A DNA stretch of 64,000 nucleotides from Clostridia bacterium. Its GTDB lineage: Bacteria > Bacillota > Sulfobacillia > SLMV01. The stretch is taken from NCBI GenBank assembly GCA_003552525.1, contig PUNF01000036.1:6552-70551 (forward strand). The letters are read 5' to 3'. Positions 1-64,000 of this stretch are shown piece after piece. The notes beneath the pieces were generated by a model. That model did no database searches, was not told the origin of the DNA, and saw nothing but the letters and a program-made list of their open reading frames with translations. Within the stretch, counting starts at the first letter, position 1. Each line of letters opens with the position of its first letter. Position numbers and translations under genes: made by a program.

Positions 1-274
1 CGATGCCACGATCCAGCGTATCCGAGATCCCGAAGTGACCGTCGGTCATGATCGGCGTCCCGATACGCATCCCGTCGAAACCCGGAACCGGTATGGACAG
101 CAACTCATAAAGACCGGAGCGATGCGCCTGCCTGGTCTCGGGCGCGACGTGGCCGGGAACCACCATGGTGACATTGTGGCCCCCGTCCCGAAGGGCCGCT
201 GCGAAGCGCTCCATCGATCGAATGACACCACTGACATACGGGTGATAGGTATCGTTAAAGAACGCGATCTTCAC
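1..274 (-). CDS. Glycosyltransferase family 1 (GT-B), N-terminal part; 3' end outside window
   Basis: Minus-strand translation from a GTG at 274 gives VKIAFFNDTYHPYVSGVIRSMERFAAALRDGGHNVTMVVPGH..., a typical GT4/GT-B N-terminus. A GGGAGGG RBS lies 6 nt upstream at about 281-287 on the plus strand. The frame runs off the window edge. Confidence 0.5.
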   Translation of the reverse strand, partial: MKIAFFNDTYHPYVSGVIRSMERFAAALRDGGHNVTMVVPGHVAPETRQAHRSGLYELLSIPVPGFDGMRIGTPIMTDGHFGISDTLDRGI

Positions 275-380
275 CGGATTCCCTCCCTTCGAATGGATGC
301 TTCGACCTCGGGGGTGCTCTTCCCTACGTGTACGACCTCGAATATACTTCTGGTGTCGCCGTCATGTAAAGGAGGGGACC

Positions 381-1262
381 TTGCCGGATCGTTATCGGAG
401 CGGGTTACGCGTCGCGCGGATCAGCATCGCGGTCAACGTCGCCCTGGTGCTCATCAAGGGTGCAATCGCCCTGGTATCGGGCAGTGCGGCACTGCTGGCC
501 GATGCCGCCCACTCCCTGGGAGACGTCGTGTCAACGCTCCCGGTGATGGTGGGCTTTGCCATCGCACGCCGGCCCGCCGATCCCGACCACCCTTACGGTC
601 ACGGAAGGGCCGAAGAGCTCATGACCGGTATCCTGGCGACGATCCTACTACTCACGGCATTCCTCGTGGCAAGGGAGGGGATCACCCGGCTGATTGGACC
701 GATCCCCCCGGCGCCTGGGCCCATTGCACTCGTGGCCGCCGGGATCTCCATCGCGGTCAAGGAGGCCATGTTCCGCTACACGTTGCGCGAAGGGCAACGC
801 ATCCAAAGCGATCTCCTGATCGCCGATGCCTGGCACCACCGTTCAGATGCGCTTTCATCGGTGGCCGCCCTGGTGGGGATCGCCGGGGCAAACGCGGGTC
901 TTCCGATACTCGATCCCGTGGCCGCCATCGCCGTTTCCCTCATGCTGGCCTGGACCGGCCTATCCATCTTACGTCGGGCCGCGCACGCCCTCATGGACGG
1001 GCGTCCGCCGGATTTCCCCAGGGAACAGGAACGGGTTCGCGCCCTCGCGGCATGCATCCCGGGGATCGTGCACGTCGACCAGGTGCGCATGCGCCGCTAC
1101 GGTGGGAAGCTGGTTATGGACGTCGAGATCAGCGTCGCGCCCGATTATACGGTCAGGACGGCACACGCCCTCGGTCGGCGGTTGCGGACGCGGCTCGAAG
1201 AGGCACATCCGCATATTGGTGAGGTCTTTGTGCACGTGAACCCGCATCGATACCATTCATAG
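381..1262 (+). CDS. Cation diffusion facilitator (CDF) family divalent-metal efflux transporter
   Basis: ORF 297..1262 carries CDF hallmarks (six TM segments, HSLGD and HPYGHGRAEEL motifs, C-terminal cytoplasmic domain). Start re-placed at TTG 381, preceded by AAAGGAGGGG at 367-376; the upstream ATG extension has no support. Confidence 0.8.
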   Translation: MPDRYRSGLRVARISIAVNVALVLIKGAIALVSGSAALLADAAHSLGDVVSTLPVMVGFAIARRPADPDHPYGHGRAEELMTGILATILLLTAFLVAREGITRLIGPIPPAPGPIALVAAGISIAVKEAMFRYTLREGQRIQSDLLIADAWHHRSDALSSVAALVGIAGANAGLPILDPVAAIAVSLMLAWTGLSILRRAAHALMDGRPPDFPREQERVRALAACIPGIVHVDQVRMRRYGGKLVMDVEISVAPDYTVRTAHALGRRLRTRLEEAHPHIGEVFVHVNPHRYHS

Positions 1263-1274
1263 CGGGCGCGTCCC

Positions 1275-2066
1275 TCAATGCGGGATCAGCGTGAGCAACA
1301 ACCCTCCCGCAACGCCCACCAGTAGGCCGTATACATGGGCACCATCCTTGGAAGCGTTGCGGGCAGCCGGCAACATCTCCGTACAGGTGATGTACAGCAT
1401 GGCGCCCGCGGCCAACGCGAGTGCAAAGGCGAGAAACGAATCGGAGATCGTTCCAAACCAGTAGCCCGCTGCGGCCCCTAGCCCCAGGGGAGCCCCGGCC
1501 AATAGACCGGCCAGCAATACGCGGGGGGTGCGGAGTCCACCGGCGATCATGGGGAGGGCCATCGCCATTCCCTCGGGTACATTGTGGAGACCGATCACCA
1601 GGGCAACATTCCGCCCAAGCGACTCGCTGGCGGCGAAACCAGCACCCACGGCCACCCCCTCCGGGAGGTTATGGAGCGCGATCCCCAGGGCGAGCAACAA
1701 TCCCATCCGGACGTAGGGCGTCGTAATGGCGGTATCCTGGGGGTGCAGGTGCGGCAAACGGCGTTCCAGTACGAGCATGAGTAGCGTGCCGACGGCCAGG
1801 CCTCCCATGCCGGCCCACAGCCCCCCATCTTCGAGCGCCTCGGGGACGAGGTCCAAGAAGACGACAACGAGCATCACGCCCGCGGCCATGGCCAACAAGA
1901 AAGCCAGGGACCGCGCGATGCGCCGACCCAAGAGACCTCCCATCAGTGCCCCGAATCCCGTACCGAGCAAACCCGCACCAAATCCCCACAAGATGACCTG
2001 CCCCACGGCACCATCACTCCCTTTCGATCCTGATAAGAGGATATTCGAAACGCGAATTGCGTACAA
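1275..2066 (-). CDS. zupT: ZIP family zinc/iron permease (ZupT-like)
   Basis: HNLPEGVAVGAGF and GLHNVPEGMAMALP paired ZIP signature motifs, about 8 TM segments, 263 aa. The initiation codon reads TTG at 2066-2064. Convergent with the CDF gene. Confidence 0.8.
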   Translation of the reverse strand: MYAIRVSNILLSGSKGSDGAVGQVILWGFGAGLLGTGFGALMGGLLGRRIARSLAFLLAMAAGVMLVVVFLDLVPEALEDGGLWAGMGGLAVGTLLMLVLERRLPHLHPQDTAITTPYVRMGLLLALGIALHNLPEGVAVGAGFAASESLGRNVALVIGLHNVPEGMAMALPMIAGGLRTPRVLLAGLLAGAPLGLGAAAGYWFGTISDSFLAFALALAAGAMLYITCTEMLPAARNASKDGAHVYGLLVGVAGGLLLTLIPH

Positions 2067-2154
2067 TGATGACTACCGTCACGCGGCAGACACCTTCCCG
2101 TTGTTCCGGACCCGTCCAAGTGATAGCCTAACCCTAATAACCGGAAGGGACCAT

Positions 2155-3045
2155 ATGCCCTTGAAAGCAATTCCGGCGCACCCATACATACGTTACGCCT
2201 CCCTTTCCAGCTCCAGTCGATACGGCAATGCCTACCTGGTTGGGGCCGGTGAGACCCATGTGCTCATCGATTACGGGGTCCCGCTCCGCCGCCTCGAATC
2301 GAACCTCGCGCAGCTATCCTGCGATCCGGATACGGTAGCCGGGATCCTCATCACCCATGAACACGGTGACCACAGTCGCGCACTCAGGATCAAACACCCC
2401 TTCCACGTACGATACCAAATACCCGTATATGCAACACCCGGGACCTGGCGAGCCCTGGGAATCGCCCCGGACGGCGTACTCCATCGCGCGCTCGGCTTCC
2501 AAGACCCCATCAGGTTCGGGGGGCTCGCGGTAGATTTCCTCAAGAAGAAACACGACGCCGTAGAACCCGCGGCCGTCCGGGTCCGGGGACCGCGCGATTC
2601 GATCGCGGTCGTCACCGATCTCGGTGAACCCACCCGAGGACTGCTCAATGGTTTGCGGGGAATGAGCCACTTCGTCATCGAGAGCAACTATGACACCGCG
2701 CTGCAAAGAGATTCCGGTCGACCGGATGCCCTCATTCGACGCGTGATGGGTCCACTTGGACACCTTTCAAACGCGCAGGCGGGGGGCCTGCTCCAGCACC
2801 TCGGAGCAGACCGGCTGGAGTCGGTTCTCCTGGCACACCTGAGCCTCGACTGTAACGAACCGGGTTTGGCCATCGAGCGGGCAATGCACGGATTATCCGA
2901 AACCGGATTCCGTGGCCGATTGCGCGCTGCCCCGGCCGATGAAGCCACCGAGTGGATCACGACCCGGACTACGCAGGTATCGACCCGGGCGCCCATACCC
3001 GACAGTGTCCCCGCGGAAGGAGAAGGAAATGCTTCCCAACAGTGA
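2155..3045 (+). CDS. MBL-fold metallo-hydrolase
   Basis: ITHEHGDH (HxHxDH) metallo-beta-lactamase motif. The first 143 codons of ORF 1726..3045 overlap zupT antisense and were rejected. Start placed at ATG 2155, after GGAAGGGA. Confidence 0.7.
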   Translation: MPLKAIPAHPYIRYASLSSSSRYGNAYLVGAGETHVLIDYGVPLRRLESNLAQLSCDPDTVAGILITHEHGDHSRALRIKHPFHVRYQIPVYATPGTWRALGIAPDGVLHRALGFQDPIRFGGLAVDFLKKKHDAVEPAAVRVRGPRDSIAVVTDLGEPTRGLLNGLRGMSHFVIESNYDTALQRDSGRPDALIRRVMGPLGHLSNAQAGGLLQHLGADRLESVLLAHLSLDCNEPGLAIERAMHGLSETGFRGRLRAAPADEATEWITTRTTQVSTRAPIPDSVPAEGEGNASQQ

Positions 3046-3997
3046 ACAGCTATGGAGAGCACACAGGAGAATATCGGGACAGCTGCCCCCGAGCCCGCTA
3101 CTACCGTCGGAATCGCTGACCGCAAGACTGGAGCGCCCCGTATACCTCAAGGTGGAAAGCGCGCAGCCGGGCGGATCGTTTAAGGTTCGGGGCGCCCTCA
3201 ACCGCCTGGCCCATGCCCACCGGCCGGATCGGGTGATCACATCCTCGAGCGGCAACCACGCGGCGGCACTCGCCATGGTCGGCCAGAGCCTGGGCACCAC
3301 CGTAACCGTGGTGGTTCCGGAGGGAACGCCCGAAGAGAAAATCCAGCGGGCACAAGCCCGGGGTGCAGAAGTCCGGGTGCACGGCGCGATATATGACGCA
3401 TCCGAGGCGTTTGCCCGCGAAATGGCAACCGACCTGGGCATTCCGTTCATCAGCGCCTTCGAGGATACGCACATGATCGCCGGCGCGGGTACCATCATCC
3501 CCGAGATCCTCGATCACATCGGCTCCCCGGGAACGATGTTGGTGCCGGTCGGTGGTGGAGGACTCATAAGCGGAATCGCGCGGGCGCTGGAAGTCCTGTC
3601 GCCGGATACGCGCGTCGTCGGGGTGCAGCCGAAAGCATCCTGCCCACTGGCACTGTCCTTTCGTGCCCAAGCGATGGTGGAGGCAACCCACCGACCGACC
3701 CTTTCCGAAGGCACCGCGGGCGGCATATCCGGGACGTTATTCGCGTATCTTCGGGAACGCCTGGACGAAGTCGTGACCCTCGACGAACCGGGGATCGCCG
3801 ACGAAATCACCCGGCTTCTACTGGTGGAAAAGGTCGTCGCCGAGGGGGCAGGTGCACTCGCGAGCGGCGCGCTCAACCGCGAGGATGAACGCGCCACCCA
3901 TTGGCCCTCGCCGATCGTCGCGATCGTATCAGGGGGCAATATCGATCGGCGGGTACTAGGGCGCGTGCTCTCGGCGACGGAGTCGCACACGCCCTAG
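3029..3997 (+). CDS. PLP-dependent threonine/serine dehydratase (short, catabolic type)
   Basis: YLKVESAQPGGSFKVRGALN contains the PLP-lysine motif; SSGNHAAALA glycine-rich loop. Start at ATG 3029, preceded by GGAAGGAGAAGG. 322 aa, with no C-terminal ACT domains. Confidence 0.7.
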   Translation: MLPNSEQLWRAHRRISGQLPPSPLLPSESLTARLERPVYLKVESAQPGGSFKVRGALNRLAHAHRPDRVITSSSGNHAAALAMVGQSLGTTVTVVVPEGTPEEKIQRAQARGAEVRVHGAIYDASEAFAREMATDLGIPFISAFEDTHMIAGAGTIIPEILDHIGSPGTMLVPVGGGGLISGIARALEVLSPDTRVVGVQPKASCPLALSFRAQAMVEATHRPTLSEGTAGGISGTLFAYLRERLDEVVTLDEPGIADEITRLLLVEKVVAEGAGALASGALNREDERATHWPSPIVAIVSGGNIDRRVLGRVLSATESHTP

Positions 3998-4716
3998 GGA
4001 TTGTCCACGACATCGAGGACCCCGGCGATATCACCGCTGTAAGTCGGCTGAGGCAGACGACCCTCGCGGGGGACCCGGTAGCGATCCACCAGGTACGTAT
4101 CGATCCCGATCTCAGCCGCTACCATGTCCTCGAGGGGATCATTGCCGACCATGAGTACCCGTTGCGGTTCGAGCCCGGCAGCCTCGACAAGGTCCCGGTA
4201 ATACTCGGGTCGCGGCTTGCAGAAGTAGCTGTTCTCGTAGCTGGTGATATGCTCAAAGGCGTCGGGGCTTAGGCCTCCCCACCCCAGGCGCGTCTGGATC
4301 GCGACCATGGGGAATAACGGATTGGTCGCAAGCACCCGTCGAATGCCGCGCTGTTGCACCTGGCGCACGACTTCCCGGGCGCCATCGATGCGATGACAAA
4401 GATGCCCGAGCCCGGGAAAGGCTTCCTCATAGAAACGATCAAAGATCAATTTCTCGCGCCGCACGCATTCTGCAGCCACGCCGTCGAAGAAATGGGCCTC
4501 GAAGACCTGCATGTTCAGCCGGTCGGGTGCGTCACTTCGGATCATGGCCTCCGTGGCACGGGTCAGCCGATCGAGGAGGTGCTCTGCATCCCCGTTACGC
4601 CGGGCGAAAAATGCGCCGATCTCGGCGAAGTAAGCGGGAATGAACTCGCGAACATCGAGACCGATCAGCGTCCCGTCGAGGTCGAATAAAACGGCATCGT
4701 AGGGACGACTCAACAC
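3994..4716 (-). CDS. HAD-superfamily hydrolase (phosphatase-like)
   Basis: N-terminal VLFDLDGTLI (DxDGT motif I). The start codon reads GTG at 4716. Confidence 0.7.
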   Translation of the reverse strand: MLSRPYDAVLFDLDGTLIGLDVREFIPAYFAEIGAFFARRNGDAEHLLDRLTRATEAMIRSDAPDRLNMQVFEAHFFDGVAAECVRREKLIFDRFYEEAFPGLGHLCHRIDGAREVVRQVQQRGIRRVLATNPLFPMVAIQTRLGWGGLSPDAFEHITSYENSYFCKPRPEYYRDLVEAAGLEPQRVLMVGNDPLEDMVAAEIGIDTYLVDRYRVPREGRLPQPTYSGDIAGVLDVVDNP

Positions 4717-5219
4717 TCTCTCGCCCCCAGGGGCACGAAGGTGAAGCGGGGCTCATCATCCCCGGAGAGATCGATCCACCCGAGGGATGGAGGGGACCCA
4801 TCCCTGGGGTCCGTGCACGAACCCGGGTTAAACAAGTATATGCCCTCGCGGATCACCAGGTGAGGAGAATGGGTATGCCCGGAGATCACCAGGTCGACAT
4901 CGGAAAACCACGTCGCGAGTCGATCGAACATATCGGGACCACGCCCGGGGCCATCCCCATGCAACAGGCCAACCCGAAGCCCCCCGAGTTCCAGGAGCCG
5001 CTCCTCGGGTAGGTATGACTTCACGTCCCCGGGATCCATGTTTCCACTGACTCCCACGAAAGCATCATCCAACTCAAAGTGTTGCAGCGTTGCCGGGGAC
5101 GTGAAATCCCCGGCGTGTAAGATGGCATCCGGTCCGCTCTCCAGCGCATCCATTACCCCGCGGGGAAGTGCATGGGCACGTCCAGGCAGATGTGTATCGC
5201 TCACTACCAGTATTCTCAA
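4710..5219 (-). CDS. YfcE/MJ0936-type metallophosphoesterase
   Basis: RILVVSDTHLP ... HAGDF ... GHTH calcineurin-like phosphoesterase motifs. TTG start overlaps the gatB stop by 4 nt. Confidence 0.7.
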   Translation of the reverse strand: MRILVVSDTHLPGRAHALPRGVMDALESGPDAILHAGDFTSPATLQHFELDDAFVGVSGNMDPGDVKSYLPEERLLELGGLRVGLLHGDGPGRGPDMFDRLATWFSDVDLVISGHTHSPHLVIREGIYLFNPGSCTDPRDGSPPSLGWIDLSGDDEPRFTFVPLGAREC

Positions 5220-6682
5220 TTGTCATCCCTCCCGCCTCTCAGCCTTCGCGCAATCATTTCGTTTACCTTTTGTGGGTTGGCTTGCCCCCGGGTCTTTTGC
5301 ATGACCTGCCCGACCAGGAACCCGAGTGTCTTATCCTTTCCCCCGGCATAGTCCTCCGCCGCCTCGGGGTGTTCAGCGACGACCTCCTCGATAATCTGTT
5401 CGAGAATCGCATCATCGCTGATCTGGCGCAATCCGCGTCGTTCCACGATGGCCTCGGGGGACCCCCCGCCTTCCATCACCTCGAGCCAGACCTCCTTGGC
5501 GATCTTGCCACTGATCGCCCCATCCTCGACCAACCGCAGCAGCGCGGCGAGATCCGCGGCGGAAAACGGCAGCGCACCGAGCGTGGTGTCAACCGTGTTC
5601 AGGTACCCGGCAATCTCCCCGACGATCCATTTGCAGGCCTCTGACGGCTCGGCCCCCTCGGCGATCGCGGATTCGAAGAAATCCGCCATCTCCGGTTCTT
5701 CCACCAAGATCTCCGCCTGCGACCACTCGATTCCCCAGGTCTCCCGCAGGCGGCGACGACGGGCGCGTGGCAGCTCGGGGATGCCTGCGGCCAGGTAGTC
5801 CACCAGCTCCCGCTCGATCAAGATGGGTGGGAGATCGGGATCCGGGAAATACCGGTAATCGTGGGCCTGCTCCTTCGTGCGTGCCGCGTAGGTGACCTCG
5901 CGGTCGGCATCCCAGTGTCGCGTCTCGTGCAGCAGCCCATCGCCGGCCTCGAGGGCAGAACGGTGGCGCATCAGTTCATATTCCAGGGCACGTTGCACTG
6001 CGCGAAAAGAATTCAAGTTCTTGATCTCGCTAATTTGTGTACGCGTGATCTCCTGGCCCGCTTTCACGTGGACCAGGTTGAAGTTGACGTCGCAACGCAA
6101 CTCCCCTTCCTCCATGCGGACCCGTGAAACCCCCGCGGTCCGCATGATCGCCCGTAATTCCTCCAGGAAGCGCCGCGCCTGGGCGCAAGATGTGATGTCG
6201 GGCTCGGTCACGATCTCTGCCAGCGGCACGCCACACCGGTTGAAATCAAGTTGGGTGTGCCCGCTTTGCCGGGAATGCATCGATTTTCCCGCGTCCTCCT
6301 CGAGGTGGACGCGGCGTATCCGCACCCGGACCTCCTCACCGGAGTGGGAATCGTCGACGACCAGTTCGCCGCCGATGGAGAGGGGGGCCGCATACTGGCT
6401 GATCTGGTACCCCTTCGGCAGATCGGGGTAATGGTAATGCTTGCGCTCGAAGTACGTGCGGGGCGCCACCTGTCCGCCCAGTGCACGGGCACAGGTGATG
6501 CCCAGCTCGATGGCGCGTGCATTCGTCACGGGCAGGCTTCCCGGGAGCCCCAGGCAAACCGGACAAACATCGGTATTGGGGGTCGAGCCGAAGGCATTCA
6601 CGCACGCGCAGAACATCTTGCTTTCGGTGTCGAGGGCGACGTGGATTTCCAACCCAATAACCGGACGATACTGTTCACGCAT
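5216..6682 (-). CDS. gatB: Asp-tRNA(Asn)/Glu-tRNA(Gln) amidotransferase subunit B
   Basis: [27 protein letters not shown]...VCLGLPGSLP is the canonical GatB N-terminus. Start taken at the internal Met (6682), consistent with GatB homologues and an 8-nt overlap with gatA. Confidence 0.9.
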   Translation of the reverse strand: MREQYRPVIGLEIHVALDTESKMFCACVNAFGSTPNTDVCPVCLGLPGSLPVTNARAIELGITCARALGGQVAPRTYFERKHYHYPDLPKGYQISQYAAPLSIGGELVVDDSHSGEEVRVRIRRVHLEEDAGKSMHSRQSGHTQLDFNRCGVPLAEIVTEPDITSCAQARRFLEELRAIMRTAGVSRVRMEEGELRCDVNFNLVHVKAGQEITRTQISEIKNLNSFRAVQRALEYELMRHRSALEAGDGLLHETRHWDADREVTYAARTKEQAHDYRYFPDPDLPPILIERELVDYLAAGIPELPRARRRRLRETWGIEWSQAEILVEEPEMADFFESAIAEGAEPSEACKWIVGEIAGYLNTVDTTLGALPFSAADLAALLRLVEDGAISGKIAKEVWLEVMEGGGSPEAIVERRGLRQISDDAILEQIIEEVVAEHPEAAEDYAGGKDKTLGFLVGQVMQKTRGQANPQKVNEMIARRLRGGRDDN

Positions 6683-8138
6683 CTTCTCCACCCCGTTCCC
6701 GGTGATCACCGAATCCCTCCGGTCCTAGCAGGTGATGCCCGGTCGCCCGCTGGAACCGATCCGCCAGCGCCAAGACCCCGGCGTCATCGAAGCGACGCCC
6801 CATCAGCTGGACCCCGACCGGCAGTCCATTGACCAGCCCACCGGGGACCGAAACCGCGGGAATCCCCGCCAGGTTGGCGGGGATGGTGCAGACATCCGCC
6901 ATGTACATCGCCAGGGGATCCTCCGTGCGCACATCCCTGGGGAAGGCCGTGGTGGGACAGGTCGGCGTCAAAAGATAATCGTATTGCGCGAATGCGCGGG
7001 TGATCTCGCCTGCCATAATCCCGCGAACACGTGCCGCCTTGAGGTAGTAAGCATCGTAGTACCCGGCACTGAGGACGAAGGTGCCCAGCGTGATGCGCCG
7101 CTGCACCTCACGGCCGAAACCCTCTCCCCTGCTCTTCCAATACAATTCTTCGATACTATTGGCCGCGGCACGACGGCCATACCGTACACCGTCAAAACGC
7201 GCCAGGTTCGATGCCGCCTCGGCCGACGCGAGGATGTAATACGTTGGCAGGGCATATACGGTATGCGGCAAGGACATTTCTTCGACGCGGGCACCGAGTT
7301 CGCTGAAGACGTCTGCAGCCGATCGAACCGCCCGCACCACTTCCGGATCGACGCCCTGGCCAAAATACTCGCGCGGTATCCCGATCCGCAAACCATCGCA
7401 CCCGTCCGGGGCCGCTCGAACGCGACGCAGGAAGTCCCCGGCGTCGGGATGATCGGAAGAAGTACTGTCGCCCGGATCGTGCGCAACCAGTATATCCATT
7501 GCGGCCGCACAGTCGCTGGCGGTCATCGCCATCGGGCCGACCTGGTCCATAGAAGAAGCAAAGGCGACCAAACCCATGCGCGAAACCGCCCCGTAGGTCG
7601 GCTTCATGCCGGTGATCCCACAGAAGGCGGCGGGTTGGCGGATGGATCCCCCGGTATCCGTTCCCAGGGCAAGGGGAACCAGGCCTGCGGCCACGGCGGC
7701 TGCACTCCCCCCGCTGGATCCACCTGGAACGTGATCCGGCCGCCAGGGGTTGGCGACCGGGTGAAAGGCCGAGGTCTCGTTCGAGGAACCCATGGCGAAT
7801 TCATCCATGTTGGTCTTGCCCACGAGGATGGCGCCCGCTTCCTGCATGCGCGCAATCACCGTCGCATCGTAGGGTGGGTGATAGTCCTCGAGCATTCTGG
7901 AGGCGCAGGTGGTGGGCAGTGTGGCCGTACAGAGGTTATCCTTCGCCGCGTACGGAATGCCGTGCAGGGGTCCTTTCACCCCTGGAGCATCGGGGTAGGA
8001 TACCGAGAGAAAAGCCCCGAGGTGCGCGTCGTGGCGCGCAATCTCCGCCACCGTCCTTCTCAACGGTTCCCCGGGCGAGATATCCCCCGATTGGACGGCC
8101 GCGACGGTGTCTGTCACCGGGGCTCGTGGCCTACACAT
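6675..8138 (-). CDS. gatA: Glutamyl-tRNA(Gln) amidotransferase subunit A (amidase signature family)
   Basis: [23 protein letters not shown] and [10 protein letters not shown] amidase-signature motifs. ORF-track N-terminal 54 codons rejected; ATG at 8138 verified, overlapping gatC by 8 nt. Confidence 0.9.
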
Positions 8139-8442
8139 CCTCGGACACCCCGTCTCCGACGACCCGGGGAACCACCACGTATGGACCCTCTCGCTCTGGT
8201 GCCGATTGCAAAAATCTCTCGTGTAAACGAGAGGCATGGGCGTCATCGGGGCGCGTGATGTTCTCGTCGATTTCGACCGGGTTGTGTAGCGGGGAAACAT
8301 CCGAGGTATCCAGGTGTTCGATCGTACTCACGTAGTCCAGGATTACTGCCAGGTCCTGCTGCATCCTACACCGTTCGCTGGGATCGAGCTCGAGCCGGGC
8401 CAGCCGCAGTATCTCGTCGACCCTATCCGCATCAATGCTCAT
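8131..8442 (-). CDS. gatC: Glutamyl-tRNA(Gln) amidotransferase subunit C
   Basis: MSIDADRVDEILRLARLELDPSE... is typical GatC; 103 aa, immediately upstream of gatA. Confidence 0.85.
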   Translation of the reverse strand: MSIDADRVDEILRLARLELDPSERCRMQQDLAVILDYVSTIEHLDTSDVSPLHNPVEIDENITRPDDAHASRLHERFLQSAPEREGPYVVVPRVVGDGVSEDV

Positions 8443-8478
8443 GGCAACACAACCTCTCCCTTCGCAGCCTATTGTCGA

Positions 8479-8506
8479 TTATACCGGGACGGACCCCGAT
8501 CCTCCA
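8479..8506 (-). promoter_or_regulatory. Candidate sigma-A promoter for gatCAB (-35 TTGGAG / -10 TATAAT)
   Basis: On the minus strand, a perfect TATAAT (plus 8479-8484) with TTGGAG about 18 nt upstream. Lies about 35 nt upstream of the gatC RBS GGGAGAGG. Confidence 0.4.
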
Positions 8507-8518
8507 ACGGCACGAGAA

Positions 8519-8546
8519 AGGGGAGCGCCGCCCTCGACGCTCCCCT
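8519..8546 (-). terminator. Rho-independent terminator after the opp-like operon
   Basis: Perfect 9-bp stem AGGGGAGCG / CGCTCCCCT with a 10-nt loop, followed on the minus strand by UUCUCGUG. Sits between the oppF-like stop (8576) and the gatC promoter. Confidence 0.55.
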
Positions 8547-8575
8547 GCATCCTTCACTGGATTCCCCTTTACCGT

Positions 8576-9595
8576 CTACTCCTCGTGCAGCCAGCAGGCC
8601 ACGAAGTGCTCGGTACCGATATCCTGCCAGGGCGGCTTTTCCTCTGCACACTTGGGCATGGCATGGCGACAGCGGGTGCGGAAGTGGCATCCGCTGGGCG
8701 GGTTCGACGGACTGGGCACATCACCCTCCAGCACGATGCGCTTACGCGTACGCTGGATTTGCGGGTCGGCGATGGGAATCGCCGAGAGCAATGCCTCGGT
8801 GTACGGGTGTGCCGGGTTCTCGTACAGCTCGTCCTGTTCGGCCAGCTCCACCAGCTGTCCGAGGTACATCACCGCCACCCGGTCACTGATATGGCGTACG
8901 ACACTGAGATCGTGGGCGATGAACAGATAAGTCAGGTCGAATTCTTCCTGGAGGTCCTCGAGGAGGTTGAGCACCTGGGATTGAATCGACACGTCAAGGG
9001 CCGATACCGGCTCGTCGCAGACGATGAGCTTCGGGTTCAATGCCAGCGCGCGGGCGACCCCGATACGCTGACGCTGTCCACCGGAAAACTCGTGTGGATA
9101 ACGGCGCGCGTGCATCCCACGAAGACCGACGGTCTCGAGGAGGGAGCGGACACGATCGTCCTTCTCCTTGCGCCGGGCGACACCGTGGATCTCCAGGGGC
9201 TCACCGATGATATCTCCCACGGTCATACGCGGGTTCAACGAAGCATAGGGGTCCTGGAACACGATCTGCATGTCACGCCGGACCCGACGCATGTCTTCAC
9301 GGTCGAGGTCGAAGATGTTGCGCCCCTCGAACTCGACACTTCCCTCGGTGGCCTCCAATAGACGGAGGATCACACGGCCCGTGGTTGTCTTACCGCAACC
9401 GCTCTCGCCCACCAGGCCGAGCGTTTCACCGGGCTTGATGGTGAAGCTGACGTCGTCGACGGCCTTCACGAATCCGACGATGCGACTGAAGACGCCCCCG
9501 GTAATCGGGAAGTATTTCTTCAGGTTATTCACGACGATGAGGTCGTCCGTACCCTCGTGACTTTGCTTTTCCACAGCCTCTGCGGGCTGAACCAT
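8576..9595 (-). CDS. ABC transporter ATP-binding protein, oligopeptide/dipeptide family (OppF-like)
   Basis: Walker [13 protein letters not shown] signature LSGGQRQR, Walker [13 protein letters not shown], plus the oligopeptide/dipeptide C-terminal extension. Confidence 0.85.
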
Positions 9596-10591
9596 CTACG
9601 CCACCCCCGATCGATCTTTGGAGTGCAGCCAGCAGGCGACCTTGCGGCCATCTTCGCCCTCGATGAGGTCGGGCTGCTCTTCGAGACATACATCCATCGC
9701 GTAGGGACAGCGCGGGTTGAAGTAACAACCCTGGGGCATCGCCAGCGGATTCGGCACGACACCCTCGATGACGTGCAGCCGGTCGGTCTTGACCGAGTCC
9801 AGCCGCGGAATCGAGTTGATCAACCCCTCGGTGTACGGATGCTGCGGATCACCGAATACATCGTACACGCTACCCTCTTCGACGATCTTACCCGCGTACA
9901 TCACGACCACGCGCTCGGCCATCTCGGCGATGACGCCGAGGTCGTGGGTGATGAGCATGATGGCCATACCCAGCTCGTCCTTCAGGCGCTTCATCAGCTC
10001 GAGGATCTGGGCCTGGATGGTTACGTCGAGGGCCGTGGTAGGCTCGTCCGCGATCAACATCTTCGGGTTGCAGGACAGGGCCATCGCGATCATCACGCGC
10101 TGGCGCATACCACCGGACAACTGGTGGGGGTATTCGTCCACGCGCTGCTCCGGCGAGGGAATGCCGACGAGGTTGAGCATCTCGATCGCCTGCTTGCGGG
10201 CTTCCTTCTCGGATAGGCCCTGGTGCAGCTCGATGGCCTCCATGATCTGGTCTCCGACGGTGTAAACGGGGTTGAGCGAGGTCATCGGCTCCTGGAAGAT
10301 CATCGAGATGTCATTCCCCCGGATCTTCCGCATCTGCGAGTCCGACTTGGTGAGCAATTCTTCGCCTTCAAAAGTTATAGACGATCCCGTCAAGATCTTG
10401 CCTGGCGGATCGGGGATGAGGCGCATGATGGACAAAGAGGTTACGCTCTTGCCGCATCCACTCTCGCCTACCACTCCCAGAGTTTCTCCCCGATCTATGT
10501 GGAAGGAGACCCCATCTACTGCTGGGACTTCTCCATCCTCGGTGTAGAAGAAGGTTCTGAGGTTCTCTACGTTTACGAGGACTTCCGACAC
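9596..10591 (-). CDS. ABC transporter ATP-binding protein, oligopeptide/dipeptide family (OppD-like)
   Basis: Walker [11 protein letters not shown], signature LSGGMRQR, Walker [12 protein letters not shown]. Adjacent to the OppF-like gene. Confidence 0.85.
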
Positions 10592-10683
10592 GAAATCACC
10601 CCATTTTCGGTTGCTAGCAAGTATAGCCGTGAGAAAAAGCTATACCTACAGGTGGCATTATACAATATCTTTGCCGAAGAATC

Positions 10684-12321
10684 CTAGTTTCCTGCCGAAG
10701 AAAATCCAGTCCAATCCTCGATCCCGGTGAACACGGGTGCGACACCCTGCTGCATCTTGGGCAAGTCGGGCAAAGCGGAAATCTCACCGGTAGGAGAACC
10801 CAGGAACAGCGCCGGCACATCCCGCACCATCTCCTCCATCCATTCCCAGCGGTCGAGGTCTTCTTCCCCATATAACAGGAACTCGAACGAGGGTACGTTC
10901 GGTGGAGACACCGCGTAGTGCCACGGGTTGTCTCCAGCCCACGTCGAGGGGCACGCGAGTCCCGCGACCGGTCGGGCCAGAAGGTACATATCGTAGCGTC
11001 CCCGCCCATAGATGGTGTAGAGCATCAGGGATCGATCGGAAGGCACGAGATGAACGGTGATACCGATCCCGTCCAGGTCACGGCGGATCTGCTCCATGGC
11101 CGCATGACGCCCTGGATCTTCCGCCGGATACAAGGCATACAGTTCCGGAATGCGGGTTCCATCCGCACCATACCCGGCTTCTTCCAACAGTTCTTCCGCG
11201 CGCGCAGGATCGCGTTCTAGGCCATCGGAGGGGCCAATGCCCGCGCCGAGCAAGGCATCGAGGGGGCCACCGGCCACCGCGCCGGCCTCCCCAAACAACG
11301 CGGAGACCACTTCTTCTCGATCTACGGCGTACCCGATGGCGCGCCGGACCCGGGTGTCAGACAGGAACGCACTTTCCGTGTTGAAGCCGAGGTATTCGAC
11401 CGCATCCGCGCTCGGCCGAGCCCAGGTCGTGCGGTCCCCGGGAATCTCACCGCCGGTATGTCGCGCACGTGGTGCGACATAGACGACGTCCGCCCCCGAC
11501 AGGCTATCCGCCGAGGGCTCCGAATGGAAGTCAAAGCGCAGCGTGTCTACGTGATCATCGACGCCTTCCTCTTCGGGGTGAGCGCTCTCCTCTCCCTGCC
11601 GCTGGAGCACCCACCGGGTCCCATCGTCTCCAGACACCACTTCCAGCGCGAACGGGCCCAGCACCGGGTATTCGGTGTCTTCTAACGCGTCAGCCAACTC
11701 GCCCATGGGAATGTCTTCGAGCGCGTGGGATGGTAACGGCGACCACTGGGCCAAGAACCACAATGCCCGGGGTGTATCCTCCCGTAATTCAACGACGATA
11801 CGATCTTCCCTCGCCTCGCGAATACCCGCGATCCCGTCGGCCTCTCCCGAGCGATATGCTTCGGCTCCCCGGATGAAGTCCAGCTGATCGCCGGTATCCG
11901 GTCCGGCGGCATCGGGGTGGAGCATAAACTCCAACGCGAGCTGTAAATCGTGCGGGATGACACGGGCCCCATCCGTCCAATGCCGCTCCGACGGGAGGGT
12001 GATGACCAACTCCCGCTCGCCGGACATGGCGATATCTTCGGCCAGGTTCGGCCGGATGGTCCCATTCTCCTGGCGCACCGCCACGGGAGGATAGAGGACG
12101 GCGAGTGCGGGGTTCTCTATTTCCCGGGGCCATTCGAGCACGGGATGCCTTGCCGGGGACCGAGATCCCACCACTCCGATGGACACCTCCACCGGATCGG
12201 GGGGCAATTCGTCCTCGATATCCTCGGGATCATCCCAGTCTTCCGGATCCTCCGGCCCCTCGGGACCAAATGAGCAACCAGCCGTGAAGAACAAGAGCAT
12301 GCTCGCGGTGAAAATGATCAT
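10684..12321 (-). CDS. ABC substrate-binding lipoprotein, family 5 (peptide/nickel/opine type)
   Basis: Start at ATG 12321 (MIIFTASMLLFFTAGCS: signal peptide with lipobox). An acidic PEDPEDWDDPEDIED linker, and the SBP_bac_5-like motif DPARAEELLEEAGY. The ORF-track 95-codon N-extension is rejected. Confidence 0.8.
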   Translation of the reverse strand: MIIFTASMLLFFTAGCSFGPEGPEDPEDWDDPEDIEDELPPDPVEVSIGVVGSRSPARHPVLEWPREIENPALAVLYPPVAVRQENGTIRPNLAEDIAMSGERELVITLPSERHWTDGARVIPHDLQLALEFMLHPDAAGPDTGDQLDFIRGAEAYRSGEADGIAGIREAREDRIVVELREDTPRALWFLAQWSPLPSHALEDIPMGELADALEDTEYPVLGPFALEVVSGDDGTRWVLQRQGEESAHPEEEGVDDHVDTLRFDFHSEPSADSLSGADVVYVAPRARHTGGEIPGDRTTWARPSADAVEYLGFNTESAFLSDTRVRRAIGYAVDREEVVSALFGEAGAVAGGPLDALLGAGIGPSDGLERDPARAEELLEEAGYGADGTRIPELYALYPAEDPGRHAAMEQIRRDLDGIGITVHLVPSDRSLMLYTIYGRGRYDMYLLARPVAGLACPSTWAGDNPWHYAVSPPNVPSFEFLLYGEEDLDRWEWMEEMVRDVPALFLGSPTGEISALPDLPKMQQGVAPVFTGIEDWTGFSSAGN

Positions 12322-13151
12322 CACGAGGTGTCTGAATCGCCGCACGTGTTTCCCCTCTCCAAACTGTCCTCTCCATGGGCATGACCGAGGTACAACGCGA
12401 GGGCGAAACCGAACATCGCCCAGGCGACCACCGACGGTGAAAACAAATCGGGCAAGAGGGCACGGGCCGAGCCCGCCGTCAGCCCGGCGAGGAGCGCGTA
12501 AAGCAATTCCCGTCGCACCCGATATACGCGCCAAAGCAACATGCCCGTCACGATGACCCCGGCCAGCGCCCCTGATGCGAACTGGAGCATCCCGGCCCAG
12601 TCCCAACGGGCCGCGACGCCGATGACACGGGAATATACGCCCAGCATCACGAGCGCGGTCCCACCGCTAAACCCCGGCAGGATCATCGCACTACCCGAGG
12701 CGATCCCGGATCCCGTCAATTGCAGCGGAGATAGCACCGGGACGGATACTGCTTCCGTCGCGGCCAAAGGCACCAGGAACCAAACGGCCACGAGCCCCGC
12801 CGCGATCAGCGAAATCCCGGCAGGAGAGGGCGGGTGTCGGCGAACGATGTTCAATGAAGACGCCAACACGATCCCCAGCAGGAAGGCATGCGTCTGGGCG
12901 GGAACACGCTGAAACCCCCAGCCCACCGTCTGTACGCCGACCAGTGCCCCGACCACCCAGCCGCCACCCAGGGCAAGCAGGCGGCGCATCCTGAGTCGAC
13001 CGATATTCTCCACCAGCTCGGGGTACACGCCGAGTACCACGGCGACCGTTCCCGCGCTCAACCCGGGCACGACGGAAGCCGCGCCCATGATTACACCGAT
13101 CACACCGGAAACCAATACCCCACCGATACTTTGCCGGAGGGCGGTGACCAT
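12321..13151 (-). CDS. DUF368-family polytopic membrane protein
   Basis: About 8 TM segments with two PGxSxxG-type repeats (VVPGLSAGTVAV and ILPGFSGGTALV), typical of DUF368. Its TGA stop overlaps the substrate-binding-protein ATG by 1 nt (translational coupling). Its start lies 1 nt after the pcrA stop. Confidence 0.55.
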   Translation of the reverse strand: MVTALRQSIGGVLVSGVIGVIMGAASVVPGLSAGTVAVVLGVYPELVENIGRLRMRRLLALGGGWVVGALVGVQTVGWGFQRVPAQTHAFLLGIVLASSLNIVRRHPPSPAGISLIAAGLVAVWFLVPLAATEAVSVPVLSPLQLTGSGIASGSAMILPGFSGGTALVMLGVYSRVIGVAARWDWAGMLQFASGALAGVIVTGMLLWRVYRVRRELLYALLAGLTAGSARALLPDLFSPSVVAWAMFGFALALYLGHAHGEDSLERGNTCGDSDTS

Positions 13152-13152
13152 T

Positions 13153-15381
13153 TCAATCCCTCGCGACTTTCTGTAGGGGCGCCAAGGATGCGAGGAGTGT
13201 TTTCAGTCCATGCTCATCGAACACGATATTGAGTTCGTGATCGTTCTCGAGTGCTTTCACACCCACGACTCGCCCCGTGCCGAACACCTTGTGCTCGACC
13301 TGCTCCCCCGCCTTCAGGTCATTCGGCGCACGGCGACTCGGTGCCTGTCCCCCCGGGTGTGCCGAGGCGATACGAATCCTGTCCCGTGGTCCCCGAACCT
13401 GGGTCCGTGGCCTTTCGCGCTCCTCCGGCTGTAGCGTCACCAGGTGGTCCGGACCGATCTCGTCGATAAACCGAGACGGGAGTGTGGGCTCCGGGGGACC
13501 TCCAAAGCGACGACGGGACGTCGCGTAGGTAAGGAAAAGCCGATCCTGGGCACGCGTCATGCCGACGTAGCACAGGCGACGCTCCTCCTCGAGCTGCCCC
13601 GGATCTTCGAGCGCTCGCGCGTGGGGAAAGAGCCCCTCTTCCATTCCCACCAGGAATACCACCGGGAACTCCAATCCCTTCGCACTGTGTAGCGTCATGA
13701 GGGTGACCCGACTGCTGGCCACTTCCGCCTCGTCTTCGCTGGTAAGGAGCGCAAGGGAAGACAGGAAGGCCGCCAGGGCTTGCCGACCCGTCTCCTCCCC
13801 GACCCACGCCGCATCCTGTTCACCTTCTACGGTAAATCCGCGCGCCGCCGAGACCAGCTCATCGAGGTTTTCCCGCCGGCTGATGGCCTCGACACCACCG
13901 GCTTCCGCGATGAATGCCAGATAACCGCTATCCTCGAGAACACGCCACAGGATTTCCGCCGGCTCCAGGGAATCCAGGGCCCCGAGGATATCCCCAAGCG
14001 CCGCGTGAAAGTCCCCAAGAGATGTCTTCTGCTTCCGGTTCAACCCGGGCACCTCATCGAGACGCTCGAGGAGCTGGAAGGCATCCATGTCTCCTTCGTC
14101 CGCAATCCGACGAAGTTTCTCGAGCGTCGCCGCGCCGATCCCGCGGCGCGGTTTGTTAATGATCCTTTCGAAGCTGGGCCAATCATCCGGATTGACCAGC
14201 AGCCGCAACAGCGCCAGGGCATCCTTGATCTCCGCGCGCTCGAAAAACCGCTGTGATCCCACGATCTCGTAGGGTACGCCGCGTTCACGGCAGGTCATCT
14301 CGAACAGGCGTGACTGGGCATTGGTACGATACAGGACGCCGAAATCGGACCACGGGCGGTTTTCTTCGAGTGCAAGTTGCTGAATGCAGGATACGACGAA
14401 GCGCGCTTCCATCTCCTCCGAGTGCCCGCAATACAGGGTCACGGGTTCACCACCACGACGTTCGGTCCAGAGATCTCGATCGAGGCGCGCGGCATTGCAC
14501 ACGATGATCTTTTGTGCTGCGCGAAGAATCGCATCCGTGGAGCGGTAGTTCTGCTCCAACCGATAGATTTCGGCGTCGGGGAAATCGCCGGTAAAGTTTA
14601 GGATGTTCGACATATCTGCACCGCGCCACCCGTAGATGGATTGGTCGGCGTCACCCACGGCGAAGACATTACGGTGCTCCTCCGCCAACATTTTCACCAG
14701 CCGATACTGGGCATGGTTGGTATCCTGGTACTCGTCCACCAACAGGTGCAAAAACCGTTGGGCATACCGCCGCAGGATCTCGGGATGGTCCAGGAAGAGT
14801 CGGATCGTGAGCATGATAAGATCGTCAAAATCCATGGCGTTGTACTCCCGGAGATCGTCAACATATCTCCGATACACGGGCGCAATGCGCTGTTCATAAT
14901 AGTCCGAGCCGGCCAGGTCCCCGGGGGTGCGCAGGTCATTCTTGGCACGACTGATACGCTGGATGATCCGAGCGGGCTCCCACTCCTTCTCGTTCATGTC
15001 GAGATCCCTTAGGATCTGGCGAATCGTCGTGCGTTGATCGGAGCGATCGAATATGGTGAACCCCGGCCGATACCCCAGGTGCCGGGCCTCGCGGCGCAGG
15101 ATGCGCAGGCAGGTCGCGTGAAACGTACCGATCCACATCCCACCCACATCACGCCGCAGGAGCGCCTCGCAGCGCTCCCGCATTTCCCTCGCAGCCTTAT
15201 TCGTGAACGTGATTGCCAGGATGCGCTCCGGTGACACACCGCGATCGAACACCAGGTGCGCCAAACGCCTCGTCAGAACCCGGGTCTTCCCGCTCCCCGC
15301 ACCGGCCAGAACCAGTGCGGGCCCGGTCTCGTGGCACACGGCGCGCGCTTGGTTTTCGTTAAGTTCAGAGAATACGTCCAA
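13153..15381 (-). CDS. pcrA: ATP-dependent DNA helicase PcrA/UvrD (SF1)
   Basis: ALVLAGAGSGKTRVLTRR Walker A plus all UvrD/PcrA helicase motifs; 742 aa. TTG start, preceded by GGGGGGA. Confidence 0.9.
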   Translation of the reverse strand: MDVFSELNENQARAVCHETGPALVLAGAGSGKTRVLTRRLAHLVFDRGVSPERILAITFTNKAAREMRERCEALLRRDVGGMWIGTFHATCLRILRREARHLGYRPGFTIFDRSDQRTTIRQILRDLDMNEKEWEPARIIQRISRAKNDLRTPGDLAGSDYYEQRIAPVYRRYVDDLREYNAMDFDDLIMLTIRLFLDHPEILRRYAQRFLHLLVDEYQDTNHAQYRLVKMLAEEHRNVFAVGDADQSIYGWRGADMSNILNFTGDFPDAEIYRLEQNYRSTDAILRAAQKIIVCNAARLDRDLWTERRGGEPVTLYCGHSEEMEARFVVSCIQQLALEENRPWSDFGVLYRTNAQSRLFEMTCRERGVPYEIVGSQRFFERAEIKDALALLRLLVNPDDWPSFERIINKPRRGIGAATLEKLRRIADEGDMDAFQLLERLDEVPGLNRKQKTSLGDFHAALGDILGALDSLEPAEILWRVLEDSGYLAFIAEAGGVEAISRRENLDELVSAARGFTVEGEQDAAWVGEETGRQALAAFLSSLALLTSEDEAEVASSRVTLMTLHSAKGLEFPVVFLVGMEEGLFPHARALEDPGQLEEERRLCYVGMTRAQDRLFLTYATSRRRFGGPPEPTLPSRFIDEIGPDHLVTLQPEERERPRTQVRGPRDRIRIASAHPGGQAPSRRAPNDLKAGEQVEHKVFGTGRVVGVKALENDHELNIVFDEHGLKTLLASLAPLQKVARD

Positions 15382-15406
15382 GACATTCCCCCCGCTTCAC
15401 TCGCCC

Positions 15407-15415
15407 ATTGTAGCA
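15407..15415 (-). promoter_or_regulatory. Candidate extended -10 promoter (TGcTACAAT) for pcrA
   Basis: Minus-strand TGCTACAAT (TGn + TACAAT) in the 68-nt purD-pcrA spacer, about 25 nt upstream of the pcrA start. Confidence 0.35.
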
Positions 15416-15449
15416 CACCAAGCGGGGTCCGCAGCACGAAAAAGGAGGA

Positions 15450-16715
15450 TCATTCTTCGGCAATATCGGTCCGGTAATGGGCGCCGGGGAAATCGATAAC
15501 ACGCACCCCTTCGTATGCCCGGCGGCGCGCTTCACCCGGAGTCAAACCGAGCCCGGTCACCCCGAGCACCCGGCCACCGGCCGTCACCCAACCCTTTTCC
15601 TCCCGGTGTGTTCCCGCGTGGTAAACGATGACATCCTCCGGTACGCTCTCGAGCCCGCGGATGGGGAGGCCAACCTCGTAGGATCCCGGGTACCCGCCCG
15701 AGGCCATAACGACGCAGACGGCGGCACCATCGTGCCACCGCAGCCTTGCCCCTAGCGCGGCCAGGTCCCCCTCCACGCCGGCCGAGGCCAGTAGGAGGGG
15801 CACGATATCGGACTGCATCCGCGGCAATACCACCTGCGTCTCGGGGTCACCGAAACGGCAATTGAACTCCAGCACCATCGGCCCCTCCTCGGTCAACATG
15901 AGGCCGGCGTACAATACACCGCGGAAGGGGATCCCGCGCGTGCGCATGAACGTCACCACGGGCTGCATAATCCGCGATCGCACATCCTCCAGCAACCCCG
16001 CATCGACTCCGGGAACCGGAGATACGCACCCCATGCCACCGGTGTTGGGCCCGCGATCCCCGTCATTGACGGCCTTGTAGTCGCGGGCCGGTGCGAGGGG
16101 CAAAACGGTTTTCCCATCGGAGATGGCCATCACGCTCAATTCCTTGCCGTGCAGGCAATCCTCGATGATCACCCGCGAGCCCGCAGATCCAAAGCGGCGG
16201 TCGATCATGGCTTCCCGGATGGCGGCATCGGCCGTTTCGTGATCGGGGGCGACGGTGACACCCTTGCCCGCGGCCAGGCCATCGGCCTTGATCACAACCG
16301 GAAAACCGCGGCTCGCCAGGTGCTGACGGGCTTCATCGGCGTCTTCGAACACGCGAGACGCAGCGGTGGGAACCCCGGCCTGCCGCATGACTTCCTTGGC
16401 ATATACCTTGCTGCTCTCGAGCCGCGCCGCTGCCCTCATCGGCCCAAACGCGGGAACACCGGCATCGGCGAGGGTATCCACCACGCCCACGGCCAGGGGA
16501 CCCTCGGGCCCGACGACGACGAATTCGGCCTCGATCTCGCGGGCGACACGCAATACTTCCCGCGGATCCTCAGTATCCCCGGGAACCCTCACGGCCAGGG
16601 ATTCGATGCCCGCCGATCCGGGCATGGCGTATAGGCCCGTAACCCGTTCGCTCTCCGCAATCTTCTTTGTCAAGGCGTGTTCCCGGCCGCCCGAACCGAT
16701 TACCAAAACGCGCAT
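15450..16715 (-). CDS. purD: Phosphoribosylamine--glycine ligase
   Basis: MRVLVIGSGGREHAL N-terminus and ATP-grasp motifs throughout; 421 aa. Confidence 0.9.
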   Translation of the reverse strand: MRVLVIGSGGREHALTKKIAESERVTGLYAMPGSAGIESLAVRVPGDTEDPREVLRVAREIEAEFVVVGPEGPLAVGVVDTLADAGVPAFGPMRAAARLESSKVYAKEVMRQAGVPTAASRVFEDADEARQHLASRGFPVVIKADGLAAGKGVTVAPDHETADAAIREAMIDRRFGSAGSRVIIEDCLHGKELSVMAISDGKTVLPLAPARDYKAVNDGDRGPNTGGMGCVSPVPGVDAGLLEDVRSRIMQPVVTFMRTRGIPFRGVLYAGLMLTEEGPMVLEFNCRFGDPETQVVLPRMQSDIVPLLLASAGVEGDLAALGARLRWHDGAAVCVVMASGGYPGSYEVGLPIRGLESVPEDVIVYHAGTHREEKGWVTAGGRVLGVTGLGLTPGEARRRAYEGVRVIDFPGAHYRTDIAEE

Positions 16716-16734
16716 CTGCCACCTCGCTCCCTTC

Positions 16735-18279
16735 TCAATGCTTAAAATGCCGCCGACCGGTAAACATCATCGCAACACCGGCTGCATCGGCGGCATCGAT
16801 CACCTGTTCATCCCGCATCGATCCACCGGGCTGCACAATCAGCGCAATCCCGAACTCTGCGGCCACTTCCACCACGTCCGGGAAGGGGAAGAACCCGTCG
16901 GAGGCGAGGACCGCACCCCGGGCACGATCGCCGGCATGCTCGAGCGCGAGCCGGGCCGAGGCCACGCGGTTCATCTGCCCGGCACCGACCCCCAGTAGCA
17001 TGCCATCGCGCGCAACGGTGATGGCGTTGGACTTCGTGTGACGACAAACCATCCACGCGAGACTCGCACTTTCGATGACGGCTGTATCCGGTTCTACTTT
17101 CCCGACGACCTCCCACGCGTCCGCCGGGGTCGTCGCGGTGTCAGCGTCACCCAGCAAGAGCCCACCTCGAACCGATCGGACCGCACGATGACGCCCCGCT
17201 TGGGACCAGGCGGCGGGTTCCAACCGCAGCACCCGGAGTTTCTTCCTCCGCTGCAGCAGCCGAAGCGCTTCCCCGGTATATTCCGGAGCCACCAGCACCT
17301 CCAGGAACAGCGACTTCTCGCGAATGAACCCGACGAATTCCTCGTCGACCTTCGCGTTTACCGCCACCACGCCACCGTAGATGGAAACCGGATCCCCATC
17401 GTAGGCGCGCGAAAGGGCCGTGCGCACATCGTCGGCTACGGCCACACCACATGGGTTGGTATGCTTGACGGCGCAGGCGGCGATCCCCTCGAGATCGCTG
17501 ACTACCCCGAGAGCCGCGTCCATGTCGAGGAAATTGTTGTAGGAAAGATCGGGGCCGCAGAGTTGTTCGCAGTCGCCCAAGCGGAATGCGGTACCATCAT
17601 TCCAATCATAAAGCGCGGCATCCTGGTGAGGATTCTCACCGTACCGAAGGTCCCGGCGGCGGTAAATCGGCAACGCGGTCTCCGGGGGCAGGGTGTGATC
17701 GGGTGATAGGTAATCCGCGATATGCGCGTCGTAATGGGCAGTGATGCCGAATGCGCGCGTGGCCAGGCGGCGCCGGAACCCTTGCGTGACATCTCCGCAC
17801 CTGCCGAGTTCCCCGAGCACCCCCGCGTAATCGCCCGGATCGGACAAGACGATGACCGATGGCCAGTTCTTTGCCGCGGCGCGCAACAGCGTCACCCCGC
17901 CGATATCGATGTTCTCCAGGGCTTCGGCCATGTCCGCCCCGCGACGGGCCACCGACTCGAAGGGATAGAGATTTACGGCCACCAGGTCCACGGGGAGGTA
18001 ACCGCAGGCCACGAGTTCCCGTACGTCAGAGGGTCGATCCCGCCGCGCCAGGATTCCGGCGTGCACTGCCGGATGCAGGGTCTTCACGCGCCCCTCGAGG
18101 AGAGAGGGATGCCCGGTCACATCCTCTACCGTCCGCACGTGAATCCCGGCCTCCCGCAGTCGGTTCGCGGTGCCCCCGGTCGAGACGATCTCCCATCCGA
18201 GATCCGCGATGCCACGTGCGAAGTCCACGACCCCGGTCTTGTCCCAACAGCTGATTAGTGCCCGCTTACCTGGCATCAT
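16735..18279 (-). CDS. purH: Bifunctional AICAR transformylase / IMP cyclohydrolase
   Basis: MGS-like N-terminal domain (KRALISCWDKTGV) and AICARFT domain; 514 aa. Confidence 0.9.
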   Translation of the reverse strand: MMPGKRALISCWDKTGVVDFARGIADLGWEIVSTGGTANRLREAGIHVRTVEDVTGHPSLLEGRVKTLHPAVHAGILARRDRPSDVRELVACGYLPVDLVAVNLYPFESVARRGADMAEALENIDIGGVTLLRAAAKNWPSVIVLSDPGDYAGVLGELGRCGDVTQGFRRRLATRAFGITAHYDAHIADYLSPDHTLPPETALPIYRRRDLRYGENPHQDAALYDWNDGTAFRLGDCEQLCGPDLSYNNFLDMDAALGVVSDLEGIAACAVKHTNPCGVAVADDVRTALSRAYDGDPVSIYGGVVAVNAKVDEEFVGFIREKSLFLEVLVAPEYTGEALRLLQRRKKLRVLRLEPAAWSQAGRHRAVRSVRGGLLLGDADTATTPADAWEVVGKVEPDTAVIESASLAWMVCRHTKSNAITVARDGMLLGVGAGQMNRVASARLALEHAGDRARGAVLASDGFFPFPDVVEVAAEFGIALIVQPGGSMRDEQVIDAADAAGVAMMFTGRRHFKH

Positions 18280-18892
18280 CGATCCACACCCTTCTATCCT
18301 CGATCCGAATTCTCGCGGCGGCCCACAGCGACAAGACCCGCGGGTACAGGCGATGCTCCTGCACGAGGATTCGCTCTGAGAGCGTCCGCACGTCGTCGCC
18401 GGGCAGCACGGGAACCGCCGCCTGCATCACGACGGGTCCGGTATCAATACCGGCATCGACCAGGTGGACAGTGCAACCGGTGACCTTCACCCCGTAATCG
18501 AGCGCCTGTGCCTGGGCATGAAGGCCCGGAAACGCCGGTAACAGGGACGGGTGGATATTGAATACCCGATCGGGATATTGGGTCAAAAAGGACTCCGGCA
18601 AGATGCGCATGAAACCAGCCAGCGCCACGACGGTGACACCATGCCCTTTGCAGGCACCCGCCAGCGCCTCGCCGAACGCTTCTCGGCCGGCGGCTTCATC
18701 AAAGGGTATCGTCTCCACGGGAATCCCCTTCGATCGGGCGAGGTCCAGCGCACGTGCCCCGGGCACGTCGGACAGGACCAGGGCAATCGTCATCCCGAGC
18801 CATCCGGCCTCCGAGGCTGCGATGATCGCCTCGAGGTTACTCCCCCTGCCGGACGCAAAGACGGCGAGGCGCTCCAGGTTCTCACGCGGCAT
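18266..18892 (-). CDS. purN: Phosphoribosylglycinamide formyltransferase
   Basis: LAVFASGRGSNLEAII and the formyltransferase HPSLLP motif. Start re-placed at the verified ATG 18892, since purM ends at 18897; the 56-codon ORF-track extension is rejected. Confidence 0.85.
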   Translation of the reverse strand: MPRENLERLAVFASGRGSNLEAIIAASEAGWLGMTIALVLSDVPGARALDLARSKGIPVETIPFDEAAGREAFGEALAGACKGHGVTVVALAGFMRILPESFLTQYPDRVFNIHPSLLPAFPGLHAQAQALDYGVKVTGCTVHLVDAGIDTGPVVMQAAVPVLPGDDVRTLSERILVQEHRLYPRVLSLWAAARIRIEDRRVWIDDAR

Positions 18893-18896
18893 GATT

Positions 18897-19925
18897 TCAG
18901 TTCCCCCTCCCACGGGCACGCACGACCTCGCCGAGCGGCCAACCCGGGTACCCACCACTGCGCGTGACCGATATGGCTCGCCCCACGTCATCGGGGGCCA
19001 CGGCCACGACCATACCCACGCCCAGGTTAAAGGTGCGGCGCAATTCCTCCTCCGATACATTCCCGTACTCGGAGAAGAGTTCGTAGAGCCGGGGACGCCG
19101 CCAGGAGGTCCAATCGATCATGGGTTCCAGGCCACCCGGAAGGATCCGGGGCAGGTTTCCGGGCAACCCACCCCCGGTAATGTGGGCCGATGCCTTGGCG
19201 ATGCCCTCATCGAAAAGGGGCAACACGGCAGGTGCATAGATCGGTGTGGGGGCCAAAATGCAATCCCCGAGTTCCGTTTCCATCCCCTCGAACCGGCTAT
19301 CGAGGCTCCACGCGCTTTCCTCGAGGATTCTCCGGATGAGTGAAAAGCCGTTGCTGTGTGGTCCGGAAGCGGGGAGGCCGATGAGTACGTCTCCGCTGGA
19401 GACCGGGGGGATCTCCCGTGCCCCGTCGGCAATTCCCACGGCGAAACCCACCACCTCGTGATCACCCGGGGAATAGTAATCCGGCATCTCCGCCGTCTCC
19501 CCGCCGATCAGCGCGCAATCCGCCTGCCTGCAGGCGGCCGCCAGGCCCTCAACGATACCCAGTACCGCATCCTCCTCCAACTTTGCGGCCGCGATGTAGT
19601 CCAAAAAAAACAGGGGACGCGCACCCGCGGCGACGAGATCGTTCAGAACCATCGCCGCGCAATCACGCCCCGCCGTCTCGAAACGACCCGTCTGTCCCAG
19701 TAGGCGCAGCTTCGTGCCCACGCCATCCGTACACGCCAGCAGACGAGGATCCTCATAATCCTTCCACCGCGGCGTAAAGGCCGCGGCGAACCCCCCGAAA
19801 TCCGATGCAGTGCCCTCGGTCCAGGTGCCCTGGACCAACCGGGACATCCTGTCCACCAGTCGATCCGCCTTGTCGATGTCTACTCCGGCCTCGCGGTAAG
19901 AAAGGGGTTTCTTGTCGCGATTCAT
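18897..19925 (-). CDS. purM: Phosphoribosylformylglycinamidine cyclo-ligase (AIR synthetase)
   Basis: SYREAGVDIDKADRLV ... DGVGTKL PurM motifs; 342 aa. Confidence 0.9.
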   Translation of the reverse strand: MNRDKKPLSYREAGVDIDKADRLVDRMSRLVQGTWTEGTASDFGGFAAAFTPRWKDYEDPRLLACTDGVGTKLRLLGQTGRFETAGRDCAAMVLNDLVAAGARPLFFLDYIAAAKLEEDAVLGIVEGLAAACRQADCALIGGETAEMPDYYSPGDHEVVGFAVGIADGAREIPPVSSGDVLIGLPASGPHSNGFSLIRRILEESAWSLDSRFEGMETELGDCILAPTPIYAPAVLPLFDEGIAKASAHITGGGLPGNLPRILPGGLEPMIDWTSWRRPRLYELFSEYGNVSEEELRRTFNLGVGMVVAVAPDDVGRAISVTRSGGYPGWPLGEVVRARGRGN

Positions 19926-21340
19926 TGGAATACCTCCAGGGATTCGTGTTCTTCGGCTGCATCAACAGGTACGCGGTAATCCCCCAGGAAACACGCCACA
20001 CAATAGTCCGAAGCCTTTCCGCCCGCTGCCTCGGCCACGCGGTCAACATCCAGGAACGCGAGGGAATCCGCCCCGACCACGGACCGGATCTCCTCCACCG
20101 ACCGCTCCGAGGCGATCAGCGTACCGCGGGTGCTCGTATCGATACCGTAGAAGCAGGGATAGCGATACGGTGGCGAGCTGATGCGAAGGTGGATTTCCCT
20201 CGCCCCGGCCTCGCGCAACAGCCGCACGAGGATCCTCGAGGTGGTCCCCCGCACCACCGAATCGTCCACCAGGACCACTCGGCGATCACGCACCACCTTC
20301 TGCAGCGGATTCAACTTCAGTTTCACACCACGTTGACGCAGATCATCGCCGGGCTGGATGAAGGTTCGCCCGATGTAGCGGTTCCGCACCAGTCCCATCT
20401 CGTAGGGAATCCCGGCCTCTTCCGCGTAGCCGGAGGCCGCCGAGATGCTGGAATCGGGCACACCGGTAACCACATCCGCCTCGACGTGGTGATCTCGGGC
20501 CAGTAGGCGACCCAGCTCCTTGCGCACCTGGTGGACGTTCCGACCGGCGATGTCGCTATCGGGGCGGGCGAAATAGATGTACTCGAAGATGCAGAGGCTG
20601 GCGCGTGCCGCCTCGTCCACAATCTTCGCACTGTTCATTCCACCGTGGTCGATGCTGAGAAATTCCCCGGGGGCGAGGTCCCGGACGAATACCGCCCCCA
20701 CCGCATCGAGCGCGCACGTTTCCGAGGCCACGACCCAGCCCCCGCCGAGCCGGCCCAAGCACAGGGGCCGAAAACCGTTGGGGTCCCGCGCGGCGTAAAG
20801 GCCGTCCGGGGTCAAGACGACCAGGGCATAGGCACCCTCGACCTGGCCGAGTGCGGAGAGGATACTCTGGCGTACGTCTTTTTCGGATTCGCGGGCGGCC
20901 AGGTGCGCGATCACCTCGGTATCGGCACTGGTCTGGAATATGCTCCCCGCCTCCTCCAGTTGCTGGCGAAGTACGGGGGCATTGACCAGGTTCCCGTTGT
21001 GGGCGAGGGCGACAGAGGTGGACTTCATCCTGACGACGAGGGGTTGCGCATTCTCGAGGGAGCTCTCCCCGGCCGTGGAGTAACGCACGTGCCCGAGGGC
21101 CGCGTCCGCCTCCAGCTCCTCGATATCGGCCGCCGAGAACACCTCGGAGACGAGGCCCATGTCACGGCGCAGGGCCAGCCGATCCGGGGCGACGCGGGCG
21201 GCGATGCCGGCGGATTCCTGGCCACGGTGTTGGAGCGCATAAAGCCCAAAGTGCGTAAGCACCTGCGCGCGCTCGCAGTCCCACGCCGCGAATACACCAC
21301 ACGCTTCCTTCGGTGAATCGTTGGGTAGAATGGTCTTCAT
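19922..21340 (-). CDS. purF: Amidophosphoribosyltransferase
   Basis: Propeptide followed by the catalytic Cys (ACGVFAAWD), Ntn-GATase and PRTase domains. ATG at 21340 verified; overlaps the purL stop. Confidence 0.9.
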
Positions 21341-23529
21341 TCCAAACCCCTTTCCCACGCGTTTCGAAGTTCCTGTACGGATGACCGGAGCACCCTGGAA
21401 CCTTCCAGTGCAATCTCCAGGTGATCGCCACCCACCCGACCGATCTCCTTCAACGGACACCGGCTTTCAGCAGCGATTTCCCTTAACCGCGGCGCAAATT
21501 CGGGCGACACCGCGACGAGAATCCTTGAACCATCTTCGGCGAAGAATGCGACCTCTGGGTCATCGCAACCGGACAGGTCGACCGCGGCCCCCAGCCCGCA
21601 CGGCGAGGTGAGGGCACACTCTGCCAGCGCGACCCCCAGGCCACCGTGGGAGACGTCGTGCGCCGTACGCACGATACCCTCGGCGATGGCACGCCGACAG
21701 GCTAGACCCACCGACCGTTCCAGGGGATAATCCACCGCGGGGACGGGCCCGGCACTGATCCCGTGGACCAACCGCAAGTACTGGCTGGCACCCAGGTTTT
21801 CTCCGCCCCGGCCGAGGATGAACAATCGCTCACCGGCGCGCAAGAACCCCGAGCACGCATGCCGCTCGACGTCATCGAGCAAGCCGATCATCCCGATCAC
21901 CGGGGTCGGGTGCACCTGCCGCCCGCGCGTTTCATTATAGAAACTGACGTTCCCGCCGGTGACCGGGGTGTCCAGCGCGAGGCAGGCCGTCCGCATTCCC
22001 TCGATGACTTCGACGAAGCTACCCATGATTTCCTCGATCTCTGGATTGCCAAAGTTGAGGCAGTTGGTGATGGCCAGGGGTCGCGCACCCACGCTGGACA
22101 GATTGCGGTACGACTCCGCGACCGATCGTTCGGCTCCCCGGCGGGGGTCGAGTGCACAAAGATATCCATCACCATCGGCGACGCAAGCGATACCCTTGTC
22201 CGTACCCTTCACCCGCATGACGGCGGCATCGGCGGCACCGGGAGCAAGCACGGTGTTGATACCCACCATGTGATCGTACTGCTCGAAAACCGGACGCCGG
22301 GAAGCGAACGCCGGATGCCCGATCATCTCGGTCAGCGCATCCCCGGGATCCGGCCCCTGGGCGATCCCGGGTTCCCACCGCGATGTTTCAACCTCGGGCG
22401 ACTTCCACGGGCGATCATAGGTCGGTGCCCCGTCCGTCAGGCTCTGCACGGGAACGGCAGCGACCTCGCGGCCCTCCTCGAACACGCGCAGGCAGCGATC
22501 CCCGGTCACCTTCCCGATTTCAACCGCCGCGAGGTCCCAGCGGCGGAATATGGATTGCACCCGCGCGACGCCCTCGGGACGGACGATGACGAGCATGCGC
22601 TCCTGTGATTCACTCAACATGACCTCGTACGGATTCATACCCGGTTCCCGCCGTGGCACCCGGCCGACGTCGATCTGCATACCCGATCCCGCGCGGGCTG
22701 CCGTCTCCGAGCAAGCGGAGGTAAGCCCCGCCGCACCCAGGTCGTTCACACCGATCACGTCATCGCTTTGCACGGCCTCGAGGCAGGCCTCGATCAGGAG
22801 CTTCTCGCGGAAGGGATCGCCCACCTGGACAGCGGGACGCATGTCACCCGGGTTCTCATCGAATTCGCGGGACGCCAGGAGGCTCGCCCCGTGAATACCA
22901 TCGCGGCCCGTCGGTGCACCCACCAGAAGCACGACATTACCGGTTCCGGCCGCGGTCCCGCGGACGAGCCTGGCACGCTCCACGAGGCCGACGCACATCA
23001 CGTTCACCAACGGATTGTCCCGGTAGGCGTCATCGAACACGATCTCTCCGCCCACCGTCGGGACACCCACGCAGTTCCCGTAGGCACTGATCCCGGCTAC
23101 CACGCCCTCGAAAAGATAGCGCACGCGGGCATCCGCGGGGTCGCCAAAACGAAGGGAATCCAGTAGGGCGATCGGACGTGCACCCATGGCAAAAATGTCG
23201 CGCAGGATCCCTCCGATACCCGTCGCCGCACCTTGAACCGGCTCGATCGCGCTCGGGTGATTATGCGATTCGATGCGGAACGCGACCGCCATGTCCTCAC
23301 CGATATCAACCACCCCGGCATTCTCACCGGGGCCCTGCAACACCTGCGGCCCTTCGGTGGGCAACCGGTCGAGGTGGCGTCGCGAACTCTTGTAGCTACA
23401 GTGCTCCGACCACATCAAACCGTACAGGCCAAGCTCCAGGTGGTTCGGTTCTCGGTCCAATTCCGCACAAATCGCGCGATATTCCTCTTGTGTCAGGCCA
23501 ACGGCTTCCCAGGGGCGACCATCAGACAT
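21337..23529 (-). CDS. purL: Phosphoribosylformylglycinamidine synthase II (FGAM synthase large subunit)
   Basis: About 730 aa PurL with duplicated AIRS-like domains. ATG at 23529 verified; overlaps the purQ stop. Confidence 0.9.
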
Positions 23530-24214
23530 ATGCCGTTCCTCCTTCCCACCAGGAACGGACACTCTCAAACAGCCCAAGCCCGTCGCGACTCCCGAGGATC
23601 GATTCGGCGGCCCGCTCAGGATGCGGCATTAATCCGAGGACATTTCCCCGGAGATTGGCGATCCCGGCGACATTGTCCCACGACCCGTTCGGGTTCGCCT
23701 CCGCGGAGATGGACCCAGTCGGATCACAATATCGCAAGACCACGCGGGCATCGAATCGTCCAGGCGGCGGCTGGTAATTCCCCTGGTGATGGGCAACGGG
23801 CAGGGCGAGGACCGAGCCCGGTTCCATCGGCATGGTAAACGGGGTCTCGTTATCCTCCACCCGCACGTGCGTCGGGTGGCAAACAAAGCGCAAACCCCCG
23901 TTGACCATGAGGGCACCGGGCAGCAACCCGGCTTCGCACAGGACCTGGAAACCGTTGCAGATGCCAAGCACCGGCCGGCCTGCACTTGCGAAGGTGCGTA
24001 CGGCTTCCATCACCGGGGTATGTGCGGCCATGGCACCGGCCCGCAGGTAATCACCGTAAGAGAATCCCCCGGGCAGGACGACGCAGTCGATATCGGCGAG
24101 GTCATCTTCGTCGTGCCGCACGAACCGGACCGGTGCACCAGCTACCCGGCCGATCACGTGCGCGCAGTCCCAATCACAATTGGATCCGTAAAAGCGCACT
24201 ACTCCAAACTGCAT
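23522..24214 (-). CDS. purQ: FGAM synthase glutaminase subunit
   Basis: [16 protein letters not shown], class I GATase with catalytic Cys and His; 230 aa. Confidence 0.9.
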
Positions 24215-24468
24215 GTGGACTCCCCGTCCATGATCTCGATGGCGTAGTCTTCGATAACCGGGTTGGCCAGCAGCGCATCACACATCCTCGTGACGGATTG
24301 CTCCGCCGCGTTTCGATCCTCGGTTCGAAGATCCAGCTCGAGGTATTTGCCCACCCGGACCGCCTCGACTTCCGCGTGTCCGAGGCGCTGCAGGGATGCC
24401 CGTATCGTTTCTCCTTGCGGATCCAGGATCCCGGGGCGCAGGGTGACATAAACGGATGCACGCAACAT
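24199..24468 (-). CDS. purS: FGAM synthase PurS subunit
   Basis: 89 aa; YVTLRPGILDPQG... PurS fold consensus. Lies between purC and purQ. Confidence 0.85.
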   Translation of the reverse strand: MLRASVYVTLRPGILDPQGETIRASLQRLGHAEVEAVRVGKYLELDLRTEDRNAAEQSVTRMCDALLANPVIEDYAIEIMDGESTCSLE

Positions 24469-25220
24469 CAGGATTGTCCCGTCGTGAGGCGACGGAGTAC
24501 TTCCGCGTAGGCATCCTCCACTCCACCCATGTCCTGGCGAAAGCGATCCTTGTCGAGCTTGTCTCCGCTGGTAGAATCCCAGAAGCGGCAGGTATCGGGC
24601 GTAATCTCATCACCGAGGCGCACATTCCCGTCGGGATCGACGCCAAATTCGAGCTTGTAGTCCACGAGGGTCAGGCCGATGGTTTCGAGGTGATCGGTCA
24701 GCAAGCGGTTGATCTTTAGGGCCAAAGACTCCATGATCGCGAGTTGATCGGGCGTACAAAGACCCATGGCGTCGACGTGGTAGGCATTGATCCACGGGTC
24801 ACCCAGCTCGTCAGCCTTGAGGAAGTGCTCCAGCACGGGCTTTTCGAGCAGCGTTCCCTCGTCCATGCCGAGCCGCCTGGCCAGGCTGCCCGCGGCGATA
24901 TTGCGGACGACTACCTCGAGTCCGAACATGTCCATGTGCCGGACGAGGTGGTATCGATCCGAGAGTTGCCCGAGGAAATGCGTGTGGATGCCATTTTGCT
25001 CCAGGTAGCGATTCAGTATGGCGGAGATGTGGGCGTTGAAATAACCCTTTTCGACGATGGTGCCCTTCTTCTTCCCGTCGAAGGCGGTCGCATCATCCTT
25101 AAACTCCATGAGCATGATCGATGGATCGGGCGTAGAAAAGAGGGCCTTGGCTTTCCCCTCGTACAGCTTTTCCCCGCGCAACGCGGCGGGATCCTTTTGC
25201 AGCATCATCTCCAGCTCCAC
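24468..25220 (-). CDS. purC: SAICAR synthetase
   Basis: LYEGKAKALF ... SAICAR synthetase motifs. The true start may be 4-5 codons downstream (MMLQKD). Confidence 0.9.
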   Translation of the reverse strand: MELEMMLQKDPAALRGEKLYEGKAKALFSTPDPSIMLMEFKDDATAFDGKKKGTIVEKGYFNAHISAILNRYLEQNGIHTHFLGQLSDRYHLVRHMDMFGLEVVVRNIAAGSLARRLGMDEGTLLEKPVLEHFLKADELGDPWINAYHVDAMGLCTPDQLAIMESLALKINRLLTDHLETIGLTLVDYKLEFGVDPDGNVRLGDEITPDTCRFWDSTSGDKLDKDRFRQDMGGVEDAYAEVLRRLTTGQS

Positions 25221-25221
25221 G

Positions 25222-26517
25222 TCATATCAGCCCCAATCGTTCGAATACCACGTCCACGTGTCGTAGTTGCTCCCAGGGATCAAAACACTGTTCCAGGACT
25301 TCTGTGCCGAGTGCGTCGCGTACAACCGCATCCTTCTCGAGTAACGTGCGGAAGGTCTCTTCGCCCTCCATGCCCGCCATGGCCGCACCCTGGACGACGC
25401 GATACGCCTCGTCGCGGGGCATTCCTGCTTCGACCAGGCGAAGCAGGACGCGCTGGGAATAGATCGCCCCACCGGTCATCTCCATGTTCCGGAGCATCCG
25501 GTCCTCGTTGACGCACATATCGGCGATGACCATGGTCATCCGGCGAAGCATGTAGTGCAGGATGGTGGTGGAATCGGGCAAGATAACCCGCTCGACGGAG
25601 GAGTGGGAAATGTCGCGCTCGTGCCAGAGAGCGACGTTTTCCAGCGCGGCCAACAAATTACCCCGCAGCAATCGGGCCATCCCGGAGATCCTCTCGGTCA
25701 CGATGGGATTGCGCTTGTGTGGCATGGCCGAAGAGCCCTTTTGACCCGCGCGAAACGGCTCCTCCAGCTCCCTGACCTCGGTACGTTGAAGCCCACGGAT
25801 CTCCACGGCTGCCTTCTCCAGCAGGCCGCCCAGCTGGGCGAGGGCGCTCAGGAAGGCGGCGTGGCGATCACGTCCGACGATCTGCGAACTGACCGGTGCG
25901 GCCTGGAGCCCGAGGTCCTCGCAGACCTCCGCCTCGACATCGGGAGGCACCTGGGCATAGGTTCCCGTGGCCCCGGAAATCTTGCCGGTCGCCACCTCCC
26001 CTATCGCCGCCTCGAGACGCACACGCGCGCGCAAGAGTTCTTCGTACCAAAGGGCCAACTTCAGCCCCAGGGTGGTCGGTTCCGCGTGGACACCGTGCGT
26101 CCGACCCATCATCACCGTGTGACGGTGCCGCACCGCCCGATCGGCGACGGCATCGATCAACGCACACAGTTCCTCGAGAAGCAGTCCCCCGGCATCCTTC
26201 AGCTGGAGTGCGAGCGCGGTATCGAGCACATCGGAGGAGGTCAGGCCGTAGTGCAGGTAACCGGCGGCTTCCCCTACCTGTTCCGAAAGAGAGGATACGA
26301 AGGCGATCATGTCGTGGCGGACTTCATCTTCGATCTCGCGGATACGATCGGGACGAATCTCCGCCCTTTCCTCGACAATGCCGGCATCTTCCTCTGTTCC
26401 GTAACCCCGGCGCGCCCAGGCGCGCATGCAGGCGATTTCGACGCGTTTCCAGCATGCAAACCTGTTCTCGTCCGTCCAAATCTCCCGCATCTGCGGCAGG
26501 GTGTACCGGGGAATCAC
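25222..26517 (-). CDS. purB: Adenylosuccinate lyase
   Basis: Fumarate-lyase family protein with the adenylosuccinate-lyase C-terminal domain; 431 aa. Confidence 0.9.
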   Translation of the reverse strand: MIPRYTLPQMREIWTDENRFACWKRVEIACMRAWARRGYGTEEDAGIVEERAEIRPDRIREIEDEVRHDMIAFVSSLSEQVGEAAGYLHYGLTSSDVLDTALALQLKDAGGLLLEELCALIDAVADRAVRHRHTVMMGRTHGVHAEPTTLGLKLALWYEELLRARVRLEAAIGEVATGKISGATGTYAQVPPDVEAEVCEDLGLQAAPVSSQIVGRDRHAAFLSALAQLGGLLEKAAVEIRGLQRTEVRELEEPFRAGQKGSSAMPHKRNPIVTERISGMARLLRGNLLAALENVALWHERDISHSSVERVILPDSTTILHYMLRRMTMVIADMCVNEDRMLRNMEMTGGAIYSQRVLLRLVEAGMPRDEAYRVVQGAAMAGMEGEETFRTLLEKDAVVRDALGTEVLEQCFDPWEQLRHVDVVFERLGLI

Positions 26518-27030
26518 GTGTCCGCACCCCCGGTGAAACCCTCTTCGACGAGGGCGCGATCCTTCTTACCGACCTCTTGTGCACGCTCCATGCGGAACGC
26601 ATCCAGTGCTTCCTTCACGCCGGCATCGGCCACCGAGAGGATCGAGGCCGCCAACAATCCGGCGTTTTCCGCGCCATTGATTGCCACGGTCGCAACAGGT
26701 ATGCCCTTGGGCATTTGCGCGACCGACAGCAGGGCGTCCATGCCGTCAGTCGCCCAGGCCTTCAGCGGAACCCCGATCACGGGCAACGTCGTATGGGCGG
26801 CCACGACCCCGGGCAAAGCCGCGCTCCCCCCGGCCCCGGCGATGAGCACCTCGATTCCCCGGTCTCGGGCGGTACTCGCCCACTCGGCCGTCTCTGCAGG
26901 GGTTCGATGGGCGGAAAGAATGCGGGCCTCGTAGGAAATCCCCAGCCTGTCCAGTGCCTCTCCCGCGCGACGCATCACCGGGATATCCGAGTGACTTCCC
27001 ATGACAATTCCAACCCTCGGCATATGCATG
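26514..27030 (-). CDS. purE: N5-CAIR mutase (PurE)
   Basis: MPRVGIVMGSHSDIPVM ... ISAHRTP PurE signature. Start re-placed at the ATG after GGGAGGGAG. There is no purK between purE and purB. Confidence 0.9.
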
Positions 27031-27062
27031 TCTCCCTCCCGGCGCGGTATTGAACCCGCACC

Positions 27063-27116
27063 GTATCCGAACATTATCTACATCTACAGTCTAAATATTC
27101 GGCATACTACAGTCAA
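27063..27116 (-). promoter_or_regulatory. Candidate pur-operon promoter (-35 TTGACT, 17 nt, -10 TAGACT) with a downstream PurBox-like site GTATCCGAACATT
   Basis: Minus-strand TTGACT at plus 27111-27116 and TAGACT at 27088-27093. GTATCCGAACATT (27063-27075) matches the Bacillus PurR box consensus AWWWCCGAACWWT at 12 of 13 positions, located at roughly +6..+18. Confidence 0.3.
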
Positions 27117-27273
27117 TTGATCGAATGGACCCCAGAAAGTCCATGTTCTTGGGGAGTGAGCGCCGCTCCAACGGGTATGTTCGTGCAATAGGTGGTATCA
27201 ACACGTGGGCCTATGTTACCGTGTTTGCATATTCTAGTAGCATTGCCATTCAACGTTCGGAGGGGAATCTTCC

Positions 27274-27816
27274 ATGTCTACCGCACAACGCGTCACGTTC
27301 ACCGCCCTGTTCGTCGCGCTGGGATTGCTGTTGCCCATCGCGTTTCACATGGTGGGCTCGGGTACCGTCTTCTTGCCCATGCATATCCCCATCCTACTGG
27401 CCGGGTTTTTGGCCGGTCCCGGGATCGGCCTCATCACCGGTCTATTGACACCGGGGTTGAGCCATATCCTGACCGGCATGCCCCCGTTGAGCCCGATGCC
27501 GATCGCGCTACTGATGACTTTCGAACTGGCCACATTTGGTCTCATCGCGGGGTTACTTTACCACGTGCTGCGCTGGTCCATCTTTCCCTCGCTACTCGGC
27601 GCCATGATCGCCGGCCGCGTGGTGTACGGTGCGATCTTCGTGTACCTGCTTCCCCTGTTCGGCATCCCCACCCCACCGGTCTGGGCCTGGCTTAGCGTTT
27701 CACTGGCCACCAGCTGGCCCGGGATCGTGGTGCAGCTGATCGTGGTCCCGTCCATCGTCGCGGCCGCGCATCGCGTGCCAGTATTCGCAAGGCTACGGGA
27801 AAACTCGAGCATCTGA
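27274..27816 (+). CDS. ECF-transporter S-component-like small polytopic membrane protein (substrate unknown)
   Basis: 180 aa with 5-6 predicted TM helices and a Gly/Pro-rich loop pattern resembling energy-coupling-factor S components. No ecfA/ecfT genes nearby. Preceded by an AGGGGAA RBS and an untranslated leader of about 200 nt. Confidence 0.45.
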   Translation: MSTAQRVTFTALFVALGLLLPIAFHMVGSGTVFLPMHIPILLAGFLAGPGIGLITGLLTPGLSHILTGMPPLSPMPIALLMTFELATFGLIAGLLYHVLRWSIFPSLLGAMIAGRVVYGAIFVYLLPLFGIPTPPVWAWLSVSLATSWPGIVVQLIVVPSIVAAAHRVPVFARLRENSSI

Positions 27817-27940
27817 GGACTGATTGCCCCGGCCGGCCGCGACGGCGCCGGAGCAAAACCGGGATAAGGAAACCGACAGGGCTCCTGTGGCACTGCCTCG
27901 GATCACGTCCTCACCGTGACCGCGCTCGCCCGCAGGAACC

Positions 27941-29497
27941 TCACTCCCACTCGATCGTGGCCGGTGGCTTGGACGTAATGTCGTAGGCGACGCGATTGAT
28001 ACCGGGAACCTCGTTGATGATCCTCCTGGCCGTGACATCCAGAACGTCAGCCGGGATCCTCGCCCAATCGGCAGTCATGGCGTCTTCGCTGGTAACCGCC
28101 CGCAACACGGCGGTGGAGGCATACGTCCTCTGATCCCCCATGACACCCACGCTCAGCATATCGGGAAGCACGACGAAGCTCTGCCATATATCACGATAGA
28201 GGTCGGCGGCACGGAGTTCCTCTTCGAAGATCGCATCGGCTTCCCGAAGGGTATCGAGTTTCTCCCGGGTAATCTCGCCGAGGACACGTACCGCGAGCCC
28301 GGGCCCGGGGAAGGGATGACGGGTCAGGATTTCCCCGGGGATCCCGAGTGCTTCCCCCACGCGGCGGACTTCGTCCTTGAACAGTTCACGCAGCGGCTCC
28401 ACCAGCGCCATCCGCATTTTCTCTGGCAACCCGCCGACGTTGTGGTGACTCTTAATCACCGCCGAGCCACCCACCCCGCTCTCCACGACATCGGGATAGA
28501 TGGTTCCCTGAACCAGGAAATCGAAGTCGCCGAGGGCACGGGCCTGTTCATCGAAAACCGATATGAACTCGTGCCCGACGATCTTTCGCTTTTGCTCCGG
28601 ATCGCTTACCCCCGCCAGGGCACTCAGGAAGCGCTCCGATGCATCAACCGCCACCACGTTGAGTTCCATCTCCCTGGCGAAGAACTCGGTGACGGTGTGG
28701 GCTTCCTCTTTGCGCAGGAGACCGTGATCGACAAATACGCAGGTGAGCCGGTCCCCGATGGCCCGGTGAACCAGTACCGCGGAGACGGCCGAATCGACCC
28801 CCCCGCTTAGGCCACAGAGGGCACTACCCGACCCCACCTGTTCGCGGATCTGCTGCACCGCATGCTCGATGAACGACTTCATGTCCCATTCGCCGGAAAA
28901 ACCGGCGATATCATGAAGCCAGTTCCGGAGCATGTCCAGTCCCCTATCGGTATGCCCGACCTCCGGGTGGAATTGCACGCCATAAATCGGAAGCGCTTCG
29001 TGTACCATCGCTGCCACCGGTGTCCCCTCGCTATGGGCCAGCACCTTGAAACGATCGGGAGGCTCATTCACCAGGTCACCATGGCTCATCCACACGTCAA
29101 TTCGCGAGGGGATTCCGGCGAAGAGGCGATCGGTGGAGGCCAGTTGAAGAGAGGTCCTCCCGTACTCCCGTCGCGAGGCCGGTCCCACGGCCTCGCGGCC
29201 ACCATAATGGGCGGCAATCAGCTGGTGACCGTAGCAAATACCCAGCACGGGGATCCCCAGCTCGAAAATCCCTTCGTCCGCCGTGAGAGCATCCTCGTGA
29301 TATACACTGCCCGGACCGCCAGTGAGGATCAATGCACCCGGGTTTCGTGCGGAGATTTCCTCCACGCTTGAATCACCCGGCATGATTTCGCTGTAGACAC
29401 GGCACTCGCGGACCCGCCTTGCGATCAACTGCGAATACTGGGCACCAAAGTCCAATATGATGACCTTTTCCTGCGGAATCGCCTGGCTCTCTTTCAC
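27941..29497 (-). CDS. guaA: GMP synthase (glutamine-hydrolysing)
   Basis: N-terminal class I GATase (GICYGHQL) plus an ATP-pyrophosphatase domain (SGGVDSAV); 518 aa. Confidence 0.9.
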
Positions 29498-30072
29498 CCG
29501 TCATCCCCCTCGTTCGACAAATCTTCGATCACCCGCACGCAGGGTAGCGCACGATAGCGCTGGTTCCAATCCAGCCCGTATCCAACCACGAATTCGTCCG
29601 GTATAGCCCGACCCACGTACTCCACCGATACGTCGATAGCCCTGCGCTCCGGTTTATCAAGGAAAGCGACGACACCCACGCTGGCCGGACCCCGGGTGGC
29701 GAAATGTTCCCTCAAATACCGCAGGGTCAACCCGGTGTCCACGATATCTTCCACGATCAACACGTGGCGATCCTCAATGGGGGACTCCAGATCGTGGAGG
29801 ATTCGGACCACGCCGGAGGATGTCGTGCTGCTGCCGTAGCTGGAAACGGCCATGAAGTCCAGGGAAACCGGTATGCTCAAGGCCCTGGCCAGATCCGACA
29901 TGAACACGACCGCTCCCTTTAGGATCCCGATCAACAGTAGCGGGCTTTCCTCGGTGACCAGATCCGCATAATGCGCGGATATCTCGGCGGCCAAACTCGT
30001 GACAATCGCGGAAATCTCCTCTTCGTCGACGAGGCAGCGTCCGAGTCGCATCATCGGCTCATTTTCACCCAA
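29494..30072 (-). CDS. hpt: Hypoxanthine-guanine phosphoribosyltransferase
   Basis: PRTase motif [14 protein letters not shown]; about 185 aa. Overlaps the guaA start by 4 nt. Confidence 0.85.
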
Positions 30073-30236
30073 AGGTCCCTCACCCTCTTCCCATCGGCTC
30101 CGCCTCTAGCATACCCGAACATCGAAACGGGCAAAACGCCCTTTCGAAAGTGTCGAAACCCCGGGCAATGGGGCTTCGCGACGGATCACCTCGAAGCAAG
30201 GGGTATGGCCGGGCTGGTAGTGGAACCTAGAGAAAC

Positions 30237-30258
30237 GGCTCCCCTCGCGAGGGGAGCC
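30237..30258 (-). terminator. Rho-independent terminator downstream of groEL
   Basis: Perfect hairpin GGCTCCCCT-CGCG-AGGGGAGCC (9-bp stem, 4-nt loop) 35 nt after the groEL stop, followed on the minus strand by GUUUCUCUA. Confidence 0.55.
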
Positions 30259-30293
30259 GTCGTAGATGTATATCCTTGAGTTGGGGGCGAAAT

Positions 30294-31958
<1,665 letters not shown>

Positions 31959-31989
31959 TTAGCGATTGTGTACCGTCGGAAACCGATTA

Positions 31990-32277
31990 CTACTCGACGC
32001 GAGCTAGGATGTCGCGCTCACTGAGGATCAGGAGCTCTTCGCCCTTGATCTTGACCTCGGTTCCGGCATACTTGGAAAAGATGATGGTATCGCCTTCGGA
32101 AACCTCGAGGGATACCTTTTCGCCGTTGTCGAGCATCTTGCCCGAACCCACCGCGACCACTTCACCCTGCTGCGGCTTCTCCTTGGCGGTATCGGGAAGG
32201 ACGATGCCACTACTGGTAACCTCTTCCTCTTCGATCACCCGAACGACGACCCGATCACCCAAAGGTTTAATGTTCAT
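31990..32277 (-). CDS. groS: Co-chaperonin GroES (Hsp10)
   Basis: 95 aa; [19 protein letters not shown] ... canonical GroES. Confidence 0.9.
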
Positions 32278-32335
32278 TCCGTTACCTCCTCACTGCGATC
32301 GTGGACTATTTCCGAACTATGTTTCCGTCTCGTTG

Positions 32336-32362
32336 TTAGCACTCGCTGATGGTGAGTGCTAA
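32336..32362 (-). promoter_or_regulatory. CIRCE operator (HrcA binding site): TTAGCACTC-N9-GAGTGCTAA
   Basis: Exact match to the CIRCE consensus inverted repeat (TTAGCACTC gctgatggt GAGTGCTAA), 58 nt upstream of groES. Confidence 0.9.
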
Positions 32363-32373
32363 CACCAAGTAAC

Positions 32374-32403
32374 ATGGTATCGATCCGCTGGATTTGAAGT
32401 CAA
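32374..32403 (-). promoter_or_regulatory. Candidate groESL sigma-A promoter (-35 TTGACT, 18 nt, -10 TACCAT)
   Basis: On the minus strand, TTGACT (plus 32398-32403) and TACCAT (32374-32379), immediately upstream of CIRCE as in the Bacillus groE arrangement. Confidence 0.35.
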
Positions 32404-32521
32404 CTGGTTTCAAGGGGGATTATAGATAAATGCCGTTGATTATTTCACACCATGGGAGATTGACACGATGTTTCTACCCGAAACGCACAAGTTTCTTCCA
32501 TTGTAGAGATGCTACGACGCT

Positions 32522-32977
32522 TTACGGTAATCCCACCAGGTTTCTCGCCTGTCGCTGAGAAGACTCCCTGGCCTCCTCGCGCAACCACCGGTTAAGCAGG
32601 TACACTCCCACCGCCAGATAGGGGCCGGCGAGCACGTAATGATAGGCGGTCACCGGCGGGAGATCGAAGGCCCAAGGGGCGACCGTCAGCGTTTCGAGCC
32701 ACCGTTGGGCAACCGAGATCGGGAAGGCAAAACGCAGGAACGTCAGGTAATCCTCGAGCAGGTACATCGAGATCCGCGCCCATTCGCGTTGGCCGGGCCA
32801 GAGAAAAAAGTACACCGTATCTCCCACGGCTTTTCCGATCATGAAAAAGAGAAAGAAACGGAGGAAGTGGGGGAAAGCGGGAAATAGCCCATCCAGCAAC
32901 CACATTCCAAACTGCAAGGTCGCCAGTACGACGGCACCCAAGAGGGTGAAGCGCCTCTTGGCATCCAAGAAAATCAA
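32522..32977 (-). CDS. Small hypothetical integral membrane protein (about 4 TM), last gene of module A operon
   Basis: 151 aa, hydrophobic segments rich in aromatic residues (F, W, Y), no recognisable family. Its start is 5 nt after the module-A partner stop. Confidence 0.45.
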   Translation of the reverse strand: MIFLDAKRRFTLLGAVVLATLQFGMWLLDGLFPAFPHFLRFFLFFMIGKAVGDTVYFFLWPGQREWARISMYLLEDYLTFLRFAFPISVAQRWLETLTVAPWAFDLPPVTAYHYVLAGPYLAVGVYLLNRWLREEARESSQRQARNLVGLP

Positions 32978-32982
32978 CCTCT

Positions 32983-34251
32983 CTACGATGCGTTGGATGT
33001 CCTACATAACTCGACATTTGCCAGGGGGATCGTCTCTACCCTGTCATCCGCGTGACGGCGAACCCGCACGGAATCCAGCAGCATACCGGAGGGGTAGCGG
33101 ACGGTCCCCACGTGCTCCTGCACGGTGGCCATCTGTCCAAGCGCGTCGACACCGAGCAGGCGGACGTGGTCACCCGGTTGCGGCACCCCGGGCTCCACCG
33201 CGATGCGGGGAATATCTGCCCCAAAAACCCCGGGGAAGAGCAATTCGGCATCTCCATCACGCAGGATGGTGATCGATACCATGGCACCGTCGAAGGTCTC
33301 CAGACCCTGCACGAAGACCCGGGGAAGCGGTCGTCTTCCGAATCCGGCCAGCAATACCAGCCCGAATCCCGGATCCGTTTCCAGCGTCTCGGACATGTCC
33401 CTCCAATCCAATCCGCCAGCCACCAGTCCCGCCACACCCATGTCCAGGGCGCGGCGGCTCGTATCGGCGGTGGGCGTGCCGGTCAAGGCAACCACGGTAC
33501 CCGGTTCGACCGCGGCCAGGTCGGCGGTCTCGGTCACTACCTTGAGGCGCCCGGTTGCCTCACCCCCGGAACCGTATACACCCCGCATGACCCCCACTTC
33601 ACCGTGCACGACGGCACCCCTGGCATCCACGAGCGACTCCACCGTACCCGCCACCTGGGCATGCACGGTGTGCTCCTCCACGTTTCTTGCGATGATAATG
33701 CTACCGGTGGCCCGATCGAACCGCTCCACCGTGCCCCCGAAGGGCGTGTACGCGTAGTTGGCGCCGTCCACCCCGGGGGCCGCCGCAAGGATTTGGCCTT
33801 CTTCTATCTCGTCCCCCTCGCGGACGCGGACGTGCATCCAGGCCACGGCCGGCCACACCTTGAGTGCCTCCACGATATTGATCGACTGCCGCGCCCGTTC
33901 ACTGCCGGGTTCTTCCCTGAGGTATACGCGCCCACGGGAGCGGGACAAGTACTCGACGAGTCCATCGATGGGACTCGTGACCTCAAAGGGCGCAACGGGA
34001 CCGCGCGCAACGCGGTCACCCGCGCGCAAACGGTCGCCTACATTGACCTCGATCCGCGTTTCATCGGAAGCGCGAAGATCGGGTCCTATATCGATGACAT
34101 AAGGGCTGCCGGTCAACAGGCGGGCGCGAGCAATGGGCGTCTCCGGGGCTACAACATCCCCGGGCTCGACGAGGACCTCCCCCGGGAGGCGAAGTGCACG
34201 AGTCTTGCGGATCCGGCGATTCTCGATCATGGGTGAACCCCTACTGGACAT
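32983..34251 (-). CDS. Module A partner protein: N-terminal lipoyl/biotinyl-like hybrid-barrel domain plus an uncharacterised C-terminal alpha/beta domain; paralog of 44262..45410
   Basis: 422 aa. N-terminal ...GEVLVEPGDVVAPETPIARA... and ...VNVGDRLRAGDRVA... resemble barrel-sandwich hybrid motifs, but no lipoyl or biotinyl Lys context is present. The C-terminal GVAGLVAGGLDW ... LVLLAGFGRRPLP is paralogous to GVVGLVSGGIVD ... LTLIITEGFGPM in the module B partner. Start overlaps the upstream ATPase stop. Confidence 0.55.
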   Translation of the reverse strand: MSSRGSPMIENRRIRKTRALRLPGEVLVEPGDVVAPETPIARARLLTGSPYVIDIGPDLRASDETRIEVNVGDRLRAGDRVARGPVAPFEVTSPIDGLVEYLSRSRGRVYLREEPGSERARQSINIVEALKVWPAVAWMHVRVREGDEIEEGQILAAAPGVDGANYAYTPFGGTVERFDRATGSIIIARNVEEHTVHAQVAGTVESLVDARGAVVHGEVGVMRGVYGSGGEATGRLKVVTETADLAAVEPGTVVALTGTPTADTSRRALDMGVAGLVAGGLDWRDMSETLETDPGFGLVLLAGFGRRPLPRVFVQGLETFDGAMVSITILRDGDAELLFPGVFGADIPRIAVEPGVPQPGDHVRLLGVDALGQMATVQEHVGTVRYPSGMLLDSVRVRRHADDRVETIPLANVELCRTSNAS

Positions 34252-36070
34252 CTGAACGCGCCTCCTCTTCCGAAGTTAAGCCCATCGCGGCTCTCCAGCG
34301 TGCCGAGGTGGCGGGTCCGGCGGCATCCGGACCCGATGGCTGCAGCGGTCGACCCCGTGCATCGATGATCAGGCCGACTTCGCCGCCCCGTATGGTGGCA
34401 GACACGCGCTTGCCGGGTCCATCCCCGAGGTCGTAATTGCGTCGCGGGATGACATCGATGTCCATCGTCCTGTCGGTGGCCAGCGGGATTACTTCGAGCT
34501 CTCCCGCCCTGAGAAGGCGCGAGTATCGCTCCCCGTCGGCGGCCGTCAGGTACATCTCGGCAATGGGTGTGCGATGTCGGCCCCAGGGTTCTCCGGTCGG
34601 GGCCACCACGGTGGCGAGGGGGAGTAACCAGCGCGTGAAGAAGGCATCGGCCAGGTCGGGGGCGTGCTCCATGACGGATCCCACCTGTGCCAGGAGTCCC
34701 TCCCGATCGACGTACAGCCGACTAATGCCGGCGGGCTGAATTCCGTCGAGTAGCAGGAGTGCTGCCTCCGCGGGCGATGGCGTGATCCCCAGGATGCTGC
34801 CGGTACCGACGATGACGTCGAGTGCGGTGGCCTCCACGAGCGGCTGTCCCGTCTTCGTTTGTTCGAAGGTATCGTCAAAGGTGCGATATTGCTTGATCCC
34901 ACGAAGCCCCACGACCAGCTCGCGATGCTCTTCAAAAGCGATGCGCAGGCTCTCCCGCGCCAGACTGTGGAGCAAGTCCAAATCGCGTGCGGTTTCTGGA
35001 ACCGTGCCCGGCCGCAGCGTCCGATTGATTGCCCAGTTTTCCACCAGGCGGCGGTCCACCGGATGGTGCAGCCATCGCGACACGCCCTCCACCCCGACCC
35101 GATCCAGGACGCCTGACGCACTGTACCCCACGCCGAGATCACCACTGACGGAGCGGTTGTAGCGTTCACGGATGATACTGAATACGTCCACGGTGGCCGA
35201 ACCCATGTCCACACCGAGCACATTGACCCCGTATCGGGTGGCCATCGCCCGCAGGATTCTCCCGGTCGCGGCGGGAGTAGGCTCGAGCATCCCCCCGGTG
35301 TGATAAAGGAGATCGGCGTAACCGGGCGTACGCCGGGCAACGTGCTCGAGGTATAAATCCGAGATCGTTTTTCGGACCGGCTCCAGGCTTTCTTCTTCCA
35401 GGCTGGGACGCAAGTTCTCGACCACGTGTACTTCTCCGACGGAGCCTAACAAAGAGGCTACCGGTTGCCGGGCCTGCACGTTGCCGGCAAAAATGATGGG
35501 TATCCCGTCGCCATCACCGAGCCGGGGTTTTGGCCCGGCGGCCACCAGGTACTCCGCCAGTCCCACGACATGTTCCACGGTACCCGTATCGGTCCCCCCG
35601 GCCATCAGGATCATATCCGCCTCTGCGTTGCGGATGATGTCGAGACGCTCCGATAGTGTTCGACCATCATCCGTGGCCACGACCGCTGAGACCGTAGCGC
35701 CCGCTCCGAGTGCTGCCCTCTCGGCACTCTCCGCTGTCATCATCCGTACCAGGCCCAGGCACAGCAGGCGCATTCCGCCGGCCGCACTGCTCGTTGCCAC
35801 CAGGATGTCGGCCCCGCGATCATCCACGGCCCCGGTGAGGAGGGGCTGATCGTCTTCAACCAGTACGCGGCCCGTCTTGGCCTCCAACTCCCCGAGGGCC
35901 GAAACGAGGCCCGGCATCACGGTGTCACCCTCCGCACTCCACGTCGTAGCCGCCCGACCCACGCCGACCAGGGAGTACCCGGTCGCGTCACAGGCGAAGA
36001 GGGCCACCTTGGTGCTGGCGGAACCGATGTCCGCTGTTAGGATCGTGCGGGTTTCCTCGTGCTCAGCCAA
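34241..36070 (-). CDS. Module A EutA/MutL/DdrA-type ASKHA ATPase (B12-enzyme reactivase-like family), 609 aa
   Basis: N-terminal phosphate-1 motif ILTADIGSASTKVALF (compare EutA GIDIGTTTTQVIF and DdrA IAGIDIGNSSTEVALA). MTAESAERAALGAGA, GGTDTGTVEHVVGLAEYL and a second-lobe LGVDMGSATVDVF align with the diol-dehydratase-reactivase alpha / EutA pattern. ATG start preceded by GGGGAGG. Confidence 0.7.
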   Translation of the reverse strand: MAEHEETRTILTADIGSASTKVALFACDATGYSLVGVGRAATTWSAEGDTVMPGLVSALGELEAKTGRVLVEDDQPLLTGAVDDRGADILVATSSAAGGMRLLCLGLVRMMTAESAERAALGAGATVSAVVATDDGRTLSERLDIIRNAEADMILMAGGTDTGTVEHVVGLAEYLVAAGPKPRLGDGDGIPIIFAGNVQARQPVASLLGSVGEVHVVENLRPSLEEESLEPVRKTISDLYLEHVARRTPGYADLLYHTGGMLEPTPAATGRILRAMATRYGVNVLGVDMGSATVDVFSIIRERYNRSVSGDLGVGYSASGVLDRVGVEGVSRWLHHPVDRRLVENWAINRTLRPGTVPETARDLDLLHSLARESLRIAFEEHRELVVGLRGIKQYRTFDDTFEQTKTGQPLVEATALDVIVGTGSILGITPSPAEAALLLLDGIQPAGISRLYVDREGLLAQVGSVMEHAPDLADAFFTRWLLPLATVVAPTGEPWGRHRTPIAEMYLTAADGERYSRLLRAGELEVIPLATDRTMDIDVIPRRNYDLGDGPGKRVSATIRGGEVGLIIDARGRPLQPSGPDAAGPATSARWRAAMGLTSEEEARSDVQ

Positions 36071-36199
36071 GCCGGTACCTCCCCGCTAACCGGAAACGGC
36101 AACCGAATTTGTTGCTCTCCCTTCTTTCGTTTCGGGGCAAATGATTCCCTGCATGGATCTTAATCCGGAGGGAATGGCTGTCGAATGGATGAATCGCAA

Positions 36200-36225
36200 A
36201 CACCCCTCCCGCCGGGGAGGGGTGT
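36200..36225 (-). terminator. Rho-independent terminator after guaB
   Basis: Perfect 10-bp stem ACACCCCTCC / GGAGGGGTGT with loop CGCCGG, 25 nt after the guaB stop, followed on the minus strand by GUUUGCGAUU. Confidence 0.5.
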
Positions 36226-36250
36226 GCAGGATGGAGTCAAGTCCCGTGAC

Positions 36251-39228
<2,978 letters not shown>

Positions 39229-39239
<11 letters not shown>

Positions 39240-39771
39240 CGATGGTCGCCTCGTCCCCGTCGGGAGCCTCGCGAGTGGTCCGCTGCACAACGCGGGCGGG
39301 GACACCGGCTACGAAGGCGCCGGCGGGAACATCGGCGGTGACGACGGCTCCCGCCCCCACGACGGCACCGGCACCCACGGTGACGCCGGCGAGCACGGTC
39401 GCGTTCGCACCGATCATCGCACGGGGCCCGATGATCGTGGGGCCGATACGGTACTCGTCCACGAGGAACTCGTGCGCGAGGATCGTCGCGTTGTAGCCCA
39501 ACATGCAGTTGTCGCCCAGGGTAATGAGCTCCGGCCAAAATACGTCCATCATGGCAGCCAGGCCACAAGCCACGTCACGGCCGACGGTCATACCACGCCA
39601 ACGATACAGCGCGTTCTTCCAGGAGAACACCGGTAGATAACGGGCCAGGGTAATGGCCAAAAAATTGAGAATAACCCGATGCATGGGCACGGCACGAAAA
39701 CAAGCATGCAACGAGTTGCGTTCCCCCTCGACGGGGAAAACCTGTAGTCGCCGACCAGGCCCGTTGCTCAT
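39229..39771 (-). CDS. Hexapeptide-repeat (left-handed beta-helix) acyl/acetyltransferase
   Basis: Repeats IGANATVLAGVTVGAGAVVGAGAVV; 180 aa. ATG forms an ATGA overlap with the tsaD stop. Confidence 0.6.
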
Positions 39772-40808
39772 AAATGGATCTCCCCTCCACCGCGCACGCC
39801 CAGGGCAGGATCAACATCGATGTCCCAACGATCGCTCCCATGCTCCCGATACCTTCGATAACCGGCGGCCGCCACCATCGCGGCATTGTCGGTACAATAA
39901 TGGATCGGGGGAATATGCAGGGTGTAGCCGCGGGAGCGGGTCTCCGCCTCCAGGCGCTGGCGCAAATGGCTGTTCGCCGCAACCCCGCCGGCCGCGATTA
40001 CACGATTTGCCCCGGTCTGTTCGGCCGCAAGCATGGTCTTGTGCACCAGGACATCGACCGCGGCCTCCTGAAAAGACGCTGCCAGCTGCGCCGCCGATCG
40101 CTGATCGGTAACCTCGCGGGCGGACAGCGCCACGGCGGTCTTTAACCCGCTGAAGCTGAAGTCGAGATCCCCCGAGGACAGCATCGGCCGGGGGAGGTCG
40201 ACCCGGCCACCGGTGTATCCGGACGCCATCCGGTCGATAATGGGACCACCGGGGAAACCGAGTCCCAGGATACGGGCGACCTTGTCGAAGGCTTCTCCCG
40301 CGGCATCATCCCGGGTTCCCCCCAGGTGACGCGCCGTGCCCTCCGAATAGTGGAGGAGATCGGTATGCCCGCCCGATACGATCAGGCAGACCGAGGGAGA
40401 CGGCAACGTCGCCGAGCCGGAATCGAGGGCGGCCGCCCAAAGATGTGCTGCCACGTGATTCACACCCACGAGGGGCAATTCCCGTCCCCGGGCCAGGCCC
40501 TTGGCCGCCATGAAACCCACAAGCAGAGACCCCACCAGACCGGGTCCCCGGGTTACCGCGACCAACCCGATATCGGCGAGGGTAACACCTGCCTCGGAGA
40601 GGGCAGCATCGATGACCGGAAGGATGTTTTCGCTGTGCCGCCGAGAAGCCAGTTCCGGGACGACACCCCCGTGCACCTTGTGGACGGATTCCTGTGAACC
40701 GACGATATTGGCGTGCACGCACATGTCCGCATCCACCACAGCGGCCGCGGTGTCGTCACAGGAGGTTTCGATGCCGAGAATCCGAAAACGGCCATCCATC
40801 CGATTCAT
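39768..40808 (-). CDS. tsaD: tRNA N6-adenosine threonylcarbamoyltransferase (Kae1/TsaD)
   Basis: RILGIETSCDDTAAAVV ... HxxAH metal-binding motif (VNHVAAHL); 346 aa. Confidence 0.9.
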   Translation of the reverse strand: MNRMDGRFRILGIETSCDDTAAAVVDADMCVHANIVGSQESVHKVHGGVVPELASRRHSENILPVIDAALSEAGVTLADIGLVAVTRGPGLVGSLLVGFMAAKGLARGRELPLVGVNHVAAHLWAAALDSGSATLPSPSVCLIVSGGHTDLLHYSEGTARHLGGTRDDAAGEAFDKVARILGLGFPGGPIIDRMASGYTGGRVDLPRPMLSSGDLDFSFSGLKTAVALSAREVTDQRSAAQLAASFQEAAVDVLVHKTMLAAEQTGANRVIAAGGVAANSHLRQRLEAETRSRGYTLHIPPIHYCTDNAAMVAAAGYRRYREHGSDRWDIDVDPALGVRGGGEIHL

Positions 40809-41314
40809 TCACCCTTTCTTCTCAGCACTAGCCCGATATCTGCACAACACATCAGCACGGCGTCCTCTCCCGTGTCGGTGTAGTAGCCGGGCTTGATCTT
40901 GACTTCCTCGAAACCGTAGCGCCCGTAAAACGATCGCGCAAGAGCGTTGGAGACCCGCACCTCGAGCGTCATCCGCCGGAGCCCGTGCGCCAGGGCGCGC
41001 GCCATCAGCGCCAGCAGCAGGTGCGCACCGAGACCCCTCCCCCGGTGATCGGGATCGACGGCGATATTCGTGACGTGTGCTTCCATGAGGAAGAGCCACA
41101 TCCCGGCATAACCGAGGATTTCGCCCGCGCACGTGACCACGATGTAGTCGGCCGAGATGTTTCGGGTGATCTCGGATCGGAAGGCACGCTCCGACCATGG
41201 CGATGCGAATGATCGGCGTTCGATCTCCAATACCCGCGGGATGTCGTCGACCGCCATCGCCCGGACCCGGCGCTCACCATCTTCGCATCGGAGCGCGTCA
41301 TCTTCACGAGGCAT
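40805..41314 (-). CDS. rimI: Ribosomal-protein-alanine N-acetyltransferase (GNAT)
   Basis: GNAT motif A (VDPDHRGRGLGAHLL). Start re-placed at the verified ATG 41314, overlapping tsaB by 11 nt; the 134-codon ORF-track extension is rejected. Confidence 0.75.
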   Translation of the reverse strand: MPREDDALRCEDGERRVRAMAVDDIPRVLEIERRSFASPWSERAFRSEITRNISADYIVVTCAGEILGYAGMWLFLMEAHVTNIAVDPDHRGRGLGAHLLLALMARALAHGLRRMTLEVRVSNALARSFYGRYGFEEVKIKPGYYTDTGEDAVLMCCADIGLVLRRKGE

Positions 41315-42035
41315 CAAGGGGATCACCTTCCGGGTTGCGTCGCTTGACTTGCGTCTGGCGATAGTAGCGTGGAACGAGCAAGATGGGGTCACCACCGGCG
41401 CCTTTACCGAGCGCACGTTCTCCGAGGTATGCCACGGCTGCCGGCGAGACCATGAATCCGGACACCACGCCCGCCCAATCGCACCCACTCTCGGTATCCT
41501 CGATGGGTTCATCGGATAGCCACAGGCAGTCCGACGGCGGAACGCACATCGATTGGATCGTCTCCGCGGGGGTGCGGCGTGCCGGGGGCAGGATTTCCTC
41601 GGGCCACCAAAAACCCTCCGGCTCCATCTCGTCTTGACGCTTCTGCGGCCGCCCATAGGCGGCGGTAAAGAAGGCCCCACGGCGGGCACCGATGGCGGAC
41701 ACCACGTAAGGGGCACTGGGCAATGGCAGTGAAATGGCCAATGCGCAAAGGGTATCTACTCCGACGGCGGGAACGCCGAGGCTCCTTGCCAACCCGGCCC
41801 CGAAGGCACATCCGATCCGAATACCGGTGAAGGATCCCGGGCCGTGGGACACGGCAACCAGATCCAAATCACCAAGGGCGAGATCACAGGCATCCAGTAA
41901 CCGTTCAACAAGTCCGGGTAGCAGGGATGAACCCCGCGCTCCCGCCCGGATCATGGTGGTCGCGAGGGTAATCCCTTCGTATCTGAGCGCCGCGCCAACG
42001 CCGCGCGTCGACGTCTCGATTCCGACTACGAACAC
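41304..42035 (-). CDS. tsaB: tRNA threonylcarbamoyladenosine biosynthesis protein TsaB (YeaZ)
   Basis: VFVVGIETSTRGVGAAL; inactive Kae1 homologue, about 244 aa. GTG start at 42035, preceded by GAGAGGAAA. Confidence 0.8.
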   Translation of the reverse strand: MFVVGIETSTRGVGAALRYEGITLATTMIRAGARGSSLLPGLVERLLDACDLALGDLDLVAVSHGPGSFTGIRIGCAFGAGLARSLGVPAVGVDTLCALAISLPLPSAPYVVSAIGARRGAFFTAAYGRPQKRQDEMEPEGFWWPEEILPPARRTPAETIQSMCVPPSDCLWLSDEPIEDTESGCDWAGVVSGFMVSPAAVAYLGERALGKGAGGDPILLVPRYYRQTQVKRRNPEGDPLDAS

Positions 42036-42514
42036 GGTCTTGTTTCCTCTCGCGGTAGGATGCAGGTGCCGAGGCCAAACGCCCGGATCCGTATCTCGCG
42101 CCCCGAAACGGATCCCCCGGGGATCGCGATATGAATATCCACACGATCCACGATATCCCTCTCCAACGGGAGGCGATCCGCCCACTCGACGATCGCCACG
42201 GACCGATCGGAAAGCAAGCGATCCCAGGGTAAATCGTCACTTGCCTCCTCCGGGGACAGCCGGTACAGGTCGACGTGGTATATCGGGAAATGGCCGGTGT
42301 GCTCCCACACCAGGGTGAACGTGGGACTGCGATGGGGACCCGGTACACCGGCACCCTCGAGCATCCCGGACGCGAGCACGGTCTTCCCCGCTCCCAGGGG
42401 CCCCGACAAACCGACGAATATCCCCGTCTTCAGGCGCTGGCCAATGCGACGACCCAACGCACGCGTTTCACCTTCACCGTTTGTCTGTACCCGCAGGCAG
42501 TGCGTCGCACTCAT
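42026..42514 (-). CDS. tsaE: tRNA threonylcarbamoyladenosine biosynthesis ATPase TsaE (YjeE)
   Basis: P-loop GLSGPLGAGKTVLASG; 163 aa after re-placing the start at the verified ATG 42514. Confidence 0.8.
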   Translation of the reverse strand: MSATHCLRVQTNGEGETRALGRRIGQRLKTGIFVGLSGPLGAGKTVLASGMLEGAGVPGPHRSPTFTLVWEHTGHFPIYHVDLYRLSPEEASDDLPWDRLLSDRSVAIVEWADRLPLERDIVDRVDIHIAIPGGSVSGREIRIRAFGLGTCILPREETRPCS

Positions 42515-43143
42515 GAGGGAACCTCGTAACCCGCTGCCTCTAGAACCATCTTGATATCTTCCCAAACCGGCGCTTTCTTCCTGGGGTCGCGAAGAAGGGC
42601 GGCCGGGTGGAAGGTCGGCATTACCCGGATCCCGTTCCATTCCTGCCAGGTCCCGCGCATCCGCGTAATACGCGCATCGGCATCGATCAGGCCCTGTGTT
42701 GCCGCTGCTCCCATGGACACGAGGATTTTCGGCCGGATCAGCCGCATCTGTGTCCGGAGATAGGGCATACACCGATCCCTCTCGAATTCGCTCGGCGTCC
42801 GGTTTTCCGGGGGGCGACATTTCACGATGTTGGTGATGTAAACCAGGTTCCTCTGTAGACCGGCAGCCGCGATGATTCGATCCAGAAGCTTCCCCGCTCG
42901 ACCGACAAATGGCCTCCCCAGCCGATCCTCGTCGGCCCCGGGGGCCTCCCCCACGAACACCAGGTCTGCATCGGGCTTGCCCTCACCGAACACCACGCCC
43001 TTACAGGTTGCACGCAGGTGACAACGCCGACAATCGAGCGCAACCTCCCGCAGCGCATCGATGGTATCGAGGTCGTCCAAGAGGCGAGACTGACCGGAAT
43101 CGGCATGGGCGCCCATCGCATCTTTGGCGCCGGGGCGCAGCAT
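42511..43143 (-). CDS. udg: Uracil-DNA glycosylase, family 4 (UdgA-type, Fe-S)
   Basis: CRRCHL ... [35 protein letters not shown] matches family 4 UDG motifs. Start placed at the verified ATG 43143; the upstream 168 codons of the ORF track are rejected. Confidence 0.75.
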
Positions 43144-43204
43144 CTCCGCCTTCGACTCGTCGTGCTCTCGTGCGAAATCGAGTCCCTGTTGTTGAAACTG
43201 CTCC

Positions 43205-44137
43205 TCATCCCTCGGGCGCATTCCGCCTGGCCTCCTCCATTCGCTTGAGCATTTCTTCCTGCCTTTTGCGCATGGTTTCACGATACGCAGCCACATATTG
43301 CATGTTCTCGTGTTGATGACACCGGACGCGCGCCCCGAGCCCCTCCCGTAGTTGTTCGACGCTCTCGAGAATCCGATCTCCAAGGGACTGGGCTTCGGGA
43401 CAATCGGGGCGACAAGGGTAGAAATACAGGGCAAAGTACGCCGAAGTGGATTCGGGGTAACCCATCTCCTCCAGTTGCTCCGAGGCCCGTTCACCGGAGT
43501 CCAGCCCGCGCTCCGCCTCCCGGATATATGCCTCGACGCAACACGCGGGATAACCCAGGATGATGCCGACGGCATCGAGGTATAGCGGGGACATCTCTTC
43601 CGGCAAGAACACGGCGCTGATGTCCCGGTTTTGCTGCGCATCCTCACGAATGCGGTCTCGCATGCTCATCACCCGGCTGATCCGATCCATCGTCTCTTCT
43701 TCTCGGGCAATATATAGGTCGTCGAGGCTTGGGCGCAGGTCCTTTTGATACGTATCGAGCCGCAACCTTTCCGCCCACTCGCGGTGTGCACGATACTCCG
43801 GATGCTCATATACCACATCCGTGAAAGCGGATCGGACGAGACCGGCTCGAAAGATCAGCGGAGTGCTCAAAAGTTTCTGTAGGTTAAGGCGCGTTCGGTC
43901 CACAAAACCCAACAGGCCGCGCCTGCCACCGCCGGAATAAAACTTCCTCGCGTAATCCGCATCGATGGCTTCTCGAATCGCTTCTCCCGATGGGAACTCA
44001 GCGGGAACCATTAAAGAAGCCGCAGGACGTATCCCGGTCAACACCGGGAGATAATCCTCCAGCTTCACCCGCTCCCCAATGCGCGTATCCGCGAGAAAGG
44101 CCTCGAGGGTCGATTCTCTCATGTTCATGCGCGCCAC
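43205..44137 (-). CDS. Hypothetical Cys-rich protein (GYPACC / YPCRPDCPEA motifs; DUF483-like)
   Basis: 310 aa, soluble, with conserved Cys clusters CC...C...C suggestive of a metal site. Sits 124 nt downstream of the module B partner. Confidence 0.45.
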   Translation of the reverse strand: MARMNMRESTLEAFLADTRIGERVKLEDYLPVLTGIRPAASLMVPAEFPSGEAIREAIDADYARKFYSGGGRRGLLGFVDRTRLNLQKLLSTPLIFRAGLVRSAFTDVVYEHPEYRAHREWAERLRLDTYQKDLRPSLDDLYIAREEETMDRISRVMSMRDRIREDAQQNRDISAVFLPEEMSPLYLDAVGIILGYPACCVEAYIREAERGLDSGERASEQLEEMGYPESTSAYFALYFYPCRPDCPEAQSLGDRILESVEQLREGLGARVRCHQHENMQYVAAYRETMRKRQEEMLKRMEEARRNAPEG

Positions 44138-44261
44138 TCCCGTCCGTCTACTTCTTAGACCTCATTCAACCGGCGTCCGTGGCAATCCTGCCCCAAGACC
44201 ACGAACCCAGGCCACGAAAAAGGGGGCCCGAAGGCCCCCTGGTCGCGACGTCGCTGCATCA

Positions 44262-45410
44262 CTAGCCCTCGATAATCTCCACATTTGCACGAGGCACCAT
44301 GACTTCGGTGCCGTCAGCAAGCCTGGCATTGAGCACGCGCACCCGGGTCTCGCTCTCGACAACCTGCAGCTCCGGGGGAAGCCCGGTGACCTCCGCGAGG
44401 GCGCCAAAATAAGGATCACGGATGATCCGGATGGGTGTTCCGACACCCAGGCCGCCACTTTCGTCCTCGTCCTCGGTATCCACATCCTCGGGGGCATCCC
44501 GCAATTGCTCGAGCATGCTGGCGTCCGGGCTAATGATCTCCGGCCGCATCACCCCTGCACGAATCTGCGTCGCACCGTTGAGGGAGGCCTCCTGCCCTTC
44601 CAGTTCTTGGAGGAGCTCGAACGTCTTATCCGCGATGCGCATCGGGCCGAAACCCTCGGTGATGATGAGCGTCAGCGGAATGTCCTCGTGTCCGGTAATG
44701 GCCACGCCGATATCATAGCCCAGGTAATCGATGAGATCGGCGTCCACGATACCACCCGAAACGAGACCGACCACGCCGACTTCCTCGGCGCGACGGAGAA
44801 TTCCGGCCGTGGCCACGCTGCCAACGACGACGATCTTACCCTCACAGCTGGCATCGAGCGCCGACGGCTCTATCCTTTCGTCGGGCGAAGATGCGACAAC
44901 CTTGATCGCGCCACGACGCTCGCCGCCGATACCGAAGATACCCTGGATGAAAGCCCCGGCGGTTTCGACGACCACGCCCTCCTCGGGCAAAACCCGGCGG
45001 ACGATTCCCTCCACGTAGGCCTCTACATCCAGTGGCGTCGGGGGCTCTCGCAATACCATCTGTCCACTGACATCGGAGATCATCTCGACGGTACCATCCA
45101 CTGGCGACATCTGCTCCGACTTGAATAGGCCGAAAAAGGATATCTTGCGCGCGATGACCTGCCCTTTCTCGACGGTCTCGCCCTCTTTCACCGTCACCAC
45201 GTCCGGCAGCTCGTAGGGTTCCACCGTTAACAGCTGCGAGATATTTACGCTAACGGGATCACCGGGAATCTCGGTCTTGGCGACGACGTCATGGGGCTGC
45301 ACCATGTCCCCGACTTCGACCGTCACCTCGCCTTTAATGGGAAGGCGGCGCGTCTTGCGAACGACCTCCCGGTTACTCACCTTCAGCCCCGGAGTATACG
45401 CATGAGCCAT
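44262..45410 (-). CDS. Module B partner protein: lipoyl/biotinyl-like N-terminal barrel plus an alpha/beta domain; paralog of 32983..34251
   Basis: 382 aa. N-terminal KGEVTVEVGDMVQPHDVVAKTEIPGD and VKEGETVEKGQVIA ... SPVDGTVEMISDVSGQMV are hybrid-barrel motifs. C-terminal KIVVVGSVATAGILRRAEEVGVVGLVSGGIVD ... LTLIITEGFGPM, plus an acidic EDVDTEDEDESGG linker. Its start abuts the upstream ATPase stop. Confidence 0.55.
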   Translation of the reverse strand: MAHAYTPGLKVSNREVVRKTRRLPIKGEVTVEVGDMVQPHDVVAKTEIPGDPVSVNISQLLTVEPYELPDVVTVKEGETVEKGQVIARKISFFGLFKSEQMSPVDGTVEMISDVSGQMVLREPPTPLDVEAYVEGIVRRVLPEEGVVVETAGAFIQGIFGIGGERRGAIKVVASSPDERIEPSALDASCEGKIVVVGSVATAGILRRAEEVGVVGLVSGGIVDADLIDYLGYDIGVAITGHEDIPLTLIITEGFGPMRIADKTFELLQELEGQEASLNGATQIRAGVMRPEIISPDASMLEQLRDAPEDVDTEDEDESGGLGVGTPIRIIRDPYFGALAEVTGLPPELQVVESETRVRVLNARLADGTEVMVPRANVEIIEG

Positions 45411-45411
45411 T

Positions 45412-47292
45412 TTATACCGCCCGCCCTTCCTCGATGTACTTCATGAGGGCGTCCATGGGATAAATATCGAGCGCCTCGATCCAGTTCCTGATCTGCTTGC
45501 GGCGATCGGCCTCCTCTTTCTCGAGAAAGACCGGGCGGCCGCGTGCATCGATGATCAGTCCGACGATTCCACCCTCGACTTCCACGTCCATGGCGCGCCC
45601 CGTGCCCTCGCCGACGTCCCAGCGGCGGCCGGGCTCCACGTGTGCCTGGGCAACGCTTCCCTCTTCGAGCGGGATCAACCGGATCTCGCCGAACCCGAGG
45701 GTCTCCACCCGCTCCGTGCCATCGGGCATGGTGAGCGTCACCTTGACCGGGGTGGAGTCGCGGAGGTTCTCCATCCTGATGCCTTCCTGGGGTACCGGGG
45801 CGATACTGCTCCCGAGGCACACCAGGCAATCGCGGTCGAAGACCTGCGCCGATGCCTCGGGATGCACCGTGGCCAAAACACCCAGCTGTGGCATCATAAA
45901 GATGCTGTCGACCGCCAGGCGCGTAACACCCTCGGGTTGGAAGGCATCCAGCATCATCAGTGCGGACTGCACGCGGCGCGGTGCGTGGGACAATACCCCA
46001 CCACTGCCGAGGATCATGCCGAGGGTCATCATGTTCACGAGCGTCGCACCGCTGACCTTCTGGTCAAAAGTATCTCCCATGTCTCGGGCCTGGCGAATAC
46101 CCTTCAAGCCGGTCGCCAGCGTCTTGTGGTGTTCGAACGCGAGGCGCAGGGCTTCCCGCGCAAGGGCCTGCTCCACCACGAGTTCCTCGAGGGAATGGGG
46201 AATCGTCGTCGGGCGAATCATCTTGTTGCGGATTCGGCTGCGAAGCGCCTCCTCCGATACGGACATGGGCAACCACCGGGAGATGCTGTCCAACCCGGTC
46301 TCCAGCAAAACGTTGCATATACTGTAGCTCATCCCGAGGTTGGCCGATACCGTGCGGTTGAAGGTGCCGGCGAACACACTGAAAACATCGGTGGTGGCGC
46401 CCCCGATGTCTACCCCCAGCACTTCCATCTTGTATTGCTTGGCGACGTTTTGGATACCCAGCCCGACCGCGCCCGGCGTCGGCATGATCGGGGCATCTGT
46501 CCAACCCATGAGCTTGTTGTACCCGGGTGCCTGGGCCATGACGTGCTCCATGAAGAGGTTGTGGATCTCCTCGCGCGCGGGTTCTAGGACCTCTTCTTCC
46601 AGTACGGGCCGTATGTTATCGACCAGGCGAAGGTCCAGGCTCTCTCCCAGTGTATCCCTGACGTGTCCGCGGGCGTCCTTGTTACCCGCAAAGATAACGG
46701 GCAGCTGGAAACCGATCCCGAGGCGCGGACGCGGATCCGCTGCGGCGATCAATTCGGCGATCTGGCTCACGTGGGCAATGGTGCCGCCATCCACACCACC
46801 GGACAGTAGGATCATATCCGGTCGCAATTGACGGATCCGGGAAATCTTTTGGTGTGGCAATCTCCCATCGTCTACCGAGATCGCATCCATGACGATGGCA
46901 CCCGCGCCCAATGCCGCGCGTTCTGCACTCTCGGCCGTCATCGTCTTCACGACCCCGGCCACCATCATTTGTAGTCCGCCACCGGCACTACTAGTGGAAA
47001 GATAGACGTCCGCGCCCTTCTCATCCGACGCCCGTGGTCGAATTACTCCCTCGGGCGCAAGGAGCGTCTTGCCGGAAAGTTCTTCCACCTCGGTCACGGC
47101 ATTGCGCACGCCCATGGTCACGTCCTCAAAGGGTGCTTCCACCGTCGTGGGAGCCTCACCGCGGACGATAAGCCGATACTCACCATCGCGCTTTTCGATG
47201 AGAATGGCCTTGGTGGTCGTACTTCCACAGTCGGTGGCGACAATAGTTTGGATTTGATCCTTTGGAATCTTCGTTACACCTTCCGTCGACAA
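45412..47292 (-). CDS. Module B EutA/MutL/DdrA-type ASKHA ATPase (reactivase-like family), 626 aa; paralog of 34241..36070
   Basis: IVATDCGSTTTKAILI phosphate-1 motif, MTAESAERAALGAGA, GGVDGGTIAHVSQIAELI, and second-lobe VLGVDIGGATTDVF. About 50% identical to the module A ATPase over most of its length. Start re-placed at TTG 47292, preceded by GGGAGGAGGAGAGG. Confidence 0.7.
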   Translation of the reverse strand: MSTEGVTKIPKDQIQTIVATDCGSTTTKAILIEKRDGEYRLIVRGEAPTTVEAPFEDVTMGVRNAVTEVEELSGKTLLAPEGVIRPRASDEKGADVYLSTSSAGGGLQMMVAGVVKTMTAESAERAALGAGAIVMDAISVDDGRLPHQKISRIRQLRPDMILLSGGVDGGTIAHVSQIAELIAAADPRPRLGIGFQLPVIFAGNKDARGHVRDTLGESLDLRLVDNIRPVLEEEVLEPAREEIHNLFMEHVMAQAPGYNKLMGWTDAPIMPTPGAVGLGIQNVAKQYKMEVLGVDIGGATTDVFSVFAGTFNRTVSANLGMSYSICNVLLETGLDSISRWLPMSVSEEALRSRIRNKMIRPTTIPHSLEELVVEQALAREALRLAFEHHKTLATGLKGIRQARDMGDTFDQKVSGATLVNMMTLGMILGSGGVLSHAPRRVQSALMMLDAFQPEGVTRLAVDSIFMMPQLGVLATVHPEASAQVFDRDCLVCLGSSIAPVPQEGIRMENLRDSTPVKVTLTMPDGTERVETLGFGEIRLIPLEEGSVAQAHVEPGRRWDVGEGTGRAMDVEVEGGIVGLIIDARGRPVFLEKEEADRRKQIRNWIEALDIYPMDALMKYIEEGRAV

Positions 47293-47365
47293 GCAGCCTC
47301 TCCTCCTCCCGGGTCCCCGGCGTGGTGCCGGGTGACCGGAGCATTTCACCCCAACCGCCGATTGC

Positions 47366-47752
47366 TCATCCTGCCGACCCCTCGGGGGGATCGTCTTTTC
47401 GCTCCTCCGCATCCTCAGATCGCCGCTCCGCCTTCTCCTCGGCAGCCCGCTTACGCGCTGCGCGACGCTGCTTCTCTTCTTCTTCGATCATTTCTTCAAG
47501 GCGCTCGACAAGGCGATCCAGGTTCTCTCGATCCTGAAGCAAATACCCAATTTCCGAGGCATAGGGATGCCCGGTGAAAAGGTTCGTAAACGGTGCCAGC
47601 ATGTGCATCCCCTGGCTGGTTACAAACGAAAGCGGGCGGAAACCGTCAAATAACATGATGGCGGGCGCGACCATCTCCCACTCGTAGATCCGCTGTGCAG
47701 CCCACTCGATCAATTCATCCCGTCTCTCGGGAGAAATATCATCTCTGCGCAC
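47366..47752 (-). CDS. Hypothetical protein with a highly charged (E/K/R-rich) C-terminal tail, immediately upstream of the module B ATPase
   Basis: 128 aa. A conserved-looking N-terminal region (EWAAQRIYEWEMVAPAIMLFDGF...) is followed by ERLEEMIEEEEKQRRAARKRAAEEKAERRSEDAEERKDD, a low-complexity charged tail. No family assigned. Confidence 0.4.
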   Translation of the reverse strand: MRRDDISPERRDELIEWAAQRIYEWEMVAPAIMLFDGFRPLSFVTSQGMHMLAPFTNLFTGHPYASEIGYLLQDRENLDRLVERLEEMIEEEEKQRRAARKRAAEEKAERRSEDAEERKDDPPEGSAG

Positions 47753-48042
47753 CGTGGCACCCCCTTCGAAAGGACTAAAAACGGGTAAGTCACTGCCTTA
47801 AATGATGGAGCCAATCTCGCGTAACCCGGGCCAACCCCTCCCAAGGGACGAATCCCGTAACGGACCTCTCCGGATCGGAGAATATCGAAAAAGCGGGCGG
47901 TAGCGCTCCCCGTCCAATCCTTTTTACCCGTTTCCCCTGCGGCAATGCAACCCCCGGCACCCGTCGTCATGGGAAAATCGTGTTTCGACACCGTTCGCCG
48001 TTTGCAGCCCGTAGGAAGGGGCGCCGCACATTCCGCAATGCG

Positions 48043-49290
48043 TCATCGGGATGCCGGGCTATCACTGCATACGACGTGGTTCAGCACAACGCCGGCCAAA
48101 AGCATCATGCCCACCTCGAGGGCTCTTTCGTCGATGTCGAATTGGGGGTGATGCACCGGGGGAGCGGGTGTCTCGGACTCCGGATTTGCCACGCCCAGGC
48201 CGATGAAACAACCGGGGACGCTTTCGCTGAAGTAAGAGAAGTCCTCGCCACCAATGCTCGGGGCATCCAGCGGGGAAAACGCGCCGGGACCGAGGTGTTG
48301 CTGGGCCACGCGACGCACCCGATCCACCAGGCCAGCATCGTTTTTCACCGCGGGATAACCCGTCTTGTAATGCACGGTGCCCGTCGCCCGCATGCTCGCG
48401 GCAACCCCGTCCACCAGGCGTTCAATTCTATCGCGAAGCACCGTACGCGTTTTTTCGGTCACGCACATCGCGGTACCTTCGATGCTCACCCTTGGTGCGA
48501 TAATGGTGTTCCGATACCCGCCGCAAATCTTCCCGAGGCTCACCGCCACCGGTTCGGACGGTGAGGTTTCGCGACTGACCAGCCCTTGCAGGGCGCCGAT
48601 GACCTGCCCCGCGACCACGATCGCATCCACCGCGCCGTGGGGCTGGCTCCCGTGTCCCGCGACACCATCGATATCGATCACGATCTCGTCGTTAAACCCC
48701 ACCACGACCCCGGCCCGCGTCGAAACGGTCCCGGTCGGCAGGCTCGGGTTGACGTGAAGTGCATACACCGCATCGACGGCGGGATTCGCGAGAACACCGG
48801 CATCCCGCATCGGAAGGGCACCTCCGTTGCCCTCCTCGTCGGGTTGGAAGATGAACTTGACGTTTCCTGCCAATGCACACCCCTCGGCACGCATGTTTGA
48901 CAATAGGCGCGCCACGCCGACCAAGATCGCGGTATGGGCATCGTGTCCACACGCGTGCATGACGCCCGGCCTGCGAGAACGGTATGATACATCCTTGGCA
49001 TCGGACATCGGGAGCGCATCCATGTCCGCTCGCAAGGCCACCGTCGGCCCGGGGCCGTCGCCCCGCAAAAGCCCCAACACCCCGTGGCCTCCCAGCCCCT
49101 GGGTCACCTCGAGACCCATTCGGTGAAGTCTCTGCGCAACGAGATCGGACGTATCCACCTCGTGACCGCCGAGCTCGGGGTACATATGCAAGTGCCGCCG
49201 AAACGCCCGGATGTCCTCCCCGATCCTTCGGACCCGCCGCAGCATATCCGCGCGGGAAAGATCGAATTCTGCAGGTCTACAATGATCCAT
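48043..49290 (-). CDS. M20 family amidohydrolase (aminoacylase / hippurate hydrolase-like)
   Basis: HACGHDAHTAILVG metal-binding motif and an M20D dimerisation domain. ATG at 49290 verified, avoiding overlap with the upstream paralog. Confidence 0.8.
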   Translation of the reverse strand: MDHCRPAEFDLSRADMLRRVRRIGEDIRAFRRHLHMYPELGGHEVDTSDLVAQRLHRMGLEVTQGLGGHGVLGLLRGDGPGPTVALRADMDALPMSDAKDVSYRSRRPGVMHACGHDAHTAILVGVARLLSNMRAEGCALAGNVKFIFQPDEEGNGGALPMRDAGVLANPAVDAVYALHVNPSLPTGTVSTRAGVVVGFNDEIVIDIDGVAGHGSQPHGAVDAIVVAGQVIGALQGLVSRETSPSEPVAVSLGKICGGYRNTIIAPRVSIEGTAMCVTEKTRTVLRDRIERLVDGVAASMRATGTVHYKTGYPAVKNDAGLVDRVRRVAQQHLGPGAFSPLDAPSIGGEDFSYFSESVPGCFIGLGVANPESETPAPPVHHPQFDIDERALEVGMMLLAGVVLNHVVCSDSPASR

Positions 49291-49366
49291 CAGCGCACCT
49301 TCCCGGGGCCAATCCCCCAATGCAACGCGAACGCCCATCACCTTGCGATGGGCGTTCGCGGACTCA

Positions 49367-50605
49367 TCATGATTCGCGAGAGAGATATGCCAGGGCCACA
49401 CCCGTCATGACCGTGACACCCGTGACCAATCCACCCTCGTCGATATCAAACTTGGGATTGTGATTGGGATATACCCCGAGGCCCTTCTCCGCATTGTGCA
49501 CGCCGAGGCGGAAGAAACAGCCGGGTACCGCCCGGGCGAAGTACGCGAAATCCTCCGCTCCCATGCTGGGCTCGGGGATATCGAGAACCGCGGACGGCCC
49601 GAGCAGCACACTCGCCGTATCGAAGAAAAGGTCCACCATCTCCCGGTCGTTCTCCAGTGGCGGATACCCCCGTTGGTAATCCAGGCGATAGTCCGCGCGC
49701 ATTGCCCCCGTGATCCCCGACAGGATCCCCTCTATTCGATCCTGCAGCATATCCCGCGTCTCATCGCTCAGTGATCGGATCGTCGTCTCCATTTTCACGT
49801 TGGGTGCGATGATATTGTTTCGGTATCCGCCCTCGATTCGGCCGACGGTGATGACGGCCGCGTCCGCAGGAGAAACCTCGCGGCTGACGATCGTCTGAAG
49901 AGCCGTGAGGGCCTGCGCCGCGACGATCACGCTGTCAACGGACTTGTGCGGATGCGCACCATGCCCGCCGCTTCCTATGATTTCGATGCGCGCCTCATCA
50001 GCGGCAGCGGTGATCACGCCACTGCGGGAACCCACGGTCCCGACCGCGTGCTCAACGCTGACGTGTAGACCGAACACGGCATCCACCACGGGGTCTTCGA
50101 AAGCACCCTCGGCCAGCATCGGTTCGGCTCCGCCCGGACCCTCCTCCGCCGGCTGGAAGAGGAACTTGACGTTGCCCTTCAAGGTCCTACCACAATCGGT
50201 AAGTTCTACCAGCGCCTTGGCAGTGCCCATGAGGCAGGCAGTGTGGGCGTCGTGTCCACACGAATGCATCTTGCCTTGCACACACGATGCGTACTCCACA
50301 CCGGTATCTTCATCCATGGGGAGGGCATCCATATCCGCGCGCAGGGCGACCGTGGGGCCATCCTGTGCCCCCCGAAGCAAGCCGATTACCCCCGTGGTCG
50401 CGACGGACTCTGTCACCTCGATGCCGAGTGCCCGAAGGAACGCGGCGACCGTGGCCGCCGTCTCAAATTCCTCCATGCCGAGCTCGGGATTGCGGTGAAA
50501 CGCACGTCGCAGTGCGATGACCTCGTCCGATAGGGCCTCGGCTTGACCACGTATCTCCCCCACGGTAACGGGACCGATTTGTCGGTCCTGATCGATTTCG
50601 CTCAC
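49367..50605 (-). CDS. M20 family amidohydrolase (tandem paralog)
   Basis: HSCGHDAHTACLMG motif; about 45% identical to the adjacent M20 gene. Confidence 0.8.
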   Translation of the reverse strand: MSEIDQDRQIGPVTVGEIRGQAEALSDEVIALRRAFHRNPELGMEEFETAATVAAFLRALGIEVTESVATTGVIGLLRGAQDGPTVALRADMDALPMDEDTGVEYASCVQGKMHSCGHDAHTACLMGTAKALVELTDCGRTLKGNVKFLFQPAEEGPGGAEPMLAEGAFEDPVVDAVFGLHVSVEHAVGTVGSRSGVITAAADEARIEIIGSGGHGAHPHKSVDSVIVAAQALTALQTIVSREVSPADAAVITVGRIEGGYRNNIIAPNVKMETTIRSLSDETRDMLQDRIEGILSGITGAMRADYRLDYQRGYPPLENDREMVDLFFDTASVLLGPSAVLDIPEPSMGAEDFAYFARAVPGCFFRLGVHNAEKGLGVYPNHNPKFDIDEGGLVTGVTVMTGVALAYLSRES

Positions 50606-50627
50606 GAGTACCTCCTCCTTCTCGGGA

Positions 50628-51470
50628 CTAGCGGCTCGAACACGACGCCAGGTAGATCATGGCACGCAGGCCACGATAGGCCGACGGCGCATCCTGGGCA
50701 GTATACTCTACCTCAACCGGGGACTTCCGCTCGGATCCGGGCAGCAGTCCCGCGAGGTCTGCCATGGCCGTATCCCTGGTTGTAAGCGCGACTGTGACCG
50801 GGGATTCGGACTTGGGTTCGGGGATTTCACCCGCCCCCAATGCCTTCATCGCCGCGGCCATTCCCTCGCGGATGGCCGCGCGCGCCGCCTCCGGCGGCAT
50901 GCACAATGCGGCATAGCGTCCCACATCTTCTTTGACGGCCGTGGTCACTGCGGACGGGTTTCGCTCCTGCACCTGGCGACACGTGGCAGTGTCACCGCTG
51001 GTGAATATCAGCGGGATCCCAAAGTGCGCGGCAATCGCGGCGTTGAGTCCCGCCTCCCCAACCTCCACGCCATTGAGCACGAGTCGCGATACCACCGCAC
51101 CGGAAATGGTATGGTTGAGCACCCCATGCGTTCCCGCCCGCGCATGGTATCCCACGAACGCAGCGGCGGCAAAACCATCCCGATCGTCGATCCCTTCCAT
51201 CTGCCCCATTAACTTTGGTGCGCCGGTCAACAGGCGGGCGGACGGGTGAATATCCTCGATGAGAAGGTTTCTCATGCCCCCGTGTCCATCATTGACGATG
51301 ACCTCGTCGGCTCCTCCATCCACCGCTCCCGCTACCGCTGCATTGACTTCCTCTGTCACGAGCTTGCGCGTCCGCGCGTAATCCGAGCCCCCGGCTCCGA
51401 CCTGGTCGCCATGGACCACGCCGCTGACACCCTCCAGATCGGCCGATATGTATATGCGTAACATATTCAT
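50628..51470 (-). CDS. dppA: D-aminopeptidase DppA (peptidase M55)
   Basis: MLRIYISADLEGVSGVV ... VNDGHGGM is the M55 signature; 280 aa. Confidence 0.8.
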   Translation of the reverse strand: MNMLRIYISADLEGVSGVVHGDQVGAGGSDYARTRKLVTEEVNAAVAGAVDGGADEVIVNDGHGGMRNLLIEDIHPSARLLTGAPKLMGQMEGIDDRDGFAAAAFVGYHARAGTHGVLNHTISGAVVSRLVLNGVEVGEAGLNAAIAAHFGIPLIFTSGDTATCRQVQERNPSAVTTAVKEDVGRYAALCMPPEAARAAIREGMAAAMKALGAGEIPEPKSESPVTVALTTRDTAMADLAGLLPGSERKSPVEVEYTAQDAPSAYRGLRAMIYLASCSSR

Positions 51471-52508
51471 CTACTCCCTTCCGGTGTCGACTCTCCCCTC
51501 GCGCAGGGCGAACCGGGGACGAATCACACCTACCGTGTCTCCGGGAAGGTTCTCGTTGGCGTGTACCCGGAACGCTTCCAGGCGATCTTGGTCTTCTCCG
51601 GACCACAATCCCATCTGCCGCGCCGTCTCGACGGCCACCATCCCGGCGGCCCGACCATCGCCGTCCTCGGTCTTCACCGCGATACCGATACCCGCTCGCT
51701 CATCACCGATACAATAGACCCCCGCCGCACCGCTCTTAGCCACGAAACGGCCGGAAGGCAATCCGTTGATCGCGGTGCAAATTCGACCGGTTCCTCCGAC
51801 CAGGAGCGGTTCTTCTCGCATCGCGATCCGCACTCCGCGTGCCGCGTCGGCACGTTGCGCGGGTAACCCGGAGCCGCTGGCCAATCGTGCGAACGCATAT
51901 GCCATGTGCATAATCGGAAGACCATGTACCACGACACCACAACCATCCGGGGCCACGGCAATGTCCGCCGCATCGATACCGGCCATACCCGCAACCACGT
52001 CCATGATGTAATCCTGCACCGGGTGTCCGACACGCCGGTAATTCGTGGGATCAAGACCGAGTTGCACGCAAAGTGCAAGCATGGCCGCGTGCTTACCCGA
52101 ACAATTGCAGTGGACTTCCCAGGGTTTCTTTCCGGCGGTGTACAATGCCTTGCGTGCATCCCGGTCGATGGGCGGATGGACCCCGCACTCGAGTAACCCG
52201 GGATCTACCCCGGCCTTCTCGAGGATCGCGTGGACTGCCTCCACGTGCTCGGGTTGACCGCTATGCGAGCCACATGCCACGGCAAGCTCCGACGCACCGA
52301 GCTGAAAGGCTTCAGCCGCACCGCTCTCGATGAGTGCCAAAGCCTGCAGGGGCTTGGCCGCCGATCGCATAAAAGTCACCAGCGAGGCATCGCCGGCAAA
52401 CGCCAAAACAGAGCCCGTCGTATCTACCACCGCAACAGATCCCCGATGGACGCATTCCACTAGGTCTCCCCGCGTCACTTCAACGAGGATCTCGGTTCTT
52501 TCGTTCAA
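51471..52508 (-). CDS. Asparaginase_II family protein (L-asparaginase II-like, PF06089)
   Basis: VEVTRGDLVECVHRGSVAVVD ... ACGSHSGQPEHVEAV matches the Asparaginase_II family pattern. Confidence 0.7.
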   Translation of the reverse strand: MNERTEILVEVTRGDLVECVHRGSVAVVDTTGSVLAFAGDASLVTFMRSAAKPLQALALIESGAAEAFQLGASELAVACGSHSGQPEHVEAVHAILEKAGVDPGLLECGVHPPIDRDARKALYTAGKKPWEVHCNCSGKHAAMLALCVQLGLDPTNYRRVGHPVQDYIMDVVAGMAGIDAADIAVAPDGCGVVVHGLPIMHMAYAFARLASGSGLPAQRADAARGVRIAMREEPLLVGGTGRICTAINGLPSGRFVAKSGAAGVYCIGDERAGIGIAVKTEDGDGRAAGMVAVETARQMGLWSGEDQDRLEAFRVHANENLPGDTVGVIRPRFALREGRVDTGRE

Positions 52509-53662
52509 CCACCATCGCTCCCCTCGCGTACCCGTTTTGTAATGTCCAGGACGGCCTCCACGGGCAGTCCCGGCGAAGCATTTCCATCCCGGCCGACGAC
52601 GGTGTCCGCCACGAAGAGACTATTGAGAACGGCCTCCTCGGTGCTCTCGACGGCAGCCCGAAACAACATGTTGATCCCCGGGTGTCCGTCGATGAAGACA
52701 TCCCTTCGTGCACGGTACCCCCCGAGATGGTGTCCGACGCGGTTGCGGGTGGAAAACGCCAAAAGGAAGTCGCCGCTCCCGTTGCTCGCGATCGATCCGG
52801 TACGTGCCAGGCCCAACGCCCCGCGCGCGGCGAGGCGACGAAGCTGACGGGCATCCAGGGGCGCATCGGTGGCGAGGATTACGACCACCGATCCGTCGCC
52901 CTCCGGGGCGACCGGCGGCGGTGGCAGCATGGCCCCCACCGGTGCACCGATCACGCGCAAATCCTCCCAGGCACCGAAGTTGCTCAGGACCAGTGCACCC
53001 AGTACGTAGTGGTCCGCGCCCTCCCAAAGTTCCTCGTCCCCGGCACCCCTCGGCACCTCGACCACGCGCGATGCGGTGCCGATTCCACCCTTGTGGCCAT
53101 AGCATCGCATTCCGGTGCCGGCGCCGACCACGCCCTCGTCGACACGACCCCCCGAGGCAGCGCGAAGAGCCTCGCAAACCGACTCGCGACCCACGTGGCG
53201 CCCCCGAATATCGTTGAGCTCCCCATCATTGCACTCGAGGACGACCGGGTTGATCGTACCGGTGTCCCGACCGGCCGACGGGTTCAAGCGAAGCATGTGA
53301 TCGAGGAGCGCATCGGCCACGCGACCGACACTCATGGTGCTGGTGAGCAATATCGGGCTCTCCAGTTCACCCAGCTCGCACACCTGGGGCAACCCGATCG
53401 CCTTTCCAAAGCCATTGAGGACGTGAACCCCGGCGGGAAACTTCGCCCGAAAGGGATCCCCGTCTCCGGGCATCACCGCGGTACAGCCGGTGCGAACTGG
53501 GCCCTGTCCGGGGAACAGGGGACCCTCTCCAGCCCAAAGCGTGCTGTGCCCGACACGCACCCCCGGGACGTCGGTGATGGCGTTGTGCATACCCGTCGGC
53601 ATTCCCGGGATATAGAGCCCCGCTTCCCGGGCGCGCGGTCTTGGGGCAGGGGGTCCGCTCAT
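52505..53662 (-). CDS. Peptidase S58 (DmpA / L-aminopeptidase D-Ala-esterase/amidase-like, Ntn hydrolase)
   Basis: NAITDVPGVRVGHSTL ... GTGMRCYGHKGGIGTASR are DmpA/ArgJ-fold motifs. ATG at 53662 verified, giving a 4-nt overlap with the upstream gene. Confidence 0.75.
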   Translation of the reverse strand: MSGPPAPRPRAREAGLYIPGMPTGMHNAITDVPGVRVGHSTLWAGEGPLFPGQGPVRTGCTAVMPGDGDPFRAKFPAGVHVLNGFGKAIGLPQVCELGELESPILLTSTMSVGRVADALLDHMLRLNPSAGRDTGTINPVVLECNDGELNDIRGRHVGRESVCEALRAASGGRVDEGVVGAGTGMRCYGHKGGIGTASRVVEVPRGAGDEELWEGADHYVLGALVLSNFGAWEDLRVIGAPVGAMLPPPPVAPEGDGSVVVILATDAPLDARQLRRLAARGALGLARTGSIASNGSGDFLLAFSTRNRVGHHLGGYRARRDVFIDGHPGINMLFRAAVESTEEAVLNSLFVADTVVGRDGNASPGLPVEAVLDITKRVREGSDGG

Positions 53663-54384
53663 CGTATCTCCCTCCCCTTCGGGCGGCAGGCATCTACGAA
53701 AGCCCGAAACAACGCAGCCATGATCGGCGAGGTCGCGACCATGTTCTCCGGATGCCACTGGACACCGATGACAAAACGTGCATCGGAACACTCGATGGCC
53801 TCGATGATGCCGTCCGGCGCTCGGGCCGCGATCACCATTCCGGTACCCAGTTCGCGCGCCGCCTGGTGATGTACCGTGTTAACGGCAACCCGGGATTGGC
53901 CCACGATATCCATCAACCGGGTCTCGCGCGCGACGGAGACCGTGTGGGCAGGATGCCAGCGGGGAGCCGTTTGGCGGTGTTGTAGCGCACCCCCGACCTG
54001 CGAACCGATGTCCTGGTACAGTGACCCTCCAACGGCCACGTTGAGAACCTGCAGTCCCCGGCAGATGGCAAAGATGGGTACATCCTTCTCGATGGCACGG
54101 CGCGCCAAGGCGAGTTCGATGGCATCCCGCTCCGGGCTCACCTTGCCCAGATCGGGCAGGGGTTCCTCGCCAAAGCGGGCCGGGTCGACATCCTCTCCCC
54201 CGCTGAGAAGCAATCCGTCGAGGCCCCCGAGGTATTCATCGGGCGAAGGCACTTCGGTCAATGGCGAAAATAGTGGTAGGAGCCAGGGTATTCCCCCGGC
54301 TCCCCGGACTGCCTCGACATAATCACGTGGGCAGTGAATCCTGGTCGTCTCGTAATTGATGCCGCAGGTTATTCCGATTCGCAA
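53659..54384 (-). CDS. Class I glutamine amidotransferase-like gamma-glutamyl hydrolase (peptidase C26, PuuD-like)
   Basis: MRIGITCGINYETTR ... FAICRGLQVLNVAVGG ... GVQWHPE, a Cys-His GATase1 triad; 241 aa. Confidence 0.75.
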   Translation of the reverse strand: MRIGITCGINYETTRIHCPRDYVEAVRGAGGIPWLLPLFSPLTEVPSPDEYLGGLDGLLLSGGEDVDPARFGEEPLPDLGKVSPERDAIELALARRAIEKDVPIFAICRGLQVLNVAVGGSLYQDIGSQVGGALQHRQTAPRWHPAHTVSVARETRLMDIVGQSRVAVNTVHHQAARELGTGMVIAARAPDGIIEAIECSDARFVIGVQWHPENMVATSPIMAALFRAFVDACRPKGREIR

Positions 54385-55385
54385 TCATCGTCACCACTTC
54401 CATGGGTATCGAGCAATATCTCCGGCCGGGCAAAGTTCGCGGGGAAACCGCCCGTGTGCCAGAAGAGAACGCGTTCTTCCGCGGCGATCCGCCCGGTGCG
54501 GATGTGATCCACCAGTCCTGCCAACGCCTTGGCCGTGTACGTTGGATCCGCCAGGATGCCCTCGGTCGCCGCCAGGAGGCGAATCGCCTCGATGCCGCCC
54601 TCCGTCGGTGCGGTGTATCCCTGCCCGACGTAGGAGTCATGGACACGTAGGAGTCCTGCGGCGGGGCCGGGATCCCAGCCCAGTAGCGCGGCCGTCCGGT
54701 CGATGAGATCTTCGGTCATCGCGTGAAGCTCTACAGAGGATCGGCTTACGCTCACCGTGTGAAGATGAACGGAAGCGTCGAGCTGCGCCAATCCCAGGGC
54801 CATTCCGGCCGCCGTACCCGCCGATCCCGAGGCCATGAATATGTGTTCTACCGCGAGATTCGCATCCGTCATCTGGTCGACCAGCTCCAGGGCCGCCTTC
54901 ACGTAACCCAGCGACCCCACCGGCACCGATCCGCCCAGCGGAATGACGTACGGTGTCTTTCCCTCCTCGCGAAGCCTTTGGGCGTGCTTTGCCATTTCGC
55001 CCTCGGCATCTTCCTCCGCGCAATAGTGCACCTCGGCACCGAAGAGCATATCCAAAAGGAGATTGCCCGATACCGCCCGGGGCGGTTCCCCCGTGAGAAC
55101 GAGGACGCAATCCAATCCGACGGTCGCAGCGGCCGCAGCCGTCATCCGGGCGTGATTCGACTGCACGCCCCCGGTCGTGATCAGCGCGTCACAGCCCCCG
55201 GCGAGCGCCTCACCCACCAGATACTCCAGTTTTCTCGCCTTGTTGCCCCCAAGACCCAGGGCCGTGAGATCATCACGCTTGATCCAGATATCCGGACCCT
55301 GGAGTCCGGCCGAGAAATTGGGGAGCCGATGGAGTGGAGTCGGGAGTGCGGCGAGCCGACACCTCGGAAACCGTGATAAGAACAT
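54369..55385 (-). CDS. PLP-dependent D-cysteine desulfhydrase / ACC deaminase family enzyme
   Basis: WIKRDDLTALGLGGNKARKLEYLV (PLP Lys) and GGVQSNHARMTAAAAA are typical of the DcyD/ACCD fold-type II family. Confidence 0.8.
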   Translation of the reverse strand: MFLSRFPRCRLAALPTPLHRLPNFSAGLQGPDIWIKRDDLTALGLGGNKARKLEYLVGEALAGGCDALITTGGVQSNHARMTAAAAATVGLDCVLVLTGEPPRAVSGNLLLDMLFGAEVHYCAEEDAEGEMAKHAQRLREEGKTPYVIPLGGSVPVGSLGYVKAALELVDQMTDANLAVEHIFMASGSAGTAAGMALGLAQLDASVHLHTVSVSRSSVELHAMTEDLIDRTAALLGWDPGPAAGLLRVHDSYVGQGYTAPTEGGIEAIRLLAATEGILADPTYTAKALAGLVDHIRTGRIAAEERVLFWHTGGFPANFARPEILLDTHGSGDDDCESE

Positions 55386-55402
55386 GTTCGCCTCCTCCCA
55401 CC

Positions 55403-55753
55403 TCAGAAATCCATAAGACCAAGACTGATCATCAGCGCACGATCGATCCGCTCCATGGTATCCGAGCCCAGGTGGGCAACCTTTTCTTTCAACCGCCGCT
55501 TGTCGATCGTGCGGATCTGTTCGAGCAACACCACGGAATCTCGATCCATGCGATGGTCCTCCATGGTGAGTTCCACGTGGATGGGGAGCTGGGACTTGGC
55601 AATGCGGGAAGTGATGGCGGCCACGATCACCGTGGGGCTGAAGCGGTTTCCCACGTCGTTTTGGATGACCAAAACGGGTCGGATCCCCCCCTGTTCGGAG
55701 CCGATCACGGGGCTTAAGTCAGCAAAAAAGATGTCGCCCCTAAGAATCCGCAA
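55403..55753 (-). CDS. ndoA: MazF/PemK-family endoribonuclease toxin (EndoA/NdoA-like)
   Basis: 116 aa; [33 protein letters not shown]... is nearly identical in pattern to B. subtilis EndoA. Confidence 0.9.
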
Positions 55754-56030
55754 AGCCTCCCCCTCCCAGAAGATCTTCTAGGTGGATCCGGGAGCCTTCG
55801 TTCTCCAGTGGCAACATCGTCTCGGCAATGTTGAGATTGATTTCACCCATGTGCTCGTACCCGGAGCGTAGGGATTCACGGAGGCCGGAATCCCCACGGG
55901 TCCTTACGTAGGTTTGCATGGCATCGCCGATGAGTTCATCCCGGCTGCAATTCAATGATCGAGCAAGGTTGTCCAGCTGCTGTAGCAATTCCGCGTTCAG
56001 TTGCACGTTGATTTCTTTCGATTCACTCAT
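55740..56030 (-). CDS. ndoAI: MazE/EndoAI-like antitoxin (RHH)
   Basis: [23 protein letters not shown] ... [17 protein letters not shown] resembles B. subtilis EndoAI (…RRGYMEMAKINLNI…). Start placed at the internal Met; the 94-codon ORF-track extension is rejected. Overlaps the ndoA start. Confidence 0.8.
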
Positions 56031-57277
56031 TGCATGGATCCCTCCACGGAACGAAGGGCTTCGCCGTATCGAAGCAGTCTCGCACGACCCTGCAGACGGC
56101 CTCCGCGATAAAGCATGCGCGGCACACGGGGACCAATCCTCGTGAAGATCTCGTGGGCGATGGTGCCCAGTATGGTGGATAGTTCTTCGACGTCCACCGT
56201 TTCCCCTGCCATACTTCCCATGAGTACGACTTCTTCGCCCGGTTGTGGTGTCAGCCCGTCGGGGAGTAGGACCATGGTCTGGTCCATGCAGACCCTGCCG
56301 GCGATCGGACACCGCCGTCCCCGGATCAAGACCTGGCCCACACCGTGGGACAGGGCCCTGGGGTAGCCGTCGGCATAGCCCACCGGAAGTGTCGCCAGTG
56401 TTTGCGATCGTGTCGCGGTAAAAGCACGCCCGTACCCGACGGTATCACCGGGAGACAATTGTTTCACCTGCGCGATTCTCGTCTTCCATGTCATAAATGG
56501 CCTGACGGCCACGCTGCGACTCACCGTCTTGGACGGGTACACACCGTACATGGTAATACCGGGGCGCACCATTTCCATCGCTACGTCCGGGTAATCCAGG
56601 ATACCGGCACTGTTGCAAAGGTGGCGCATGGGAATTTGTATGCCGGCGAGACGGAGGCAATTACATAGGTGCATGAACGCGCGAATCTGATGGCGGGTAT
56701 AGGCGCGGTCTTCGTCGGCGACGGCAAAGTGCGTGAAGATGCCCTCGAGCCTGAGACCGGGCATGGAGGCGATTTCCGCGATTTCCGCGGTAGTCGAATC
56801 CGTGACGGGCATGCCGACGCGGAACATCCCCGTGTCGATCTTGACATGCACCACCGCAGTGCGATTCGCAGCCGTCGCGGCCCGGGATAACGCGCGGGCG
56901 TCGTCTACGTCAAACACCGTGAGGCCCAAGTCGGCCCGCACGGCCGCGGGCATCAATTCGGGTGGGGTCCATCCCAACACCAGTATGGGTACCTCGAATC
57001 CCTCCGACCGCAGGGCCAGTCCTTCGTCTGCAATGGCCACGGCCAACAAGTCCGCCCCGGACTGCAGGGCCGTTTCCGCCACGGGAATGGCGCCGTGCCC
57101 GTATCCCTCGGCCTTCACCACGGCCGCCATCCTGGCATCCCGCGCACCAAAGGCATCGAGGTGCGCGCGCATCCTCTGGACGTTCATGGCCAGCCCATCC
57201 AAATCAATCTCCAGCCAATTGGGCCGCAGACCCCCTGGGAAATCCCGCACACTCCCACCCTTTCTCAATTCATGCAT
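56027..57277 (-). CDS. alr: Alanine racemase
   Basis: AVVKAEGYGHG (PLP Lys) and the C-terminal beta domain. Start at the second Met (57277), giving an 8-nt overlap with nnr. Confidence 0.9.
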   Translation of the reverse strand: MHELRKGGSVRDFPGGLRPNWLEIDLDGLAMNVQRMRAHLDAFGARDARMAAVVKAEGYGHGAIPVAETALQSGADLLAVAIADEGLALRSEGFEVPILVLGWTPPELMPAAVRADLGLTVFDVDDARALSRAATAANRTAVVHVKIDTGMFRVGMPVTDSTTAEIAEIASMPGLRLEGIFTHFAVADEDRAYTRHQIRAFMHLCNCLRLAGIQIPMRHLCNSAGILDYPDVAMEMVRPGITMYGVYPSKTVSRSVAVRPFMTWKTRIAQVKQLSPGDTVGYGRAFTATRSQTLATLPVGYADGYPRALSHGVGQVLIRGRRCPIAGRVCMDQTMVLLPDGLTPQPGEEVVLMGSMAGETVDVEELSTILGTIAHEIFTRIGPRVPRMLYRGGRLQGRARLLRYGEALRSVEGSMQ

Positions 57278-58874
57278 GGTGCTCCAGTTCGATGAGGACA
57301 TCGGAGAGATATCGCGTCACATCCCGGGGCAACAGGCTCCGGGGATGGATCGACTCGACTCCGACGTCCGCAGCACGCCCGTGGATGTAACACGCCGTAA
57401 CGGCGGCCCTCCAAGGCGGAGTACCCTCCGTCAGCAATGTCGCGACGATACCCGTCAATACATCACCCGACCCACCGGTGGCCAACCCCACGTTCCCCGT
57501 GGAGTTGACCGCCACCGTACCACCGGGAGAAGCGACCACGGCCGGCGCACCCTTGAGGAGTACTACGCCCCCGGTGAGTGCAGCCGCCCTGCGTGCCCAT
57601 CCCGCGCGATCCGCGGTAATCGCCGACAACGGTTCATCCACCAGGCGGGCCAGCTCTCCCGGATGGGGCGTGAGGACGATGTTTCCTTCGAGCCCGAAAG
57701 TGCGGATCAGCCCGGGGTCGGGCGCCAGGGCATTGATGGCGTCGGCATCGAGGACGATGGGAACACTGCTTCGTTCACCCAGGACCTCGAGCAATTGGAC
57801 GACCAGCTCCCGGGCATCGTATCCCCGGCCCAGCCCGGGTCCGATGGCCAATCCATCGAAACCATCCACCAGATCGGCCACGAGATCACGGGCTGCATCC
57901 ACGGAAAAGCGTCCCTCGATGGTGGGCAGGGCCACCGTCATGGCCTCGGTCAATTTTTGGGCCATGATGTCCTGCAGGGTCTCGGCGACAGCGCACGTCA
58001 CGGTGCCGGCACCCATCCGCAGGGAGGCCTCCGCTGTCATCGCCGGCGCACCGGTCATTCCCGGCGATCCACCCAGGATCAGAAGATGTCCGAATGTGCC
58101 TTTATGCCCCACCGCCGATCGCTTCGGCAGGTATGCGCGCACCTGCGATTCGTGGGTGAGCGTGAGACGTGATGCGCCCACGGACCATGCTTCGCGCAGT
58201 ACTTCCTTCGGTATGCCGATGTCCACCGAAACCACGCGACCCGCCGCCAGGTTGCCCGGTTCCAGGAGAATCCCGGGTTTTGGTGCGCCGAACGTGACGG
58301 TGACGTCGGCCATCACGGAGACGGGCAACCCCGCGCCTGTATCCGCATCGGACCCACTGGGCACATCCACGGAAACCACGCTGCCGGGTGCCCGGTTCAT
58401 GTACGCGATCAACTGATCGTAGGGCTGTCGGAGTGATCCCGATAGACCGGTACCAAGAAGGGCGTCAACGACCACGTGCGACTCACCCAATACCCGTTGT
58501 ACCAAAGCGGCGTCGAGCTTCCCCGAATCGTCGATCACGCGGTGAACCAAGACGGGATGCGCGGATAACCGCCGCACCATCTCACCGGCATCACCCGACA
58601 TCCGCGTAAGGTCTACCGCAGATAGAACCTGCACGCCGATTCCACGAACGTACAGCATCCGGGCGACGGCCAGACCATCCCCGCCGTTGTTCCCCGGGCC
58701 CACGACGACAGTCACTCGATCCCCCCGGTTTCGGATACGCAGTATTTCGCGCACGACCCCGGCGGCAGCGGCCTCCATCAGTCGCATCCCGGGAATGCCC
58801 CTATCCTCGATCGCCGTACGATCGGCGATTCCCATCTGTTCGGCAGTCAATACGTAGCGGAAGTCATCTTGCAT
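57270..58874 (-). CDS. nnr: Bifunctional NAD(P)H-hydrate repair enzyme (YjeF-N epimerase / YjeF-C ADP-dependent dehydratase)
   Basis: N-terminal VVVGPGNNGGDGLAVARML and a C-terminal carbohydrate-kinase-like domain (GPGLG ... GGSGDVLTG). ATG at 58874 verified. Confidence 0.85.
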   Translation of the reverse strand: MQDDFRYVLTAEQMGIADRTAIEDRGIPGMRLMEAAAAGVVREILRIRNRGDRVTVVVGPGNNGGDGLAVARMLYVRGIGVQVLSAVDLTRMSGDAGEMVRRLSAHPVLVHRVIDDSGKLDAALVQRVLGESHVVVDALLGTGLSGSLRQPYDQLIAYMNRAPGSVVSVDVPSGSDADTGAGLPVSVMADVTVTFGAPKPGILLEPGNLAAGRVVSVDIGIPKEVLREAWSVGASRLTLTHESQVRAYLPKRSAVGHKGTFGHLLILGGSPGMTGAPAMTAEASLRMGAGTVTCAVAETLQDIMAQKLTEAMTVALPTIEGRFSVDAARDLVADLVDGFDGLAIGPGLGRGYDARELVVQLLEVLGERSSVPIVLDADAINALAPDPGLIRTFGLEGNIVLTPHPGELARLVDEPLSAITADRAGWARRAAALTGGVVLLKGAPAVVASPGGTVAVNSTGNVGLATGGSGDVLTGIVATLLTEGTPPWRAAVTACYIHGRAADVGVESIHPRSLLPRDVTRYLSDVLIELEHHA

Positions 58875-59298
58875 CGATCGGACTCCTCCCCGTAGCCGGG
58901 ATATCCTCGCCTGCAACCAACATGGCAACGGCAACCGCGTATTCCACGGAGTGACTAATACTCAGGTGTACTGCGGTCGCGCCGAGGTCGGCGGCGATCC
59001 GCCCGGTATGCCCATGCAGGTGGACCCGCGGCTCTCCCATCTTCCCGGGCAACACCTCGACATCCTGCCAGGCGACACCGCCCAGTCCCGGGCCGAGCGT
59101 CTTGCGAACCGCTTCCTTCGCAGCCCAACGACCGGCCAATCTGCGGTGCCGATTCTTCCCGTCCCCAGCGTAGTCCAGCTCGGCGGGCGTGTAAATGCGC
59201 CCGAGGAAGGATGTACCGCGTCGCGATATGATCCCTGCTATACGGGAGATCTCGACGATATCAATACCCAGGCCCAGCGTGCGTTCTCCCATGGCCAC
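58864..59298 (-). CDS. acpS: Holo-[acyl-carrier-protein] synthase
   Basis: GLGIDIVEISRI ... 4'-phosphopantetheinyl transferase motifs; 144 aa. Confidence 0.85.
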   Translation of the reverse strand: MAMGERTLGLGIDIVEISRIAGIISRRGTSFLGRIYTPAELDYAGDGKNRHRRLAGRWAAKEAVRKTLGPGLGGVAWQDVEVLPGKMGEPRVHLHGHTGRIAADLGATAVHLSISHSVEYAVAVAMLVAGEDIPATGRSPIDAR

Positions 59299-61155
59299 CT
59301 ACTCCACGGTCACGCTCTTGGCGAGATTGCGCGGTTTGTCGACGGGACAACCCCGCATGACTGCCGTGTGATAGGCCAACAACTGTAGTGCCAGGGCGAC
59401 CAACACCGGGGAGAGTACCTCTGCGGTTCTGGGGATCGGGATGACCGCATCGGCGATGGCTGCGGTCCGATCCTCGGGCCGATCCGTCACGAGACAAATC
59501 CATCCGCCGCGCGCCCGAACCTCCTCGACATTGGACGCCATCTTCTCCCGAAGGTGATCCTGGGTAGAAATGGCGATAACCGGGATGTCCTGTTCGATCA
59601 AGGCGAGGGTCCCGTGCTTGAGTTCGCCGGCGGCGCAAGCCTCGGCGTGGATGTAGGAGATCTCTTTCAACTTCAGCTGGCCTTCCATCGCCGCCGCGAA
59701 GTCCAGTCCACGACCAATGAAAAATGCATCCTCCCAGGGGGCAAGATATCCTGCAACGCCCAGTACCGCTTCCTGGTCATCGAGCAGCCGTTCGGCTTCG
59801 CCGGGGAGGTCGGGCGCATGGGCCAAGACCGCCCGCATTCGCTGGGCGTTTTCCTCTCGCATGCCCCGCGTCGTGCCGAGGTGGCCGGCAATGAGGTCGA
59901 GGATCAGCAGCTGCGTGGTGTAAGTCTTCGTGGAAGCCACGGAAATCTCGGGGCCCGCACGGGTGAAGACCACGTCATCGACCCCCCGGGACAGGGAGGA
60001 ACCGACGACGTTGGTAATGCCGAGGGTGGGGGCGTCCGCTTGCTTCGCGAGATCCAGGCAGGCAAGGGTATCCGCGGTTTCTCCCGACTGGCTCACGAAC
60101 ACCACCAGGGAATCGGTTCCCAGTGCCGGATCCGCGTACCGGAACTCGGAGGCGATCTCTGCACGGGCGGGAATGCCGAGCATCCGCTCAAATTGCGGCC
60201 TGGCGGCGAGGGCTGCATGGTAGGAAGTACCGCACCCCACCAGATATACCTGGGACAGGCGGTCCACGATACCCGTGGTGTATTCCAGCTCGGGAAGGTA
60301 GACGGTATCGTCACCGATCCGTCCCTGTAAAGCCGCCACCCATGCCGCGGGCTGCTCCAGGATCTCCTTGATCATGAAGTGGGGATGTCCTCCGCGCTCG
60401 GCGTCCTCCGCATCCCAGTCCACCACCTCCACGGGGCGCTCCACTTCCTGCCCGGATTCATCGAAAATCGCATACCCGTTCCGGGTAAGAAGGGCGAAAT
60501 CACCGTTCTCGAGGATGACCACGTTCCGGGTGTATGGCAATACGGCGGCAATATCCGATGCGAGGAAGTACTCGTCTTCCCCGACGCCCACGATCAGTGG
60601 ACTTTCCCGGCGAACACCGACGAGCGCCTCTCCATCGTCCCCCTTGCCGGACTCGACCACGGCGAGGGCATAGGCTCCCCTCAGGTTGCGTACCGCCTCC
60701 ATGGTCGCCTCGAGCAGGTCCGCACCCGCATCGCGGTGGGTCTCCACCAGGTGCGGAATCACCTCCGTATCGACCTCCGAACGAAACTTGTGTCCCTCTT
60801 CGCGCAACGCCTGCCCGAGCTCAAAATAGTTCTCAATGATCCCGTTATGCACCACGGCCAGTGAACCGGTACAGTCGGTGTGCGGATGCGCATTGTCATC
60901 GCTGGGCGGTCCATGCGTAGCCCAGCGGGTGTGACCGATGCCCGCACCGGAGAACCGGGGCGGGTCTTCTTGTAATCCTCTCTGCAAACCGGTTTCAATT
61001 TCGCCCTGCCTCTTAATCACGTGCACCTGCCCGCCTGCCCGAGGAACCAGTGCAAGCCCGGCGGAGTCATAGCCCCGGTATTCCAGCCGCCGCAGCCCAT
61101 CCATGATCACATCCGTCGCACAACGCGGGCCGATATATCCAACAATGCCACACAT
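59299..61155 (-). CDS. glmS: Glutamine--fructose-6-phosphate aminotransferase
   Basis: MCGIVGYIG Ntn-Cys start, two SIS domains, C-terminal ...VTVE; 618 aa. Confidence 0.95.
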   Translation of the reverse strand: MCGIVGYIGPRCATDVIMDGLRRLEYRGYDSAGLALVPRAGGQVHVIKRQGEIETGLQRGLQEDPPRFSGAGIGHTRWATHGPPSDDNAHPHTDCTGSLAVVHNGIIENYFELGQALREEGHKFRSEVDTEVIPHLVETHRDAGADLLEATMEAVRNLRGAYALAVVESGKGDDGEALVGVRRESPLIVGVGEDEYFLASDIAAVLPYTRNVVILENGDFALLTRNGYAIFDESGQEVERPVEVVDWDAEDAERGGHPHFMIKEILEQPAAWVAALQGRIGDDTVYLPELEYTTGIVDRLSQVYLVGCGTSYHAALAARPQFERMLGIPARAEIASEFRYADPALGTDSLVVFVSQSGETADTLACLDLAKQADAPTLGITNVVGSSLSRGVDDVVFTRAGPEISVASTKTYTTQLLILDLIAGHLGTTRGMREENAQRMRAVLAHAPDLPGEAERLLDDQEAVLGVAGYLAPWEDAFFIGRGLDFAAAMEGQLKLKEISYIHAEACAAGELKHGTLALIEQDIPVIAISTQDHLREKMASNVEEVRARGGWICLVTDRPEDRTAAIADAVIPIPRTAEVLSPVLVALALQLLAYHTAVMRGCPVDKPRNLAKSVTVE

Positions 61156-61209
61156 GATAACTCCCCCTCACCCGAAAACGGGTCGATAGAATCGGGGGAG
61201 GCCCAGACC

Positions 61210-61361
61210 CATCGGATCATCCGACGCCCTTTGTCCCCGGGATCACTCCCGGGCTTTGTGGCTACGGTAACGACCGATCCCGCCGTGGAGCATCCGCCGA
61301 AGGCTCGATAAACTCCATCCTCGTCAGCCCGCCGTGCAAATGCCGTCGGGCCCTGGCGCTC
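61210..61361 (-). ncRNA. glmS ribozyme (GlcN6P-responsive self-cleaving riboswitch) in the glmS 5' leader
   Basis: The minus-strand leader reads A/GCGCCAGGGCCCGACGGC...GACGAGGATGGAGTTTATCGAGCCTTCGGCGGATGCTCCACGGC.... This matches the conserved glmS ribozyme core (B. subtilis AGCGCC...GACGAGGAUGGAGGUUAUCGAAUUUUCGGCGGAUGCCUCCCGGC) with compensatory changes. It is followed by the GAGGGGGAG RBS and the glmS ATG. Confidence 0.85.
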
Positions 61362-61400
61362 TCTTCATTCGCGATAACGGGTCCAGCCAGCCCCTCGTTT

Positions 61401-62759
61401 TCATCCCAGTTGTCTCTTGACCACTTCCGCCAGTTCACCTGCAATGGTTTCGATGACATCGCGGCTCGGGCCCTCGATCAATACGCGCACGACCGGTTCT
61501 GTGCCGGAGGCCCGCACGATGATCCGTCCATCCCCACCGAGGCGTTCCCTCGCCTCCTCGATCGCCGCGGAGATGATCTCGTTGTCTTCGAGGCCCGCTC
61601 GATCCGACACGGGAACGTTCTTGACGATTTGCGGGTACTTCTCGAAATCCGCGACGAGGTCCGGTAGGGAACTGCCGGTGCGTACCTGTGCACGAGCCAC
61701 CGCCAACGCGGAGAGGATCCCGTCCCCCGTGGTGGCACAATTGCCGATAATGATGTGCCCCGATATTTCTCCACCGAGGGTGGCCCCGTCCTGTCGCATC
61801 CTGATCATGATCTCGCGGTCTCCCACGGGACACTGTATCGTGTTCAACCCCAGTGCGGAGAGGCACCTGGTGAGCCCGAGATTGTTAATCATGGTGGCGA
61901 CCACGGTGTCGCCCTCGAGGTCACCGGTCTCGGACATCTCCTTCGCGATGATATACAGGATATCATCCCCGTCGAACACGCGACCATCTGGGGCAACCGC
62001 GACGAGACGATCCGCGTCCCCATCGAGGGCGAAGCCCACGTCGTAGTCACCGGAGAGCATCATCCCCACCAGGGCCTCGGGCTGCGTGGAACCGCAGCCG
62101 ACATTGATATTCACCCCGTCGGGGGTATCATAGATCACCGTTACCTCTGCCCCCACCGATCGGAAGGCTGCGGGACCAAGCCGATAACCGGCACCGTTGG
62201 AACAATCCATTGCGACCCGCAACCCGTTCAAGGCGTCGGCGGACAACCCGAGGGAATTCCGCAGGTGCCGAAGATAGTCATACACCATTCCATCGCCACG
62301 CAGGTACCGTCCGAGGCCTGCCCCCGAGACCCGGGCAGGCTCGACACCCATTCGGCCTTCGATATCCACCTCATCTTCGGGGGATAGCTTGTATCCGTGG
62401 GCATCAAAGAACTTGATCCCGTTGTATTCGGGCGGATTGTGACTCGCGGAGATCACGATCCCCGCCAACGCACTCCGCGAACCCGATACTGCATGTGCCA
62501 CGGCCGGGGTAGGCACGACGCCCATGTCCACCATGTGAATACCCATGGAGGTCAGTGCCGCGGCGATTGACCCGGCGAACATATCGCCCGATAGACGCGT
62601 ATCGCGCCCGACGATCACCCGGGGATTCTCCGGCCCCTCGGTGTAGTCATCCTGCAAGAAGGCCATCGCCGCACGCACGAGATCGAAGGCAAGATCCGGG
62701 GTCAGCTCCACGTTTGCCACACCGCGAACCCCGTCCGTTCCAAACAATGTCGGTGCCAT
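61401..62759 (-). CDS. glmM: Phosphoglucosamine mutase
   Basis: MAPTLFGTDGVRG ... SASHNPPEYNGIKF (phosphoserine loop); 452 aa. Confidence 0.9.
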   Translation of the reverse strand: MAPTLFGTDGVRGVANVELTPDLAFDLVRAAMAFLQDDYTEGPENPRVIVGRDTRLSGDMFAGSIAAALTSMGIHMVDMGVVPTPAVAHAVSGSRSALAGIVISASHNPPEYNGIKFFDAHGYKLSPEDEVDIEGRMGVEPARVSGAGLGRYLRGDGMVYDYLRHLRNSLGLSADALNGLRVAMDCSNGAGYRLGPAAFRSVGAEVTVIYDTPDGVNINVGCGSTQPEALVGMMLSGDYDVGFALDGDADRLVAVAPDGRVFDGDDILYIIAKEMSETGDLEGDTVVATMINNLGLTRCLSALGLNTIQCPVGDREIMIRMRQDGATLGGEISGHIIIGNCATTGDGILSALAVARAQVRTGSSLPDLVADFEKYPQIVKNVPVSDRAGLEDNEIISAAIEEARERLGGDGRIIVRASGTEPVVRVLIEGPSRDVIETIAGELAEVVKRQLG

Positions 62760-62781
62760 ATATTCCTCCGTTCAATACCCC

Positions 62782-63831
62782 TCAGGGTTCAACAATCTGC
62801 AAAGTGATGGTGAGGAGTACCTCCTCGGGCTCCAGCCGTATTTCCCGGGCATCTACGTTTCCGGGAAGTGCGACCTGAGCCGTTACTTCGTATTCGAAGG
62901 AGTCGCCGACCTGGGGTCCTACGTCCTCTTGATCCGCGTCCGCTTCGTCGGCGGCTTCAACTTCGTCCTCTCCCACCTCCACCTCCTCCTCCTCGAGGAG
63001 GTCCTCCAAGCGCAACTCCGAGAGATCCACCGGCGACGTCACCAGGTGCGTCAGTTCCTCGACGGCACTTTCGGGTCCCGTCACCGTCGCTTTTTCGGGA
63101 TTTGCCGTAATCCCCCTGATCACCAGCCCCTCTGGGGGGCTGCCGAATACCACCGGGCGGATGGGAATATCTTCGCTCACCTGGCTCGCTTCCATCGGAA
63201 CCACGATATCGATCTGGCGCGGCGTCACCATCACACCCCGCACGGGTTCGCCATGCCTATCCACGGGGGTGCAAATCACCTGTTCCCGCAGATCCCGGTC
63301 CAGCCCATCGACATCCACCTGCGCGACCACCTGGTACACCTCCGCGATACGGCTTGCGGGTCCCTCGATCACGACCTGTGTAGGGTCCGCCGACGGTTCG
63401 GCCAGCTCTACCTCGGGTTCGCCGGACAGGCTCACGTGAACCGAGAAGACCTCCTCCACGGATGACTCCAGCGTAACGGTGACGGTTTGTGGCGTAACCT
63501 GCACAAGCTGCACGCCACGGGGAACGGATACGGTCACGAAATAGTTCAACGATCCCTCCTCGGCGCCCGCGAGGCTGACCGTAGCCAAGAAATCGTCCCG
63601 CGTTACATCCTGCATGATCTCCCGATCTCCCCGCAGGGTCACGTCGACCTCGGAGGGGCTCATTTCTGCGACGGACAGGTCCTCGGGTATGTCGCGCCAA
63701 CCCAGCGGAATGCCCGTAAACGTCCGCTGCACTTCACGCGCACTTCCACCCGTAACCTGGACCCAAAGGACGAGCGCGATGAACACAGAAAGCGCGAGGA
63801 TAAACCGGTCATTGAATAGAAGTCTACTCAC
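62782..63831 (-). CDS. cdaR: YbbR-domain protein CdaR (regulator of diadenylate cyclase CdaA)
   Basis: N-terminal TM (LLFNDRFILALSVFIALVLWV) followed by repeated YbbR-like beta domains. GTG start after GGGAGGTGG, overlapping the cdaA stop (GTGAGTAG). Confidence 0.8.
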   Translation of the reverse strand: MSRLLFNDRFILALSVFIALVLWVQVTGGSAREVQRTFTGIPLGWRDIPEDLSVAEMSPSEVDVTLRGDREIMQDVTRDDFLATVSLAGAEEGSLNYFVTVSVPRGVQLVQVTPQTVTVTLESSVEEVFSVHVSLSGEPEVELAEPSADPTQVVIEGPASRIAEVYQVVAQVDVDGLDRDLREQVICTPVDRHGEPVRGVMVTPRQIDIVVPMEASQVSEDIPIRPVVFGSPPEGLVIRGITANPEKATVTGPESAVEELTHLVTSPVDLSELRLEDLLEEEEVEVGEDEVEAADEADADQEDVGPQVGDSFEYEVTAQVALPGNVDAREIRLEPEEVLLTITLQIVEP

Positions 63832-64000
63832 CGTCGCCACCTCCCGACGTGCTGAGGTAGGAAAGAATGGACGACCGGTCGTTCGCCGACAGCAACTCGT
63901 ATAGCATCTCCCGCACCGTTTCGTCATCGAGGTTTCGTACGAGCTTCCCGCTTCGAGCCAAGGATATGGCACCATTCTCCTCGGAGACAACGAGTACGAC
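63824..64000 (-). CDS. cdaA: Diadenylate cyclase CdaA, C-terminal 58 codons (5' part outside window)
   Basis: Minus-strand translation VVLVVSEENGAISLARSGKLVRNLDDETVREMLYELL... matches the DAC-domain C-terminus (B. subtilis ...IVVSEETGSISLA...). The frame runs off the window edge. Confidence 0.7.
   Translation of the reverse strand, partial: VVLVVSEENGAISLARSGKLVRNLDDETVREMLYELLSANDRSSILSYLSTSGGGDGE

Follow-up and report, generated by a model that had tools for sequence, protein, structure and literature searches.

An OppD–OppF ATPase pair set apart from permease genes, and a neighbouring PopT-family DUF368 gene, in a conserved housekeeping block of a Clostridia bacterium

Three putative transcription units stand side by side in the region studied here, which belongs to a conserved block of housekeeping genes (pur genes ... 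pcrA ... gatCAB) and is not one novel machine. Its OppD–OppF ATPase pair, intact and, as judged from sequence, very strongly constrained by purifying selection, probably belongs to a split Opp importer, in which a stand-alone and possibly shared oppDF powers permeases encoded elsewhere and DUF368 is unrelated. The window, that is, the whole 64-kb stretch of DNA that was analysed, carries on its minus strand, in transcription order, pcrA, DUF368, a family-5 solute-binding protein (SBP) lipoprotein gene, an OppD-like gene and an OppF-like gene, followed by gatCAB (gatC start, 8442). Gene calls and Pfam families confirm the order and content given in the original prediction:

13153–15381, minus strand: pcrA (UvrD/PcrA helicase; Pfam UvrD-helicase E 2.5e-92, UvrD_C, PcrA_UvrD_tudor)
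12321–13151, minus strand: DUF368, a PopT/VCA0040-like polyprenyl-phosphate (C55-P) translocase family protein of 276 aa (PF04018 E 8e-31)
10684–12345, minus strand: family-5 solute-binding lipoprotein (GTG start; alternative ATG 12321; SBP_bac_5 E 5e-32)
9596–10591, minus strand: OppD-like ABC ATPase (ABC_tran E 7e-31, oligo_HPY E 3e-22)
8576–9595, minus strand: OppF-like ABC ATPase (ABC_tran E 2e-35, oligo_HPY E 1e-19)

The pcrA gene opens the pcrA–DUF368–SBP unit, whose genes would be transcribed together. Its stop codon ends at 13153 and the DUF368 ATG lies at 13151, which leaves the predicted gap of 1 nt. The DUF368 stop had also been read as overlapping the next start by one nucleotide. 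An in-frame ATG (12321) indeed has its A in common with the DUF368 TGA (12323–12321), but the likelier SBP start is the GTG at 12345, positioned 5 nt past the Shine–Dalgarno sequence GGAGAGGGGA (12360–12351). With this start the lipoprotein signal, MRRFRHLVMIIFTASMLLFFTAGC, is normal and the gene overlaps DUF368 by 25 nt. Translational coupling does not extend along the whole row as had been proposed: 92 nt separate the SBP gene from oppD, and tight coupling is found only in pcrA–DUF368–SBP. The OppF ATG directly abuts the OppD stop. Six further genomes, assembled separately from the window, have this layout too, which rules out an assembly accident; the window proteins themselves have an exact match only in a 5.9-kb Logan contig (SRR490150).

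The best NCBIfam matches are DppD/OppD for the OppD-like and OppF/DppF for the OppF-like protein, and the Walker A, Q-loop, signature, Walker B and H-loop motifs are intact in the alignment. In the closest relatives, OppD is 92–96% and OppF 89–93% identical to the window, as against 72–73% for PcrA, 66–67% for GatA, 56–58% for DUF368 and 43–45% for the SBP. The oppDF genes evolve most slowly in the block, their conservation exceeding that of PcrA and GatA whatever the distance of the relative; OppD is 74–78% identical to most of the 120 homologues listed. Recent horizontal transfer was considered as the cause of this high identity and rejected, since oppDF follows each host locus in GC3 and its identity hierarchy is congruent with those of pcrA and gatA, which points to vertical descent. 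Third-codon-position identity is higher in oppDF (0.52–0.70) than in the neighbouring genes (0.32–0.49), so recombination at a later stage, or selection acting at synonymous positions, may have contributed.

The SBP is the fastest-evolving gene of the block, with 33–50% identity between clade members (71% in the sister pair L005/L006). Its PF00496 match is well above threshold (E 5e-32; 111.9 bits against a cut-off of 32.4), and it has weak PDB matches to peptide, nickel and haem SBP structures. The protein is very acidic, with a PEDPED linker past the lipobox Cys. By manual reading, six of the seven clade members carry a lipobox-like xxxC motif (e.g. FTAGC, FIAGC), including ATLGC in L038, which a regular expression had missed; L023 has IGWQC. 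The rate of the SBP, together with the absence of permeases from this slot and from the groEL–hpt slot used by other Clostridia, would fit a decaying operon in which the SBP and ATPases are non-functional leftovers of deleted permeases. This reading is highly improbable: the three genes remain intact throughout seven genomes whose PcrA is 50–73% identical to that of the window, no frameshifts or stop codons are seen in close relatives, the slowly evolving ATPases retain all catalytic motifs, the oppDF expression signals are conserved, and the SBP keeps, besides its lipobox-like signal, more than 200 residues invariant against a 43–45%-identical relative.

The original prediction that canonical permease genes are missing is borne out within the 64 kb, as OppB/OppC occur neither at the locus nor elsewhere in the window. 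Four ORFs in the 64 kb have at least three predicted TM helices and none is OppB/C-like, and tblastn of eight OppB/OppC query proteins against the window gives no match (best E 0.045), whereas on a control locus these eight reach about 1e-110. OppB/OppC (BPD_transp_1, OppC_N) are likewise absent from the corresponding locus of six relatives. In other Clostridia (L034 and L037), an SBP–OppBC module lies between groEL and hpt; in the window this slot is without the module, groES–groEL–hpt–guaA being contiguous. Among its best 120 matches, a search with the Thermaerobacter OppB listed no protein of the window's contig or of the 4.3-Mb genome L027. One SBP–OppB–OppC locus (L120), whose GC content of 0.62 matches that of the window, was rejected as the permease locus of the clade, as it stems from different samples and correlates with the window in tetranucleotide usage at 0.73, compared with 0.86–0.94 for true clade members.

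Comparison of the pcrA...gatCAB slot across lineages places the pair in an evolutionary series. A Thermaerobacter MAG (L032) has a complete operon there, in the order pcrA–ligA–SBP–OppD–OppF–SBP–OppB–OppC–SBP–gatC; the seven genomes of the window clade have pcrA–DUF368–SBP–OppD–OppF–gatCAB; and Symbiobacteriaceae-like genomes (the Symbiobacteriaceae MAG L030 and the complete 4.3-Mb genome L027) have ligA–zfHC2–OppD–OppF–gatCAB, in which the SBP, DUF368 and permease are all absent, an order shared by a metagenome contig near-identical to L030 (L031). The element conserved at greater distance is the OppD–OppF pair beside gatCAB, without DUF368. The window SBP has no significant BLAST match to the same-position Thermaerobacter SBP1. 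The nearest homologues of the Thermaerobacter OppB (58–60% identity) lie in the L034 and L037 loci, arranged SBP–OppB–OppC(–SBP) without OppD/F, and the SBP of these loci is orthologous to Thermaerobacter SBP2 (54%). ATPases are also absent from roughly ten metagenome loci among those with enough flank. ATPase-less SBP–OppB–OppC modules are seen in other lineages only (L034, L037 and L120).

The window pair would thus be the remainder, at this site, of the complete Opp operon still present in the Thermaerobacter slot, and would keep the surface by which it docks onto the OppB/OppC coupling helices. Specifically, OppD residues of about 94–205, spanning the Q-loop, helical subdomain, signature and Walker B, are almost invariant between orphan and complete-operon pairs. 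The intactness of the pair, the strong purifying selection and the retained docking surface together indicate that oppDF most likely energises one or more OppBC-type permease pairs from other genome sites, to which the fast-evolving upstream lipoprotein, and probably other SBPs too, would bring peptides. Of the two options originally offered, permeases encoded elsewhere is thus the one favoured by the evidence; we infer this for the present genome by analogy and from selection, no OppB/OppC gene having been found for the window genome itself or for any of the seven genomes of the clade. The strength of constraint further suggests, but does not prove, that oppDF is shared between permease systems, in the manner of MsmX/MsiK-type multitask ATPases. 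Still more tentatively, and with the balance of probability against it, oppDF might be in this high-GC Bacillota group a dedicated, separately expressed power unit for many scattered Opp-type SBP–permease modules.

The persistence of the pair without an adjacent permease in at least two lineages, always amid core housekeeping genes, also invites a non-canonical reading, in which OppD/OppF have a membrane partner other than OppBC or form a soluble regulatory ATPase pair with the lipoprotein as sensor. Conservation beyond that of PcrA or GatA would suit such a role, as would the four conserved Cys in the C-terminal oligo_HPY domain of both OppD and OppF: in certain DppD/OppD structures this domain binds an Fe–S cluster, and such a cluster could have a function in sensing. 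We nevertheless regard it as unlikely. Homologues 75–78% identical are ordinary members of complete OppDF–SBP–OppBC operons (L024, L032), the near-invariant segment is the Q-loop/helical region that contacts the coupling helices, and ATPase-less OppBC modules needing such a pair are common.

Separate expression of oppDF, as the split-importer reading has it, is suggested by signals on either side of the pair. The boxes below are putative promoters, identified as consensus matches only:

15407–15415, minus strand: extended −10 promoter-like box TGCTACAAT upstream of pcrA, in the purD–pcrA spacer of five clade members
10657–10662, minus strand: TATAAT box in the SBP–oppD spacer, the putative own promoter of oppDF, invariant in all seven clade members
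10617–10649, minus strand: 5′-UTR stem-loop just downstream of the TATAAT box, from covariation and the fold of the window copy
8520–8545, minus strand: intrinsic terminator hairpin after oppF, an 11–12-bp stem followed by UUUCU, from its fold
8476–8485, minus strand: GGTATAATCG, promoter-like −10 box for gatCAB, with TATAAT kept in the oppF–gatC spacer of five relatives

At the corresponding purD–pcrA place, the more distant relative L023 has TGTTAAAAT. The TATAAT of the SBP–oppD spacer sits in an AT-rich context although the genomes are 54–65% GC. In an RNAalifold analysis of six relatives, the 5′ hairpin of oppD forms a 14-bp helix in which nine pairs are compensatory on both sides, so that structure is conserved and sequence is not; the Shine–Dalgarno sequence GGGGTGAT (10602–10595) follows it ahead of oppD. 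GC-rich hairpins with a T-tract, of different sequence, occupy the position of the oppF terminator in L003, L004, L005 and L038, and the gatCAB promoter-like box marks the downstream boundary. The oppD–oppF unit would accordingly possess its own promoter, 5′ hairpin, strong ribosome-binding site and terminator. In this GC-rich region, a simple promoter/terminator scan was of no use and failed to pick up the oppF terminator, and Rfam gave no regulatory RNA there.

The DUF368 protein matches PF04018 over residues 22–234 with 107.9 bits (gathering cut-off 26) and has about eight hydrophobic segments, in line with the eight TM helices predicted. Its repeat, given earlier as PGxSxxG, is in fact PG[LF]S[AG]GT...LGVY, at residues 29–43 and about 158–173; no solved structure matches the protein by sequence. 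Two NCBIfam polyprenyl-phosphate transporter models match it (NF052564, E 2e-23, 83 bits; NF052563, E 2e-14, 53.5 bits) below their 400-bit cut-offs, so the equivalog level of PopT or the V. cholerae transporter is not reached; by these scores the window protein is a family member and not a close orthologue of characterised PopT. PopT-type DUF368 proteins are reportedly undecaprenyl-phosphate translocases (Roney and Rudner, 2022).

That DUF368 lacks an established function, as stated earlier, no longer holds: Pfam now names PF04018 'undecaprenyl phosphate translocase-like', NCBIfam holds the transporter models above, and experimental evidence was given by Sit et al. 2022 (PMC9876793). That work places DUF368 proteins in the recycling of C55-P and ties their phenotypes to alkaline conditions: in V. 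cholerae and S. aureus, the homologues have C55-P translocation activity and their loss causes alkaline sensitivity. DUF368 genes of S. aureus and Haloferax, each introduced singly, complement V. cholerae. The earlier flippase-like hunch was therefore right, for a lipid carrier (undecaprenyl phosphate) and with no ABC ATPase involved. The window protein resembles PopT, VCA0040 and SAOUHSC_00846 in PF04018 coverage of nearly the whole protein, internal two-fold repeat and hydrophobic segments, and in the alkaline, saline habitat of the window's relatives, where the family matters most (relatives named CSSed are soda-lake sediment MAGs). It differs in its divergence, seen in the NCBIfam scores, and in its gene position between pcrA and the SBP gene, where relatives have ligA. 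A PopT/VCA0040-type protein would act alone, bringing undecaprenyl phosphate back to the inner leaflet so that cell-wall synthesis can use it, and should matter particularly in such a habitat. The gene is accordingly a candidate C55-P translocase in bacteria whose relatives live at high pH, and the 'function unknown' label can be retired.

The tight pcrA–DUF368–SBP packing, the DUF368–SBP overlap kept in all clade members, the lack of a second multi-pass membrane protein nearby and the remark by Sit et al. that at alkaline pH the energy source of DUF368 is not known (PMC9876793) could be taken to pair DUF368, as membrane component, with the SBP and ATPases, for example in an ATP-powered C55-P or muropeptide transporter. 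There is very little chance that this functional tie, raised originally, is real. The DUF368–SBP adjacency is conserved in relatives but confined to one seven-genome clade, and orphan OppDF pairs of other lineages have no DUF368 nearby. Moreover, a 92-nt spacer with a conserved promoter-like box and 5′ UTR sets the ATPases apart as their own unit, their permease interface is canonical, and DUF368 complements across species as a single gene. Within the clade, DUF368 identity is 34–62% (L005/L006, 83%) against 74–96% for OppDF, which gives no sign of co-evolution. The best reading is that DUF368 is a bystander to oppDF.

Among known systems, the locus resembles Opp/Dpp importers (PepT, TC 3.A.1.5; B. 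subtilis OppABCDF/AppDFABC) in its SBP lipoprotein and OppD/OppF-like ATPases with oligo_HPY, and its D–F-first order is that of the complete relatives L024 and L032. It differs in lacking OppB/OppC at the locus and in the 64 kb, in the putatively separate transcription of oppDF from the SBP, and in ATPases far more conserved than the flanking housekeeping genes. PepT components at different loci have precedents: S. aureus NikA(Opp5A) works with NikBCDE(Opp2), and E. coli MppA with OppBCDF. There, orphan SBPs dock on distant permeases whose genes stand together with those of the ATPases, whereas in the window the ATPases and one SBP stand apart from permeases. The multitask ATPases MsmX, MsmK and MsiK, documented for the CUT1/MalK-like class (PMC7658222), share with the window pair gene positions away from permease genes, own (here putative) expression signals, ATPase-less SBP–permease modules in related genomes and a highly conserved permease-contact region. 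They are, however, single MalK-like homodimers on CUT1 sugar importers, and the best families of the window pair (OppD/DppD, OppF/DppF) exclude it from that class, making it at most an analogue. A literature search found no described orphan or shared OppD/OppF pair; its sole 'orphan oppF' match was the unrelated TldR-associated oppF of enterococci.

As a tidy evolutionary case, the split importer requires no new mechanism and current understanding stands. If oppDF does serve distant permeases, pipelines that score Opp as 'incomplete' at either locus miscount the capacity for peptide uptake of these uncultured soda-lake Bacillota, and the shared-ATPase idea covers a second major importer class. 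A shared power unit would extend the multitask-ATPase principle from homodimeric sugar importers to heterodimeric peptide importers, and would account for the several-fold slower evolution of oppDF relative to core genes of replication and translation. The window also carries a peptidase cluster (two M20, M55, S58 and C26) without an adjoining transporter, which is consistent with reliance on peptide import.

The minus strand of the window (GC about 62%) carries a gene block transcribed in the order purH, purD, pcrA, DUF368, a family-5 solute-binding lipoprotein (SBP), an OppD-like and an OppF-like ATPase (together OppDF), gatC, gatA and gatB. Pfam and NCBIfam matches, with every assignment well over its Pfam cut-off, bear out the gene content and order of the original prediction:

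15381-13153 (-): pcrA (Pfam)
13151-12321 (-): DUF368 protein (Pfam PF04018)
12345 or 12321 to 10684 (-): family-5 SBP lipoprotein (Pfam)
10591-9596 (-): OppD-like ATPase (Pfam; NCBIfam OppD/DppD)
9595-8576 (-): OppF-like ATPase (Pfam; NCBIfam OppF/DppF)

The predicted 1-nt gap separating the DUF368 ATG from the end of pcrA is present in the sequence, as is the predicted overlap, in which a single A is common to the DUF368 TGA and an in-frame ATG; further downstream, the oppF ATG directly abuts the oppD stop. An alternative in-frame SBP start, a GTG at 12345, lies 5 nt past a strong Shine-Dalgarno sequence, GGAGAGGGGA, and yields a proper lipoprotein signal (MRRFRHLV...FTAGC), which makes a 25-nt overlap of the SBP gene with DUF368 probable. 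The SBP (10684-12345, -) is strongly acidic (D+E 18.7%, K+R 7.2%), and a PEDPED-type Pro/Asp/Glu linker, common to its relatives, directly follows the lipidated Cys, a composition that fits secreted proteins of haloalkaliphiles.

The absence of permease genes, also part of the original prediction, is confirmed for the 64-kb window because neither a membrane-helix scan nor a tblastn search with a working control found an OppB/C-like gene. Only four ORFs contain at least three predicted membrane helices, namely DUF368, a solitary ECF S-component and two ORFs at the window start, and none of these four is OppB/C-like. Eight OppB/OppC proteins used as tblastn queries gave no match in the window (best E 0.045), while the same queries reach about 1e-110 on a control locus. 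The ECF S-component gene (27241-27816, +; PF12822; five predicted TM helices) lies between guaA and purE on the opposite strand, and the window holds no ECF T or A components.

Homologues of the SBP are very few. A scan of species-representative genomes recovers four full-length relatives at 40–44% identity, all from uncultured Clostridia/Bacillota MAGs, two of them carrying the name CSSed, which is given to MAGs from the sediment of hypersaline soda lakes. Context look-ups added two further loci (L023 and L038), giving a clade of seven with the window, and all seven share pcrA-DUF368-SBP-OppD-OppF-gatCAB without a permease at the locus. This layout is real and is kept across considerable divergence, PcrA of L038 and L023 being only 50–57% identical to that of the window. 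At the same slot, a Thermaerobacter MAG (L032) contains a complete operon, pcrA-ligA-SBP-OppD-OppF-SBP-OppB-OppC-SBP-gatC, and a Symbiobacteriaceae MAG (L030) and a complete 4.3-Mb genome (L027) contain ligA-zfHC2-OppD-OppF-gatCAB, an orphan ATPase pair without SBP, DUF368 or permease. At another location, in L024, a complete OppD-OppF-SBP-OppB-OppC operon begins with an OppD 78% identical to that of the window. The deeply conserved element is therefore OppDF adjoining gatCAB, to which the DUF368 and SBP linkage was added in the clade; DUF368–SBP adjacency holds in all seven clade genomes and does not extend to L030 and L027. In relatives ligA follows pcrA, and a family-5 SBP gene of the Thermaerobacter MAG (6422-7939) overlaps the ligA stop; in the window, no ORF is both of ligA size (about 670 aa) and assigned to ligA. 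The corresponding B. subtilis order is pcrA-ligA-yerH, with the lipoprotein gene last, and ending this operon with a lipoprotein gene may be an ancient trait of the Bacillota.

Permeases without ATPases form the counterpart of these orphan pairs. Among the best 120 matches to the Thermaerobacter OppB, its nearest homologues belong to ATPase-less SBP-OppB-OppC(-SBP) modules in two Clostridia MAGs (L034 and L037), placed between groEL and hpt-guaA together with an ABC exporter pair, and the SBP of these modules is an orthologue of the Thermaerobacter SBP2. ATPase-less OppBC also occurs at about 10 metagenome loci, among those with enough flank; in this region of the phylogeny, Opp systems are often split. 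In the window the groEL-hpt slot is empty, groES-groEL-hpt-guaA being contiguous (27941-32277, -). An SBP-OppB-OppC locus with matching GC (L120), considered as the permease locus of the clade, could not be assigned to it.

Alignment of the intergenic regions across the clade reveals several expression signals, all inferred from sequence:

15415-15407 (-): extended -10 box TGCTACAAT before pcrA
10662-10657 (-): invariant TATAAT in the 92-nt SBP-oppD spacer
10649-10617 (-): stem-loop downstream of this TATAAT, pairing kept while the sequence varies, with compensatory changes in 9 of 14 pairs
8545-8520 (-): GC-rich terminator 3' of oppF, at the same position with a different sequence in relatives

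A strong ribosome-binding site follows the oppD 5' stem-loop, and a further TATAAT precedes gatC. The conserved spacer TATAAT, stem-loop, ribosome-binding site and terminator argue that oppDF is its own predicted transcription unit, limiting the translational coupling originally proposed for the whole system to pcrA-DUF368-SBP.

The two ATPases are by far the most conserved products compared in the block.

Amino acid identity between the window and its four closest relatives (L003-L006)
OppD: 92–96%
OppF: 89–93%
PcrA: 72–73%
GatA: 66–67%
PurD: 63–68%
DUF368: 56–58%
SBP: 43–45%

At third codon positions oppDF has diverged substantially from the same loci. Identity there is nevertheless 0.52-0.70 versus 0.32-0.49 in all neighbouring genes, which may reflect either constrained sites (codon bias from high expression) or some later recombination. 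Because the GC3 of oppDF tracks its host locus (0.55-0.58 in L023, 0.93 in L032) and its identity hierarchy agrees with that of pcrA and gatA, the data indicate vertical inheritance under very strong purifying selection rather than recent transfer. The OppD subfamily is slow-evolving, most of the 120 homologues listed being 74–78% identical, including Symbiobacteriaceae, Thermaerobacter and other Bacillota proteins; among its best 120 matches, the Thermaerobacter OppB reaches only 58–60% identity outside the Thermaerobacter group. In the alignment, orphan and complete-operon pairs hardly differ over OppD residues ~94–205, a stretch containing the Q-loop, helical subdomain, signature and Walker B, and both ATPases retain all catalytic motifs and four C-terminal cysteines. 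This retention fits ATPases that would still dock on OppBC-type coupling helices.

DUF368 as a new membrane partner of the ATPases does not fit this near-invariant docking region. DUF368 and the ATPases also show no sign of co-evolution: DUF368 identity within the clade is 34–62% (83% for the sister pair L005/L006) whereas that of OppD/OppF is 74–96%. With the linkage itself clade-specific, a functional tie of DUF368 to the transporter, the second reading offered by the original prediction, is highly improbable. Nor does the family still lack an established function, as had been stated: PF04018 is now named 'VCA0040-like, undecaprenyl phosphate translocase-like', and NCBIfam polyprenyl-phosphate transporter models match at E 2e-23 and 2e-14, under equivalog cut-offs. 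Mutation of DUF368 in V. cholerae or S. aureus causes undecaprenyl phosphate (C55-P) to build up at the surface and leads to peptidoglycan defects, with effects mainly at alkaline pH; one DUF368 gene, whether from S. aureus or from Haloferax, is enough to complement V. cholerae, and halophiles are enriched in the family (Sit et al., Nature 2022, PMC9876793). The repeated motif reads PG[LF]S[AG]GT...LGVY rather than the proposed PGxSxxG, and no solved structure matching DUF368 by sequence was found.

A split Opp importer with permeases encoded elsewhere is thus the most likely reading. The stand-alone OppDF pair would energise OppBC-type permease(s) at other loci, the acidic SBP would serve as one receptor, and DUF368 would recycle C55-P independently of the transporter. 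The extreme OppDF constraint could stem from the pair serving several permease systems, or simply from high expression. MsmX-type multitask ATPases offer a model for such sharing (PMC7658222) but belong to another ATPase class, and our literature search turned up no described example of an OppD/OppF pair that is shared. The locus is notable for an orphan ATPase pair that is slow-evolving and predicted to be separately expressed, and for a clear series of evolutionary states in a single chromosomal slot.

Elsewhere on the minus strand, a peptide-degrading run (48043-55385) comprises two M20 peptidases, an M55 D-aminopeptidase, asparaginase II, an S58 (DmpA-type) peptidase, a C26 gamma-glutamyl hydrolase and a PLP enzyme. 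No transporter gene lies beside this cluster, which is consistent with a peptide-dependent lifestyle. An alanine racemase gene (56027-57301, -) is located just upstream. A full-length glmS ribozyme/riboswitch (61211-61371, -; Rfam RF00234, 106 bits, E 7e-24) directly precedes a glmS-type gene (59299-61167, -) with GATase_6/7 and two SIS domains. A perfect CIRCE inverted repeat, TTAGCACTC-N9-GAGTGCTAA (32336-32362, -), presumably the HrcA operator, stands ahead of groES (31990-32277) and groEL (30294-31943). Two PF13941 'MutL' paralogues (34241-36085, -, E 2e-94; 45412-47412, -, E 2e-125), members of a glutamate-mutase-reactivase-like family rather than mismatch-repair proteins, are each followed by an ORF of about 380–430 aa with an absent or weak Pfam match (32983-34275; 44262-45410).

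Follow-up and report, generated by a model that had tools for sequence, protein, structure and literature searches.

Seven intact genes on the minus strand of DNA from an uncultured Bacillota bacterium, at 48043-55385 of the window (the whole stretch of 64,000 nucleotides analysed here), encode enzymes predicted to cleave small peptides and amides. They make up a new ordered cluster that is linked to alr and mazEF and conserved in Bacillota; its conserved core consists only of a C26 gamma-glutamyl-hydrolase-like gene (C26) and a class-3 L-asparaginase-like amidohydrolase gene (Asparaginase_II, AsnII), and it carries a genome-specific second M20 gene. No published description of this cluster was found.

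Gene content and packing

Open reading frames and Pfam matches give the order PALP-C26-S58-AsnII-M55-M20a-M20b, read 5' to 3'. This bears out the original prediction of seven co-directional minus-strand genes in this interval, and Pfam upheld the family named there for each of them. The genes are also as tightly packed and as directly downstream of alr-mazEF as had been proposed: the first lies 17 nt past the mazF stop, and the junctions that follow span -16 to +76 nt (-16, -4, -4, 0, +22 and, for the two candidate starts of M20b, +28 or +76 nt). A clear ribosome-binding site (RBS) precedes every cluster gene except C26 and M20b. Inside the cluster, we found no promoter-like site on the coding strand, no convincing terminator (terminator-like matches did not exceed shuffle expectation) and no Rfam element, and it contains neither a transporter nor a regulator. 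Inspection of the 290 nt of non-coding DNA beyond the last gene (47753..48042, minus strand) revealed no strong terminator (fold z-score +1.4), only a weak hairpin and U-run near 47895-47915. Since almost all window genes share the minus strand, co-direction by itself carries little weight; it is the tight or overlapping junctions, together with a gene order kept in other genomes, that lift the cluster above chance. By eye, no signal peptide is visible in the seven N-termini.

The enzymes and their closest relatives

The first gene, PALP (54369..55385, minus strand), encodes a 338-aa PLP enzyme of the D-cysteine desulfhydrase/ACC-deaminase fold (Pfam PALP, 6e-56), with an ATG start and the RBS GGGAGGAGG. 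It passes the NCBIfam cutoff for the D-cysteine desulfhydrase family (TIGR01275, 307.9 vs 289.4), stays under those for ACC deaminase (191.9/392), the DcyD equivalogs (306/429) and CuyA (361/450), and has the D-cysteine desulfhydrases 7ysk and 4d8t as nearest structures. C26 (53659..54384, minus strand), which overlaps PALP by 16 nt, encodes a class-I GATase of 241 aa (Pfam Peptidase_C26 and GATase, 3e-64), a start backed by full-length relatives at 71% identity. It shares fold and Cys-His-Glu triad with its nearest structures, Lin1909 (3fij, 1e-47), SpuA (7d4r) and PuuD (6vtv), the Cys of its ICRG motif and the His and Glu of WHPE aligning with their counterparts. It falls under the PuuD equivalog cutoff (132.6/266, NCBIfam) and, unlike PuuD and SpuA, lacks nearby genes of polyamine or GABA pathways (puuA/B/C, spu); the best match, Lin1909 from Listeria innocua, is a structure without assigned function.

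S58 (52505..53662, minus strand) encodes a DmpA/BapA-type Ntn-hydrolase aminopeptidase-like protein (Pfam Peptidase_S58, 1e-109). Its open reading frame spans 52505-53791, and the start was refined to ATG 53662 (385 aa), the most likely one, which has the strong RBS GAAGGGGAGGGAG and overlaps the C26 stop by 4 nt. The nearest structure is PH0078 of Pyrococcus horikoshii (2drh, 2e-101), a strong but uncharacterised match, whereas BapA (Sphingosinicella) and DmpA (Ochrobactrum anthropi) follow at only 1e-55 to 1e-57. The protein keeps the self-processing Gly/Asn-Ser site of these enzymes: its Gly-Ser self-cleavage and nucleophile site, GDG before the cut and SVVVILATDAPL after it, aligns with G249/S250 of DmpA and S250 of BapA. 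As DmpA acts on D-Ala amides and esters and BapA on beta-peptides, their specificity is not transferable to the window enzyme.

AsnII (51471..52508, minus strand, 345 aa; Pfam Asparaginase_II, 1e-108) overlaps S58 by 4 nt. Its nearest structures are the Rhizobium etli enzymes ReAIV (8cly, 9e-66) and ReAV (7os3), which belong to the same Pfam family; similarity is only moderate, but the protein retains Arg47, the two Ser-Lys tandems and the Cys, Lys and Cys that bind zinc. R48, S49, K52, S81, C136, K139, H140, Y157, D188 and C190 are invariant among 25 homologues and correspond to the Pattern I and II residues of ReAV (PMC12292245). In contrast to ReAIV and ReAV, Bacillota AsnII genes sit among peptidases or head peptide-importer operons, a context from which the physiological substrate may be other than free L-Asn. 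M55 (50628..51470, minus strand) encodes a DppA-type aminopeptidase-like protein of 280 aa (Pfam Peptidase_M55, 3e-91), and its start codon abuts the AsnII stop codon. Bacillus subtilis DppA (1hi9, 3e-49) is its sole solved relative; the positions of DppA D8, E10, H60, H104 and E133 are kept, and the score is under the NCBIfam DppA equivalog cutoff (212.7/430). Catalytic residues are intact in four enzymes: C26, S58, M55 and AsnII.

The last two genes both encode M20D amidohydrolases (Pfam Peptidase_M20 and M20_dimer, 1e-45 and 2e-44). M20a (49367..50605, minus strand), a carboxypeptidase-like protein of 412 aa, scores 387.9 against TIGR01891 (cutoff 153.75) and 390/500 against the NCBIfam CpsA equivalog cutoff, with ILL2, HmrA (4ewt), YxeP (1ysj) and an N-acyl-glutamine aminoacylase (6slf) as nearest structures. 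M20b (48043..49338, minus strand) scores 331.4 against TIGR01891 and is 48% identical to M20a. Within an open reading frame spanning 48043-49401, it most likely starts at ATG 49338 (431 aa, as in the JGI gene call) or ATG 49290 (415 aa). Its nearest relatives are one 63% match on a 1.7-kb contig, followed by the M20a orthologues of the cluster at 49-52%. None of the relatives examined carries it in the cluster; it is a lineage-specific extra, particular to this genome.

Five of the proteins have an NCBIfam equivalog match, each below its cutoff, and no NCBIfam model matches AsnII or S58, so that all substrates assigned here are extrapolated from homologues that are about 30-50% identical. The labels D-cysteine desulfhydrase, D-aminopeptidase and gamma-glutamyl-peptide cleavage are predicted by homology, and the 'D-' in the enzyme names derives from distant characterised homologues.

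Linkage to alr-mazEF

Upstream, on the same strand, lie alr, encoding alanine racemase (56027-57250/57301; Ala_racemase_N/C, 1e-68 and 3e-45), mazE (55740-56030; a weak RHH_1 match, 42% identical to MazE of locus L003) and mazF (55403-55753; PemK_toxin, 3e-36). Overlaps of 4 nt (alr stop with mazE) and 14 nt (mazE with mazF) join the three genes. We infer that the cluster is probably co-transcribed with alr-mazEF or read through from it, with mazEF probably in the same transcription unit. In the mazEF-sigB arrangement of Staphylococcus aureus, mazEF shares its transcript with the genes that follow it. The arrangement here is similar in that a gene set lies immediately 3' of alr-mazEF, only 17 nt away, but its cargo is hydrolases rather than rsb/sigB regulators.

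Conservation in Bacillota

The ordered set PALP-C26-S58-AsnII-M55-M20 recurs in other Bacillota, 3' of alr or mazEF. The orthologue comparison suggested with the original prediction thus supports reading the genes as one unit, tight or overlapping junctions being joined by a strict gene order in relatives at 42-75% protein identity. The order is complete in L001 (62-75% identity) and L003 (48-61%); L005 and L087 retain it without M20, the L005 contig stopping just past M55. Collinear subsets, some of them nested, occur in L002, L019, L029, L086, L006, L007, L026, L032, L036 and L042. Among the carriers is a cultured species, Symbiobacterium thermophilum. In L001, L002, L003 and L086 an M20a orthologue holds the same position; the identities measured were 59-69%. 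The terminal genes vary and include predicted hydrolases (Amidohydro_3, Amidohydro_1 and a further M20/M28-family gene) as well as DUF4438, whose function is unassigned.

Either alr or mazF immediately precedes every one of these full and subset clusters, and the gaps between called genes are similarly short. L087, L019 and L005 lack mazEF, and their first gene, PALP, directly follows alr (at 6 nt in L087; by tblastn coordinates in the other two). L086 has mazEF-C26-AsnII-M55-M20 without alr, so the linkage of mazF to C26 outlives the loss of that to alr. The cluster sits within a deeply conserved housekeeping synteny (cdaR-glmM-glmS-acpS-nnr-alr-mazEF ... tsaEBD), which may in part explain, through inheritance rather than function, why its position is conserved.

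The same families in other contexts

The families of the cluster re-associate independently, with each other and with peptide importers. A Sumerlaeota metagenome-assembled genome (L012) carries S58-AsnII-M55 between unrelated flanks. Sporosarcina (L025) has the order AsnII-SBP_bac_5-DppB-DppC-DppD-DppF-x-M55-C26; AsnII also adjoins Dpp/Opp importers in L014, L016, L022 and L081, and AsnII, M55 and C26 homologues lie inside Dpp-type operons of Sporosarcina, Virgibacillus and Neobacillus. In Heyndrickxia (L089), a 50% identical C26 heads the operon C26-DppBCD-SBP5-YkfC-like NlpC/P60-ATPase, the YkfC-like protein belonging to the gamma-D-Glu-diamino-acid endopeptidase family. These operons strengthen the earlier proposal of small-peptide catabolism. 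Other C26 homologues occur in unrelated contexts, beside pxpBC in Geochorda and beside Amj in Effusibacillus; the OTCase-like neighbour in Lihuaxuella is not informative. AsnII is solitary in most non-Bacillota loci.

The closest known system is B. subtilis dppABCDE-ykfABCD, which combines a dipeptide importer and the D-aminopeptidase DppA with the murein-peptide enzymes YkfA, YkfB and YkfC. Its M55 enzyme DppA thereby stands alongside enzymes whose proposed role is the cytoplasmic breakdown of stem peptides, and the dpp-ykf architecture, which the Heyndrickxia operon shares, is tied to murein-peptide metabolism (PMC2954226). The window cluster likewise places a DppA-type M55 enzyme in a group of hydrolases. 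Unlike dpp-ykf, however, it has no transporter, LD-carboxypeptidase (S66), enolase-type epimerase or NlpC/P60 endopeptidase, and it contains C26, Asparaginase_II, S58, M20D and a DcyD-family lyase attached to alr-mazEF.

Possible functions

Because the same ordered gene set is found in related bacteria, the genes are probably one operon finishing the breakdown of unusual small peptides. We give about even chances to a cytoplasmic 'last-step' hydrolase operon that finishes small peptides and amides.

A general operon for scavenging nitrogen and amino acids in a proteolytic Bacillota bacterium, without special D- or gamma-link, is possible but rather unlikely. C26 would then be a glutaminase or gamma-glutamyl-amine hydrolase, AsnII a true L-asparaginase and the PLP enzyme a deaminase of Cys/Ser type, and S58, M55 and M20 would be ordinary di-/tripeptidases or aminoacylases; together they would deliver Glu, Asp, pyruvate and NH3 to central metabolism. 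Indeed, AsnII retains every residue on which ReAV depends to hydrolyse L-Asn, among them the Arg47 that holds the alpha-carboxylate; the M20D relatives ILL2, YxeP, CpsA and the aminoacylases use L-amino-acid conjugates; DmpA-family enzymes act as L-aminopeptidases on peptides; and ordinary peptides are also among the cargo of the Dpp/Opp importers that accompany homologues in Bacilli. Yet ubiquitous PepA/PepT/PepV/PepQ-type enzymes already handle such peptides, which leaves six unusual families in fixed order unexplained. The steady linkage to alr and the operon shared by Heyndrickxia C26 and a YkfC-type murein endopeptidase also speak against this reading.

That the genes share no function is improbable. 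They could be unrelated hydrolase genes accreted at a permissive spot in frozen housekeeping synteny, or separate metabolite-repair ('housecleaning') enzymes beside the repair enzyme Nnr, as the housekeeping genes on either side (glmS, acpS, nnr, alr, mazEF, tsaEBD) persist across Bacillota, cluster membership is modular and variable, and nearly all window genes share one strand; but the 4-nt start/stop overlaps and the 0-nt junction, an internal order identical across deep divergence, and the regrouping of the same families in another phylum and in Bacilli Dpp operons argue otherwise. Catabolism of gamma-glutamyl-cysteine-type low-molecular-weight thiols, as in the yeast DUG pathway, with C26 removing gamma-Glu, M20 splitting the Cys-X dipeptide and the DcyD-family lyase desulfhydrating cysteine, would fit the combination of these three enzymes and the 5-oxoprolinase subunits (pxpB, pxpC; gamma-glutamyl-cycle chemistry) beside Geochorda C26, but is very unlikely given a core of C26 and AsnII with dispensable PALP and M20, no role for AsnII, S58 and M55, and no thiol-biosynthesis genes nearby.

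For the last-step hydrolase operon, the division of labour, all substrates and the stereochemistry are taken from family chemistry. The S58 Ntn-hydrolase and the binuclear-metal enzyme M55 would remove N-terminal residues, of Ala or Gly type and possibly D- or beta-, from di-/tripeptides or amino-acid amides. C26, a Cys-His-Glu hydrolase, would cut a gamma-glutamyl amide bond, and the Ser-Lys/Zn enzyme AsnII would deamidate a carboxamide of Asn, isoGln or amidated-diamino-acid type. The M20D enzymes would free a C-terminal or N-acylated amino acid, and the DcyD-family PLP lyase would convert a beta-substituted (D-)amino acid to pyruvate and NH3.

The original interpretation, recycling of D-amino-acid-containing or gamma-linked peptides from cell wall or non-ribosomal synthesis, is partly supported. 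Neither the window nor the relatives showed any NRPS or related gene. Known murein-peptide routes include a MurNAc-L-Ala amidase, an LD-carboxypeptidase and an L-Ala-D/L-Glu epimerase, none of which is encoded in the cluster. Murein-peptide salvage is nevertheless the most likely specific role, with stem peptides as the most attractive candidate substrate. The cluster would break small peptides and amides that resist proteases down to free amino acids, ammonia and pyruvate, and the D-Ala and L-Ala set free would be interconverted by Alr, whose gene is adjacent.

Gene organization

Seven intact open reading frames occupy the minus strand at 48043-55385, exactly where the original prediction had placed a cluster of peptidases and amidohydrolases, and Pfam bears out every one of its family assignments. 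In the direction of transcription they encode a PALP-fold PLP enzyme (PALP; 54369-55385), a Peptidase_C26/GATase (C26; 53659-54384), a Peptidase_S58 (S58; 52505-53662), an Asparaginase_II protein (AsnII; 51471-52508), a Peptidase_M55 (M55; 50628-51470) and two proteins joining a catalytic Peptidase_M20 domain to M20_dimer (M20a, 49367-50605; M20b, 48043-49338). Inspection of start codons and ribosome-binding sites (RBS) shortened two of these frames, S58 and the distal M20. S58 begins at ATG 53662, preceded by a strong RBS, and M20b at ATG 49338 or 49290, the 431-aa form being the JGI gene call. For C26, the JGI call for the identical protein covers only 197 aa (from GTG 54252) and is probably truncated at the N-terminus, as relatives of 71% identity can be aligned along all 241 aa, starting at TTG 54384.

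The PALP start follows the mazF stop by 17 nt, and the subsequent junctions measure -16, -4, -4, 0, +22 and +28 or +76 nt. Since almost every gene of the window lies on the minus strand, co-direction alone is not evidence of a common unit, whereas the overlapping junctions are. The 5' side is equally tight, with mazF (PemK_toxin), mazE (a weak RHH_1 match, 42% identical to a relative's MazE), alr, nnr (YjeF_N plus Carb_kinase), acpS and glmS (59299-61155). Upstream of glmS lies its ribozyme (RF00234, 106 bits; 61211-61371, minus strand), preceded on the same strand by glmM (61401-62759) and a YbbR/CdaR-like gene (62782-63990). This cdaR-glmM-glmS order, the Firmicutes arrangement, continues into acpS-nnr-alr-mazEF and then the hydrolases with no real gap in between.

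On the 3' side, a gap of 290 nt is followed by a minus-strand trio (44262-47752) encoding a 128-aa protein, a 666-aa GlmL/MutL-family protein (PF13941) that scores under the GlmL cutoffs of NCBIfam, and one of 382 aa without a family match; a DUF483 protein comes next. Genes for glutamate or ornithine mutase are absent from the vicinity of the trio, which is also kept at five of the relatives' loci (L001, L003, L019, L029 with two copies, and L087).

Transcription signals and composition

Promoter and terminator scans of 47-58 kb gave fewer matches than shuffled controls and none convincing inside the cluster, and the 290-nt downstream gap did not fold stably (z = +1.4). Rfam matched only the glmS ribozyme, with neither riboswitch nor leader near the cluster. 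Taken with the tight or overlapping junctions and the conserved gene order, the lack of internal signals indirectly makes the run a candidate single operon. The MazF cleavage motif UACAU occurs at about the expected frequency (48 sites in the window versus 44 ± 7 expected; four on the coding strand of the cluster), so that the sequence shows no hint of regulation coupled to MazF. Nor does composition support horizontal acquisition, as the GC content of the cluster (0.61-0.645) brackets that of the window (~0.62).

Enzyme identities and catalytic residues

None of the seven proteins has a signal peptide-like N-terminus as judged by eye, and the enzymes should therefore be cytoplasmic. AsnII matches Pfam PF06089 almost end to end (profile positions 1-321 of 322), with 363.1 bits where the cutoff is 25, and its nearest solved structures are ReAIV and ReAV. 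The latter has the zinc ligands Cys135/Lys138/Cys189, the tandems Ser48-Lys51 and Ser80-Lys263, and Arg47, which positions the carboxylate of the substrate (PMC12292245). AsnII carries all of these residues. In an alignment of 25 sequences R48, S49, K52, S81, C136, K139, H140, Y157, D188, C190 and K258 are invariant, K258 being matched to ReAV K263 by position only. Given the peptidase gene context, the physiological substrate may be an amide other than L-Asn.

The three predicted peptidases or amidases were examined in the same way. C26 (PF07722, 217.1 bits), whose nearest solved structures are Lin1909, SpuA and PuuD, aligns with PuuD and SpuA at a Cys-His-Glu triad, with Cys in ICRG and His/Glu in WHPE; the His is marked by His-to-Asn mutant entries of SpuA. 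It is not an equivalog of the gamma-glutamyl-GABA hydrolase PuuD (NF008471, 132.6 bits versus a cutoff of 266), and no puu or spu genes lie near it. S58 (PF03576, 366.9 bits; nearest structures PH0078, BapA and DmpA) keeps the Gly-Ser site of self-cleavage and nucleophile formation. Its GDG/S aligns with RG/S in DmpA and KN/S in BapA (slash, cleavage position), where the nucleophile is marked by the BapA S250A mutant entry 3n5i. M55 (PF04951, 305.9 bits) has B. subtilis DppA as its nearest solved structure and, aligned to 1hi9, keeps all five metal-ligand positions (DppA D8, E10, H60, H104 and E133); with 212.7 bits against a cutoff of 430 (NF058634) it is not a DppA equivalog. These residue-level checks support the predicted activity of C26, S58, M55 and AsnII.

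PALP, closest in structure to D-cysteine desulfhydrases and PH0054, reaches the D-cysteine desulfhydrase subfamily model TIGR01275 of PLP fold type II (307.9 versus 289.4). It falls below the equivalog cutoffs for DcyD (NF003030, 306.3/429), ACC deaminase (TIGR01274, 191.9/392) and CuyA (360.9/450). Its motifs around YT and HTGG look DcyD-like rather than ACC-deaminase-like. M20a and M20b score 387.9 and 331.4 against TIGR01891 (cutoff 153.75), stay below the CpsA equivalog (390 and 339, cutoff 500) and also miss that of DoeB2; the solved structures nearest to M20a are ILL2, HmrA, YxeP and N-acyl-glutamine aminoacylase. Altogether, none of the five proteins with an NCBIfam equivalog match reaches its cutoff, and no NCBIfam model matched AsnII or S58.

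The two M20 proteins share 48% identity. The nearest relatives of M20b are one 63% match on a short contig and then the cluster M20a orthologues of other genomes (49-52%), a pattern that identifies it as an old paralogue. Recent tandem duplication is ruled out by the 48% identity and the nearly equal distance of M20b from all cluster M20a orthologues.

Conservation of gene order

AsnII homologues number in the thousands, the closest coming from uncultured Bacillota MAGs at no more than 72% identity. The exact AsnII sequence occurs elsewhere only on one 7.4-kb JGI metagenome contig, and an exact-sequence lookup of the M55 protein returned no record. Gene contexts were retrieved for these closest relatives. 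We also scanned one genome per species with an AsnII alignment, kept the best 80 of at least 594 loci, and located homologues of all window proteins by tblastn. The orthologue neighbourhoods uphold the predicted cluster: the ordered set PALP-C26-S58-AsnII-M55-M20 recurs at L001 with 62-75% and at L003 with 48-61% identity. L005 and L087 carry the ordered set without M20; the L005 contig ends just after M55, and L087 has DUF4438 there.

Further loci hold collinear subsets. The Symbiobacterium thermophilum assembly (L019) has alr followed by PALP-C26-S58-AsnII(-DUF4438), L029 has C26-S58-AsnII, L002 has PALP-C26-AsnII-M20, and L086 has mazEF-C26-AsnII-M55-M20-Amidohydro_3. Five loci (L007, L026, L032, L036 and L042) retain mazF-C26-AsnII only, and in L006 the same trio has an M20 ~1 kb further downstream. 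These subsets identify C26 and AsnII as the core. The six-gene form is a clade-specific elaboration, as its AsnII proteins group together in a rough NJ tree, and the second M20 sets this genome apart from the relatives examined.

In every such locus the cluster starts directly after mazF, or after alr where mazEF is missing, with gaps to its first gene of 6 nt (L087), 14 nt (L002) and 43 nt (L003). L086 keeps the mazEF linkage although that to alr is lost; L005, L019 and L087 keep alr although mazEF is lost. Calderihabitans retains alr-mazEF-C26-Amidohydro_1, with AsnII elsewhere in the genome. At L001 5798-7093, in the closest relative with a long contig, tblastn detects alr-like (64%) and mazF-like (87%) sequence, neither of which is listed in the deposited calls, which give a 226-aa gene on the opposite strand instead; these stretches may be pseudogenes or MAG frameshift errors. 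A DUF4438 protein occupies the M20 slot after AsnII/M55 in four relatives (L019 11048-11905, L029 ~11056-11917, L005 11979-12692, L087 10882-11745); it has no NCBIfam match and may be another member of the system.

Association with peptide importers

The same families also meet in other contexts. A Sumerlaeota MAG has S58-AsnII-M55 among unrelated flanking genes, and Sporosarcina aquimarina (L025) has AsnII-SBP_bac_5-DppB-DppC-DppD-DppF-(325-aa)-M55-C26. AsnII adjoins Dpp/Opp-type importers in Paenibacillus, Neobacillus, Virgibacillus and a second Sporosarcina as well, and in an Oscillospiraceae genome M55-AsnII lies close to a Dpp system. Among the best 80 of at least 594 loci, AsnII is solitary in most non-Bacillota cases. 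The ~325-aa gene (L025 16529-17506; also in L081, L022 and L016) separates the Dpp ATPase genes from M55 in AsnII-Dpp operons of Bacilli, is conserved, has only a weak HTH_12 match and finds no relatives in PDB or NCBIfam. For this gene and the other accessory genes of relatives (Amidohydro_3 in L086, Amidohydro_1 in L090/L026, DUF4438), NCBIfam, PDB and Pfam offer nothing more specific than 'amidohydrolase'. In the window, the sole peptide importer seen lies ~36 kb from the cluster (8.5-12.6 kb). It is a minus-strand Dpp/Opp-type ABC system (8576-12606) with two oligo_HPY ATPases and a 640-aa SBP_bac_5 protein, adjoined by gatA/gatB-like genes (5216-8300, minus strand).

In Heyndrickxia, a C26 homologue of 50% identity is followed by dppB-dppC-dppD-SBP5, then by an SH3b-NlpC/P60 gene of YkfC type and another ATPase. 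In the murein-peptide pathway proposed for B. subtilis, YkfC is the gamma-D-Glu-diamino-acid endopeptidase, and the ykf genes of that species adjoin the dpp importer operon (PMC2954226). Other neighbours of C26 are Amj in Effusibacillus, uninformative genes in Lihuaxuella and pxpBC in Geochorda. In Geochorda subterranea (L088 7144-9798) the homologue (53% identity) lies directly after the 5-oxoprolinase genes pxpB and pxpC and before tsaE, which hints that this C26 clade may be linked to gamma-glutamyl/5-oxoproline metabolism in Limnochordia.

Functional interpretation

Packing, fixed order and repeated re-association argue that the cluster genes work together, on small peptides imported or made in the cell. 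The original prediction, catabolism of D-amino-acid-containing or gamma-linked peptides, is thus supported in part, as to peptide catabolism and a possible cell-wall link. We would give an even chance to a dedicated operon that finishes non-standard small peptides and amides. The available chemistry would include two kinds of N-terminal exopeptidase (known for D-Ala, Gly or beta-amino termini), one hydrolase each for gamma-glutamyl amides and for side-chain carboxamides, amidohydrolases of the C-terminal/N-acyl type, a PLP lyase acting by beta-elimination and the adjoining alanine racemase. As this set fits the dismantling of an amidated peptidoglycan stem peptide, murein-peptide salvage is the most attractive specific reading, and it carries roughly half of the confidence placed in the finishing operon.

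This reading is limited in that no cluster enzyme reaches equivalog level with a characterised protein, that the cluster has no LD-carboxypeptidase, NlpC/P60 endopeptidase, epimerase, amidase or transporter, and that it lies inside an ancient housekeeping synteny block, so that part of its positional conservation may be inherited. The cluster thus lacks all four elements of B. subtilis dpp-ykf (peptide ABC importer, LD-carboxypeptidase, NlpC/P60 gamma-D-Glu-diamino-acid endopeptidase and L-Ala-D/L-Glu epimerase), and a YkfC-like query found no match in the window; the resemblance would be one of function by analogy only. In its fullest form, which we consider unlikely as a joint claim, murein-peptide salvage would be a previously unrecognised pathway of many Clostridia-type Bacillota for the complete cytoplasmic disassembly of amidated stem peptides. 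The C26 cysteine hydrolase would be a non-orthologous replacement of YkfC/MpaA that cuts gamma-D-Glu-diamino acid, and the class-3 'asparaginase' would act as a deamidase on D-isoglutamine or amidated diaminopimelate instead of on free asparagine. Removal of the L-Ala and D-Ala termini would fall to S58, M55 and M20D, and the whole set would be driven by the alr-mazEF promoter, such that MazE loss under stress would raise cell-wall salvage.

Alternatively, the genes could form a general operon scavenging nitrogen from Asn, Gln and dipeptides, which we regard as possible, if somewhat unlikely. That the cluster genes share no function whatsoever is, beside their packing, order and re-association, decidedly improbable. 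A gamma-Glu-Cys-type thiol catabolic route, glutathione/DUG-like, ranks as very improbable because PALP and M20 are dispensable members of the cluster.

Significance

Full-text searches on combinations of these families (Pfam names or accessions; DmpA with DppA and asparaginase; class-3 asparaginase with gene neighbourhood) turned up no account of the cluster, and we therefore rate it as a variant among peptide or murein-peptide catabolic operons of known hydrolase families. It places class-3 asparaginases and Bacillota S58, M55 and C26 in a physiological context that can be tested, with nothing mechanistically unprecedented shown. The seven families have known biochemistry, but what class-3 asparaginases, DmpA/S58, M55 and Bacillota C26 do physiologically is largely open. 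A conserved, ordered candidate operon tied to alr, together with homologues embedded in peptide-importer operons, provides one concrete hypothesis for all of them, testable in the cultured organism Symbiobacterium thermophilum. If the murein reading is true, the cluster would fill part of a poorly known route of peptidoglycan-peptide recycling in Gram-positive anaerobes and thermophiles, and would caution against annotating Bacillota PF06089 proteins simply as 'asparaginase'.
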